This document shows positions 1 through 64,000 of a stretch of DNA of 64,000 nucleotides, in pieces. The position numbers and the translations under genes are program-made. The DNA comes from Anthoceros angustus (taxonomy: Eukaryota > Plantae > Anthocerotophyta). The number at the start of each line of letters is the position of its first letter. The first letter of the stretch is position 1. Location of the stretch: contig MU008201.1 in assembly GCA_010909165.1 (NCBI GenBank), positions 415,288 to 479,287 on the forward strand, in the 5' to 3' direction. The notes beneath the pieces were generated by a model. That model was given only the letters and a program-made list of their open reading frames with translations. It was not told the origin of the DNA and did not search any database.

Positions 1-826
1 ACGCTGTCGACCGCCGAGCCCAACCCGGCTGTGATTCCGGGAGAGGAGGGGCCCCTCACGGATCATCCGATTGGGTGCACCACAACCGCTGTGACGGGGA
101 TTGACCACCCATTCCGAGGCGGCTCAGACCTTCCCACACATGGCGAAGGAGATAGGGGGAAATAGGGTAGGCGGCCGATTAGGTATACCGAAATGCACGT
201 AATAGGGGTGTAATAAAGACGCCACCTTGGGCGCAGATAAGAGGGGCCGAGGCGCCTAGTAAAGCATCTTTCTTGGTGTTGATGCCGCTGCTGCACCTTT
301 GTGAGTCTTCTTGCTAACGTGAGTCCCGAGTCACCGGTGCACATACCCGGGAGATTGATCAAGGTCCCGTGACGACTTAACGCGCTGTGGTGTGTGTGGA
401 AGGGTGATCGTGATCCGGCTCGTCCGAGCCGCGTCCGACCCAACGACTGAACGCGTGAGCCGGAGGAACTCCGGGAGGGCGTGTAGAGCCCGGACGGAGA
501 GGCCCGGCGGAACGACGGAGGAGGTCCGGATCACAACCCGCGTTTTTCTAAGACTGAAGAGTGTAGCGTGAGAGGAGAGAGGAAAGGACTGGATGCGTGA
601 GGATGTATGTGAACGATACGGACGCGAACGGGTCCCTAAACGCTTGGCCATACCGGCTCAGACGAACGCGAGTAGTTAGGAGTATGTGTTGAGACCGAAC
701 GAGCGCTAAGGACTAAGAATCACCAAACGCGTAAACGGGCCTATCATTCCCTTTGGGAACGGACTTCTTCCTACAACGACACGGGATTGTGCGCGCCCGG
801 CTGGCCATCAGCAAAAGTCCGCCACA
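1..826 (+). repeat. 3' part of the 5' LTR of Gypsy copy A
   Basis: Ends ...AAAAGTCCGCCACA just before the PBS; near-identical to ~12160-12950. Confidence 0.92.
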
Positions 827-829
827 TTT

Positions 830-847
830 TGGCGCCGTTGCCGGGGA
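830..847 (+). promoter_or_regulatory. Primer binding site (tRNA-Asp type)
   Basis: TGGCGCCGTTGCCGGGGA 3 nt after the LTR-terminal CA; this is the PBS known from Athila-type elements. Confidence 0.9.
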
Positions 848-1099
848 ATGAAATCGGTCTGTGGTGCTGCAAAGTGCGTCCTTAGGAAGAGAAGGTAAGT
901 GAATGCGTGGCGGTCGAGCGACGGTCAAGAGTGAACCGTCAGGAGGATCGGACGTGGTCACCTCGCGTGCTCTCCGAGCCAGGGAGAGAGAGAGACGTCA
1001 AACCCAACGAGAGAGCACCGTCGATCAGAGGAGGGAGAACGTGGTCGAATTGTCGGACCAAGACGAGTACGGGGTACGAGGGACGCCAACGGAAGAAGG

Positions 1100-2950
1100 T
1101 AGGATGCCCCACGCCTAACCCATCGATGGCGCAGCCATGGCCCCTACCTCGACCAAACAAGCGACTCCATATTCGGAGGAAGAAGGAGCGGATGCGAGAC
1201 CTTTGTGGAGGACTTCGTGTCCAAAGCCAACTTCAACGGAGAGGGAGCCGACGCGCCTCATCCAGCTTTTCCAAGGGGTTCTCCGAGGACAACCGCTCAA
1301 TGGTATCGGAGAAAGTACCGACCACCGGAGAATGCCCCACCCGCCTGCTTGAAGCTTTGAAAATGCCTTCTTAGAACGGTTTCGAGGATCACCAGAGGGG
1401 TATGTATTATCAAAGTTGGAAAATCAAGCGAGGAAGAAGGAGAAGCCGGGCTCAGACATCGAGCGTTCTATGCCCCGAGGGATCGATCCAACCCATACCA
1501 CGATGCAAGCGACGGTGGGGGGCCGCCTAGCCAAACCCATACTGTGCACGCCCCGCCGAGAAGGACGTGGGCAAGGCGAGCCGAAAACTACGAGGAATCG
1601 CTACATCGAGGATAAAGAACCGCTCAAGGAGGCAAGAAGAAGAAGAAGAAACGGGTTCACTCGAGGAGGAAGAGTCTTGAGGAGGAGGAAGACCAATGAG
1701 GTGTCTTCTGAGGAGGAGCGTCCTCAAGAAGAGACGGAGGTCTCTAGCGAGGAAGAGTATCCCGCAAGAAGAAGAGCAAGAAGGCCCCGCTAAAAAGAAG
1801 GTGGTAAGAAGGAGGTGGTGACACCAAGATCGGTCCGAGAAGCTCGGACCCGACTCCCTCAAAGGAGGTAGCAGTCCGGAGGACCGGAAAAGTGATAAAG
1901 AGAGTAGAGGACCGCGATAAACTGTGTTAAGGACCGAGAGCGCGGAAAACACCGACTACGGCGAACGCATCTGTGTGCCGAATACACCATTCGAAGTCCA
2001 ACCGCCTCAAGGCCGCATCAAGTGGACTACGAATACGAGGAGGAGGCCGAGGAGCAATGGGAAGAGGCCTATCGTGCATGTGAAGCCCTCCGGGCCGCGA
2101 TATCCCAAAACCATGTATCCGCCAACCGGAGGTCCGTCAATACAACGGGCCCCACCGATGCAAAGACCGCATGGGAGCCCTTCGTATCCTCCGACGGCCG
2201 TGGTCTCTGGAACCGCGAATCTCGCCATTACTCCAACGCTGTCCGCACTCAACGAGGTGGTAATGGGGACTTCGAGCAGCATCGCAAGCGTGGCATATGT
2301 GCAAGACGCTATGTCCCAACCCCGCAAGGGGCGATACGATATGCCACACCAAGCGGAGAACCCCGACCACCAACGCCACCTCCTAAGACCGGACCGACGG
2401 CAAGTCAAGATGCTGGGCTGGTGGGAAGAGATTCCGAGGTACGCGAGATGGAAAAGAACAAGAAGGTACGGGGTGTCGAAGGAAGGGAGTCAGTGGAAAA
2501 TCTTGAGGTGTCATCAGAGTCAAGGAAGGAGCGACGAGAAAGGCGCCATTGAAGAAGAACAAGATCGAGGAAGCGCCACGACGCCGAGGAAGGCAATCAA
2601 ACGGAAATACCAGCAGAGGATCCGACCGATGAAGGAGGGCTGGACGGCAGCCTCACGAGGGATTACCCAAGGAAGTTCTCCGCAGATGTGGAGAAGGAAC
2701 GGTGCCTCCCGCGACGGCCGACGTTAGCTTCCACGGACGTAGTCCGGAGGTGACCGAGATGTTGCAGGAGGAAATGCGCAAGCATCCGGAGAATACCGTA
2801 ACACGTGACCGGGAGAGGATGAGGACGCAGCAGCAGGATCCTCGATTGGGGTAGAAGCCCGCCTTTAATGTGGCGACCGATGATGAATCGCCAAGACTGT
2901 GTCCTTTCGACCGCCGAGGATAACCCAAATACCGGAGGTCCGCCGGGCCG
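1100..2950 (+). pseudogene. gag: gag of Gypsy copy A (frameshifted)
   Basis: Lies between PBS and protease. Knuckle remnants (W-N-x-x-x-x-x-H-Y-S-N-A) near 2205-2320; collinear with 36750-38300 (-). Boundaries approximate. Confidence 0.7.
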
Positions 2951-2979
2951 TTAGGGAAACCCACGGAGCACCAAAGCCG

Positions 2980-5900
2980 TGAAGGGTAGGCTGGAAGTGA
3001 GGGTGGTGTCCCATACGACCTGGGGCCAAAGGGTACAAGTGGAGATTGGATGTATCATCAAGGATGTACCGCTGACACGGGTCCGAGTCAACCTCATCAC
3101 CGCCAGACGAAAATTGGGCTTCACATCCTTCAACCTCAACGAAGACTCGAGAATGGCGTATATGTCAAGAAGAGATCCGCGGGAGTTAACCGAGTCTTGG
3201 CCACCATAGCCGCACCCTACAAACCGGATTTTGTTGTGATCAAACCGCCGGACCATTAGGGTATGAGGTGTCATGGCCATGGTCGGGTTGGCCTGCAAAA
3301 GCTACACTTTGGAAGGAAGGAGATTCACTTCAAGCCGGTGGACTGGGACCCTAAGGTGCGAGAAGGAGGGTTGCTATCACCGGAGCAAGGACACCTATTG
3401 TGGGAAGCGTGAGCACTACCAAGGGTATACCTCATGAGGAGGACTCCAGCGACGAACAAGATAGTTCCGAGGAGGCGACTTTCGCCAAGATCCGCCGGGT
3501 CCGAGGAGGAGATGGACTACATGGATGCCTTTGGCGGAAGTGGTTGATTGTTTTGAGTAAACGCCACAACGGGCCGGAGGAAGGAAGTGAAGAGGAGGTC
3601 GGACCAAAGACAAGGGGAGACAAGAGTCGGACCAAGGAAAAGCGGACATCAAGGAGTAACACGATTCACCTCCGACGAGCTCTTCAGAGAATGGGGATGC
3701 GAGAGGACGATCCCGAGGAGGACGAGGGGTTTGACGCAGCGAGGCAAAGACGGAACGGGAGACGGTGAACCCGGACGACGACGGAAGAAGTGGAGGTCCG
3801 CCAGCAAATTCTCAAGTTTAAGAAAGGCATGCCTCCGGACCAAGGAAGGACTAAAGCACTGGGGAGTTTTATGAGGTGTTCGCCTTCAAGGTCACGGACA
3901 TGAAGGGCATTCAAGAAGTGGGAGAGCATAAGATCGATTTGAAGCCGTGAGCGTGCCATCAATCCGACAATACAAGCTCAACCCCAAGTATTCGATCAAG
4001 GTGAAGGAGGTCCTTGATAAGTACCGGAGGCAGACATCATTTTCCCCATCGTCAATGAGTGGGTCACGATTGTGGTGGTTCCCAAGAAACAGACAAATTC
4101 GGTATGCCAAGATTGAGGAAGCTCAACGCGAGAAGAAGGACCACTTCCGATGCCATTCAGACGACATTTTGGACAAGGTGGACGGACTACTTACTCCTTC
4201 CTCGGATGGCTACTCCGGATATAACCAATTGCACCTAAGGGAGTTTGACCGACAAGACGACCTTCACTACGAGTGGGGTACGCTTGCCTACAAGAGAAGT
4301 GCCTTTGGGATGACCGAGCGCTGTGGTCGCTCATGCGTATGGTGACCAACGCCTTCCGTGACTTCGAGGGACTTCATGGAGATATTCCCGGATGATTTTG
4401 TGTGCATGGGGAGCAGGACAAACACCTTGGGCATCTAAGAAGGTGCTTGAGCGCCGGAGACTCCAATTGAGCCTACACCCGAGAAATGCTACTTTGGAAT
4501 GACGGAGGGAATCTTGACATCGTGTCCATGGAATCGAGGTGGACCAGACAAGGTCCGGTCATCCGCCTCCACCACGAACCTAAAGGAGCCGAGAGGTTTC
4601 GAATGGTGGGATACTACACCGGTTTATTAAGGACTTTAAGAGGGCTAAGTTGATGTAACCATCGGAAGGAGGAGGTTTGGACCGGCCGTGAGCGAGAGGA
4701 GGCCTTCGGATTTACGTAACACCTTGGTAAGCGCACGGTTCTAAGAGGACCGGACCGAGGAAATTTCATGTGTATGTAGATGTCCGCTGCTATCGGAGTA
4801 GTGCCGAGCCGAAGGACGACAAGCGGATTATCCCGTATACTACCGGACGATGTACCACCCACGCGAACGAAAATACACAACTACAGAGCGAAGCACCGGG
4901 TATGGTATATGTCCAAGAAATTCGACACTACCTACTACCCAAAGGAGTTTGTGTTCTATGTAGACCACTTTGCTCAAGCATCCGTGAATAAGACGGACTG
5001 TCCGGACGGATAGCAAGGTGGATATTGTTGCCGCAGGAGTTCACGTCAAGTGGAAACAAGACAAGGGAGGCAAGACCAAAATGCATTTCGCCACGATTGA
5101 AAACAGAAAGGTGTTGAGAGATCGTGAAGATGCGCTCCGGATGAGACATTGGTTGCCGCAGAAAAGTACAACCGGAGGAGCCCACCGACCGAACCCCAAG
5201 CTACGAGAACGGCACTTAGTTGAGAAGGGAGGGTCTGGCCGTCCGACCCACGAAGAAATAGAGCGGTACCTGGGAATGGAGCTCAAAATCACTGTGGAGA
5301 GGAGGCATTCGTGCACTATGCTCGACCCTTCGTAATGTACAACGGTGTGTGTTCAAATTAGGGCGGAGTAGAACGAAGGTACTTGCAACCGGCAGAGGAG
5401 CGCTGGGAATGCACGAAGGATTGGGGGTGGACACTACGCAAAGACAGTCACCACCAAAAGATTTTGAAGCGGATACCGTGGCCAACAATGTATGGGGACA
5501 CCCACCGCTTAGAAGAAGTGTGATGCTTGTCGGATCGGAAAGCCAACCCCGACGACACAAAGGGCCGCTAGTACCGATATTGGCACCGCACCTTCAAAAG
5601 TGGGGTATTGACTTTGTTGGACCTATACACCACGACAAGACACACACAAAGGAGATACATCCCGTGGCAACGACCATCGCACTGTGGGTAGAGGCGACAA
5701 GAACGGACTCCGCAAATACCGCGGGCCAAATTCTGACGAGAACATCATAACCCGACGGATGTGTCCGCTATCGGAGTAGTGCCGAGCCGAAGGACGACAA
5801 GCGCGGATTATCCCGATACTACTACCGAGTACCACCCACGCTGAACGAAAATACACAACTACAGAAGGCCAAGCAATGGTATATGTCAAGAAATTCGACA

Positions 5901-8620
5901 CTACCTACTACCCAAAGGAGTTTGTGTTCTATGTAGACCACCAAGCATCCGGTGAATAAGACGGACCGTCTGACGGATAGCAAGGTGGATATTGTTGCCG
6001 CAGGAGTTCACGCTCAAGTGGAAACAAGACAAGGGAGGCAAGACCAAAATGCATTTTCGTCACGATTGAAAACAGAAAAGTGTGTGTTGAGAGATCGTGA
6101 AGATGCTCCTGGATGAGACATTGGTTGCCGCAGAAAAGTACAACCGAGGAGCCCAGACCGAACCCCAAGCTACGAGAACTGCATTTTAGGGAAGGGAGGG
6201 TCTCCGTCCGTCCGACCTACGAAGAAATAGAGCGCACTGGGAATGGAGCTTCCCAAAATCGACTCGTGGAGGGAGGCATTCGCACTATGCTCTTCGTAAT
6301 GTACAACGGGTGTGTGTTCAAATTAGGGCCTGACGGAGTAGAACGAAGGTACTTGCAACCGCAGAGATGGAGCTCGCCAAGGGAATGCACGAAGGATTGG
6401 GGGTGGACACTACGCAAAGACAGTCACCACCAAAAGATTTTGAAGCGGATACCGTGGCCAACAATGTATGGGGACACCCACCGCTTAGAAGAAGTGTGAT
6501 GCTTGTCGGATCGGAAAGCCAACCCCGACAAGGGCCGCTAGTACCGATATTGGCACCGCACCTTCAAAAGTGGGGTATTGACTTTGTTGGACCTATACAC
6601 ACGACAAGACACACACAAAGGAGATACATCCCGTGGCAACGACCATCGCACTGTGGGTAGAGGCGGACAAGAACGGACTCGCAAATACCGTGGCCAAATT
6701 CGACGAGAACATCATAACCCGATGATGTCCGCCGCAGCTTGGTAAGTGATAGGGGAACCCATTTCCTTAATGATGTGGTGGCCGCCATGACGGAGTATTT
6801 CGCATCAATCATCGCAAGACGGCACCCTACAATCCTAAGGCCAATGGGTCGACAGAAGACAAATGGGCTCATCTGGGATCTGAATAAACTCACAAGAACT
6901 ACTACGCCCATGGGATACCAAGTCGCCATCCGCACTGTATGCCCGACAGCAGAAGGTGACCACACAACGGACCCCTTACTTGACCTACGACACTCTCCGT
7001 AATGCCGAGAGTTTGAAGTGCCCACTTTTCGAGTAATGATGGAAGGAGACCGACAAGAGGAAAGCCACCGAGCGACTCTTGGGGTTCAGCATAGAGGACA
7101 GTGGAAGAAGCTCACCAAGATGCGTGCAAAACCAAATAAAGATTTGGCACGATCGCCGATCGCGAATCGAGTATGTAAAGGAAGGGACCCGCCTCCTTTA
7201 TGATAGTCGACATGCATTTTCCGCAAACTTCACCGAGATGGATGGGTCCGTACCAAGTGGTGCAAGTATATGACAACGGGTCCGTCCGCCACGACTAGAT
7301 GGAGAGTCGTTGCCCACTGGGTAAACGGGTGGGGTGAAGAAGATTATGCTTAGTGTTGGCGAGACGCCAATGATGAGAAGGGAGTATGGGCTATGCACTT
7401 CGGGAGTTAAGAACAAGTAGGGTTTCGCTTTTTAGGATTGAAGGATAAATAAGGCGAAAAGGAGGAATAAATTGGGGTAGCGCCGGACGAGGCTCGAGTA
7501 TACTCCGACTGAGTGAACAACGGACCCTGCATTACTATGGCAAGCTCCCGACGCCGAGTAACGGATAAGTCCGGAACCCACTCCAGTGTCAAAATAGGAT
7601 AAGTACGCCAGGAAAGTAACCTAGGAGCGAGGCGTGAGGATGACGAGGCGGCGCCACGTGGACGGCCCCGAGTGGAGGTCGGGCATGCAGGCCAGACGAA
7701 TTGCAGAGGCCGCAGGCAGTATTCACGCCTGGCCGGGCGGCGTGGCGGCCGAGTAAGCGAGGGTCGAGTAAGCCATGCACTCGCGCTACGACAACGGCGC
7801 CTTCCGCCAGAAGCATTTTCCACAAGCGCGGAGGGAGGTCAGCCGCAGCCTCCGCATCCTTGCGCCCGCAATCCGGCTCGCGCCTTTTGGGCGCACGGAG
7901 CGACCGTCAAGGTTGGAGCAACAACGCGCGGCGAGGAACATCGCGCCGGACTCGCAAATACCGTGGCCAAATTCGACGAGAACATCATAACCCGATGATG
8001 TCCGCCGCAGCTTGGTAAGTGATAGGGGAACCCATTTCCTTAATGATGTGGTGGCCGCCATGACGGAGTATTTCGCATCAATCATCGCAAGACGACCTAA
8101 GGCCAATGGGTCGACAGAAGACAAATGGGCTCATCTCATCCAGGATCAATAAACTCACAGTGAACTACGCCCATGATCGATACTAAGTCGCCATCCGTGA
8201 CCTGTGCCCGGACAGCAGAAGGTGACCACACAACGGACCCCTTACTTGACCTACGACACTCTCCGTAATGCCGAGAGTTTGAAGTGCCCACTTTTCGAGT
8301 AATGATGGAAGGGAGATCAGAGGAAAGCCACCGAGCGACTCTTGGGGTTTGTTCAAAGACACGAGGATGGAAGAAGCTCACCAAGATGCAGCTTGGTGCA
8401 AAACCAAATAAAGATTTGGCACGATCGCCGATCGCGAATCGTGAGTATGTAAAGGAAGGGACCCGCCTCCTTTATGATAGTCGACATGCATTTTCCGTGC
8501 AAACTTCACCGAGATGGATGGGTCCGTACCAAGTGGTGCAAGTATATGACAACGGGTCCGCCCACCTAGATGGAGAGCTGCCCACTGGGTAAACGGGTGG
8601 CGGGTGAAGAAGTATCATGC
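2980..8620 (+). pseudogene. pol: pol (PR-RT-RNaseH-INT) of Gypsy copy A, frameshifted, with two internal tandem duplications
   Basis: VQVEIGCIIKDVPL (PR); QYKLNPKYSIKVKEVLDKY, KKDHF, DGYSGYNQ (RT); EFVFYVDH (RH); WPTMYGDTH, KWGIDFVGPI, SDRGTHFLN, RWMGPYQVVQVYDNG (INT with GPY/F motif). Confidence 0.92.
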
Positions 8621-8642
8621 TTAGTGTTGGCGAGACGCCAAT

Positions 8643-8655
8643 GATGAGAAGGGAG
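8643..8655 (+). promoter_or_regulatory. Polypurine tract of copy A (duplicate at ~7372-7384)
   Basis: GATGAGAAGGGAG directly after the integrase end and 2 nt before the LTR start. The same junction occurs at 33131-33150 (-). Confidence 0.8.
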
Positions 8656-9222
8656 TATGGGCTATGCACTGGGAGTTAAGAACAAGTAGGGTTTCGCTTT
8701 TTAGGATTGAAGGATAAATAAGGCGAAAAGGAGGAATAAATTGGGGTAGCGCCGGACGAGGCTCGGAGTATACTCCGACTGAGTGAACAAACCCCACCAC
8801 TATGGCAAGCTCCGGACTACGGAGTAACGGATAAGTCCGAACCCACCCATGTCAAAATAGGATAAGTACGCCAGGAAAGTAACCTAGGAGCGAGGCGTGA
8901 GGATGACGAGGCGGCGCCACGGACGGCCCCGAGTGGAGGTCGGGCATGCAGGCCGAACTGCGAGGCCGCAGGCAGTATTCACGCCTGCCGCGCGCCGGCA
9001 GTAAGCGAAGCGAGGGTCGTAAGCCATGCACCGCACGGACAACGAAGAGGCGCCTTCCGCCAGCTTACTTCGCCGGCCAGGGAGGTCATTTCACGCAGCC
9101 TCCCTCGCGCCCGCAATCCGCTCGCGCCTTTTGGGCGCCACTTAGAGCGCGCTAAGGTTGGAGCAACAAGGAGGAACATCGTGCACGGACTCCAGCCACA
9201 AGAACAAGAGGAGGAGAAAGCA

Positions 9223-11900
9223 ATGGCACCCAAAAGCCGACGGAGTCTGGGAGCCATGGACCGTGGAGCGCAACATTGTGACCCGCGCTATCCGGACTTC
9301 GGCCCGGCCGGAGGAAGGGGGGAATTGGTGCAGGAGTGGCATCCGGACGTGTTCCAAATGGTCTCGACCTTTGACAACGCTACCTAGTCCGGAGTTTGCC
9401 CGAAGATGCGGCGATCAACAAGGAGGTCCGATCCAAGAACCTCCGGAGGACCCGAGGCGATGGACCTTGAGGTCCCGAGGATGGCCTACAACCGCTCAAG
9501 GAGGAAGAAGGGGCGTGGTGCCGAGCCCCTTAAGGCGGCGGAAGATAGGGCCACGGCCGGGCGAGCTGAGGCTCGAACGCGGACAACCAACGGATGGTTG
9601 ATATCCGATCCGCCGATCCGAGTAAGGGCGGTAGCCCGGATCATTGTCCATTGAACTCGCCACCAAGGTGGATCACCTTGGTGATAACCTGCTGGTATTC
9701 TCGCATGCGCCCATGGGAAGAGAGGACGGGAAGGATTATCTTCCGGCCAGAGGCACGCAAGCTAAGGAGCGAGAAGCCTCGCCATCGGGGCCGACCCCAT
9801 ACCGATTCATGTATGGGGACATTTCGAGCTCAAGGAGGGAGAGCTTGAGCGGCGCCAAGGCCGGAGGCCCCGCCAAGTAGAGCGTGCAAGGGCGCCTGAG
9901 GTGGGGGTCGCCCTTCAAGACCAAGCGGACTGGAGGAGGACGATCGAGGATTCCTGACTCCATACGCCCTGAGCGAACCCCTCACCACCTGTGGAAGTTT
10001 GGGAGGCGATTCCCTTCCTCCTTTTGGTGCCCTCCGAGGCACAGAGGGAGCCGATGCCGGAGGGCGGCGCACGGCTGCAACAATACCAACAACCACGACG
10101 CCGAGCCCCGACGAACTCAACGGAGCCAAGAGGCGAAGACGGTGCCACCAACGCAAAGACCTCAAGGTGCCGGACTTACCCCGCCACCTGAGTGGCAAGA
10201 GGTCAAGAGGCGGTAAGGAGGGCGAAGGACGTGGCCCAAGGAGCAGGAGGTCACCGGCAGCAGCCCACCCCGAGCCGGCCCCTGCCCCCTGTGAAGGGGC
10301 AAAAGAGCTTGCTCCGGACCCCTCACCTCCTCCGAGCCCTGTGGAGAAAGAGGGCACAAAGGAGTTAGAGGCCAAGAGGGCCAAGAGGGTGAGACTCGAC
10401 CACCACTGTGACCCGAGGGTCCCGATTAGGTCCGAGAACCCACCGACCCCGATCAAGGTATGGAGGTCCTCACGATCGAGAAATGCCGGCTCCCACTACG
10501 GACTTTGTGGGGCCTCACGCGGCCGTGGAAGAAACACGGCGAAGTCCTGCTACCGCCATGGACGGAATGCTTTGGGGTCTCTGGGCAGGAGAAGACCTGT
10601 GAAGTGGAGGCCACCCGAGGAGGATGGTGGAACCCAAGAGCAAGTGAAGGCGGCCGAGGGGCAAAGGAAAACGGAGTCCTCGCCGGATCGAGGAAGGGAA
10701 ACGCCGGTGGCGGAGCGAGGCCCCGCGGTTCAAGCAGATCGTTAAGGTTCTTCACCGTAAACAAGCAAGCTCAGAGGCCCAAGCGGGCGGAGGACCTGCA
10801 AGAAGAGGGAAGCGCAGCAGAGGCGGAAGAGGCCCGGCACAAGCAGAGAGAGCTCGACCGGGCGGAGGCGGCGCCAGAGCAGCCAAGTGGGCGAGGCCTG
10901 TAAAGGCGGCGGCGAGCTCAAGCCGCGCAAGAGCGACCGGATCACCATGCACGTGATCGAACCGTGGAGAGAGCAAAATGAGGCTAACTCAAGGCGCATG
11001 CCACAGTGGAGGCCAAGACTCGGGAGATAGGGATCTCCGAGCACAGGAGGTAGAAGGGAGGCGCAGATGGAGGATGAAGGACACGCTGAGCTACAACCCA
11101 AGATGCGCTTGAGCAGTGATTCTCAACGAGAGAATCCACGACTCGAGCACGAACAGTAGCCCTCTCCTCAAGACGGAGGAAAATCGGCGACTATCCAAGG
11201 AGTTGGACGCTGCTGCTGTATGAGCCGGAGGAAGTCCCGAGCCTGGACGGAGGTATCCGATCACTGAGAGGGAGTCATGAGCTAAAGGCCGTAATGAACG
11301 GAGGAGCGAGCACCGGAAGCGTAAAAGAAGCCGGTCCACCGAGAAAGGCGGAAGGGAACGCGCTATGGCGGTAAGCGGGCATGGAAAGGAAACGACGGAG
11401 CCGGAGCAGTGGAGCAACATGGCGGAGGTGACCGAGGCCGCCTTGTAGCCTCGCGTGATACCGGCCCACCACAACCGGGCAGGAGAGGTGGCCCAACAAG
11501 CCGAGCAAAGACGCCCACCCCGAACACACTTATGGCGAGGGAGTATCGGTGCCCGCACACGTGGAAGAGGCAATTCAACAAGTCGATCTGTGACTTTGCC
11601 TATTACCACGAGCTCAAGAGGCCTCGACGCCGAAACGGACGGACCTGGAAGGCTCAAGGAGATGAAGGCCACGGGGACAAAGACAGGACCCTAGTGGCCC
11701 CTGCTTGAGATGACGGAGCGGAGAGGAGCAACCGGAGGAGCAGAACGAGGGAGCGCGGATGCGATCGAGGTAAGCACCCCGCCTCACCATGGAAGGAGGG
11801 CCAACGAAGGAGTCACGATCGGGAACATGGAGGACTTCGAGGAGAGCCACGAGGAGTCCCGTGAGGGAGGAAACCCGACTTTGTCCCAGAGGGAGGCGGA
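9223..11900 (+). pseudogene. LTR-embedded additional ORF(s): N-terminal globular domain plus coiled-coil-rich region (frameshifted in this assembly)
   Basis: MAPK..VWEPW..VERNIVT..NKEVRSKNLREDPRRWT..TKVDHLGDN..; later REYRCPHTWKRQFNK..DFAYYHEL. Homologous to 23100-24872 (-) and 56433-58950 (+). Confidence 0.75.
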
Positions 11901-11904
11901 GACC

Positions 11905-12000
11905 TCAAGTCCGGACCGAAGTCCGGACTCAAGTCCGGACTGAATAAGTCCGGACCTCAAGTCCGGACTGAATCCGACCGAGGTCCGACCGAGACAAGGC
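11905..12000 (+). repeat. Short tandem AAGTCCGGAC-type repeats in LTR U3
   Basis: AAGTCCGGAC repeated ~5 times; related arrays occur in all LTR copies. Confidence 0.75.
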
Positions 12001-12959
12001 CCGACCTAGCCGGACTGTGAATAAGCCGACTCAAGTTCGTGAGTCGAGACAGACCTCGAGGACCGGGTCGGCAAGAAGGAGGAGCCCCTTCGACTTACGC
12101 TAGGGGAGCAGGGTGGCCCCACCGGCCAAGGACCTGTGGAGGCCAGGAGGATGACGTGGTAACGGGTCGATCCGCCAGAGCCCAACCCGGCTGTGATTCC
12201 GGGAGAGGAGGGGCCCCGCCTCACGGATCATCCGATTGGGTGCACCACAACCGCTGACGGGGATTGACCACCCATTCCGAGGCCTGTGACCTTCCCCCTG
12301 GCAAGGAGATAGGGGATAGGGGTGGTAGGCGGCCGATTAGGTATACCGAGTCAAGCACGTAATAAAGACGCCACCTTGGGCGCAGATAAGAGGGCCGGGG
12401 TCAGTAAAGCATCTTTCTTGGTGTTGATGCCGCTCTGCACCTTTGTGAGTCTTCTTGCTAACGTGAGTCCCGAGTCACCGAAAGGTGCACGGCGCCCGGG
12501 AGATTGATCAAGGTCCCGTGACGACTTAACGCTGTGGTGTGTGCAGGAAGGGTGATCGGTGATCCGTGCTCGCCGAGCCGCGTCCGACACCGAACGGATC
12601 GAACGCCGAGGAACTCCGGAGGGCGGTCCGGACGAGAGGCCCGCGAACGACGAGGAGGTCCGGATCACAGAACTGATTTTTCTAAGACCAAGAGTGTAGC
12701 GTGAGAGGAGAGAGGGACGATGCGTGAGGATGTATGTGAACGATACGGACGCGAACGGGTCCTTAAACGCCATACCGGCTCAGACGGACGCTAGAGAAGT
12801 TAGGAGTATGTGTGTTGAGACCGAACGAGCGCTAAGGACGGAAGAATCACCAAACGCGGTAAACGCCTATCATTCCTTTGGGAACGGACTTCTTCCTACA
12901 ACGACACGGACAGGCGCGCCTTACTGCCATCAGCGAAAAGTCTCAATAACAACCATATT

Positions 12960-14800
12960 TGCACTGAAACCGGGTCCCTTGGCCAAAAAAGGTATGTCCG
13001 GGAAACCTGCTAGGCAAAGTATATGGGCCTCTATAGGAAAGAGGCCTCCTCTTAGTTGAAGGAAAATACACATCACGAACAATGCCAACGAGTAGTAACA
13101 GCCGCCGCCTACCTGGCAAAGAAGGTGGGTCTCCGCCGAGGGGCAATCTCACAACCGTAAGCTGAGAGAGCGTGTGGCACAGGACTTAGGCGCAACCTCA
13201 CTGCAGGCTGGTGCGATTCAAAGCTTGATGCAAGGCCGAGCAAGAAGCTATGAACTGCCTCCTTACTCCGGAGCAAGAGTAGATGAGCACGAGCCGCCTG
13301 GGATGGACGAAGTTCTGAGAGGCCACCACGCCTCCGCCATATTGCTTCCCATGAGGGCTCTAATCAATCCTGGAATGAACCCCAAGTGAGTAAGAAGGTG
13401 CAAGGCAGCCCAGCTCTTTGTGATGGGGAACCCCAGCCAACGAGGACATTTAGAAACCGCTTCTCCACTCCTTCGCAATGAAGGGATTCCAAATGCGAGA
13501 ACTCAACGACAAAGCCGGAGACTAGGATGGGAGCAGAGAGGGCCCAACTCCCAAGAAAAGCTGCCGGGGCTAAAGCTTCCGTAGCCAAAAGACCAGTGCC
13601 CCCAAATGCAGAGGGAGGGACATATGTTGCTTGGCCAAGTCCTCAGAAGCGCACTCCAAAGGTGCCTAGGCCAATGATATCGGCTAGCGCCTGCATAACC
13701 TACCTATCAAAACCCCTCAAGCTCGACAAGAATCCCAGGAAGGGCGGAACTGTGCGGAGGAGGTAGCCTTTGCACTTCAAAATCTTCACCTTCAGATCGA
13801 GGCGTGAGAGCTCCAAAGAGAAAAGACCAAATGCCCCCTTGACCCGGTCACCAAGCCTCATGATATGGGTGTCGTCCGCCACCGAGGGATACAAACAATC
13901 TTAAAACGAGATGGGCATGAGTTATGAACGAAAGCTCCAAATAAGCCGCAAAAGGGCGCCCCAACTATCCTCTTGCTTGGCAGTGCCATATACACCTTAA
14001 ACCGCCTCATCAAGGGGTCTGCAAGTAGAAATTGAAGGAGATCCGTGGAGCTAAAGGATAAGGTCAAGCTGCCCACTTGCATCCCCTCGAGTCGCGAAAT
14101 GGCCGCCTCGAGACCGGTGGTTAAAAGCATTTTTACATCCACCTAATGCGACTCATAGGATGGGACCCAAGATCGCCCCACCTCAAAGCCACGGACTAAG
14201 ACCCCTCAAAGTAGCTGCTCGAATATCGCGGGCCGAGAGTGACCCTCGGAATTGTCTCCCGAAGTTGGATGGCAATGCTGCGATTAACTAACCGCAAAAA
14301 CGCCTCCCCCACTACTATGGGACGAATCCTGTGGGTGGGGTTCTCCATAGCCAACAAGCGACTAGCGCCCAACCCTTGAGGCCAAGGGGTCCCTGCCACC
14401 ACAGCCAAAGAGAACAACTCAGAACCCGAGGATCTGCAAAGTAACTAAGATGTTATAGACTTCTCGGCGCATTCTTGCGAAGTGGTGAAGAGATACAGGC
14501 CCACCGACGACATTGCACAAAACAAAAAGGCCTCGCCAAGTCCTTGATGTCAGTATCGGGATCGCCTAATGCCGCTGGCTGAGGAAAGTAAGGGCGCTAA
14601 TAGTCTCCTCTCGTAGCCGGCGCCTAATCGGGCTTTTGGCTCGACATCAGTGCCACCAGCAAAAAAGACATCGCTAAGATGCACCCCTCCCAGGCGTGAC
14701 CGCCTCGGTGGCCTAAAACCGCCGAGGAAGGCAATCACACACCACTTTGGGGAGGAAAACCAGAGAGGATAACCGACCAAAATAGGTGAGCTCCGCCGAG
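12960..14800 (-). mobile_element. Degenerate CRE/R2-like (RLE-type) non-LTR retrotransposon RT region
   Basis: ASRLLAME..RIRPIVVGEAFLRLVNR, frameshifted VDVKNAFN, YPSVADDTHI (YADD equivalent) and APAAFLGSWAL, in the expected order on the - strand. Confidence 0.65.
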
Positions 14801-14999
14801 GGATTCGAAACCGGGATTCGTGGCAGTAGCCGTGGAGAAGCGATCAACTTGTCTCCCGCCGACGGAAGCTATCAAGGTGGACCACCGGACGAACCGGAGG
14901 TCCAGAGTGGTAAACCTCGGCTTGGAGTGAGGAGTAGCGCATAAATATAAAAAGCCAGATCCCACAATCGAGCCTCCTGTATGTGGATCCGTTATGAAA

Positions 15000-17400
15000 G
15001 TCAATTAATGTGGCTGTCTCGATGATCTCACCTTGTGTCTGGCTAGTTACCGAGACACCGAATAACCCATTTAGTAATTATTTCAACGACAAGAGGTCCG
15101 TGCTCTCTCTAAGAGAGACACACCCACTGCATACTACCCGTGCCGTGAAGACACAGTGGAAGTGATGGGTGGTATACACCTTAGAGCTAATTCAACACTG
15201 TGGGCGCCGAATATCTTTGTGGTATAAGGAGATATCTGGGATATCATGATGTTGGGGATCAGAGATGGGTATGCACAATCCTCATCATCGCTTAGGATTT
15301 TGAACACATAGTATCGTAGCAAAGCTTATCCTTCTCAACAGGTCGCCAAGTACTTAAAACAATTAATCATTCGTAACTCACTATCCTCTGGGCCATCAGA
15401 AGAGATCCCAAGGGGAATTAATAGTATTTAGGATGAATCTAGCCATTTTAAGAGACATTCTACAAAACCTGATTTTATATAGATCAAAACCGGGCCGGAC
15501 ACTTTGTATAGGTAACCTGAGGTAGTTAATTGGGCGGCTAAATATCTTGGCCTGCATGCTTACACTTTGAAGGAAGCATCCCGATGGATCAACAATGCTG
15601 TACTAGATAGGGAGGGTTTCCGCACCGGGACCAAAGGCGATCACACCTACAATTGCTAACAATGCTCGGATCTCTCAGTAAGGAGGCACTACCAGCAGAA
15701 TTCGAACCCCTCAAGATGCGGCTTAGACCCACGTGAATTCACCGCGACGATACACCTCAAGTTCTCCGGCGAGGAGGCGTATCACAGCCAAGATCCTTGC
15801 CCAACCACATACAAGGAGATGGATCACTGCCGGGATGCCTCAATGGTTAGTCGAGGCTTACCAACCGCTACCACCACAACTTAGAAGAGGAGGTCGTGAC
15901 TACCACGTTGGTATTTCCACTCATGCTGTAGATGTCAAGTAATAATCTCCTCCACCCTAAGGCCGAAGATTATGCTGGTGAGTCAGATCGCACCGACGAG
16001 CCGCCTTAGCTCTTCAGGGAGGGTCCGAGAGACGATCCCGATGGAGGACGCATGTGGCGCTTCACCCATTTCAAGCTCCGGAGGCAAGACGAGAACGGAG
16101 ACGGCGAACCTTCACCCCTAAAGTGTGACTCAGCAACCTTCTCAAGTTTAAGAAAGGCATGCCCTCCTCGCCGAAGCCGGTAATCGCAATCAAAAGTACT
16201 GGAGTTTTATGTTGCCATTCAAGGTCACGCACGAGAGTGCCGCAAGAAGAGAGGTCGAGAGCTGCAGGTCACCTGATCAGACAAACAATGGTCAGTAATT
16301 AGAGGAGCTACTTAAGACAATGAGGCAAAGACCGTGAGAAGATACTTTCACGTGCTCTGCCCCCAAATAATCGAAAGTTACATCAGATGCGGGGTGAAGG
16401 AGGTCCTTCACAATTTGGAGGCAGAGCCACCCATCACAATACATACATGCACCCAAGGTGGGGTTGCCAATCTCACCTTCAAGCTCGGATACTCATCCTT
16501 CCTGTGTGGAAACAGCCTGGGGCAAGTTACTGGGCATGCCAGATTGAGATCCAACGCCATCACAATTATGGGACAAGGCACTTCCGATGCCATCTTCCCC
16601 CGAGACCATATTCGGCTTGACTAAGGCTTACCTTGGAGCCTCATTTACTCCTCGTCCCACAAATGGGCAAGAACCTTTGGCTTTCCATGACTCACCAATT
16701 GCACCTAAGGGAGCGTATCTTAAGATGTTTAAGACGATCTTCACTACGGAACAGGTACTTTGTTTCTGTGACCACAAGTCCCTGCCTTTGGGCCTATTCA
16801 AGACCGGAGCGCCTCAAGACGGCCATGCGCATGCTTTCTTCATTACCTCTCTCGTAGGAGCGGCATCTACAGAGGAGCCGCCAAAGGACTCCATGGGAGA
16901 TAGCTTCTACCACTGCTCATACGATTTTTGTGTACCCGCCAGGGAGTGTGACAAACAATTAACTGTCTGCAGAATCAAGTACTGGCTTGAGCGCTGGCCG
17001 GAGTTACCGAGATCCACCTGAGCTCTACACCCGAAGAAGGAGACTGTTGTGAATACTTAAATAACACAGTAATGACCGTCGTAGGGAATAGTATTTAGTC
17101 GATGATCGAACGCGTGGTTTCTTCGAAGAGACACTCGATGTATAATTATTTAAGACACACTTTCCGGTCATCCGGGCCATGACACCTTTAGCAGCTAATT
17201 CAAATAACTCTAAAGGCCGAGATATCTTTGTGAGTACATAGTTTATTCTTCGGACTTAGCAATGCTAGACTAGATACAAGAGATGTAATCCATCGCTAGG
17301 ATTTCCAATATTGTCCGGCCGAAGTCCTGTCAACTAAGCCGATGTGGTTCCCAACTTCGAGCCTCAAAAAATTTTCCAGACAGTAAGTAAAAAGGTAACT
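15000..17400 (+). other. Mosaic region: patches of Gypsy PR-RT interleaved with unrelated sequence (probable consensus artefact)
   Basis: 16135-16230 matches 3803-3900 and 16690-16750 matches 4225-4270, with inserted bases throughout. 15040-15330 resembles 17000-17300. Confidence 0.55.
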
Positions 17401-17841
17401 CGAAAGCAAGAGATCAAGCATATCCATGGTATAATACCCTAAACGGTAGAAGATGCAAAGAATACCTTGTTAAGAAAAGATGGTATCACCTAAAGAGAAC
17501 CCACCCGATTATCCCTGTGGTGGGCCCTACCAAACCTCGTCCCTCGAGGTGGCTTCACCACACCCATTTAACGCCCCACCGCCATATCAGCACGCTTAGC
17601 TAAGCGCTTCACGCGCCCGCAATCTTTGCCGCTGCGCTCAACTCCAACTCCACCGGGCGTACCGAGGCCACCACACGCTTACAAGGTCAACGCCACCGCC
17701 GTGGCCGAAGCCACCGCTGGGCGGTCTCGCCTCACGCCGGTGGTCCTACTCACCACACGGCCTCACGCCAATGCCAGACACTAATCTTAATTAATCGCTT
17801 ATGTTAATTAAGCGTTGATTAGTGTAAATTAAACATGGTTA

Positions 17842-17990
17842 GCAATAGCTAAATGAATAAGCCCAATTTATATGCTTTAGCATATTCCTTGCATATTATA
17901 GTGTATTCTTAGGATGCAATAGCTAAGTGGATAAGCTGAAGTTATATACTTTAGCATATTCCTTGCATATTACAGTGTATTCTCAGGATA
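17842..17990. repeat. ~74 bp tandem duplication, 2 copies
   Basis: GCAATAGCTAA...CTTTAGCATATTCCTTGCATATTAYAGTGTATTCTYAGGAT occurs twice. Confidence 0.75.
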
Positions 17991-18464
17991 TTTCCGGCAT
18001 ATGCTTATGCCAATAGGATATCTTAGGAATATGCCGATGCCAATGGCTAGTATATAGACTTTCGCTAGGATCGAGCCCATCATAGCTTGTCCTCTAGATA
18101 TGCAATGGAAGAGTGTTGTGAGGAGGCCAAAGCAATGACTCCGAGAGCGATGTGTAAGGAATGTGTGTGTTGTTCTCATGGGGAGAGTGTGTTTGTGCCA
18201 CAACGTGCGAGCTACTTTCTCTTATTGTTATTGGTTTGCACCTATACTTGCATATTAGATTTGTTTTGCTTGGTTGTTTGTTGAGGGATCTGAATTCAAG
18301 TGCTTACCTCGTACGACAACTCCAAGGGCAGTAGAAAAAAGGGGCGACTAAAAGTAAAAGTGATCATAAATAATTAAATAAGAAGTATGTATTCGTTTTC
18401 TATTAAAAAAGGATGGGATAACGTCCTTGTGCAATCTTGAACGTCAGATGGTATCGTGAAAAAA

Positions 18465-18830
18465 TTGGATAATCTACTTGTATGATTTTGAACGAGAGAC
18501 ATTGTTAATCGATTTTGAACGTGAGACCTTGGATAATCTACTTGTACGATTTTGAACGTAAGACCTTGTTAATCGATTTTGAACGTGAGACCTTGTTAAT
18601 CGATTTTGAACGTGAGACCTTGGATAATCTACTTGTACGATTTTGAACGTGAGACCTTGTTATTCGATTTTGAACGTGAGACCTTGTTAATCGATTTTGA
18701 ACGTGAGACTTTGTTAATCGATTTTGAATGTGAAGCCTTGTTAATTGATTTTGAACGTGAAGCCTTGTTAATCGATTTTGAACGTGAGACCTTGTTAATC
18801 GATTTTGAGCGTGAAACATTGTTAATCAAT
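18465..18830. repeat. 27-bp minisatellite (~12 units) with a longer variant unit
   Basis: GATTTTGAACGTGAGACCTTGTTAATC tandem; the variant GGATAATCTACTTGTA occurs 3 times. Confidence 0.92.
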
Positions 18831-20434
18831 CGATGTCCGCAAATGTAATTTTCAACCAAAGAAGTTTGGTAATACCACTTATTTATGTAAAGGAGTGGAA
18901 GGCAAAAAGCGTTCACATGGACAAAACATATAGGTTCAATAATATTATTTTGTTGGGAGTTCCGGCACATCCTCAGACCTCCAAAAGGACATGTTTCCCC
19001 ATTAGAAGATCATTTTTCGCGTTCTTTTTGCACAGTGCGTGCATAAGTTTGTGCATAACGTTGTTTAGACGTGCACTTATGCGCGCCTAGGCCCCCTGGT
19101 ATACAAAACCATACAAAACCACACAAAATGCAGAAACTATGACAAAATTATGGAACAATGAGGTCACTGGCCCTTCATCACACCAACTAAATCGCCATGA
19201 ACCTCGAGTACGCCACAGTGTAAATGACTGGTGAAGTGGTGCTCGAGCAGAATGCAAACTAATGGATGAACACCTACAAAACCAATAAAACCAAACCAAC
19301 TCCGCGAAAATAGGTTGGGATTTTCCAAAACCCCTTTGACAGAGAGTCCCTCGTACATAGACGTCAAGTATATGTGGATACATTTAGATTTATATATGTG
19401 TCTGGTGCATATGTACCAAAGCAACTCCCAAATCCTAAGAGGGTTGTACCAATTACTTGCTAGTCTACTTGCTTAAACTTTGCAATAATTTTCCTTTCGA
19501 AGAGGGATGATATCATACCATAATCACTAGGCAACAAATTCAAATCACCCACACAACCAGCATCATTCGGACATAAACCTTGAGGTGTGACAATAATGCT
19601 TACTCCATGTTTACAAGAATCAATCAGCCATCCTTGCCTTGGCAACAAACAAGTCATATTAAAAGCGTGGCCGCACCAATTTGCTAATTGACCTGTTAGA
19701 ACCGATGAAAAAGCAATTCTTGCAGCGCTCGGCGGAAAATTCGGTCAATCGTTCTCTGCAAAAGTGAAGAGGAAAAAGAGGAAATGTGCTGCCATAACAC
19801 TGATATCAATCGCTCAATCAATATGAACAGCAGATGCAAATATGAACACCAGGATAAGGCAAACCTTGACCATAGTGTTCATAGAACCAAGAAGGATAGC
19901 CATCATGGAAAATAAGAATTTGAGATAAAACAAATAGAGTAGCTTGCATTGCATATCCTTCACATATATAGGAAGTATAGGCTATATCATTCGATAGAAA
20001 TCTCATTTTTCTTGAAAAGATTTTTTATTTTTCATAAATTAAATAGACATATCTAATGATACTTATGAATAAGTTAATCAATACTTTCCAAAAATAAATT
20101 TTCAGTTACCCTGCTTGTTATTTACCATCTTTCTATTGGATTTATTCGGTCTTTTCTATCATGTATCCTTTCTTGGTGAATTTGACTCTTTGTTATAGGA
20201 ACTAAATGGTCTTATCCATTTAGACTTGGTATTCTCAAGCTAATGCTCAAGATATCCTATGGATCTTTCTTCCTCAAATAGCTTTACTTGCAATGGATAT
20301 GCTCACATAATTTTTTAGTGAAATTGGAGACTTCATAGCTATTTCAAAGTATACATCAAAGTCTCGCTCTCGGATAGTGATTTCACCTACAGTAACTCCG
20401 TAGAGCACTAACGTCTTGCAGCCCCACGCACTAT

Positions 20435-21086
20435 GGAGATGAAATGATGTTTTATAAAAGATAATCTCGTAGGGCCATGAAGTTGGGGATGAGAGGCACT
20501 ATGAAGTTGGGGACGAGTGAGAGATGAAATGATATTTTATAAAAGGTAATCTCGTAGGGCCATGAAGTTGGGAACGAGAGGCACCATGAAGTTGGGGATG
20601 AGAGGCACTATGAAGTTGGGGAAGAGTGAGAGATGAAATGATGTTTTATAAAAGGTAATCTCGTAGGGCCATGAAGTTGGGGACGAGAGGGACCATGAAG
20701 TTGGGGATGAGAGGCACTATGAAGTTGGGGACGAATGAGAAATGAAATGATGTTTTATAAAAGGTAATCTCGTAGGGCCATGAAGTTGGGGACGAGAGGC
20801 ACCATAAAGTTGGGGATGAGAAGCACTATGAAGTTGGGGACGAGTGAGAGATGAAATGATATTTTATAAAAGTGTGCAATCTCAGAGGGCCGCGAAGTGA
20901 AGTGAGGCACCATGAAGTTGAGGATGAGAGGCACTATGAAGTTGGGGACGAAAGGCACCCCATTCGAGCACTGACCCGTCCTTGTATGCTTGCGGAGACG
21001 AAGGCATGATATTTTACAATAGGTAGCCCCGTAGAGCCATGAACCTGGGGCGGGCGCGAGATGAAATAATGTTTTATAACAGATAT
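20435..21086. repeat. Complex tandem repeat (24-bp subunit plus ~40-bp spacer unit), left half
   Basis: CATGAAGTTGGGGAYGAGAGGCAC x2-3 alternating with GAGATGAAATGATGTTTTATAAAAGGTAATCTCGTAGGGC. Confidence 0.9.
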
Positions 21087-21722
21087 TGTGGCGCCGATTT
21101 ACCGACGGCCACCGAAGAGCGGCGACATAATCCCCAAGGTCGTTGTAGTAAGGGGTCCGTTCTCAAGAGAATGATAAACTCCGCTTGGCACGCTTTCAAC
21201 CGATTCTCACCCCAACGCCGCGACTGTTTGGACCCGGCGCACGCGTAACGTGCAGTTCTACGACTAACTACTCTTAAAGTTCACCGACAGTCTCGCGGTG
21301 GCTAAACGCTTAAGGACTCGCTCGTGTCCCGATTCGATCAGGGCGTCCGGCCTTTGTCCGCTCAGTCCGCTCTTCTCACCACTCTCAATGCACTCTAATG
21401 TTCTTGGAAAAGAGTGGGTGGGCTACGAGGTTCGGACCTCCTCTCACTGCCCGGCTGGGCCTCTCCGTCCGGACTCTTCACGCCTCCCAAAGTTCCCCAC
21501 CACGTGCTCGGCCCGTCTGACGTCCGCCGCACCGACGCAGCAAGGGTCCCGATCGTCCATAGACATACCACCACACGTTAGGGTCCGGCTGTGACCTCGA
21601 CTGGCCTCTTGAGTCGCCAGGCCCGCTGACTCGGGACTCACGTTAGCAAAAGACGCACAAGGGTCTACATAAGGAAACGCCAGTATCCACCCCAAGAGAA
21701 AGATGCTTTACTAGAGCAGCCT

Positions 21723-21730
21723 CTTATATA
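21723..21730 (-). promoter_or_regulatory. Putative LTR TATA box (homologs at ~60023 +, ~39048 -, ~32462 -)
   Basis: TATATAAG/TATAAG conserved ~550-640 bp upstream of the LTR 3' end in several copies. Confidence 0.5.
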
Positions 21731-23099
21731 CTACGCCCAAGGGCGGCATCTTTATTACATCTCCTATTCTCGAGCCGGCTGCCCGGGCCAGCCTTGTAGC
21801 CTCGCCGCCTCTATTTCTCCTAACTCCGCCTATCTACGCCGGCTTGAAGGGGGTGCCTTGTTCGCCAACTCGTGGCCCAATCCCCAGCCTCGCCGGTTGC
21901 GCCTCAGACGGATGATCCGCGAGGCGGGCCCCTTCCCTTCCCGAGACTCACAGTTAGCCACCAATACCTAACAACGGCGGTCACCACCAAATCCTCCTCA
22001 CCTTCCTCTCTTGCCTGGTGGGCCCTCGCCTGGGTCCCCAGAGGTTGCTCCTCCGAGTCGGTGATGACTCCCTTGCCTCCCGAGTCCGGACCTCGGTGCA
22101 GCCTCGGGCCGCCCCGGACCTCGTGGTCCGCCTTACTGGAGTCCTGACCTCGAGGTCCGGTCGACTTTGGGGTCCCGACCTGTAGTCCGCCTTATTGAGT
22201 CCGGACCGGGTTCGGACTCAAGGGTCCCTGGACTTCTTCGCCGTGGACTCCCGGGGTCCATCCTCTTCCACCTGACTCACATTGTCCCAAGTCCTCCGGA
22301 CTTCTCCTCTATGGCCCTCCTGGGCCCTCCCTTCCTTCCGTGAGGGGTGCGGAAGACCCTCCATCCTAGTGGCGCCCGCCAGGCTACCTCCGCTCCTCCA
22401 TGTGATCCCTTCCCCGCCACATTGCTGCCTTTTTGACGAACAGCCCCATGCCGTCCACCGGCCTTCATCTCCTCCTCCCTCGATCCTTCTCCAGGTCCGC
22501 TTGCTGACCGTGGTGACGCAGACCTCTAGAGCTTTGAGGAGTTCGGGGTAGAAGGCGGTAAGTCCGAGTCGTGACTTGTTAGATTGCCTCCTCCACGCGC
22601 CCGGAGCACCCGATACTCCTTCAGCCAAAGGGCCCCAGCTGGCATGCCTGCTTGTTGGGTCTGCCTCCTTGCCACCCGCCACTGAGTCGGGCAGACCTCT
22701 GAGGCCACCGGAGGGCCCCTTCCCGAGACTACAGTTGGGCCACCTGGCCTAACAACGGCGGTCACCACCTCCTCCTCACCTTCCTCTCTTGCTCTGGTGG
22801 GCCCCACATGCGGGTCCCCGGAGGTTGCTCCTCCTGGCGGGTGGTGATGACTCCCTTGCCTCCCGAGTCCGGACCTCGGGGTGCGCCTCGATTGCGTCAG
22901 GACCTCGTGGTCCCCTTCAGGTCCGACCTCGAGGTCCGGTCTCGACTTTGGGGTCCGGACCTCAGAGTCCGGCCTTATTTCTGGAGTCCGGACCTCGGGG
23001 TTCGGACTCGCGGGTCCCTGGACTTCTTCGCCCCGTGGACTTCCCGGGGGTCCATCCTCTTCCACCGGACCTCCACATTGTCCCAAGTCCTCCAGGACT

Positions 23100-24872
23100 T
23101 CTCCCTCTATGGCCCTCTCGGGGCCCCCCTCCCTTCCTTCCGTAGCGGGGTGCGGAAGACTTACCTCAGTCCTAGTGGCGTCTGCCATGTCCTGCTCCTC
23201 CATGTGATCCCCTTCCCCGCTGCTGCTGTCTTTGCCGAACAGCGCTCCCATGCTGTCACCGGGGCCTTCATCTCCTCCTCCCTCGGATCCTTCTGGAGGT
23301 CCGTCGGTTGACCGTGGTGACGCAGGACCTCTAGAGCTTTGAGGAGTTCAGCGTGGTAGAAGGCGGTCCAGTCGACTTTGTTGTTGCCTCCTCCACGTGC
23401 GCGCCCGGAGCACCGATACTCCCTTCGCCAAAGGTGCTTTCGGCTGGGCATCTTTGCTGCTTGTTGCCGTCTCCTTGCAGACCCGCTGATTGGAGTCGAG
23501 AATCCTGAAAGGTACCAAGGAGGCCTCCGTCACTTCCTAGCCTCCTGGCTGCTCCTCCGCCTCCACCTCCTCCGTCGTTGTAGCTCGACCTTACTGCCAT
23601 GGAGCTACGTTCTCCGCCGCCATCGGACAAGCGCACGCTCCTCTCGAGAGCCCTCTCCCTCCGTCCATCTTTGCTTGAGGTCGCCATCTCCCCTCTCGGG
23701 CGGTCCGGCATCTCGCCTGCTCGACTTCCTCGTTCTCCAACTCGGCGATGTCCAACTCCACGGATCGCCGCCAACTCCCCTCTGCCTCCCGATTGGGGAC
23801 GGGGCGGGCTCGGGGTGAGGCTGCCGGTGCCCTCCGCTCCCGTCCTCTCGCCCTCCCACGCCTCCTCCCTTCCGCCACTCTGGTAGGGGCAGGCAGATGC
23901 GCTCTGGGCGCGTTGGTATGTCTTAGCCTTTTTGCTTCCAGGTGGCCGAGGTTTACCACCGGGCGTCATGGGCTCTGCTTTCTTGTGTCATGACCATGAC
24001 CTCCTTCTTGGGCCTCCTCCGGTTGGTGTGGGGAACCAAGAGGAGGGAAGGCGGGAATGTCTTCCCACACCTCCCCAGGTGGCGAGGGGTCCGTTCAACG
24101 TATGAGTCGGAATCCTCCAGTCGTTCCTCCTCCCGACCCGCTTGGTCCGGCCAGACCAGACCTCGCCTCCCGCGTTCTTCCTTCTCGCCTCCGCCTCAGG
24201 TAGCGGCCAGCCCCTTCCGTGGCGCCCGCCTCCTCTTCCCCCTCCTTGGGGAGGTTCATGTGCCCCACATGGATGATGAAGCAGCGACATGACGGGTGGC
24301 TTCTCACTTCGCCTTCCGGCCTCCCTGGTTGATTCGAGGAAGATGATCTCGCCCCGGTCGGGCGTTCCCCCTCGTAAGGCGTGGAGGAACACCGTGATTA
24401 TCCCCAAGGTGGTCCACCTTGGTGAGCATATTCCGGTGGGCGATGATCTTCGCCCGCTGCCGTACCCTCCTGTCCGGGAGGTCCAGGCATCGACCACCGT
24501 TGGAGGATCGCTGCCGTTCGGTCGCAAGCAGGGGCCCGGCCGCCTCCTTCCCCTTCACCCCAGAACCACTCCCCTACCCCTCCTGGCGGTTGTAGGCCTC
24601 GGGACCTCCATGGTCCACCTCCTGGGGTCCTCCCGCAGGTTCTTGGAGCGGACCTCCTTGTTTGCCGCTGCCAGCATCTTCCGGGCATACTCCCGGACTA
24701 GGGCGACGTTGTCAAAGGTCCAGACAGCCTGGAAAATATCTAGGTTCCAGTCCTCCACCAGCTCCTGCGCCTCCTCCAGCCAAGGACCGAAGTCCAGGTA
24801 GCGCTTGGTGACGATGTTACGTTCCACCAAGCGCCATGGCTCCCATACCTTTGCCGCCTTCTTGGGTCCCAT
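23100..24872 (-). pseudogene. LTR-embedded additional ORF in the solo LTR (best-preserved N-terminus)
   Basis: MGPKKAAKVWEPWRLVERNIVTKRYLDFGPWLEEAQELVEDWNLDIFQAVWTFDNVALVREYARKMLAAANKEVRSKNLREDPRRWTMEV (within ORF 24555-25166); later REYRC..NKVDWTAFYHAELLKALEV. Confidence 0.75.
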
Positions 24873-26737
24873 CGCGCTCCCCTTGTTCCGCTGTTGGGGC
24901 TTGAAGCTCAACAACCTCACGTTCCTCGCATTGCGTCGGATCGCTCCAACCACAGGGCGCATGAGGGTGCTCAGGCGCTTGAAAAGACAACGCCCGGTGG
25001 TGTCGGCGAGGCTGCGAGAACCGCCGAGGTTCATGGGCTGCCTGGCCGGCGCCCGACCGGCCCGCCTCCCTTCTGTGGGTCCTCCGCAGTGGTGTTCGTG
25101 GGGAACCAAGAGGAGGGAAGCGGGAATGTCTTCCCACACCTCCTGGTGGCGAGGGGTCCGTTCCAAACGTATGGAGTCCGAATCCTCCTGGCCGTCTCCT
25201 CCCGACCCGCTGGTCCGGCCGACCTGACCTCGCCTCCCGCTCTTCCTTCCGCCTCACCGGGTGGCGGCCAGCCCCTCCGTAGCGCCCGCCTCTTCCCCCT
25301 CCTTCGGAGGTTCTATGTGCCCCACACATGGATGATGAACACGACCACACGACGGGTGGCTTCTCACTCTCAGCCTTCCGGCCTCCCGGGTTGATTCAGC
25401 GAAGATGATCTCGCCTCACAAGGTTTCTCTGTAAGGCGTGGAGGAACACCACATTATCCCCAAGGTGGTCCACTCCAGGAGCATATTCCAAAGGACGATG
25501 ATTCGCCATCGCTGCATTCTCCTCGGCCCAGGAGGTCCGCATCTGCCACCTGGAGGATGGCCTGCCTCGGTCGCAGGGCCGCCCGGCCGCCTCCACCTTC
25601 CCCTTCACCTTCGGGGCCCCGAACCACCCCCCATTTCTCCTCCACCGGGCTGTGAGACCGCCTCGACCTCCATGGTCCACCTCCCGGGGTCCTCCCTGGT
25701 GTTCTTGAGCGGACCTCCTTGTTTGTCAGCCAAGATCTTCCGCATACCCCGGGACTAGGGCGACGTTGTCAAGGTCCGCATGTACTGAAAATATCTAGGT
25801 TCCGGCCTCCACCAGCCTCAAGGCCTCCACCAAGGACTGAGTCTGTAGCGCTTTTGGGGCATGTTATTGCTCCACCAAGCGCCATGGCTCCCATACCTTT
25901 TGCCGCCTCATTTGGGTCCCATCGCTGCGCTCCTTTGTTAAATGACCGGAGAACTTGAAGCTCAACAACCCTCATCGCTCTGCCCGGCTGAGTCGGTCGC
26001 TGCCGCTCCAGCGATCGAGCGGGCCGCATGAGGGTGCTCGAAGCGCTGAAAAGACAATTCTGCAGGAGTGTATGTCGTAGCGAGACCTGCGGTGAACCGC
26101 CGCGAGGTTGCTTTGAAGAATGACCTCACAAGCCTCCGCCCGCTCCGATCCGAGAGTAACCGCCATGAATGCAGCGGTGCTCAGCTGCCCGTTTAATCGC
26201 ATCAAAGGCCTCGCATGGCTTTCCGCCACGCTTCCGCCTATCGCTTACCGGCCCTTACATACATGGCGCTATACCCGGGCGTGAATACCTCTCTTGTGCT
26301 TATAACAGGCCACCGGTCAACCCTACGGTCCGTCTGGCCAGATGCCCGCCCACCTCTCGATCACCAGGTCCCACGCATGGCCCCTCACATGAAATCACGG
26401 CCCTGACTCCTAAGTTACCAAGGTTTACACGCGTCATCCATCCGTAAAACCGAGGAGTGTAGTCCGGATTTACTTGCGGGCACCGGAAAGGGTCCGGGCT
26501 CCCTCTAGAGTGGGGAGTCCGGGGAGGCTCCTCCGGGAGTGTGCTCCTGCAGTGCTCGGGTCTTGACCTACCTGTAGTCCTTCGGCCTACTCCGAGTCCT
26601 TCGGCCACCTTACCTGAGTGCGGCAACCGAGTACTCCGGACTTATTTCTTCCTTTCCGCCTTATTTTCTACTCCACGCCTACGAAAAAAACAAAACCTAA
26701 CTCATTTTCTACCCAAGGGGAGAGTCCGCGGTCCACA

Positions 26738-27560
26738 GGTATCCTCGTAGGACCATGAAGTTGGGGATGAGTGGCACCCCATTCGAATACTGATCCGTTC
26801 CTGCACGTTTATGGAGATGAAGGCATGATGGTTTTATAACAGGTATCTCCGTAGGGCCATGAAGCTGGAGACGGGTGGCACTCTGTCGGGCCATGAAAGT
26901 TGGGGACGAGTGGCACCATGAAGTTGGGGACGAGTGGCACCCTATTCGAGCACTAAGAGCATTAATGTGTCCCTGCACATTGTGGAGATGAAGACATGAT
27001 GTTTTATAACAGGTAGCCCCATAGGACTATGAAGTTGGGGAAGGGTGGTACCCCTAGGACCATGAATCTGGGGGACGAGTGGCACCCCATTCGAGCACTG
27101 AGAGCACTGATCCGTCCGTGCATGCTGCAGAGATGAAGGAATGATGTTTTATAATAGGCTAGCCCTCTAGGGCCATGAATATGGGGATAGAAGGCACCCC
27201 GTACGGCCATGAAGCTGGGGACCAGTGGCACCCCATCCAAGCACTGATCCATTCCTACATGTTGCCACCCCTAGGACAATAAAGTTGGGGACGAGTGGCA
27301 CCCCATCCGAGCATTGATCCGTCCCTGCATGTTGGCACCTCGTAGGGCCATAAATTTAGGGAACATTGGCACCCCATCCGAGCACTGATCCGTCCCTTGC
27401 GGCTTTGGTATCCCATAAACCATGAAGTTGGCACGTTGAGCATATTGATCCGTTATATGTTGCGGAGATGAAGGCATGATGTTTTATAATAGGTAGCCCC
27501 ATAGAGCCATGAAGCTGAGGATGAGTGGCATTCCATCCCCCATCCAAGTATTGATCCATC
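26738..27560. repeat. Complex tandem repeat, right half (more diverged)
   Basis: Same CATGAAGTTGGGGACGAGTGGCAC and ATGTTTTATAA units, plus CCCATTCGAGCACTGATCCGT. Confidence 0.88.
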
Positions 27561-27929
27561 CTTGGAAAACTTAATTGGAGGGTTCTAATGAACTCATGTA
27601 TGGATGTCACTAAAGTCTTGGGCTTTAAGGTCACGATCACCCATAAGTATCATTTTTTATTATTATCTCATTCATGTTCGACAATAAGGTATTGTGATAA
27701 TTTAGTCTTCAGAAAGGGTTAAAAGCTTCCCTTTGAACTCAAGTCTTAAAAATGAACCAAAAAAAAAAAGTACCGTATCTACCTAGTGTTCAAATTGTTT
27801 GAAAGGCTCATGTCCCATACGTGACACCTATTTACAAAGTAATTTGCACTATAACATAATTTTAGTGGTGCTCCCATATCAATGGAATAGTCGGTTCGAA
27901 TATTGTCTTTCACACGAGCAATTTTGGTT

Positions 27930-28480
27930 CAAATCCGGCAGCGGAAGGTGAGAAATGTACGAGGTACTCATCAACATTTCCTCGGACCCGACTCCCTTGG
28001 TCACGCTCCACATGAGCTAGTAGCCGAACCCTCGTGCAGATTCAGGATTGGCATTATGCGGCTACGAAAGTAATCTACATATTTGGCGTTCTGAAATTCC
28101 AGGTTATTTTGCCAACCACAAGGACGTGGTCTTTCCCACCTTTCCGATGCCACCACGTCTGCGTCTCCAGCCACTGGATCGGATCATGAGGCAGGTAATA
28201 CCGGTGTTGAATAGAGGCGTTGGAGCCAAATTTCCAATGCAAAACATCAAACCCTGCATAGAAAGAAGGGAATGCAGAACAAAGAAGCAGAAGCCGGCTC
28301 GGACTTCAGGCACCTGTCGCAGAAGTTTCGCACAAAACAGGATCTCCAGAAGGTATTGATCAGTCTCAACCCACCTGTATGCGGTCAGCAGGCACCAATG
28401 CTTGATGATTCCTCACCTTGCCCATTCCAGAATTTGGAAAGAACTCGCAGAGACTGTGCCATGGGCATGATCGAGGCATA
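27930..28480 (-). pseudogene. Degenerate partial duplicate of the GT47 gene
   Basis: 28100-28475 aligns with 29310-29665 (..KGGKDHVLVVGKITWNFR); stops and frameshifts; decays leftwards. Confidence 0.8.
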
Positions 28481-28541
28481 AAAGAATTGCCTCATCTGAA
28501 GCACGAGACTTTACGGACAATGTTTTGATATTGAATGTAAT

Positions 28542-30518
28542 TTACATATTTGAATCTCGCGTATTAGCCCGATGTATCATGTTGCGGAGACTTACATCAA
28601 AAGCATCGGTAAACTCAGAAAGCTTCGCACCAGGCTGTGCATACAGCAGGTGAGGCATAATTTCAAGCAGAATGGTTTTCCTCATCTGTTTCAATTTAGA
28701 CTCCGGCACCTGTTGGAGTCTGGACACTACATCCACAATCCCGTTCCGCACATCCTCGTGAGGAATATATACTGAGTAAGAACGATAATCCTGTGGGAGG
28801 TGCCACGGATATTGAGCATAAGCAGAAACAGGATCAAAAATCACTGGAATGCAGCCAGCGATAAGGGAGTCAAAGATAGACCGCCTGGTCAAGCTGTCTC
28901 CACTTGGTTGCATACAGTAGTGGGAGTTCAGAAAGAGCTTCATTGTGGCCTCAGGCTTGAGACAGAGATGCTTGTGGCACCTCAGTACCCGACACAGACT
29001 CGCATTCCTCTTCTCTTCACACTGTTGGATAAGCCGAGTACGGATGCTGTCGGGGTCATCAGGCCTTGGCATCCCCGCGAAGCTGACCAAACTGTCTCTA
29101 GTACTGTGAAGTGCAACCTGCTGCCACATCCTGATGTCGTTATCTGAGGAAGGGTGAAAATAGGTTGGATAAGGCACCCCGATATCGTTTTCATCCCAGG
29201 GATCCCTTTCAATCAAGAGCCTGGTTAGGTTCTGCATCTGAGGAAGCTTGAGCAAGGAGCTGCCCCAGGACGTACTTCTGTTGTCCCACCGTCTGAGATC
29301 CCAGGTGACTGTTCCGACCAGAAGGACATGGTCTCTCCCACCTTTCCGATGCCACCATGTCTGCGTCTCCAGCCACTGGACCAGATCATGAGACAGCTGA
29401 TCCCGCAGTTCAGCAGTGGCGTTGGAGGCAAAGTTCCAATGCAAAACATCAAGCCCTGCATAGTAGGGGATGTAGAACAAAGAAGCAGAAGCTGGATCGG
29501 ACGTCAGGCACCTGTAGTGCAGAAGCTGAGCATGAAACAGGACCTCCAGAATGTATTGGAAAGTCTCAAACCATCTTCCAGCAGGTAGCAAAGCTTCATC
29601 GTACCTCACTTTCCCCATTCCAGAATTTGAAAAGAATTCGCAAAGACTGTGCCAGGGCACGATCGTGTTGCAACTGGCAGCCAAATCCGCATTGAACCTA
29701 CTCGGCAGATCATACACATACACGTACCTCCCATCACAAGATTCGGGACCTTTGAAATTCTGCTTGACTGTTACTCCGGAAATGCGGAGCTTGTCCGCAT
29801 TGACCACCACCTCCGCCAGCACCTCCTGCTCTGATCGCCTGCCAGAGCTGCTTATCTGACGCTTTGAATCTCTCATAGCGCTTTCCTCGTCACCCGACCT
29901 GTTACTTCCTTGCTCCTCACTCTGTCTTCCCTCTGGCAATAATCCAATACTGCCACTGTCACTCGAAGCCTTCTCTTTCCCCTCCAATCCAGAGGAAGAC
30001 AGGAGCTTTACATCTCCAAGTTCTTTGACAGAATAAGAGGTATCATGTCCCTGCACGTTTCCCACTAGCAAAGAATCCAGATTCTGCTCTACAGCACCTG
30101 TCTTAAGATCGAGCGCAAGACGACTTCCGGCATTGTGGACAGCAGCTGAGTCCACTCGAAGCGCAGGATTCGTGTCACGCATATCGAACCATGAATAACA
30201 TGATTCCCTGCACGGTAACGGGAGCTGCGCAATCATCAAGACAGTCCAACCACAAAATACGATCACCAGAAACATGGAAGGGACAAGCAGCATGCGCACA
30301 AGGCGAGCCGGGAACGAGGATTGGCGCTTCATCAGCCCCATGAAAGAAGCCTCCACCAGCAACTCCACCAGCCTCCGTCTACCCTTTCGCCTACCACGCC
30401 CCGGGAGATCATAACCAGTTCCTGGAGGACATGCATCTTTGCACTGTGCACACACTTTTCTTACATAGTCTGGAGTCCCAGCGCTGAAAGCGCTGACAAC
30501 GCTGACAAGCGGTTTCAT
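28542..30518 (-). CDS. Exostosin/GT47 glycosyltransferase, xyloglucan galactosyltransferase MUR3/KATAMARI1-like
   Basis: 658-aa intronless ORF with a type II TM segment (MLLVPSMFLVIVFCGWTVLMIA) and motifs CDGRYVYVYDLPSRFN, FYIPYYAGLD, GGRDH, PYPTYFHP, CMQPSGDSLTRRSIFDSLIAGCIPV, DAFDVSL. The true start may be a downstream Met. Confidence 0.95.
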   Translation of the reverse strand: MKPLVSVVSAFSAGTPDYVRKVCAQCKDACPPGTGYDLPGRGRRKGRRRLVELLVEASFMGLMKRQSSFPARLVRMLLVPSMFLVIVFCGWTVLMIAQLPLPCRESCYSWFDMRDTNPALRVDSAAVHNAGSRLALDLKTGAVEQNLDSLLVGNVQGHDTSYSVKELGDVKLLSSSGLEGKEKASSDSGSIGLLPEGRQSEEQGSNRSGDEESAMRDSKRQISSSGRRSEQEVLAEVVVNADKLRISGVTVKQNFKGPESCDGRYVYVYDLPSRFNADLAASCNTIVPWHSLCEFFSNSGMGKVRYDEALLPAGRWFETFQYILEVLFHAQLLHYRCLTSDPASASLFYIPYYAGLDVLHWNFASNATAELRDQLSHDLVQWLETQTWWHRKGGRDHVLLVGTVTWDLRRWDNRSTSWGSSLLKLPQMQNLTRLLIERDPWDENDIGVPYPTYFHPSSDNDIRMWQQVALHSTRDSLVSFAGMPRPDDPDSIRTRLIQQCEEKRNASLCRVLRCHKHLCLKPEATMKLFLNSHYCMQPSGDSLTRRSIFDSLIAGCIPVIFDPVSAYAQYPWHLPQDYRSYSVYIPHEDVRNGIVDVVSRLQQVPESKLKQMRKTILLEIMPHLLYAQPGAKLSEFTDAFDVSLRNMIHRANTRDSNM

Positions 30519-31895
30519 GAACCGATCTAGGCTACCGGGATTGCTTGAGTTGGGTCTTGGATTTTAGCTGAACTTGTGGCTGCAAAAAAAAGTACCCAGT
30601 CGATGTGTTGATTGCTCTAATGAAGTTGCGCATTGGCCGGTCCATGATAGAAGGAGAAGAAGGAAGTCTGTTATAGTCCACTTGGATGGAATGTTTCTAT
30701 CGTGGGACTCGGTAATTGACAACTTGTACCAGCATAACATCGCTTCTCAGCCGGCCCTGACTTTGTCTTGTCGTCTTGTCCAGATTACTAGATTACTCCA
30801 CTTCGAACTTCGGCCAGAGTGCAGTAGAGCACTACTATTTCTCAAATTTTTTTATATAAATATCCAAAGAAGATAGAATTTTAACGATATGTAGAGGAGT
30901 ATGTTTCGCGGCCCTCTGGCTGTACGGTTGTTTAATAGTTCTATCTCGTGTTGGAACTTGGGTAGGGTCTAGAGTAGGTGGGGTGCTCTGCCGGACCGGA
31001 GGTCAAATGGTGCACAGAAACGTACATAACAGAGTTATGTACATGACAAGCTTCAACCTACCCACTGAAGGTGGGGAATGACAATTTGGGTTAGCAGCAA
31101 TCTTCTCAAGGTAACGGTCCTACAAAGGTCTACGAAAGCAATGCAAAACAAAATGGCATAAAAGCGGATGTTCACCACAAGTCATAGTGATGTGGCAAGT
31201 ACACAACATAATAGTGGTTGGGCCTCATAGCAACAGAATGTTAAAAAACAATTCTTTTTGTCAACCCAAGTGAGGTGCAACAGCGATGCAGGAATGAGAA
31301 GGCAGCTCACCTCTCGCCTGCTAGCATCTGCAGACATACGCTGAGTAATCCACAAGAGAAAGGAGTTTGGATGCCCAAGGGCCATGCCATGTTACATTGG
31401 AAGGCCTCCCTCCTTACAGAAACTGAGGACTCTCTTATAATTCTCAAGCAGCTCATCTCCCTTGGACTCATTAATTTGTTAGCGGCTACACCGAGCCCTA
31501 TATTCCATTTTGTGCATAAAGAATACATACTCTACACTTAGCTACCTAGCCATGGGCCTAGCTTTGCAGAAGGTAGGGCCAGCCTTATGTAATTTTCTAC
31601 TAGAAATTTCAACACTTTGTATCTCCATGTAACTGTGCATTCATATGGTTTCACCCCTAAAAGACCATACACGGGCTCAAGTGCGCAACACAACTTGAGA
31701 TGCTGGAGAATTACTACTAGTCACCACGAGAAATCCAAGGAAATTGATCGATACTACATGTATCATCGAGAGAGCAATGGGCCCCTTCACAAAATGGATC
31801 CGCCATAGAAGCAAGCTTCCATGATTTCCTAACCGGGTTCATAAAACTAGGCCCCATGTGCGTGGCATACGCACTATGCTGGTGACAGGGAGTCA

Positions 31896-33131
31896 TGCTG
31901 ACCAACGATGGGATACTGCCGCACAATCCCGTGTGTCGCTTGTGGTAATGGAGTCCGCTCCCAAGAGAATGATAGCTATTGCGGCGCTTCTCACCTTTCT
32001 TCAGTCCACTTCACCTTAACACACTCAATCTTCGCTTACACAGCTATTTATAACGCTTCACCGACAGCCGGTGTGGCCAAACGCTTAGGACTGCTTGCGC
32101 CCGCTTCGTCATTACGTTCTTCACCCGTTCCTCATCGCCTTCTACACTTATCAACCTTGGAAAAGAACGCAAGTGGCTACACGACCTCCTACGCTGTTCA
32201 CGGGCCTCCGTCCGGCCTCGCAGACACCCTCCCAAGTACCTCCACACGCCCGGCCCTCGACGTTGGACCGCCTCGACGAACAAGGTCCCCTGCCCTTCCC
32301 CGCACACACCACCACACGCTAAGTCCGTCACGGGACCTTGACCGCCTCCCGAGTCGCCGTGCTCGCCATGACTGTGACTCTAGCAAGAAGACGCCCAAGG
32401 GTCCGCAAGAACGCGATCAACACCAAGAGAAAGATACTTTACTAGAGCGGCCTCACCCCTCTTATACTCACGCCCAAGGTGGCCTTATTACACTTTATTC
32501 TCGAATATGGCCTCAAGATGCCCTAATCGGCCGCCTACCATCCTATTTCCTCCCCTATCTCCTCTCATGTGGGTGCCAAGATCCTGCGGATGGGTGGTCC
32601 AATCTCCGTCCCCGATAGCTGTGCGCCCCAATCGGATGATCCGTGAGGCGGGCCTCCTCTCCGGAATCGTCTTATTACACGCGGTCTCGACAACCGCCTA
32701 CCACGACGTCATCCTCCCCTCGGCCTCCCCGGGTCCTCGCCGGGGCCACCCCCATCTCGCCCCTAGCGTAGGGGCCCCTCCATCGCAGCAGCCGGACTCG
32801 AGGTCTCCGCCTGACTCCCAACTCGGAGTCCGCTTATTTCTCGAGTCCGCCGGCCAGGTCCGACCTTGTCTCGGGTCCGGACTTACCCCTGCAGATCTCA
32901 AGGGTATCCGAGCTTCCGGACGCCCGAGTGTAGTCCCGAGTTTCCAAGTGAGTCCTGCCCGAGTGGTCCGGGTTTAGTCGAGGTCCGTTTAGTCCCGAGT
33001 GGTCCGTACTCAAGTCCCGGAAGCGCCATCCGTGCTTATTCCTCCTTTTCCGCCTTATTTTACTATTCCAACCTACAAAAAAACAAAACCCCACTTATTT
33101 CCTAACCCCCAAGGGAAGTCCGTAGCCCACA
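31896..33131 (-). repeat. 3' LTR (short form) of copy B
   Basis: Starts TGTGGGCTACGG after the PPT; matches 38493-39710. Confidence 0.88.
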
Positions 33132-33149
33132 TACTCCTTTCTCATCTCA

Positions 33150-36100
33150 TGCGCCTCCGCCAACACTAGGCATGGTACTTTTACACGCCACCTCACCGGG
33201 TGGCAACAGCCTCCATCCAACCGCTTGAGCGGACCCATTGACACCGCACCACCGGTAAGGACCCATCCACCTGAAGTTTGCCCGAAAGTGCATATGCCGG
33301 GGTCATAAAGGAGGGCCAAATCTCCCGCCTTCACATACTCCGATTCGGCGCGGCCATGCCACTGCGTGATTCTGCAAGTTGCATCCGCCGGTGCTTCTTC
33401 CGACCCTCCGTGTGTTGGACAAACCCAAGAAGCGCCCAGCTTCTCCTCATCCGCTAACCGGCCTCCATCATAATGTAGCGGGTACCGCAAACTCGCATAA
33501 CGAATGCCCATAGGTTAGGTAATACGGAGTTCGTGGTTACCTTCCGCCCGAAGCCCAGTCATGGCAACTTGGTATCCCGCATAGTTAACGTAAGTTTATT
33601 CGTGATACTATGAGTCCATTGGTCTTCTCCACAACCCATTAGCCTTGTAGGCTCATATGTGATGCCAAAATAGCCATGGCGTGATCACATCATTGAGGAA
33701 ATGAGTCCTCTATACTCACCAGACACCCATATGCGTGATGATGTTCTCATAAAGGAACTTTGCCACCGTGCTTGAGTCCGCTCGCACCGCCTCTACCCAC
33801 CGCAAGAGTCCGCTGCCACCAAAATGTACCGCTTTGTGTGCCTCGTGTTGTCATAGGTCCGACAAGTCGATGCCCCACTTCTCAAAAGGCGCTAGTTATG
33901 GGCACCAATATTGTGTTGTGGGAGTCGGCTTCCGATCCGCCGACACGCATCACACTTCACAAACCGGTGGGTGTCCCCATACATTGTTGGCCACCAAGAT
34001 CCCGCCCAAAATCTTTTGGTGGTGACCGGCCGCGTAGTGTCCTCCCCAATCCTTCGTGCATTCCCCGACGACCGCCTCCTGCCTCTCGCCGGCCAGGCAT
34101 ACCTTCGCTCTACTCCGGCCCTAATTTGAACACACAATTGTACATTCTCAAGGGTCGAGCATAGTGCACGAATGCCTCCTCTCCCACGAGTCGATTTTCG
34201 GAAGCTCCATTCCCTGCAGGTACCGCCCATTTCTTCAGAGGTCGGACGCGACCCTCCCTTCTCCGCTCTACGCTGCCGTAGCTTGGGGTTCGGCCGGGCT
34301 CCTCCGTACTCAAGGCAACCAATGTCTCATCCGGAACGACATCTTCCCGATCTCTCAACACCGCCTGTTTTCAATCGCGATGTGAATCAGATTTTGTGCC
34401 TCCCTTGTCTTGTTTCCACTTCAAACGTGAACTCCGCAGCAACAATATCCACCTTGCTATCCGCCCGACAGTCCGCCTTATTCACCGATGCTTCAACAAA
34501 GTGGTCTACATAGAACACAAACTCACCGGGTAGTGTAGTGTCGGAATTTCGACAAAGATATACCATACCCATTCGCGCTCAGAAGTTGTGTATTTTCGCC
34601 CGCGCGGGTGAGCCCCGGTAGTATACGGATAATCCCTTCGCTTGTCCCTTCCGCTCAAAGACTACTCCGATAGCAAAAGCGGACACATCTACATACATGA
34701 AATTTCTCCACCCCGGTCCTCTTAGAACCGGCGCTTACCAAGGTGTTCTCAGAACCTAAGGCCTCCTCTCTCGAGACCAGTCCAATCCTCCTCCTTCCGC
34801 AGAGTTCTCCAACTTAGCCGCCTCTTCGCAAAGTCCTTAATAAACCGGCGGTAGTATCCCACCATTCCTGTGAAACCTCTCGCCTCCTTTAGGTCTGCGG
34901 CCGGAGAGATCGGATGACCCGACCTTGTCCCGTCCACCTCGATTCCCCGCTACCGACACCCGATGCCCAAGATTCCTCCCCTATTCCAAAGTAGCATTTC
35001 TCGGTGTAGGCTCAATTGAGTCTCCCCGCCAAGCACTTTCTTAGATGTCCAAGGTGTTTGTCCCGCCTCCATGCACACAAAATCATCCAGAATATCTCCA
35101 TGAAGTCCTCGAGAAGTCACCAAGACGTTGGTCACCATACGCATGAACGACCCGCGCCCGGCCATCCCAAAGGCACTTCTCTTGTAGGCAAACGACTTAC
35201 TCAGAGTGAAGGTCGCCTTGTCCCACCGACTTAGGTGCAATTGGTTGTATCCGAGTAGCCATCCAGAAGGAGTAAGTAGTCCGTCCACCCACCTTGTCCA
35301 AAATGTCGCTCACGAATGGCATCGGAAGTGGTCCTTCTCCGCTGGCTTGAGCTTCCTCCAATCTTGCATACCCGAATTTGTCCTGGCTTTTGGGACCACC
35401 ACACCGCGCAACCCACTCGCTGATTTATGGGGAAAATGATGTCCGCCTGTGTACTTATCAAGGACCTCCTTCACCTTGATCGAATACTTGGGGTTGAGCT
35501 TGTATTGTTGTCTTGACCGCACCGCCTCCCGGCTTCAAATCGATCTTATGCTCCCCACTTCTAATGCCCTTCATGTCCGTGACCTTGAAGGCGAACACCT
35601 AAAACTCCCCAAGAATGCTTTAGTCCTTCCTTCAGTCCGAGGCATACCTTTTTAAACTTCGTGAATTTGCCTGGCCGACCTCCACTTCTTCCACGTCCGG
35701 GTTCACTGCTCCCTGCCTCGCCGCCGTCCAAACCCCTCGTCCTCCACTCGGGATCGCCCTCTCGCATCCCCATTCTCTCAAGAGTTCGTCCGAGGTGAAG
35801 CGGTTACTTCCTGTCCCCACCTCTTCATCCTGGACCTCTTCTTCACCGCCGCCTCTCTTGTTCTCCACCCAAGCAATCGACGACCTCCTCGCCCACCTCC
35901 GCCTCCAAAGGCATCCTCCCAGAATCCATCTCCTCCTCGACCATGTGATTTTGGGGAAAGGGTAGGCGCCTCTGGTCTTCCCTTTCATCATCCGTACTAT
36001 CCTCGGGCGAGGTGTACCTCCGTGGTGCTCACAGTTCCCCCACAGTATGTATCCTTACTCCAAGTGAGAGCCACCCTTCCCTCTCTGACCTTCGGATCCC

Positions 36101-36749
36101 AATCCACGGGTTTGAAGTGGATTTCCTTCCTGCCGAAGTGTAACTTCGTCTGAGCCAGCCCGAGCCACGGACGTCCCAACAGTACCTCGTACCCCAGAGG
36201 TCCGGCGGGTCTGATGACTACGAAGTCCAATGTATAGGGGGCTCCCGCTATGGTGGCTTGGACTCCGGACAACTCCCCCGCTGGCGCGCGTCGTGACATA
36301 TCCGCCATCCGAAGGGTTTTGGTGGATGGCTCAAAGGCAGTGAACCCCAACCGTCTTGCGGTGGCTTCCGTGATGAGGTTCACTCCTGACCCCGTATCCA
36401 GAGGTACGTTCTTGATCACACACCCCGCAATTTCTACCTGAACCACTGGCGCCCCGGGGTCCGTATGAGACACTACCCTTACCTCCACATTCTTGTCCTT
36501 TCGACTCAAGGGGTTTCGTCGTGGTTGTGTCTCCCTGATGGCCCTCCGGACTTCCTGCCGATACTTCGGGTTGTCTTTTAACAACTGCCTCAGTGTTACC
36601 AAATGTTGTTGATCCATCATCGTCCTACCTTGAAAGGTGTGGGTGGCTCCTTCACGATCCCGCCTCCGAGTCCTCCATCCCGCCAAGCACTGGTGGTCGG
36701 ACCACTCGGGTCTGTGGATCTCTTCCCAAGCATCTCCGCCACTGGCCAC
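33150..36749 (-). pseudogene. pol: pol of copy B (protease in ORF 35997-36749; RT/RH/INT frameshifted)
   Basis: VQVEIAGCVIKNVPLDTGSGVNLI..VLLGRPWL; QYKLNPKYSIKVKEVLDKY; LDDF; FTGMVGYYRRFIKDFAK; WWPTMYGDTHRFVKCDACRRIG. Confidence 0.92.
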
Positions 36750-38492
36750 ATCCGTGGAAACCGAGGTGTTGCTGGGTCCGCTTCTCCCAACGCTTCCGGA
36801 GGCTTCGAATCCACCCAGAGTCCCGATTAACCTCCTTCCTTAGCAGTTGCCTCCTTTGGTGTGTCCGGCCCTCCGATCCGCTTGTCTTCATTTTCTTCCT
36901 CTTAAACCGCCTTCCTTTCGCCTCCTTCCGGCCGGTTGACACTTCCAAGACCTCCAGATCCGCCTTCTCCTCCTCGCTGTACTAATTGCTCCAAGTCCTT
37001 CCGCCTCTTCCCACTCCGCCACCGTGCATCCTCAATTTGTAGCACCGGGCGCAGCCTTAGGGGGGGCGGCGGTCTCCGGGGAGTGCGCATCGCTCTTGAA
37101 CGAGGATTCACACAAGGTACCGCCATGTGCCCTACCGCCACAATCCCCACACAACTGCTCAAAATCTCCATTACCTTGTCTGGGATATGGGCGTGCGTTG
37201 GAGTAGTGCCCGGGTTCCCACAGCTCCAGCCACCGCCGCTCAAGGATTCCCGTGGTCCTCCCATTCGGTTGCATCGAGGGCGGTATGGATGGACCTCCGC
37301 TACGGATACATCGGCATCGCGCCCGGGGTGCTTCTTGCACTGGTAAGCATCCTCCCATTCCTCGACTCCTCCCCATAATCGTACTCACCGGTTCACGGTC
37401 CGGAGGGGCAGCCTTTGAGTGCCCATGCGGCATACCGCACACCAGATGGGTTCGAACGTGGCCGCCTTCCGCCTTTTGTCCTTCACTTGGTTGATCGTCA
37501 ACTCCTCCACCCTCTTCATCACCCGCTCCAAATCTTCCTCACCGCTACTTTTCAAGGAGTTGGGTCAGCGGAACCTCTCGCACGGTGTATCATAACCTCC
37601 TTCTTTTCCACCCTCCGCTCAGCACGGGCTTTTCTTCTTATTTCTTCGACGAGGTTCTTCTTCTTCCATGGCATCCTGATTCTTCTTCTCGAGTCCTCCT
37701 CCTCCTCCGATGCCACCTCGCCTCATCATCCTCCTCTTCCGAGGACTCTTCATCTGAGTCCCAACGCTTTCTTCTTCTTCTTCTTTCCTCCTAGAGGCGC
37801 CTCGCCGCTGGTGCATCGATTCTTCGTAATTCTCCGGACCGCCTTGCTCACATCTTTCTTCGCCAACGAAGACGTGTTTAGCCATTGGCTTAGGTAAGCC
37901 CGCCGCAACCAACGATCACCGCATGGTGGTGTGGGTGGGTGTCGATCTCGAAGTGCGTAGAACCGTTCGATGTACGATCCCAACTTCTCCGTCTTGCCTC
38001 GCCTTGTTCTCGAGTTTAAGATTTAGCCTTCTTGGTCAATTCCACGGAATCGCTCCAAGAAGGCATCCTTCAACGCTCAAGGTTGGGAGCATTCTGGGTG
38101 GCATTTCCTTCGGACACCGAGCCGTGCCCTGAAGGACCCCTTGAACAGGGATGAGGTGCATCCGATCCTCCCCATTGAAGTTCGCGACACGAAATCCTCC
38201 ACGAAGGTTTCTGGCTCTCCTTCTTACCTCCAAAGAGGGAGTACGCTTGTTTGGTCGACGCAGCCATGCCGCGCCGCAAAGTTTGAGGAACCGCCTCCTT
38301 TTCACCGGGCGTGGTGCTACTTCTTCCTCACGATCCGACAAGTCCACCGCTTACCCGTGGTGTCCTCGCCGAGTCGTCTTTCACGCTCGGAGCGCCTGGC
38401 GCCACAACGTCCGCCTTAGCAATTCGCCCCTTAACTACCTCTCACGCCCTCCACGCATCCACGCATACGAACGATTTCATTCAAGAAAAAAA

Positions 38493-39710
38493 TGCGCGAC
38501 TACCGATGGATACCGCACAATCCGGTCGTTGTGGTATGGAGTCCGCTCAAGAGAATGATAGCCGTCCGGCTTCACCGATTCTCACCTTTCTTCGTCCACT
38601 TCACCTTAACACACTCAATCTTCGCTTACACCCATTTATTTATAACGCTCACGAACAGGCCCGTGGCCAAACGCTTAAGGACCGGCGCCCGCTGCTCGTC
38701 ACTGCTTTCTTCAAATTGCCTCCTCTCATCGCCTTCTACACTTATCAACCTTGGAAAAGAACGCAAGTGGTCAGACCTCCCACGTTGTTCACGGCCTCTC
38801 CGTCCGGCTCAGACACCTCCGGCACCTCCACACGCCCGGCCCGCCGACGCTGGACCGCCGCTCGACGAACAAGGGTCCTCGGCCCTTCCCCGCACACACC
38901 ACCACACGCTAAGTCCGTCACTGTGACCTTGACGCCTCCCGAGTCGCCGCCATGACTGTGACTCAGTAGCAAGAAGACGCCCAAGGGTCCGCAAGAACGC
39001 CAGATCAACACCAAGAGAAAGATACTTTACTAGAGCGGCCTCACCTCTTATACTACGCCCAAGGTCGGCGCTTTATTACACTATTCGTCGATGGCCACCA
39101 AGATGCCCTAATCGCCGCCCATATCCTATTTCCTCCCCTATCTCCTTCTACGGTGGCTGGAAGATTCGTCTCCGGATGGGTGGTCCAATCTCCGTCCCGA
39201 TAGCCAGGCGCCCCAATCGGATGATCCGTGAGGCGGGCCCCTCCTCTCCCTAATCCCGCTGTCATACCGGCGGCGTTCCGACAACCCATGACGCCATCCT
39301 CCCTCGGCCTCCCTCGTCCTCACGGGCCACCGGCCCTTCCCCTAGCGTAAGTCGGGGCCTCCATCGCTGCAGCCGACTCGAGGTCCGCCTCGACCCCGAA
39401 CTCGTGAGTCCGCTTATTTCCAGTCCGCCCTGGCTAGGTCCGGACCTTATCTCGGGGTCCGGACTTAACTCACAGACTGTATCCGGAGCTTCTCGACTTG
39501 CTCCCGAGTGTAGTCCCGAGTTTCCATAGTGGTATCGGGTCCGCGGCTTACTCCGGAGGTCCGTTGTTTAGTCCGAGTGTCCGATCAGTCCGCTGCCCAA
39601 GCGCCGCCATCCGTGCTTATTCCTCCTTTTCCGCCTTATTTTACTATTCCAACCTACAAAAACAAAACCCCACTTATTTCCTAACCCCCAAGGGAAGTCC
39701 GTAGCCCACA
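38493..39710 (-). repeat. 5' LTR (short form) of copy B
   Basis: TG...CA termini; matches 31896-33131. Confidence 0.88.
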
Positions 39711-39829
39711 GGAGCCCCTCCCTGAGTGGTTGCCACTAGTGGATGTGCATGACCAAGATGCGCCACGGCATGTGCGGTGCGTTGATGTGTGTCCCTCATG
39801 ACCCTGGGAGGACGGGCGCTCACACTACC

Positions 39830-40060
39830 ACTGATGGTAGTCCATAGTTGCAACCTGTGCAACGTTGGGGTACACAAAACACCCAACCAATGTAGGGACA
39901 AGTGGAAGAATTTGCTCACGGACTTCAACAAAATTTCTGACTAGGACAACCTTGGGAGTCACCCTGGAAAATCTAGCTACTGGGATATGGACAAGTTTGA
40001 GCAAGATGCTCATCCACTACCAAAATCTTTTCAGAGAATGAGTTATACGGAGGCAACAAG
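39830..40060 (+). pseudogene. Trihelix (Myb/SANT-like, ASR3/SH4-type) domain pseudogene fragment
   Basis: GVHKTPNQCRDKWKNLLTDFNKISD*DN..SSYWDMDKFEQDAHPLPKSF, with an in-frame TAG at 39942 where a W is expected. Confidence 0.7.
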
Positions 40061-41497
40061 TCTAAAAAACACAAGCCCCATGTTGGAAAGAAACGATGTG
40101 TTCAAATTCAGTTGCTATTGCAGAACTTTTGCCGATTCTAGAAAGGAACAGTGTCGCATTTGTAGAAGTCTCAAAGGCAACCGAAACACAGAGACAAGCC
40201 TGTCATGTGGAACAAATGAAACTCGAGTGACAGAAATTTACCAGTCGCTCTACAATAGAAAAAAGGAATTGGAACTGAATAAGGAGATTGGTTAGGGTGT
40301 TGATACAGCGATGTCTGAAATTTTAGCAGGCATCCTGAACGTTAAACAATGTCTTATCAAAACAGGATTAGTCTCTAATTTCTTTTCCATGGATTGCCAT
40401 TTAAAAACACATGTCCGATTGGCGAGGCAACTCGTAATTTTCCAAACCAAACCCTTGTCTTCGAGGACCTCTCGAAAAACCCAATAGAAATTAGAACCTC
40501 TAATTCATTCCGAAACATGCCTGTCTTACAAACCATGCGACTACATAACTCTACAAAGAACTAGGGAAGATACCAAAGACAAAAGCCTTTGGAAGTGTAG
40601 AAAGATCGATGCGCGCATTGGCAGCACTAGGCCAGCCCTTCTTGTACTGTATTGACTTAAAAAACCTACGCATTATATTAAAAATTGTACTTTCTCCCAC
40701 ACCAAAATCCTCTCCTATCGATATGTAGGAATGGTGTCACCTGTAGCAATGCCAAACCAACATGTTTGTTCATGTAAAATGATTTCGGGTTCAGAAAGTT
40801 TATGGAAGAACTCAGCAAGCTGCCTAAAATCCTGATATACCAAAGAACAAATGCAGTTGAAAGTGCCCCAAGAGAACTTGAAGAATATGGAGAAGCGACG
40901 CTCATCCAACAAGGCAACTGTCTATATAAAGCCTAATATTGCATCTTGTATCCTCAGTTTGATGTAAAATGAGCCGTATTGAATTCAATTGAGGAATCCA
41001 CGTGGAAGTTCAACCTCTGTAATAATGATAATAGCACAGCCAATAATTCATCCAAAGCCATTTTGAAATTTTTGAGCACATGATCGAGATCCCATTCACT
41101 TTCATAGCATATGTAATGATCACCCACAACTCCCAAGAGGTTAGTTTGCACATCATTGACAACATAAAGTATCAAATTTACTACAGAAATCACAACCAAG
41201 ATTTTAATGAGTATACTAGAATTCACAAATGAAGCCATGTATGTCTACAAAATGGAAGCAAAGGTACACAAAGCTCAGGAAGAACAAACTTTGGGCATGG
41301 CACGAAGACAAGCTAGTAGATAGAATGAAGATGAAGTCTAAGGCCACGGCATGAAGACAAGCCAGCAAATAGAATGAAGATGAAGTATGAGCGCACGGCA
41401 CGAAGATGAAGTTTGAGGGCACGACACGAAGACAAGCCAGGAGATAGAACGAAAACAGAAGTATGAGAGCACGACAACCTGTGGTCGCCCACGTGGN

Positions 41498-41800
41498 GGG
41501 GTTGAACAACCTCACTAAGAAGAATACATTTCCTCTCCCTCGCATTGATGAATTGTTGGAGGGATCGGCGGGGGCCCTACTTCTCAAAGTTGGACTTAGG
41601 TAGTGGCTACCATCGGATCGGGATTGCTCTGGAGATGAGGAGAAGGCGGCCTTTAATACGGTATGGCCACTATGAGTGGCTTGTTATGTCGTTTGGCATG
41701 ACAAACGCCCCCATCATTCAAACGCTCATGAGCGATGTTTTCATGGCCTAATCAACAAAGGTATTTTTGGTCTACCTTGATGACATCTTGGTTTATGGTA
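41498..41800 (+). pseudogene. Chromovirus-type Gypsy RT fragment beginning at an N
   Basis: GLNNLTKKNTFPLPRIDELL, YFSKLDLGSGYHRI, YGHYEWLVMSFGMTNAP, VYLDDILVY. Confidence 0.85.
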
Positions 41801-42832
41801 GGGATAGGGGCGGGCAGGAACCTACGCGAGGCCACATCACGGCTCGGGAAGCATCAATTGCTATGTCCAAGCCCAATATGAAGTCTCAAATTCTCGAAAA
41901 GAAAACACTCTTTGGCATTTTGCCTCAAGTTACACGAAAAGAAATTTAATGTGTAGAATTTACAAGAAAAGAGGTTTACTACTCTAGGATGAAATGACAT
42001 ACGAATAGAAGTTTAATAATTGTAATTTACAAGAAAAAAGTTCTCCATGGGTCCTTCCAGGAAAAGAAATTTTTGGAATTTACAAGAAAAAAAGTTCTCC
42101 AGTGGGTCCTTCCAAAGAAAGAAAGTTTTCAAATTTACAAGAAAATAAGTTCTCCATTGGGTCCTTCCAAGAAAAGAAATTTCCTTCAATTTGTACTTGA
42201 CCTCTCATTGGAACTTTTTATTTAGTAGTTCTCGTTCACCATTCACCAAAGAAAGAAAAAAAGTGCACGACTAGGGCCTTACAAGAAAAGAAAGTTCACT
42301 AGCCATTTGAGCTTTATAAGAGGCTGGTTCAGTTCCCTTGTTAGCGATGTTGTAACTCATAAAGACAACTTGAGCAGACTTAAATGTTGAGTTGCCCAAC
42401 CAAGCCATCATACTTAGAAGCACCAATACGAGTAGCATTGAACAAATTTGAAGATACCAAAAACAAACTACCTAATATCTACATATACTACCTACTGTAC
42501 AAGAGAACAAGACTTAGCCTTTTTACATCTAAGGCTATATCAAGGGTCATGCATCGGTGTAGTGCCAAATATCTATATGTAGTACCTACTACAAGAAAAC
42601 AAAACTTGGCCTTTCGTATTTAGGGGTATATTAAGGGTTATATGAAAAGGAGTGAGCATCGCTTGGATCTTACAAGTGGGCGGTTGAGTTTCGGTCATCC
42701 TCGCAATCTTCCACCTCGGAAACACCTAGACAATTGAGTCGCTTATGATATTGAAAGGAACCAAGACATTTGAACATATTTGAGAGAAATAAAAAAAAAG
42801 AATATATACAAATTTTGAATACAATATAAAGG

Positions 42833-43174
42833 ATGGACATGCTACCTAGTGTTGTGAGATGTTGCGGCGGAAATATCACGAGAGACAAGTACGATGGCAA
42901 TGAGACAATATGTTGTAGCATTTGTCTTGAAGATATTGAAAAAAAAGACGAGGTCATCAAGGTCAATGCATGTGGTCATCTTTTCCACTATGAACGATGT
43001 TTTATGCCATGGATAAGAATCAATTCTACATGTCCGAATTGTAGGGGTAGATTATTTGATCTTTTTCCTGAACAAACAATACAACCTCACCAAGTATCAA
43101 TAAATGAGGAAGGATCTTTGCCCGAACGTCCCTTCCTCGTGACGCCTCATCATATGAGCAATTCTATAATTTAA
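42833..43174 (+). CDS. Short RING-H2 zinc finger protein (ATL-like E3 ligase domain)
   Basis: CSIC-LEDIEKKDEVIKVNA-CGH-LFH-YERC-FMPWIRINST-CPNC; may be a partial gene. Confidence 0.7.
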   Translation: MDMLPSVVRCCGGNITRDKYDGNETICCSICLEDIEKKDEVIKVNACGHLFHYERCFMPWIRINSTCPNCRGRLFDLFPEQTIQPHQVSINEEGSLPERPFLVTPHHMSNSII

Positions 43175-43240
43175 TGGCTAGAGAACCTCTTGCTTCCCTC
43201 TCCCTCCGAAAGCATCAACGAGGAGAGTGAAGTTGAGGTT

Positions 43241-43393
43241 GTGGGAGTTAATCTTCTTAACCAGGCAAGAGGTTGGACGGGTAGAGAAGGTATGGGAGTC
43301 AATCTTTCAAATCAGGCAAGAGGTCGGAGGGATAGACAAGGTATGGGATTTAATCTTCCAAACCAAGCAAGAGGTCGGAGGGGTAGACAAGGT
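43241..43393 (+). repeat. 51-bp tandem repeat x3 (MGVNLSNQARGRRDRQG-like when translated)
   Basis: Three in-frame units; four degenerate units at ~50830-51030. Confidence 0.8.
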
Positions 43394-45099
43394 CTTCTTA
43401 GGAGTAATGATGGCTCTTGGTCACTACTTTGAAGGGTGAAAAAAACAGCATTGGTTATACGAAAACCGTCTAAATGCATGTTTTCATGGTTTCATGGCCA
43501 AAATTGCACATGTCAACGCATCACATGAAAGTTTGCATCACAGAAAAGTCTAAATCACAATGGGTATTCATTAGAAATACAAGCCCTTTCATATATGTGA
43601 GCATTCTTGTATGAACAAGTAAGATGGCTTTCACAATACACAAAGGAAAACAGCGTTAAGCTTCATGGGTCGTGGTCACAGGTACAAAGAAAACATTCTT
43701 AATAAATAATTAGAAAAGAACAAAGATCATTAACGAAATGTAAAAACCATCTGCAATGGTGGCAAGCGCTATCATGCCACCGGAAAACCCGTACACAAGA
43801 TAACCCCCATGCAGGGGTTCGAGGGTAGGTAGATTTTGATGTAGCAATGCCGCCCTGCCACCTGTTCCAGTCAAGGCATGAGGACTAGCATCGGCCGGTT
43901 TGAAGACTTGGTGCAGGTTCCCAGTTGGTGCAGGTTCCCTCACGGTGCGAGATACCACAATAGTTATGGCTCACTGTGCATTGTGAAAGGCAAACCGGGT
44001 GCAAGTTGGTAGTGTAACATGGTGGTAGCACTAGGCTCATTGTAATTATTACTTATAATAAATTATGATAATATAATTTTTATAATCTATGATTAGTTTT
44101 ATGGAGGGTTTTGTGTGTTTGGAAAATGGTTTGGGTATGGTAGGGGGATTAGATGAGTCCAATTTATTAGAAAGATGTACATCCTGCTGTGTTTTTTTGA
44201 CATAAAGGTTGCTCAACCTTTTCACCCTGTCATGGAGGGTCGAAGGGCCTTTATAGCCGGCCTGCGCCTACCCTGCTGAGGTGACGGGTTTGCACACTTC
44301 ACAAGATGAATAATTACTGTTTGCCAATTTGCTCGGAGCGCAAGTTGAACACTTTGTTACACAATCTGCACTTACAATTTGTGCCTGTTGCTATTCAATG
44401 TGTGAAGAATAGTGTTGGAAAGTGTGAAGAGCAAAGTTAATTGAACTATTTACAGACCTAATAAATCCAAGGCCTCTAAAGCCACGTATGCTTGAGCCCT
44501 TTGGTGCTTAGGTTAGAGTTTGGAAAATTTTCCCCATCCCGCTAACGAAATCAAGTCACTCGGCCATGAAAGCCATTTGCATTTCCTTTCTCATCTTGAC
44601 GATCGGTAGATTTTGATGTAGCAATGCCACTGTGAAGAGCTGTACCGACAACCGAGTGTATTTTAAATGAGAAAACTCAAAGAGGTAATAAGCTTATCAT
44701 GTATGACATATATGGTAAGTCATCTGCTTGTTTGTCGTCGTCTATATATCGTCTTGTCGTCTTCTATATATCTTTACGTATCATTTAGATGATAGAACTG
44801 TATTAAATAGATATTTAAATAGTAAAGCTTTTTATATAATTTTATTATTAATATAATAATAAAATAGTATTTATTTTGATTGTTTATCAATGAAGTCTAT
44901 TTTAGTTTTTATTTATTTATTTTTTGTTAATAGTGTATTATGGTGTTGAATGTAGTTTGATGTTTACTTGTTCGGTGGACGCCTCACTTCCAACATATAT
45001 CGAGCATTCCTATACACTAGTTGGTAAATTGACAGGGTAGGTATTCCAGCAAGGTAGTCGAGACCACGCAGCTGCCACCAGTGCCCAAGACTCTACCCG

Positions 45100-48000
45100 A
45101 CGCACAAAATTTGTTTGGGAGAACCCTCCAATTCCGTGCCGAGGGCGGTGCTACGCTGAAGCATTCCGGATTTGTCCTTTTGGGTATCGCGTCCCTGGTG
45201 GCTTGGCGGCCCCATGCTTGCAGGAGTGAAGCATGGAGAAGTTTCTTTGCACGTCTTCCTTCAACCTGTCCACCACGCCGATCACCTTGCGAAGGTGATC
45301 GACGTAGCGCGTCGGCAGCGGATGAATGCTCTGGAATGCCCTCAGGAATCTTCGGTGCGCACTAACCGTCTTGTCCTGCCCGGGGTCTTTGTTTCTCAGG
45401 ATGTAGTCATCCACATAATCCTGGTCCTAATCGAAGGTGAAGCCGATTATCCAGTTGGTGAGAATACGAGGTTGCGTGTCCCGGAAGAGGAGGCCAGATC
45501 CCATCCGTTCTTGTTTGTACGGGCTCGCTCGTCTACGTCTGAGAGTGTCAGAGGGGATGACAACCACATGCACCATGATACCATGCATCTAATCGATCCA
45601 GATACGGCTCCACCTGGTTGCTCGCTGGCAGCGAGTTGCTGTTATGAGCGACGAAAGGCAGCTGCTGGAACTCATCGGGTGCCGCGTACGCATCTGGGGC
45701 CAGCCGAACCGGTACATAACCCTAGTCTTCCTCTCAAGAGTGTCTCCTCTCGAAGCAGAAAGCTTGGAGCTTCATTTCCTCAGGGTGGTCGTGTTATTTT
45801 GCAGACTGGTTACACCTTGATGCATTATAGAGGCAAAAGCTGGAACCGGTCTGGTTCCACCTTCCTCAAGAACGCCACTCAAGAATGTGTTGCTCAACCC
45901 AATCGAGTAGAAAGACCTTTGAAGACGTGATAGCAAGCAGCTCCATAGCGGACTACCAGTCAAAGCACTGGTGCTACAGAGCGCCTACTAACTCTGCGAA
46001 CATAATTAGCATCATGCCACAGCAAAGTTGATCATAAACGCACGGTGAGACACGTGTTTCGTGAATGACCTCCGACTCTACGCATGTCAGCAATAAGAGT
46101 TAGATGATTTTGATGCTACACTCCACTTCACCAAGTGCAATGTGCTAGGGATTAACATGGACCCATGCAGATCGTAAATAACTGAGATGGACTGCACGAA
46201 CGTTTTGCTCGCCAAATCCAGCGGTCAGCTTCCCACAGCTATTTTGATCATAGTCAGTGAACATCTTCTGGCCCGCAATGAAGATCACATAAGATCTCAG
46301 TATCCAACATAGCACATACTTGTGCAAGCTGACATAGAAAACATTGCTGAACACAGAACCACAACTTTGTCAATGTGACCCCATAACTAGCCTGAATAGG
46401 TGGCTTTATCCTGGTTCAAGCCTCAAACTGGGGCCGATGTTCCATTTATGGCATCAAAGAATTTGAAGGCTTGCTCCAGGCAGATAGATCAAGCCTCCTC
46501 GGATGCCCAGTCTTGGAAAGCACTTATTTCCAGACGGGTCATTCCTACTACCCTCTCTTCATCTATCGCACCCGTCAATGCACACTAACATACCTTTGGA
46601 TCTCTGATTTGTGGTAGACAGTTCCTTGATCACAGGACCCCTGACAGAATCATGCTTCCAACTGTGAACCCATATCTCGCCTAAGAAGGTGGTCAGATCC
46701 TACTTCAGGCTTCAATCTGGGGCCACTGTTCCCTTTATGGCATCAGTAAGTTCAAGGCTTGCTCCAAGCAGATAGATCAAGCCCCTCCACATGCCCAATC
46801 CTGAAAGCACTTATTTCTAGCAAGTTGATTCCCACTACACTCTAATCAAACACACAATACATCGTCATGAACATGATTGAAATGTGGTCACAGCACCATG
46901 GCAGCACCGTGCTTCTCACATTTGTCCTGAAACATGTAACAGCCAGGAAGTTCCAGAAACAAAGAAGAGACCTGAAGCTGATTCAGAGCCTGAACTACCA
47001 ACCAAGGACATTTTAGACGCAAAATTTCAGCTCCAATCTGCTCATCATTCGTCATGACCCCTGGTGGCAACCATGCCAGATCCAACAAGCACTAATCTTG
47101 GAAAAACAGGATATTGTTTAATTGAAGTAAGTAGTCAGCTTCACCAACTTCAAGGCTAACCTTTCCAATGAGTTAAGAGTCCCCATGACAGTCCAGGATT
47201 ATCCTCCCGTGCAATTCAAGTGAGTTTGGTAGTCAAGAGTTGTTGTCAAAGATGTGCAGAAAACAGAACCTCCAGAACTTTTGAGTGCCCGTCAGAGACC
47301 ACATTCGGACAAATCAACCGGCCCAGCAGGAGTAACTGTCGTATCAGAAGAAAGTAGGAGACAAGGTATGACATCATGCCAAACCCCTGATAGAGCGATG
47401 GAACCTTCCGGCTAAATGATATAGTCAGCAGATGGTTCATTGCAGAGGTCCAGATGGTCAACATAGGAAAGAGTGAAAAGTTAGCATCACAAAACATATG
47501 GTCTGGGACTGACATCCATCATTCATTGATGCAGAGCGCACAAATTAGTCATGACACGTGGTTGATCATTGGTGAGAACAAGGAGACGACTAACAAACTG
47601 AGAATTACGAGAAATCTTATTCCCTCGTGCACTAAGATATCATCCAAGTAGCTCGGCGACGACAGCACTGCTGGTTCTGAATAATGTTGGGGTCAAAATA
47701 TGTCTCAGGGCGCTCTAATGGCCATGGAAGAGCCTGCGCAGACCAGTAAAAGGCGCTCTACCTTGTCAGAAGAGGAGATTCGGAGGCACCGACTCTGGAC
47801 GTCCCTGAACGGTGAGGACGACATAACATCACACCCACCAATGCACCATCAAACAGCACATGGAGGAAAGACTTCAGGATCCGGCAGCTCTCACTTTCCA
47901 AATGACTCAAACAGTCAGTCACCAATAACCACTTACTCGGTCTCCTTGCAGTCCAAAGCGCTGGTGTCACTGCCGTTGACAAAACGGAACATGAGCACAA

Positions 48001-48470
48001 TGTGTCATCAAGCCACCGAATAAAATGGTTTGCAACTTACGTGGCTTACGGTACGATCCGGAGAGTATCTCTAGGGTCATTGTAGTCGGGCATCTCCTTG
48101 GATAGCCAGAATGTCGAGCAAGGTGATGCTCAAACCCTAGCTATCCACACCCACAAGAGAAAGCTGATAACCTTCGTGGCAGAGCTGCGCGCCGTGGCAT
48201 CGGCTTTCCAACCCACTGTCGGGACTTGCACATGGGCTGATGAACTCCTTCGAATCCGCTAAAACTAGGGCTCGCCAACGTGGATGACCTAGACCTGGGC
48301 TGAATCAGGATTCCGGGGCTTTGTTATGTTTGAGGCTGAAGCTAAAAACAAGCTGGCAAGAAGGACAACGTCGACTACCAGAAGAGGGTAGCCGGTGATG
48401 TATGCGGCCAAGAGAAGCGTATGTGGAGGGGAGAGAGTGGGAGGAGAGAGGCAGGGGCCTGGCTCACCAT
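45100..48470 (-). other. Probable spliced gene or pseudogene of unknown function
   Basis: Protein-like segments on the - strand (..YVPVRLAPDAYAAPDEFQQLPF.., ..GLLFRDTQPRILTNWIIGFTFD*DQDYVDDYILRNKDP..) separated by short intron-like stretches. AT-rich flanks; no recognisable domain. Confidence 0.35.
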
Positions 48471-49459
48471 GGCATGGTGCTGGCGGGGCTCGGGCTCGAT
48501 ATATATATATTTTTTTAGTGTGTTGGTTTTGCGCAGATTTTTTCGTTTTCGTGTATGTCTAAGCTCTCTGAACTCTCTCTCAGCTTCTTAATAATGGGCA
48601 GGCGTTGTTGGATCTTTATATATATATTTTTCTTTTTATAATTTTTACCTTCTTTTTCTCTCATCTTAAACCGTTACCATCTTTGTAGTTCAAACGTATG
48701 TGTACTCGATCTTTCACCTCTTTACATTGTACTATCCCTACCCAGGATGGTCCTTCGATCCTTAGTGGACATAGATAAAGTTGTTGTTTTATCTTATCAG
48801 CTAATCTTTAGCTTAGTCGCTGACCTAGGGAGTAAGAGGACCGACCTGGTATATTAGGTCTAGGAGCCTATTGACTGGATCGAGTCTAGTCGAGTGAATT
48901 CAAGTTATTCGGAGTCGGTATTGTTTCAGCGTTTCACTAGGATTCAAGATGCCACCTCCCGAGCTAACGATGTATACTGATGGCCTCTAGAGCATCTAAA
49001 CTTTTCATCAAAAAAACACGCGCTTCAAGACTCCTTCGATGCACAAGATGCTGTAAGATTCCTTCAAACCATGGTGCTTTTATCTCTAGTTGTAAGGCTC
49101 CCAAACTCCCTTAGTGAATTCTTCAACACAAGATATTATCAATAAAAATTTAAACTTAAACTTAACTAAGTCTACTCTAATCATTATCAAGCTTGCCACC
49201 AATTCCAATCAGTCAGGGCATGGAGACTATCATCGGCCGGTTTGAATGGTTGGTGCAAGTTCTCTCACAATGCGAGAGACTATCATCACCGGCTTGGTTA
49301 AGTTTCATCACAGAGCAATATGGCTCATTGTTTTATCAAGAGCAAACCGGTGCGTTGGTAGTGTAATGCAACAGCACTGTGCTCGTTGTAATTATTAGCA
49401 CTTACCGGGTTGCATCAAGGGACTTCGATGTACGATTTGAAATAAATATGTAAAGCCTC

Positions 49460-51990
49460 TAAATTCTCGAAAAAGAAAACACTCTTTGCCGTTTTGCCTG
49501 AAGTGGCACACGAAAAGAAATGTAATGTATGGAATTCACAACAAAGGAGATTTACTACTCTAGGATGAAAAGCCACACGCATAGAAGTTTAATAACTGCA
49601 ATTTACAAGAAAATAAGTTCTCCATTGGGCCCTTCCAAAAAAGAAATTTTTGGAATTTACAAAAAAAGAAGTTCTCCATTGGGTCCTTCCAAGGAAAGAA
49701 AGTTTTCGAATTTACAAGAAAATAAGTTCTCCATTGGGTCCTTCCAAGAAAAGAAATTTCCTTCAATTTGTACTTGACCTCTCATTGGAACTTTTTATTT
49801 AGTAGTTCTCGTTCACCATTCACCAAAGAAAGAAAAAAAGTGCACTACTAGGGCCTTATAAGAAAAGAAAGTTTACTAGCCATTTGAGCTTTATAAGAAT
49901 CAGGTTGAGCTTTATAGGAGGCTGGTTCAGTTCTCTTGTTAGCGATGTTGTAACTCATAAAGACAACTTGAGAAGACTTAAATGTTGAGTTGCCCAACCA
50001 AGCCATCATACTTAGAAGTACCACTACGAGTAGCATTGAACAAATTTGAAGATACCAAAAACAAACTACCTAAATAATATCTACATATACTACCTATTGT
50101 ACAAGAGAACAAGACTTGGCCTTTTTACATCTAAGGCTATATCAAGGGTCATGCATCGGTGTAGTGCCAAATATCTATATATGGTACCTACTACAAGAAA
50201 ACAAAACTTGGCCTTTCATATTTAGGGTATATTAAGGGTTATATGAAAAGGAGTGAGCATTGCTTGGATCTTACAACTGGTTGGTTGAGTTTCGGTCATC
50301 CTCGCAATCTTCCACCTTGGAAACACCTAGACAATTGAGTCGCTTATGATATTGAAAGGAACCAAGACATTTGAACATATTTGAGAGAAATAATAAAAAG
50401 AATATATACAAATTTTGAATACAATATAAAGGATGGACATGCTACCTAGTGTTGTGAGATGTTGGAAATATCACGAGAGTTAAGCACGATGGCAATGAGA
50501 CAATATGTTGTAGCATTTGTCTTGAAGATATTGAAAAAAGACGAGGTCATCAAGGTCAATGCATGTGGTCATCTTTTCCACTATGAACCATGTTTTATGC
50601 CATGGATAAGAATCAATTCTACATGTCCGAATTGTAGGGTAGATTATTTGATCTTTTTCTGAACAAACAATACAACCTCACCAAGTATCAATAAATGAGG
50701 AAGGATCTTTGCCCGAACGCCCCTTCCTCGTGACGTCTCTCATCATATGAGCAATTCTATAATTTAATGGCTAGAGAACCTCTTCGTCCTCTCTCCTCCG
50801 AAAGCATCAACGAGGAGAGTGAAGTTGAGGTTGTGGGAGTTAATCTTCTTAACTGTGCAAGAGGTTGGACGGTAGAGAAGTTGGTGGGAGTTAATCTCTT
50901 GTGCAAGAGGTTGGACGGTAGAGAAATATGGGAGTTAATCTTTCAAACCGTGCAAGAGGTCGGAGGGATAGACAAGGTATGGGATTTAATCTTCCAAACC
51001 GGGCAAGAGGTCGGAGGGGTAGACAAGGTCTTCTTAGGAGTAATGACTCCTGGTCACTACTTTGAAGGGTGAAAAAGCATTGGTTGAACAGAAACGCCTA
51101 AATGCATGGTTTCATGGCCAAAATTGCACATGTCAACGAGGAGCTATTAATTGATGGAAATATCGTTGTAAGGGTGTTTAAATATTCGCATAATAGGAAA
51201 GTCTAAATTAGAATAGGTATTATTGGAAATACAACGCGTGATTGTGGGGTTAGTATCACGACATGGTGCCATTCGTTGGGTTTTTCCTCCCTTTGTTTTT
51301 GGGGTGGATGGGTTTTTCCCATCTCTTTTTTATAATAAAGTCTTCTTTTCCCTTAAATTCATTAGAAATACAAGCCTTTTTATATATATGAGCATTCTTG
51401 TATGAACAAGTAAAATGGCTTTCAAAATACACAAAAGAAAAACAGCCTTCATGGGTAGTGGTCACGGGTACGAAGAAAATATTTCTTAAGGAATAATTAC
51501 AAAAGAACAAAGATCGTTAACGAAATGTAAAAACCATTTGCAATGGTGGCAAGCGCTATCATGCCACTCGAAAACCCGGACATAAGATAACTTCCATGCA
51601 GGGGTTCGAGGGTAGGTAGATTTTGATGTAGCAATGCTGCCCTGCCACCAGTTCCAGTCAAGGCATGAGGACCAGCATCGGCCAGTTTGAAGACTTGGTG
51701 CAAGTTCCCTCACGCTGCGAGATACCACAGTAGTTATGGCTCACTGTGCATTGTGAAAGGCAAACGGGTGCAAGTTGGTAGTGTAACATGGTGGTAGCAC
51801 CTAGCTCGTTGTAATTATTGCATATAATAAATGATGATAATATAATTTCTATGATCTATAGTTAGTTTTGTGGAGGAATTTTTGTATTTGGAAAATGGTT
51901 TGGGTATGGTAGGGGGTTAGATGAGTCCAATTTATTAGAAAGATGTACATCTTGCTTTGTTTTTGGACATAAAGTTTGCTCAACCTTTGC
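49460..51990 (+). repeat. ~2.5 kb duplicated unit, copy 2
   Basis: Matches 41880-44230. Confidence 0.9.
50433..50766 (+). pseudogene. Frameshifted copy of the RING-H2 ORF
   Basis: KKDEVIKVNACGHLFHYEPCFMPWIRINSTCPNC with indels relative to 42833-43174. Confidence 0.75.
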
Positions 51991-52488
51991 ACCTTATCAT
52001 GGAGGGAGGAAAGATTCTCTTGTCATACATCATCTCTTTATATGTAGAAGCATTTAATTTAATGCGAAGGACCCTTATCATACCTCTCTCCTCCGAAAGC
52101 GAACGAGGAGAGTGAAGTTGAGGTTGGGAGTTTATCTTCCGGACAGTGTGAGGTCGGAGGGCTAAGGACTTTTGGGGTCCGGTTTGAGGGCCACACGAGC
52201 ATGGAATCCCTACTCCCATGGCTTTAACACTACCATGGAGGAGACGAGGGCATGGAATCCCTACGCTAGGCAGCTTTGACACAATTTGGGGCTTAAGGCA
52301 ACATGAAGGGGTTCATTCGAAACCGCTAGATTATAAGCATCAAAGTAGGATTAGTAGTCCATAATATGAAGCGGAGGTGTTTTATGCAAGAAACAATGTT
52401 AAAATCAACTCTACATGTCCCACCTATAGGCGTAGATTATTTGGCCCATAGTGTTCAAAGCTAGAACTATTGTAGGCATATTACTATC

Positions 52489-52531
<43 letters not shown>
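52489..52531. repeat. (TTA)n microsatellite
   Basis: ~14 TTA units. Confidence 0.95.
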
Positions 52532-52532
<1 letters not shown>

Positions 52533-52849
52533 ATATTGACTTAAATTCTCTAAATATGCCTAGTTCAAAGACGGCATACAAAGGGTAACAGCCTGACTAA
52601 AGTTAAAAAAAAGTTTACAACTATGTCATAGACGCCATAATCTTGAGTATCATTTTAAGCAAGTTGTTTCTTCAATCGTTAGGACAACGTCTCGTAGCTC
52701 CATCCGTAACAAATTGCACATCACAGGCCTCATACCTAGCCTGCATCCATAACAAAGCATATACACGAGCTCCCAACATTGCTTCATGATCAATCGTTGG
52801 GCTAATGTCTACCGATCAAATGTCGGAAAATGGTGAAGCCGCCATTACA

Positions 52850-53185
52850 TGCACAAAATGCTTGTCATGTCGGGCTGATGAATGCATAAGTCCGCAAAGT
52901 CCGCTGTTTAGTAGTTGCAGCTCCTTCGAAATTGAGATGCACCATCTCTATTTCAATCACGCAAGTATCATGCATAAACAACTTACATCATGTGCCCCAT
53001 AATTAGCCTACAAGATCCATAATAAAGACATATGATTTAAGTCCACAAAATGCTTACATGTCGGGCTTTATGAATGCATGTACCTCCAAGAAAAGTCCGC
53101 ACACGCCGTAGTAGTTGCAGCCTCGAAATTGAGATGCACCATCTCTATTTCAATCATGAAGTATCATGCAAACAACTTACATCAT
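52850..53185. repeat. ~140-bp direct repeat x2
   Basis: CACAAAATGCTT...GAAATTGAGATGCACCATCTCTATTTCAATCA...CAACTTACATCATG at ~52852 and ~53044. Confidence 0.75.
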
Positions 53186-55768
53186 GAGAGCGCTATGCAA
53201 AAATATTTTCCTCCTTTGCACGCCGGGCCCCATTCCGTAAAAAACCCTTTGTTTTGGTTTGATCATTGGTTGAACTTGATTTATTTGTGAGGTTTTCTCA
53301 TGTTGCCCTTCCTTTGTATGCGGTAGTTATTGGGTTTCACCGCCTTTGGCTGCCACCTCTATGTTAAGACTCCTCTGGGTAGTTCAAGTAACCATCCATG
53401 ACGTGCCATCTATAGACTTAAATGTGTTGGATGTGGTTGATTTCAGAGTGGGGCTTCCAACGGTACGTTTTTCACATTATTACATCAACGACCATCTCCT
53501 TCCTGTGTTTGATGATGTGAGGAGTAGGAGGATAGACAGGATCTCTCTGAGCTGCAAAATTTGCTCTTTCCATGTGCTGCTATGCAACTTCCAGAGAAGA
53601 AAAGTCAACCTTGCAGAGTGGTCTCCCTACACCTCGGCTCAAGATGCAGAATTGTTGTTTCCGTTCTGGAGTTGTGAGAAATTACGGAGAGTAGTTTGGT
53701 GCAACAAAACTTGACACAAAGTAATAATAGATTGATTACAAAATTGTATGTGTGTATTGTTTAAATACTAAACTCTAAAACGGTTCACTTAATGCAACCC
53801 TAAGTTCTTTATCCTAATGTTGGCTTTATTTCCAACACTCCCTCTAAAGCAACTTTAGGTATTTAACGTGTATTTCCACGACGACACGTGTATTCAACAC
53901 CATCACGGAACGGGATCCCTCCACACAGAACGGCGTAGCCCAAACCCAAGCGAAAACCCTTTGATGAACGATTCGTGACCACGCCCGCAAGTGTCCGCTA
54001 CCGCCAACATCTCCTCGCCTAGCTGCGATCAAGCTCAACTTCCACGCCCGCCATCGCCTTGCAGAGATGCAGACGCGCAGTGGCAAGGTCTATGTCGCCT
54101 CAGAGAAGACGCCAAGGAGAAGTAGGACACAGCCGGCGCCCAGCACAGCATCGAGAGAGGAGGAAATCCAGGGAAAACTGCGATGGCTCAGATGTGGGTC
54201 ATTGGAGGAGCTTGCACGGTACATGAACAGCTGCCCAATCAACCCCGACTGCTCTGTGATGTGCGGCCAGCACCTCGGAAGAGGGACCTGTGACCAGCAA
54301 TTTCGACTTCCGCTTTGAGCTTATGCTCGCCTTTAATCGCAACAAGGCTTAGCTACCGATGTGATCAAGGAGCTGGAGCATATCCTTGTCTTGGAAAAGG
54401 CTCAGGGCTTGGATGATTAAGAGCGTGATGTGAAGCCATCTTTGTAGAGGGCACCGTACTGCAGGAAGATTAAGTACTAAGGTAAGCTTCATCCTTCTAA
54501 AGACAAAGATTGGTTGCTCCCTCTGTTTCCTCATGGACTGACGCCGCATCTGACCTAACTGTGTGTGCGTGGGGCATGTGCAGTTATATGTGTCTACGAA
54601 GAGGTCAAAGGCACCACTCAAGAACACCTGTGGAACCTTCTCGGGTTCCGCCCAACCCACATAAGTCATCGGACTACACTTCCTTAAGGTTGGGAAATGA
54701 GTCGGGTTTTGTTTTTGTTCATAGGTCCGGGTAGAAATAAGGCAAAAGGAGGAATAAGCACGGATGGCGCCCGACCGGACTACGTGAGTATACAGGACCC
54801 GGAGTGGGTAACGGACCGTACCACTATGGCGAGCTCGACTACGCCCGGTAACGGATAAGACCGACCCCACTCCGGTCAAAATACGCTGTGGGAAAGTAAC
54901 TTGGAAGAGTCGAGGATGTATAAGCGCGCCACGTGGACGGCCCCGAGAGGTCGCATGCAGCAGTCGTGACGAGCTTGCCAGCAGGCAGTATTCACGCCCA
55001 GATCGCGCGCGCAGAAGGCCGCAGTACGCGCGCGCCGTGGCGCGAGGCGGGTCGAGTAAGCCATGCGTACTCTCGCGCTTACATGTGAAGAGGCACCCGC
55101 CGCCGTTACTTCGCGGCCGACGAGGAGGGTCATCGCGCAACCTCGAGACACCGCAGCCTCTGCGCCCGCAACCCGCCTCCGGGCGCTATCTCTTTGAACG
55201 CCAGCATCGCTGCTCACTTGGGGTTGGAGCAAACGCGCGAAGAGGGCGATCGCGCCGGTCTCCGCGCACACAGGAAAGGAGAAGAAGGCGATGGCACCCA
55301 AAAAGGTCATGGAGGAGCTTACCGCAGTACATGAACAAAATGCCCAATCAACCCCGGACTGCTCGGATTGTGCACCTCGGAAGAGGGACCCGACCCTCAA
55401 GAATTGACTTCCGCTTGAGCTTATGCTCGCCTAATCGCAACAAGGCTTAGCTACCGATGATCAAGAGCCGGAGCATATCCTTCTTGCTGGAAAAGGCTGC
55501 GGGCGATTGATGACTTAAGAGCAGGATGTGAAGCCATCTTTGTAGAGGGCACCGTATTGCAGGAAGATTAAGTACTAAGGTAAGCTTCATCCTTCGTGCA
55601 GCACAGCATTGGTTGCTCCCTCTGTTTCCTCATGGACTGACGCCGCATCCGACGACTGTGTGCGTGGGGCATGTGCAGTTATATGTGTCTCACGAAGAGG
55701 TCAAAGGCACCACTCAAGAACACCTGTGGAACCTTCGGGTTCTGCCCAACCCACATGATAAGTCATCG

Positions 55769-58700
55769 TGGACTACGGACTTCCTTAAGGTTAGGAAATG
55801 AGTCGGGTTTTGTTTTTGTTCATAGGTCCGGGTAGAAATAAGTAGGAAAGGAGGAATAAGCACGGATGGCGCTCGGGAGGACTACGGAGTATACACGGAC
55901 TCGGAGTGGGTAACCGGACCCGGTACCACTATGGCGAGCTCGGACTACGCCCGGTAAGGATAAGACCGGACCCCACTCCGGTCAAAAGCAGGATAATCGC
56001 CGAAACTTGGAAGATGAGTCGTGAGGAGGCTAAGCGGCGCCACGTGGAGCCACGAGGTCGGCATGCAGCAGTCGGGGCCGTAGCCTTGCCGAGGCCGTTA
56101 TAGCAGTATTCACGCCCACCTGCGGCGTAAGGCAGTCTGTGGCGTGTAAGGCGAGTAAGCGGAGGCGTAAGGTCGAGTAAGCCATGCGGACCTCGCGATT
56201 CTGAGAGGCACCTTCCGCCCGGTGTTACTTCCAGCGGCGCGGCGACGAGGAGGTCATTTCTCTGCGCAACCTCGAGACAATTCGCGGTCTCTTGCGCTCA
56301 CCGGCTCTGGCGCTATCTCTTTGAGCAGCTCGGGCATCTTGCGGCGGCTCACCGTTGGGGTTGGAGCGTGACGGCGAAGAGGCGCATCGTGCGGCGGTCT
56401 CGGCCCGGCGGACAGCGAAGGAGAAGAAGGCGATGGCACCCAAAAAGGCTGCAGTGCAGGAGCCATGGAACTGGTAGGCGCAACATTGTGACCGGCGCTA
56501 TCCGGACTTTGGGCCACAGGGAGGCGGGAGGATTAGTCGAGTGGCATAGGCGTGTTCAGTATGCGGGCGTTTGTGATGTCACTCGTTCGCCGGAAGATGT
56601 TGTGGCGGCCAACAAGGAGGTTCATCCAAGAACCTCCGGAGGATCTAGGCGATGGACCTTGGAGGTCGGCCTACAAAGGAGGAAGATGGGGTGGTCGAGC
56701 CCTCAAGGCGAGGGAAAGATAGAGCCGGCAAGGGTGGCGATCTTGAGGCCGGAGCGGACAACCAGGTGGTTGATATCGGACTGCTTGGAGGGAGTGGTAG
56801 CCGGATCATTGTCCATTGGAACTTGCTCACCAAGGTGGATCACCTTGGTGATAATTCTTGGTGTTCACATGCGTTGCGGCGGGGAAGAGGCGGGGGGAAG
56901 GATTATCTTAGCGGTTCAGGAGCCATGGTGAGGCGAGAAGCCCTCGCCATCTGGACTATCCCCATACGATCCATGTATGGGGACATTACAGCTCTGAAGG
57001 ATGGGGAGATCGGCGGGCGCTCGGAAGGGTTGGCGGCCCTACTGAAGTGAGCGCAAGGGCGCCTGAGGGGAGGCCCACCCCTAGGCCGGGGAGGAGGACG
57101 ATCGAAGGGATAATGACTCCATACGCCCTGAGCGGACCCCTCACCACCCAGGAAGTGTGGAAGATATCCCCTTCCCTCCTCTTGTGCCTCCGCCCGGCAA
57201 CCCGTCTGGCGGAGGCGGCCCGGCAGGCTACGGCCACAGCGGCCCGGAGGAGCCACGGACTCGCAAGGCACGAAGGCGGTGCCATCCTAACACGGCACCC
57301 AGCGGTGCTGTGCCTCTACGCCTCGGTGGCAAGAAGCGGCGGTAGAAGAGCGTAAAGGACGCCAAGGAGTGGGGTCACGAACCCCACTCGAGCTGGGCCC
57401 CTGCTGCCGACCGGGAGAGGCAAGGCCGCCTCGAACCCTCACCCTCAGAGCCCAGGGGACGAAGAGGCGAATAAAATTGGCGGCCAAGAGGGCCAAGGAG
57501 GTGAGGCTCGGACCTCGGCACTCGGGACCTAAGGGACTGATTAGGTCGGAGAGCCCGCCGGACTCGCTCGGGGCAGTATGGAGGTCCTTGGACCGTGAGA
57601 TGCCCGCTCCCTAGCGGACTTTGGGGGCCTCACCAATGGCGGCCGTGGAAGAGACACGGGTCACAGCTACCGTCATGGGCGGTATGCTTTGGGGTCTCTG
57701 GGACGGAGAAGACCCGAGGTAGAAGCCACCGGAGGCGTGGTGCTCCTCCGTGAGCAGCTGGAGGCGCCCAGAGGCAAGGAGGAGGCGAAGCTCTCGGCCG
57801 CATCGAAGCGAGGGAGGCCGAGAGGAAGTGGTCCATTCGACAGACTGACTAAATTCCTTCACCGGGTGAGCACTGGCAGCGGAGGCCCAAGCAGGGCGGA
57901 AGACCTCTGCGGTGAGAGGAGTAGCGCAGCGGGGAGGCGGAGGAGGCGCAGCGGAGAAGGCTCGTGACTGGCGGAGGCGGCCCGGACCCGGCCAAGTGGG
58001 CGGCCAGGTAAAGCGGCAGGCGGGACTAAGACCGGCCGTGATCACTATCGGCGTGAATCGGTGGAGGGAGGCAGCGAGCTGCGGCTAACAAGAAGAAGGA
58101 GGCGGCGGGGGAGGCGGGCAGGCGGCCATGCGGAGGAGGAAGCCGCGGCAAGAGATGGAGGATCTCGGTCTCGGTGCGTGGTGGCGGCGGCGGAGATGGA
58201 AGACCGCAGGAGACTCTGCGGCTCAAGTTACCATTGAGAGGAATGGTAATGCAGGGCGTGATCTCGATCACGAACGAAATAGAGCGGTTTCCAACCGGGC
58301 GGAGAGGAAGGCGATGGAACAGGAGGACGTCCGAAATGGAGAAGGACACGAAGCCGCATCAGCGAGTTGCCCGACCGCTTTGGAGAGGAGATGGCGGAGC
58401 TAACGGCGAATAAGCGGGGCGAGAGCGGGCCTTGAGAAAAAGCTGCTGGTCCGATTAAGGAAGGCGGAAGGGGACGCCATGGGCGTGGTGGCGGCGGAGC
58501 GAAGCAGCAGGCTGAGCGGAGCAACAGTGTTGCGAGGTGACCGAGGCCTGTGGCCTCACGAGACTTGGCGGCTCCGGCCGAACTGGCGGGGAGGATGGTC
58601 CGGCAAGCGGACGACGCTCGACTCCGGAGCACCAATGGCGAAGGAGTATCGGGCGGGCACATGTGGAAGAGGCAATCCAAAGAATTGACTCGGATTTTGC

Positions 58701-60607
58701 CTACTACCACGAGCTCCTTAAGGCATTGAAGCCTCTCGCCTACAAATAGGCGGACCCGGAAGGCTCAGAAGGGATGAAGGAAGGGCAGACAAAGACGGGA
58801 CCCTAGTGGCCTGTTTGGAGAGCAGTGGCGGGGAGAAGAGCCTCGGGAGGAGGCGGACAGCGAATCCCGGGTAAGTCCCAACCCGAAGATAGGCGTCGGA
58901 CGAAGGGGGCGGAAGGAGGAGCCAACCGACCCAAGACAAGGGTCGGTGGGAAGGATGAGGACCCAGCAAGAGGTCCAGTAAGGGGTCCGGAGCTTGGGAC
59001 CGGACAATAAGTTCGACCGAGGTCCGAACCCGAGATGAGACCGACCCAGACCGACTCAGGAATAAGAGACTCGGTTCGACGGAGTCGAGACCGACCTCGA
59101 GGTCCGGACTCAGAAGGAGGAGTCCCTCCGACTTACTGGGGAGCAGGCCTCTACCGGAAGGGGACCCACCGGGGCCGTGGGACGACGTGGTAACGGCGTC
59201 GCCGCCGACCGCCACGGTAGCCCAACCCGATGATTCCGGAAGAGGAAGGGGTCCCGCGATCATCCGATTGGGTGCGCCAGAATCGCCGTGGACGGGAGAT
59301 TGACCACCAATCCCGAGGCGGAACCCGGACCTTCCCCCCCCACCGCCGACGAAGGAGATAGGAGGAGGAATAGGATGGTAGGCGGCCGATGCATCGAAAT
59401 GGCCACCACTGTAATAGGGTGTAATAAAGACGACCGTAGTATAAGAGGGCCGAGGTCGCTAATAAATCATCTTCTCTTGGGGTAGAAGCCGCTTGCACCC
59501 TTTGTGAGTCTTCTTGCTAACGTGAGGCCCGAGTCATCGAAAGGTGCACCATGCCGAGAGATCGATCCCGCCCCGTGACGGACCCGGTAATAAGTTCGAG
59601 GTCCAGAACCCGAGATGAGACGGACCAATGAGGCCGGACTCGGGGAATAAGAGACTCCAGTTGACTCGGGTCGAGGCCGGACCTCGAGGTCCGGACTCGA
59701 AAGGAGGAGCCCTCAGGCTTGGCCGGGGCAGGTCGGTGGCCCTAGGAAGGGGACCCCAGGGGCCGAGGGACGTTGTGTGTAGCGGTCGTCGAGGCCGCCG
59801 GTAACAACGGCGGGATTCGGGAAGAGGAAGGGGTCCCGCGATCATCCGATTGGGTGCGCAGCTGTCGGCGGAGATTGGACCACCAATCCGGGAACCGGGA
59901 CCTTCCAGCCCCGTACGAAGGAGATAGGAGGAGGAATAGGATGGTAGGCGGCGATTAGGGCGTCTTGAGGTAGCCACCGGCTCGAGAATAGTGTAATAAA
60001 GCGCCCGACTTGGGCGGCGTAGTATAAGAGGGCCGAGGTCGCTAATAAATCATCTTCTCTTGGGGTAGAACGCTTCTTGCGAGACCCTTGTGAGTCTTCT
60101 TGCTAACGTGAGGCCCGAGTCAGCGAGCACGGCAGCCGGAGGCGATCCCGGTAGCGGACCCTAACGTGTGGTGGTGTGTGGGGAAGAGCGACACAGACCC
60201 TTGCTCGTCCGGGCGGGTCCAGTCGGATGGAACGCAGTGAGCGGAGGGACTTGAGGCGTGTAGGCGGAGGCGGAGAGAGCCGGACGGAGGAGGAGGTCGT
60301 GCGCGATCACCCGTTTTCTTCCCCAAGAGGAGGCGAGTGTAGTAAGAGTAGTGAGAGGAGCGGACTAGAGGACGTGTAATGACGAGAACGATCACGGACG
60401 CAGACGGTCCTTAAATGTTTTTGGCCACACTGTCACGGTGAACGCTATGAGTAGTTAGGCATGGCGATGAATGTGCGTTGAGTGAGGACGCAAAGTGAGG
60501 TGAGAATCGTCAACGCTGGAAAACGGAGCCTATCATTCCCTTGGGAGCGGACTCCTTACCACAACGACACGGATTGTGCGCGCGGGCCGCCGTAAAGTCG
60601 CGCCTAC
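55769..60607 (+). mobile_element. Giant solo LTR (~4.8 kb) of the Gypsy family nested in the Copia 3' region
   Basis: Family LTR start TGGACTACGGACTTCC and family LTR end (..ACAACGACACGGATTGTGCGCG..). CATCG flanks both sides (55764-55768 and 60608-60612). No gag/pol. Confidence 0.82.
56433..58950 (+). pseudogene. LTR-embedded additional ORF, third copy
   Basis: MAPKK..RNIVT..VAANKEVH..IIVHWNLLTKVDHLGDN..KEYR..DSDFAYYHELLKAL. Confidence 0.72.
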
Positions 60608-60621
60608 CATCGCCTGTCCAT

Positions 60622-63600
60622 CTACATAGAATAGTCAGCCAGGCCCAAGCCTGACAGATGCTTATAGTGTTTACACTTCACCAAACCCTTTGTTAACACA
60701 TCTGCCAAGTTGTCCTCTGTGCCTATGTAACCAACCTTCACAGCTCCACGGTCCACAACATCTCTGATGTAGTGGTGCTGGATTTCAATGTGCTTAGTGC
60801 GTGCGTGGAACCTGGGATTGGCTACGAGGGCAAGTGCAGACATATTATCACAGAGAATTGAGGTAGGTGCTTGCTGAGTTTGCCCTAAGTCATGCAGAAA
60901 AGTTCTTTCCCATTCGGCTTCCTTTGAAGCATCTGTTAGGGATTTATACTTTGCTTCTGTTGATGACAGGGCTATTGAGGACTGCTTTTTGCAAGACCAA
61001 TTCACGGCTGAGGATGAGAGCAGGAAACAATAAGTCGAGAGGCTTTTCCTGGAATCGCTGTCTGATGCCCAATCATCCGTAAAACCAGAAAGTGTAAGTT
61101 TCTGCCCATCCTTCCAGAAAAGTCCATATGTATGGGTACCCTTAGGTACCTAAAATCCTCTTCGCTATCCAGTGCCGCCAGTTTCTCCAAGAATCGATCA
61201 CTACTCTGAGTTCAATATCCGGTCCGATTAGCAACAAAATTAAGCTACCTACGTGCAGGGGTACATCGAACATATCCTCGGACCTCTTCCGAGTCGGGCA
61301 CTGTAAGCTGGCTTGACGTAGAATAGGGAGGTAGCAGCCTAGCCTCATCAAGTTTGAATTTCAAGAATGTCGTTGATGTACTTGTGTTGCAGAACAATAA
61401 TCAGCCTTCCTCTCGTATCCTTAGGATCCCAACCCTCAAGGCAATATTTAAGCTCTCAATGTCCTTCATCTCAAACTTGAGCTCAACATGTGTTTTATCA
61501 CTTAACAGAGATTGGTGCTTTGTTGGATGACGTCATCTACATACAACGCCAAAACCAAAAGTCCTCACCTCCGCTCCTATACACATTGGAGGTTGGCGTT
61601 TGAGACAAAGAGATATGTATGAGGTAAACGTGCATGGTTGTATACCAACCCTACCACTCGCTTTAAACCATAAATGCATTTTAGTAGCTTTTAACTTTGG
61701 TGGGTGTGCGGATCCTCATCCCTCCGGCTGCATCATATAAAGTCCTCATCAAGAGCACCATAGAGGAATGCCGCAAACGTCCATTTGTTGTAGATCCAGT
61801 CCAACTCGGGCAAGGATGATCGATAGATTGTGAACAAACCATGGGAGAAAAGGTCTCGATAGTCCAAGCCTGATTTGGGTAAATCTCGCCACAAGTCTTG
61901 CTTTATAACGTGCAATTTCTCCTTGGGCATTCGCTTTAACTTAAAACCCACTTGCAGGAGATAGGCTTGCGTCTGTGCGATCGACAAGATCCCAAGTCTT
62001 GTTCTTAAGCAAGGATTGGTACTGCCCTCCACCGCGATTTGCCACTTGAAGCATCAGTCCCTGCATGGCTCCCATAGGAACCGGGTTCCACATAGGATGT
62101 CATCAGCACCATAAATCGCAGAGGATGTCCAAATCCACCGATATGCAGGCTCCATCGGGTCGAGGGGCCTGCCTAGTCGAGCGCCTGGGGCATAATCGAT
62201 CCGAACAATCGAACAAAATCGTGGAAGAACAAAATCCCGATCGCATCTTGATCGAGGTTGATCTCCAGCCACCGCCGCCGTAGGGGTCCTCCACAAGCCG
62301 CATCGATCACGATCACAATATCGCCGACAGTCGCATCATTTTGCGTAGTCCGATGGATCTGCGAGCAAGTACCGTGGGGCACATCAAGGAAAGGTATAGA
62401 TTCGTGATCCGTGTCCTCATCCAATGATGCTCGAGGGAGCAGCATGTGAGAGCGCCTATAGATTCCACAAAAGTAACATTGCGTATAAGACCAAAGGTCG
62501 TGTCGTGGTCATATAGTTTATACGCTGACATGCTCGTAACCCACAAAGATGAGATCAAGCGATCGGTTATCTAACTTTTGCGCTTGTCGGGACAAAAGCA
62601 AAAGCCTTGGAGCCGAACACTCGTAAGTGAAGTAAACTAGGCTTCTGCTCCAAAACACTTCAAAAGGAGTTTTTCCTTTAACCGAGCCGTAAGGACCTCG
62701 CTCAAGATGTATGTGTGAATGTGACCAGCCTCCGCCTAATATGCTTGAGGCAAGCCGCCCACATCAACATCTTCTGGTCATACCAAGCAAGGTTTGATTT
62801 TTGCGCCACGCCATTCGTTGTTGAGTATAAGGGACAATCAATCGCCGCTAATGCCCCGCCGATAAGTAATCGCCAAAGCTTGATTGACGAACTCGCTCCA
62901 TTGTCACTGCAGGATCTTGAGCAGCACATTGGCGTTGCACAGAAGCCCCCTGAAATAACCTGTTTCACTTTTCGTGTGCATCGGATACGCCCAGAGTACC
63001 GGCAAATCATCGTCAATGTGTAATAGAGAGCACCTAAGGAAGGTGTGTATCTTCCCGAGATATCAAGATGCACAAGTTCTAACACCTTGGTAGCCCTATG
63101 CGCCTTAGGGAATGGAAGTTCTTCCGCTTTTGCAAGTATACAAGACTCACAAATGGGAAGATCCTTGAAACAACTAGGTAAGGGTTCCATGACAACCAAG
63201 ATTAGACATATCAATGAGCTTATTTCTTATATTAACGATGAACCTTTGTGGTGAAATCGTAGGAGACATCTTATCTCGAGCCTATACAAGCCATGGTCTA
63301 GAACGCCTTTGAATGCACAGACCGGAGAGACCTTCTGAGAAGCGAAGCATCATCAATTACACGATCTCATACGCGCATCCGCATGATCTTACCACTCACG
63401 TAAGATTTTTCGCCATGTCCGCACGCATGCACGCCATCGATGTCCCGCATGGACCCATCATTGAAGAGGAAAGCATGTGTACCATATCCTTCAACTTGCA
63501 AGCTTGTGTCACGCTCATCTCCTAACAAGACTTTGTCCTTCATGTGGCGAGGCCAACGTGGAGACGAGTTCGCTGCGACATATGTGGTGGTAGCTCCGAA

Positions 63601-63650
63601 TCGAGATACCGCTCACCAACATCATGAACGGTGCTTGTGAGGCGATCGTT
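60622..63650 (-). pseudogene. pol: Copia pol (PR-INT-RT-RH), frameshifted; RNase H portion open
   Basis: WSCKKQSSIALSSTEAKY..CDNMSALALVANPRFHARTKHIEIQHHYIRD..DNLADVLTKGL. Confidence 0.92.
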
Positions 63651-64000
63651 AAGATCTTCACCGTTTTCCAAGATCTCCTTGTCCTTCAGGTCGGCAGATC
63701 GTTCTGGGTCGGCCCGGGGCCCCCGCCTTCTTCACGGCAAGGCTCAGCGGCTGTGTGCTCCACACCAATTGCGCTCTGTTTCTGTGCTTGAAGGAACAGG
63801 ATCGAGTGATTGAAAAGTACTTGCCTTTTGTTTTAGTGGGCTTGAATTTGATCGCCAACACTTTGTCGCCTTTGGACTTTGTGTTTCGTTGTAACAATGG
63901 GCTTTTGTTCCTCCCGATGCAAGCGTACCACTATGTCATCGGCGAGGATGCTTGCATTTCAGAATCACTGTGATGTACACAGAGGTCCGTTGTAATGAGC

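What the first reader, a model, noticed from the sequence alone, without database searches (positions are those of the whole stretch)
8658..12950. Giant Gypsy LTR carrying a ~2.7-3 kb protein-coding cassette inside U3
Seen: integrase ends, the PPT (GATGAGAAGGGAG) follows, and then comes the same LTR start sequence that begins the short LTRs of copy B and both solo LTRs. The matching LTR end is only reached ~4.3 kb later. Between them is a sense coding cassette (9223-~11900) upstream of the conserved TATA-like box. Established: extra ORFs of plant LTR elements (Athila env-like, Ogre, Tat/Retand) normally lie in the internal region, outside the LTR; LTR-resident genes are best known from retroviruses (MMTV sag, HIV nef overlapping U3). 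Inference: this family puts an accessory gene in the LTR, so each full-length insertion would carry two copies and the gene survives solo-LTR formation.
Basis: partly seen in the sequence, partly recalled or inferred. Interest (0 to 1): 0.85.

Follow-up and report, generated by a model that had tools for sequence, protein, structure and literature searches.

The report
Plant retrotransposon with gene inside LTR
A plant jumping-gene family carries an extra protein gene of unknown family inside its normally non-coding end repeat, so the gene stays behind even in orphaned repeats, and it is likely made from a spliced RNA much as the mouse mammary tumour virus makes its repeat-encoded gene.

Summary
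Confirmed in its core. The 4.3-kb stretch is the 3' LTR of an Athila-like Ty3/Gypsy element (PBS TGGCGCCGTTGCC, 5-bp TSDs). Two related long units (C, D) occur without gag-pol, PPT or PBS; C sits inside one unit of a host satellite with a 4/5 target duplication, so the cassette lies inside the LTR, not in the internal region. Copy B has 1.2-kb LTRs without it. The window is a noisy assembly, so no long open frame is visible; in a frame fixed by one clean copy, 41 of 71 substitutions fall at codon position 3 (error control 7 of 28). Coding is shown for the first ~280 codons, weak for the middle, not shown for the last third. No homologue was found. A T-rich TAG|G site 45-57 nt into every LTR copy and an AAG|GTAAGT donor after the PBS suggest an env-style spliced mRNA (inferred, untested). 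Likely origin: an Athila-type 3' accessory ORF drawn into U3. The scan noted the same layout earlier on other DNA (fungal Ty3, one moss-like case). New variant of a known kind.

The parts
1..826 (+). Copy A 5' LTR remnant (3' part of U3, R, U5; cut by window start), ends CA
   Evidence: 86% match to 12166-12942; sequence
830..847 (+). PBS TGGCGCCGTTGCCGGGGA (tRNA-Asp/Asn type)
   Evidence: only match in the window; same motif as Athila PBS in bioRxiv 10.64898/2026.03.20.713144
892..900 (+). AAG|GTAAGT, candidate major splice donor between PBS and gag (inferred)
   Evidence: top rank of 617 GT sites in copy A by my own crude score; not matched in B's leader
1135..8640 (+). gag-pol of copy A, frameshifted in this assembly, with two ~1-1.3 kb tandem duplicates that are likely assembly artefacts
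   Evidence: colinear with B; protease Pfam E 7.6e-5 on B's copy, below cut-off; short-read contigs skip the duplicates
8643..8655 (+). Polypurine tract GATGAGAAGGGAG
   Evidence: the same tract precedes B's 3' LTR at 33146
8656..12950 (+). Long 3' LTR of copy A (4.3 kb)
8688..8706 (+). T-rich tract + TAG|G, candidate splice acceptor at LTR +45 (inferred)
   Evidence: present in 7 of 7 aligned LTR starts; top-ranked AG in B, C, D and tied for top in A by my crude score
9223..10040 (+). Cassette, conserved N-terminal coding domain (~280 codons; starts ATG GCA CCC AAA)
   Evidence: third-position excess; shared motifs in A, C, D; ATG context conserved in 5 of 6 aligned rows, the sixth ends before it
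10040..11200 (+). Cassette middle: low-complexity linker and Glu/Arg/Ala-rich, likely helical part; mostly absent in C
   Evidence: A/D synonymous excess z 2.7, no periodicity; frame uncertain
11200..11945 (+). Cassette 3' part; short shared motifs, coding not shown; possible small intron from G|GTAAG at 11770
   Evidence: one RNA-run contig skips the matching part of C, letters between not known
11907..11970 (+). Tandem AAGTCCGGAC repeats; a similar motif also lies at 8833, so the cassette is flanked by it
12361..12415 (+). AATAAA, TATA-like box, A(G/A)TAAA and CATCTT; likely promoter and start of R (inferred)
   Evidence: TGTAATAA(A)G kept in 6 of 6 aligned LTRs
12460..12468 (+). AAC|GTGAGT second candidate donor in R/U5; deleted in both LTRs of B
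21087..26737 (-). Solo LTR C with cassette (clean frame 24872-24558), TSD ATACC/ATATC, inside a host satellite unit
31890..39710 (-). Copy B: gag-pol with two short LTRs (38490-39710, 31890-33131) lacking the cassette
55768..60606 (+). Solo LTR D with cassette (ATG ~56435), TSD TCATC/CCATC (weak alone)

Best explanation
This is an Athila-like Ty3/Gypsy family whose long LTR holds a protein gene in U3, likely an Athila-type accessory ORF that moved into the LTR and is likely translated from a spliced RNA. Shown: the cassette lies between the LTR start and the TATA-like box, goes with solo LTRs, and its first ~280 codons evolve as protein. Inferred: the genomic RNA begins at R of the 5' LTR; a donor after the PBS joins an acceptor 45 nt into the 3' LTR, cutting out gag-pol as an intron, which gives a message for the cassette; reverse transcription copies U3 to both ends, so the 5' copy would be silent unless U3 has its own upstream promoter. 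Inferred origin: plus-strand priming shifted to the extra PPT that follows pol in env-bearing Athila elements, which turned the acceptor and ORF into U3. The protein has no membrane helix, starts Lys-rich and is likely a soluble, trans-acting helper; B-type elements lost it, probably by deletion between AAGTCCGGAC-type repeats, and still copied themselves.
For: LTR location: C's flanks rebuild the satellite unit seen at 7 other places; no PPT before and no PBS after C or D; LTR-start motif only at termini; B shares both ends. Short-read contig depth over the cassette averages 2176 against 1318 over non-duplicated internal bins, ratio 1.65 (summed contig depth, a rough hint only). Coding: third-position substitutions 20 of 35 (A) and 21 of 36 (D) against C's clean frame, pooled p 2e-5 though the two share C's branch; same-locus duplicate 7 of 28; sense stops 57/61/25 against 78/79/52 expected in A/D/C, antisense and non-coding LTR parts near expectation. 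Splicing: acceptor-like site in 7 of 7 LTR starts, top rank in each element; B lacks AACGTGAGT in both LTRs and the leader donor. Literature: extra PPT in the linker of Athila4 and Calypso and predicted acceptors for Bagy-2 and Athila env-like ORFs (PMC2829016, passages). A 1635-nt contig of the likely RNA run lies colinear on three pieces of the cassette middle. Max 19-residue hydropathy 1.55 or less in 9 of 9 sense frames.
Against: No spliced junction was seen. Splice-site ranks come from my own rough score, and B keeps the T-rich site without the cassette, so it may serve another role (e.g. 3'-end formation). Conserved upstream ATGs lie between acceptor and cassette start (e.g. 8801, 9026). 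A versus D alone shows no synonymous excess in the N-terminal part by the free-frame test (z -0.8) and the 3' third none in any pair (z -1.2). No Pfam match to Athila ORF-1 or any family, so homology to env-like ORFs is untested. No relic of an older PPT near 11900. The LTR tree is star-like (54% support for the one inner split among subfamilies), so gain versus loss rests on midpoint rooting.
Confidence: 0.6

Rival explanations
1. The gene is in the LTR but is expressed from its own promoter in the first 560 nt of U3, so every LTR, solo ones included, is an independent gene.
For: Conserved blocks upstream of the ATG (AGTATTCACGCC, AAGCCATGC) in A, C and D; Grande's accessory gene has its own promoter (PMC7264820).
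Against: No TATA-like motif noted there; the strongest conserved signal at the LTR start looks like an acceptor. The two routes are not exclusive.
Confidence: 0.25
2. The cassette is a captured host gene or nested element inserted into U3 and carried passively.
For: B shows the LTR works without it; similar motifs flank it; gene capture is known in plant LTR elements (PMC7264820).
Against: Purifying selection across three subfamilies whose LTRs differ by 16-22% substitutions; no termini or TSD of its own noted; no cellular homologue in 1.84 billion representatives for the first 105 aa.
Confidence: 0.08
3. The cassette is an internal 3' ORF and the long units are artefacts of a noisy assembly or rearranged fragments.
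For: The assembly is error-rich with false tandem duplicates; A's 5' LTR is not in view; D's TSD alone has a 5-13% chance match with free register.
Against: Two independent loci have the same ends; C rebuilds a host satellite unit; no second PPT or LTR start; no short-read joint that skips the cassette among the 10 joints listed.
Confidence: 0.05

Closest known systems
Athila clade (non-chromovirus OTA) and its sense 3' extra ORF (env-like / Athila ORF-1), incl. Bagy-2, Calypso
   Same: Asp/Asn-type PBS, 5-bp TSD, sense extra ORF downstream of pol, a PPT right after pol, predicted splice acceptor before the ORF.
   Different: Known ORFs lie between pol and the 3' LTR (PMC7264820); here the ORF lies after the only PPT and inside the LTR, persists in solo LTRs, has no membrane helix and no Pfam match.
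MMTV sag
   Same: Accessory gene overlapping U3 of an unusually long LTR, made from spliced mRNA, with U3-deleted variants (PMC9147501, passages); solo LTRs occur (PMC11998498).
   Different: Retrovirus, 1.3-kb LTR, Sag is a membrane protein; no sequence link claimed. Works-like comparison only.
CRM group A chromoviruses
   Same: Plant Gypsy with coding sequence inside the 3' LTR (PMC3059260, passage).
   Different: There it is the tail of integrase running on into the LTR; here a separate ORF starts 565 nt inside the LTR after pol has ended.
Diaspora (env-less Athila-lineage element)
   Same: Asp PBS, pol stop close to the PPT, long LTR, loss of the extra ORF (PMC1142308, passages); parallels copy B.
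   Different: No LTR ORF was reported in the passages read.

Membership tests
Ty3/Gypsy LTR retrotransposon | LTRs with TG...CA, PBS, PPT, TSD | tested here: met
   TG start clean in B and C, CA end clean in A 5' LTR and C; other ends noisy
Ty3/Gypsy LTR retrotransposon | Order PR-RT-RH-INT | tested here: met
   Protease (Pfam E 7.6e-5) upstream, integrase zinc finger (E 0.016) downstream, both under cut-off; RT/RH motifs between them read by eye from frame fragments, labels recalled
Athila clade | tRNA-Asp/Asn PBS | tested here: met
   TGGCGCCGTTGCC at 830; 72% Asp and 12% Asn in Athila, but also 37% Asp in TatII. B's PBS is missing or garbled
Athila clade | 5-bp TSD | tested here: met
   4 of 5 letters match in C and D; excludes Phygy, Selgy, TatI (4 bp)
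Athila clade | No additional RNase H, no chromodomain | tested here: inconclusive
   pol ends just before the PPT; PR-RT linker is acidic; Pfam found no RNase H in 20 fragments but missed RT too
Athila clade | RT-RH-INT phylogeny within Athila | not testable with these tools
   No labelled reference set held; REXdb FASTA supplement too large to read
Athila env-like / ORF-1 extra ORF | Located between pol and the 3' LTR | tested here: not met
   Lies 565 nt inside the LTR
Athila env-like / ORF-1 extra ORF | Sequence similarity (PF03078 or related plant transposon ORF families) | tested here: inconclusive
   No hit on short frame fragments; a by-eye likeness of motif spacing to PF20167-type domains is recalled and comes from no call
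Athila env-like / ORF-1 extra ORF | Transmembrane segment (some members) | tested here: not met
   Max KD19 1.55 or less in 9 of 9 sense frames; frameshifts could hide one
Solo LTR | One LTR, TSD, no PBS, PPT or internal region | tested here: met
   C clear, D weaker

The most novel reading that the evidence does not exclude
A land-plant Athila-like lineage has turned its LTR into a 4-kb gene cassette: an orphan ~600-900 aa accessory protein, moved into U3 by a PPT shift, expressed by retrovirus-style splicing and possibly from hundreds of solo LTRs, supplying a trans-acting helper (for example against silencing) that short-LTR siblings exploit.
Probability: 0.35. Interest if true: 0.8.

Novelty: new variant of a known kind. 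Interest (0 to 1): 0.62.

Why it matters
Plant extra ORFs are described as internal, and LTRs are treated as neutral non-coding clocks and promoters. A selected gene in U3 means solo-LTR formation, the host's usual way to delete an element's genes, leaves this gene in place; LTR-based dating and annotation would be off for such families; and long/short LTR siblings in one genome give a natural test of what the long-debated plant 'env-like' accessory proteins do.

Tried and rejected
Homologue searches, all blank: word search with the 105-aa clean frame, phmmer on 1.84 billion representatives, viral contigs by protein and by a degenerate pattern, PDB sequences (best E 1.4), Pfam. One search used frame 10460-10900, which later suggested is partly the wrong frame, so it counts for little. 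The same word search also missed the element's protease and Pfam missed RT fragments, so blanks are weak. The one metagenome hit L001 is a chance match in a Cas9-like gene (name recalled from its N-terminal motif). AlphaFold on the single 105-aa sequence gave pLDDT 50; no fold search was run on it. The ESM Atlas gave no answer. Host gene look-up: exact sequence not held; host known only as a land plant from a GT47 gene. Global alignment of short versus long LTRs was uninformative; one search replaced it. No RNA holder listed; run X2 behaves as RNA (two contigs match the GT47 gene with 0 differences) and has no cover on gag-pol of A or B, which I do not count as evidence. Two of six hand-picked motif blocks were set in the wrong frame and all were picked by eye, so that pooled figure (36 of 73) is not relied on. 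Literature searches for a plant precedent listed none by title or abstract start; subscription journals are mostly not held, Wright and Voytas 2002 could not be read, and Additional file 1 of PMC6317226, which lists eORFs per element, was too large to read and may hide such cases.

Full report
Setting. The window is from a land plant, judged from a clean 658-codon GT47 gene at 28542-30518. No genome is held. Repeats in the window are error-rich: self-alignment shows six pairs of adjacent 0.6-1.3 kb duplicates at 77-90% identity; the pair 4781/5762 differs by 1.6% substitutions but 4.8 gaps per 100 nt, and A's two LTRs by 3.1% and 7.0. Short-read contigs (run X1) show 564 indel sites against 13.6 kb of the window and joints that skip two of the duplicates. 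Frameshifts here are therefore mostly read errors, and whether a given copy is intact cannot be told.

Anatomy. Four related loci are present. Copy A: 5' LTR remnant 1-826, PBS 830, gag-pol, PPT 8643-8655, long unit 8656-12950. Copy B (minus): gag-pol between two LTRs of 1221 and 1242 nt. C (minus, 21087-26737) and D (plus, 55768-60606): long units with no gag-pol. B's LTRs match the first 100-200 nt and last ~950 nt of A, C and D and nothing between. The LTR-start motif occurs at 6 places, all termini or the noisy duplicate; the PPT pattern had 5 matches, of which 3 precede an LTR start (7372, 8643, 33146), 2 are unrelated, and none lies inside a long unit or before C or D; the PBS occurs once.

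Is the cassette inside the LTR? C interrupts a host satellite: its left flank ends CCTACGAGGATACC and its right flank begins ATATCTGTTATAAAAC, which rebuilds the unit found at 7 other places with a 5-bp duplication, 4 of 5 letters alike. D has TCATC/CCATC, which alone could be chance (5-13% with 3-9 registers). B's 5' LTR starts with the same motif directly after host DNA, so that motif is the true 5' end. Summed contig depth over the cassette is 1.65 times that of internal bins, in the direction expected for an LTR, and some hundred times that of contigs matching the single-copy gene (3.4-3.9); the tool warns this is no copy number. I put the LTR location at about 0.92.

Is it coding? With the frame fixed by C's clean run from ATG (24872, 93 codons), substitutions by codon position are 8/7/20 for A and 9/6/21 for D, against 12/9/7 for the same-locus duplicate and 22/10/53 for the protease control. 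A free-frame test gives sense z 2.4 and antisense -1.1 for the N-terminal part (5 non-independent pairs; A/D alone -0.8), 2.7 for the middle (A/D), -1.2 for the 3' third, 0.0 and -2.6 for non-coding LTR parts, 6.5 for gag and 5.2 for pol. A periodicity test agrees for the N-terminal part only (z 0.8-2.6 in 4 pairs). Sense-strand stops are fewer than expected in all three cassettes and in gag, not in the other LTR parts. Short motifs are shared by all three copies from the ATG to about 10040 and again near 11555-11620. So a ~280-codon domain is under purifying selection (about 0.95); a single 600-900 aa protein is plausible but not shown. No homologue, family or usable fold was found.

How it likely works. 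The TATA-like box and an initiator-like CATCTT lie at 12385-12415, downstream of the cassette, so the cassette is in U3; the start site is inferred. From established retroelement biology, the genomic RNA holds U3 only at its 3' end, behind gag-pol, so the ORF needs splicing or its own promoter. All 7 aligned LTR starts have a T-rich tract and TAG|G at +45 to +57, the top-ranked acceptor-like site in B, C, D and tied for top in A; the top donor-like site in A is AAG|GTAAGT 45 nt after the PBS (my own rough score). B, which lacks the cassette, lacks that leader stretch and AACGTGAGT in both LTRs but keeps the T-rich site. Passages of PMC2829016 report an extra PPT in the linker of env-bearing Athila4 and Calypso and predicted acceptors for their env-like ORFs. 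The order here, pol stop, PPT, acceptor, ORF, promoter, is what that layout would give if the upstream PPT took over. This origin is inference (about 0.45); splicing about 0.55. Run X2 appears to be RNA: a 1635-nt contig lies colinear on three short pieces of a related cassette, and a 514-nt contig skips 23023-23188 of C, around a G|GTAAG site shared by A, C and D, with the letters between not known. Both are hints from relatives, not proof. An LTR tree puts C on the longest branch; with midpoint rooting B lost the cassette, support weak. AAGTCCGGAC-type repeats on both sides of the cassette offer a deletion route.

Comparison. PBS and TSD fit Athila (Additional file 5 of PMC6317226); TatII shares the PBS but has an extra RNase H, for which I saw no sign but had no sensitive test. 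PMC7264820 (main text read) places plant extra ORFs in the internal region. CRM group A has integrase running into the 3' LTR (PMC3059260, passages). MMTV sag overlaps U3 and comes from spliced mRNAs (PMC9147501, passages). PMC6317226, PMC1142308, PMC11998498 and the ATHILAfinder preprint were read as passages. Five searches listed no plant element with a separate gene inside the LTR; I saw listings and abstract starts only. Earlier notes of this scan describe the same layout in other genomes (3 of 3 rows, 2 of 4 rows); they are unchecked leads, and none was found by sequence or in this genome.

Verdict. It works like an accessory gene in U3; it is filed as Athila-like, not as a proven Athila env-like ORF. 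New variant of a known kind; interest 0.62.

Noticed in passing
window 28542-30518 (-): Clean single-exon GT47 (exostosin domain, E 1e-80) host gene amid noisy repeats; matched at 0 differences by two contigs of run X2. It holds an internal 81% repeat (28090-28473 / 29292-29665).
   Followed up: partly
window 20430-21085 and 26740-27530: Host satellite of ~70-109 bp units split by solo LTR C.
   Followed up: yes
window 18416-18837: Tandem array of 27-nt units with occasional 37-nt units.
   Followed up: no
window 41875-44239 and 49445-52006: AT-rich ~2.4-2.6 kb direct repeat, ~89% alike, 7.6 kb apart; no clear TG/CA ends seen, ORF 45160-45930 between them has no Pfam hit.
   Followed up: partly
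window 16008-16262 (+): Isolated fragment 69% like the PR-RT linker of copy A (3678-3927).
   Followed up: no
window 9664-9684, 56832-56852: The best-kept cassette motif is a 9-bp perfect inverted repeat (ACCAAGGTG GAT CACCTTGGT) in A and D; changes in C are synonymous, so coding seems the constraint.
   Followed up: partly
window 12361-12410: AATAAA upstream of the TATA-like box and A(G/A)TAAA just before the inferred start, suggesting a poly(A) signal in U3 and a very short R (parallel to MMTV recalled, not checked).
   Followed up: no
window 38440-38490 (-): Copy B's PBS is missing or garbled and ~30 nt of leader is absent relative to A.
   Followed up: partly
L001:1969-3231: Cas9-like gene start in a metagenome contig; chance hit, unrelated.
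   Followed up: yes
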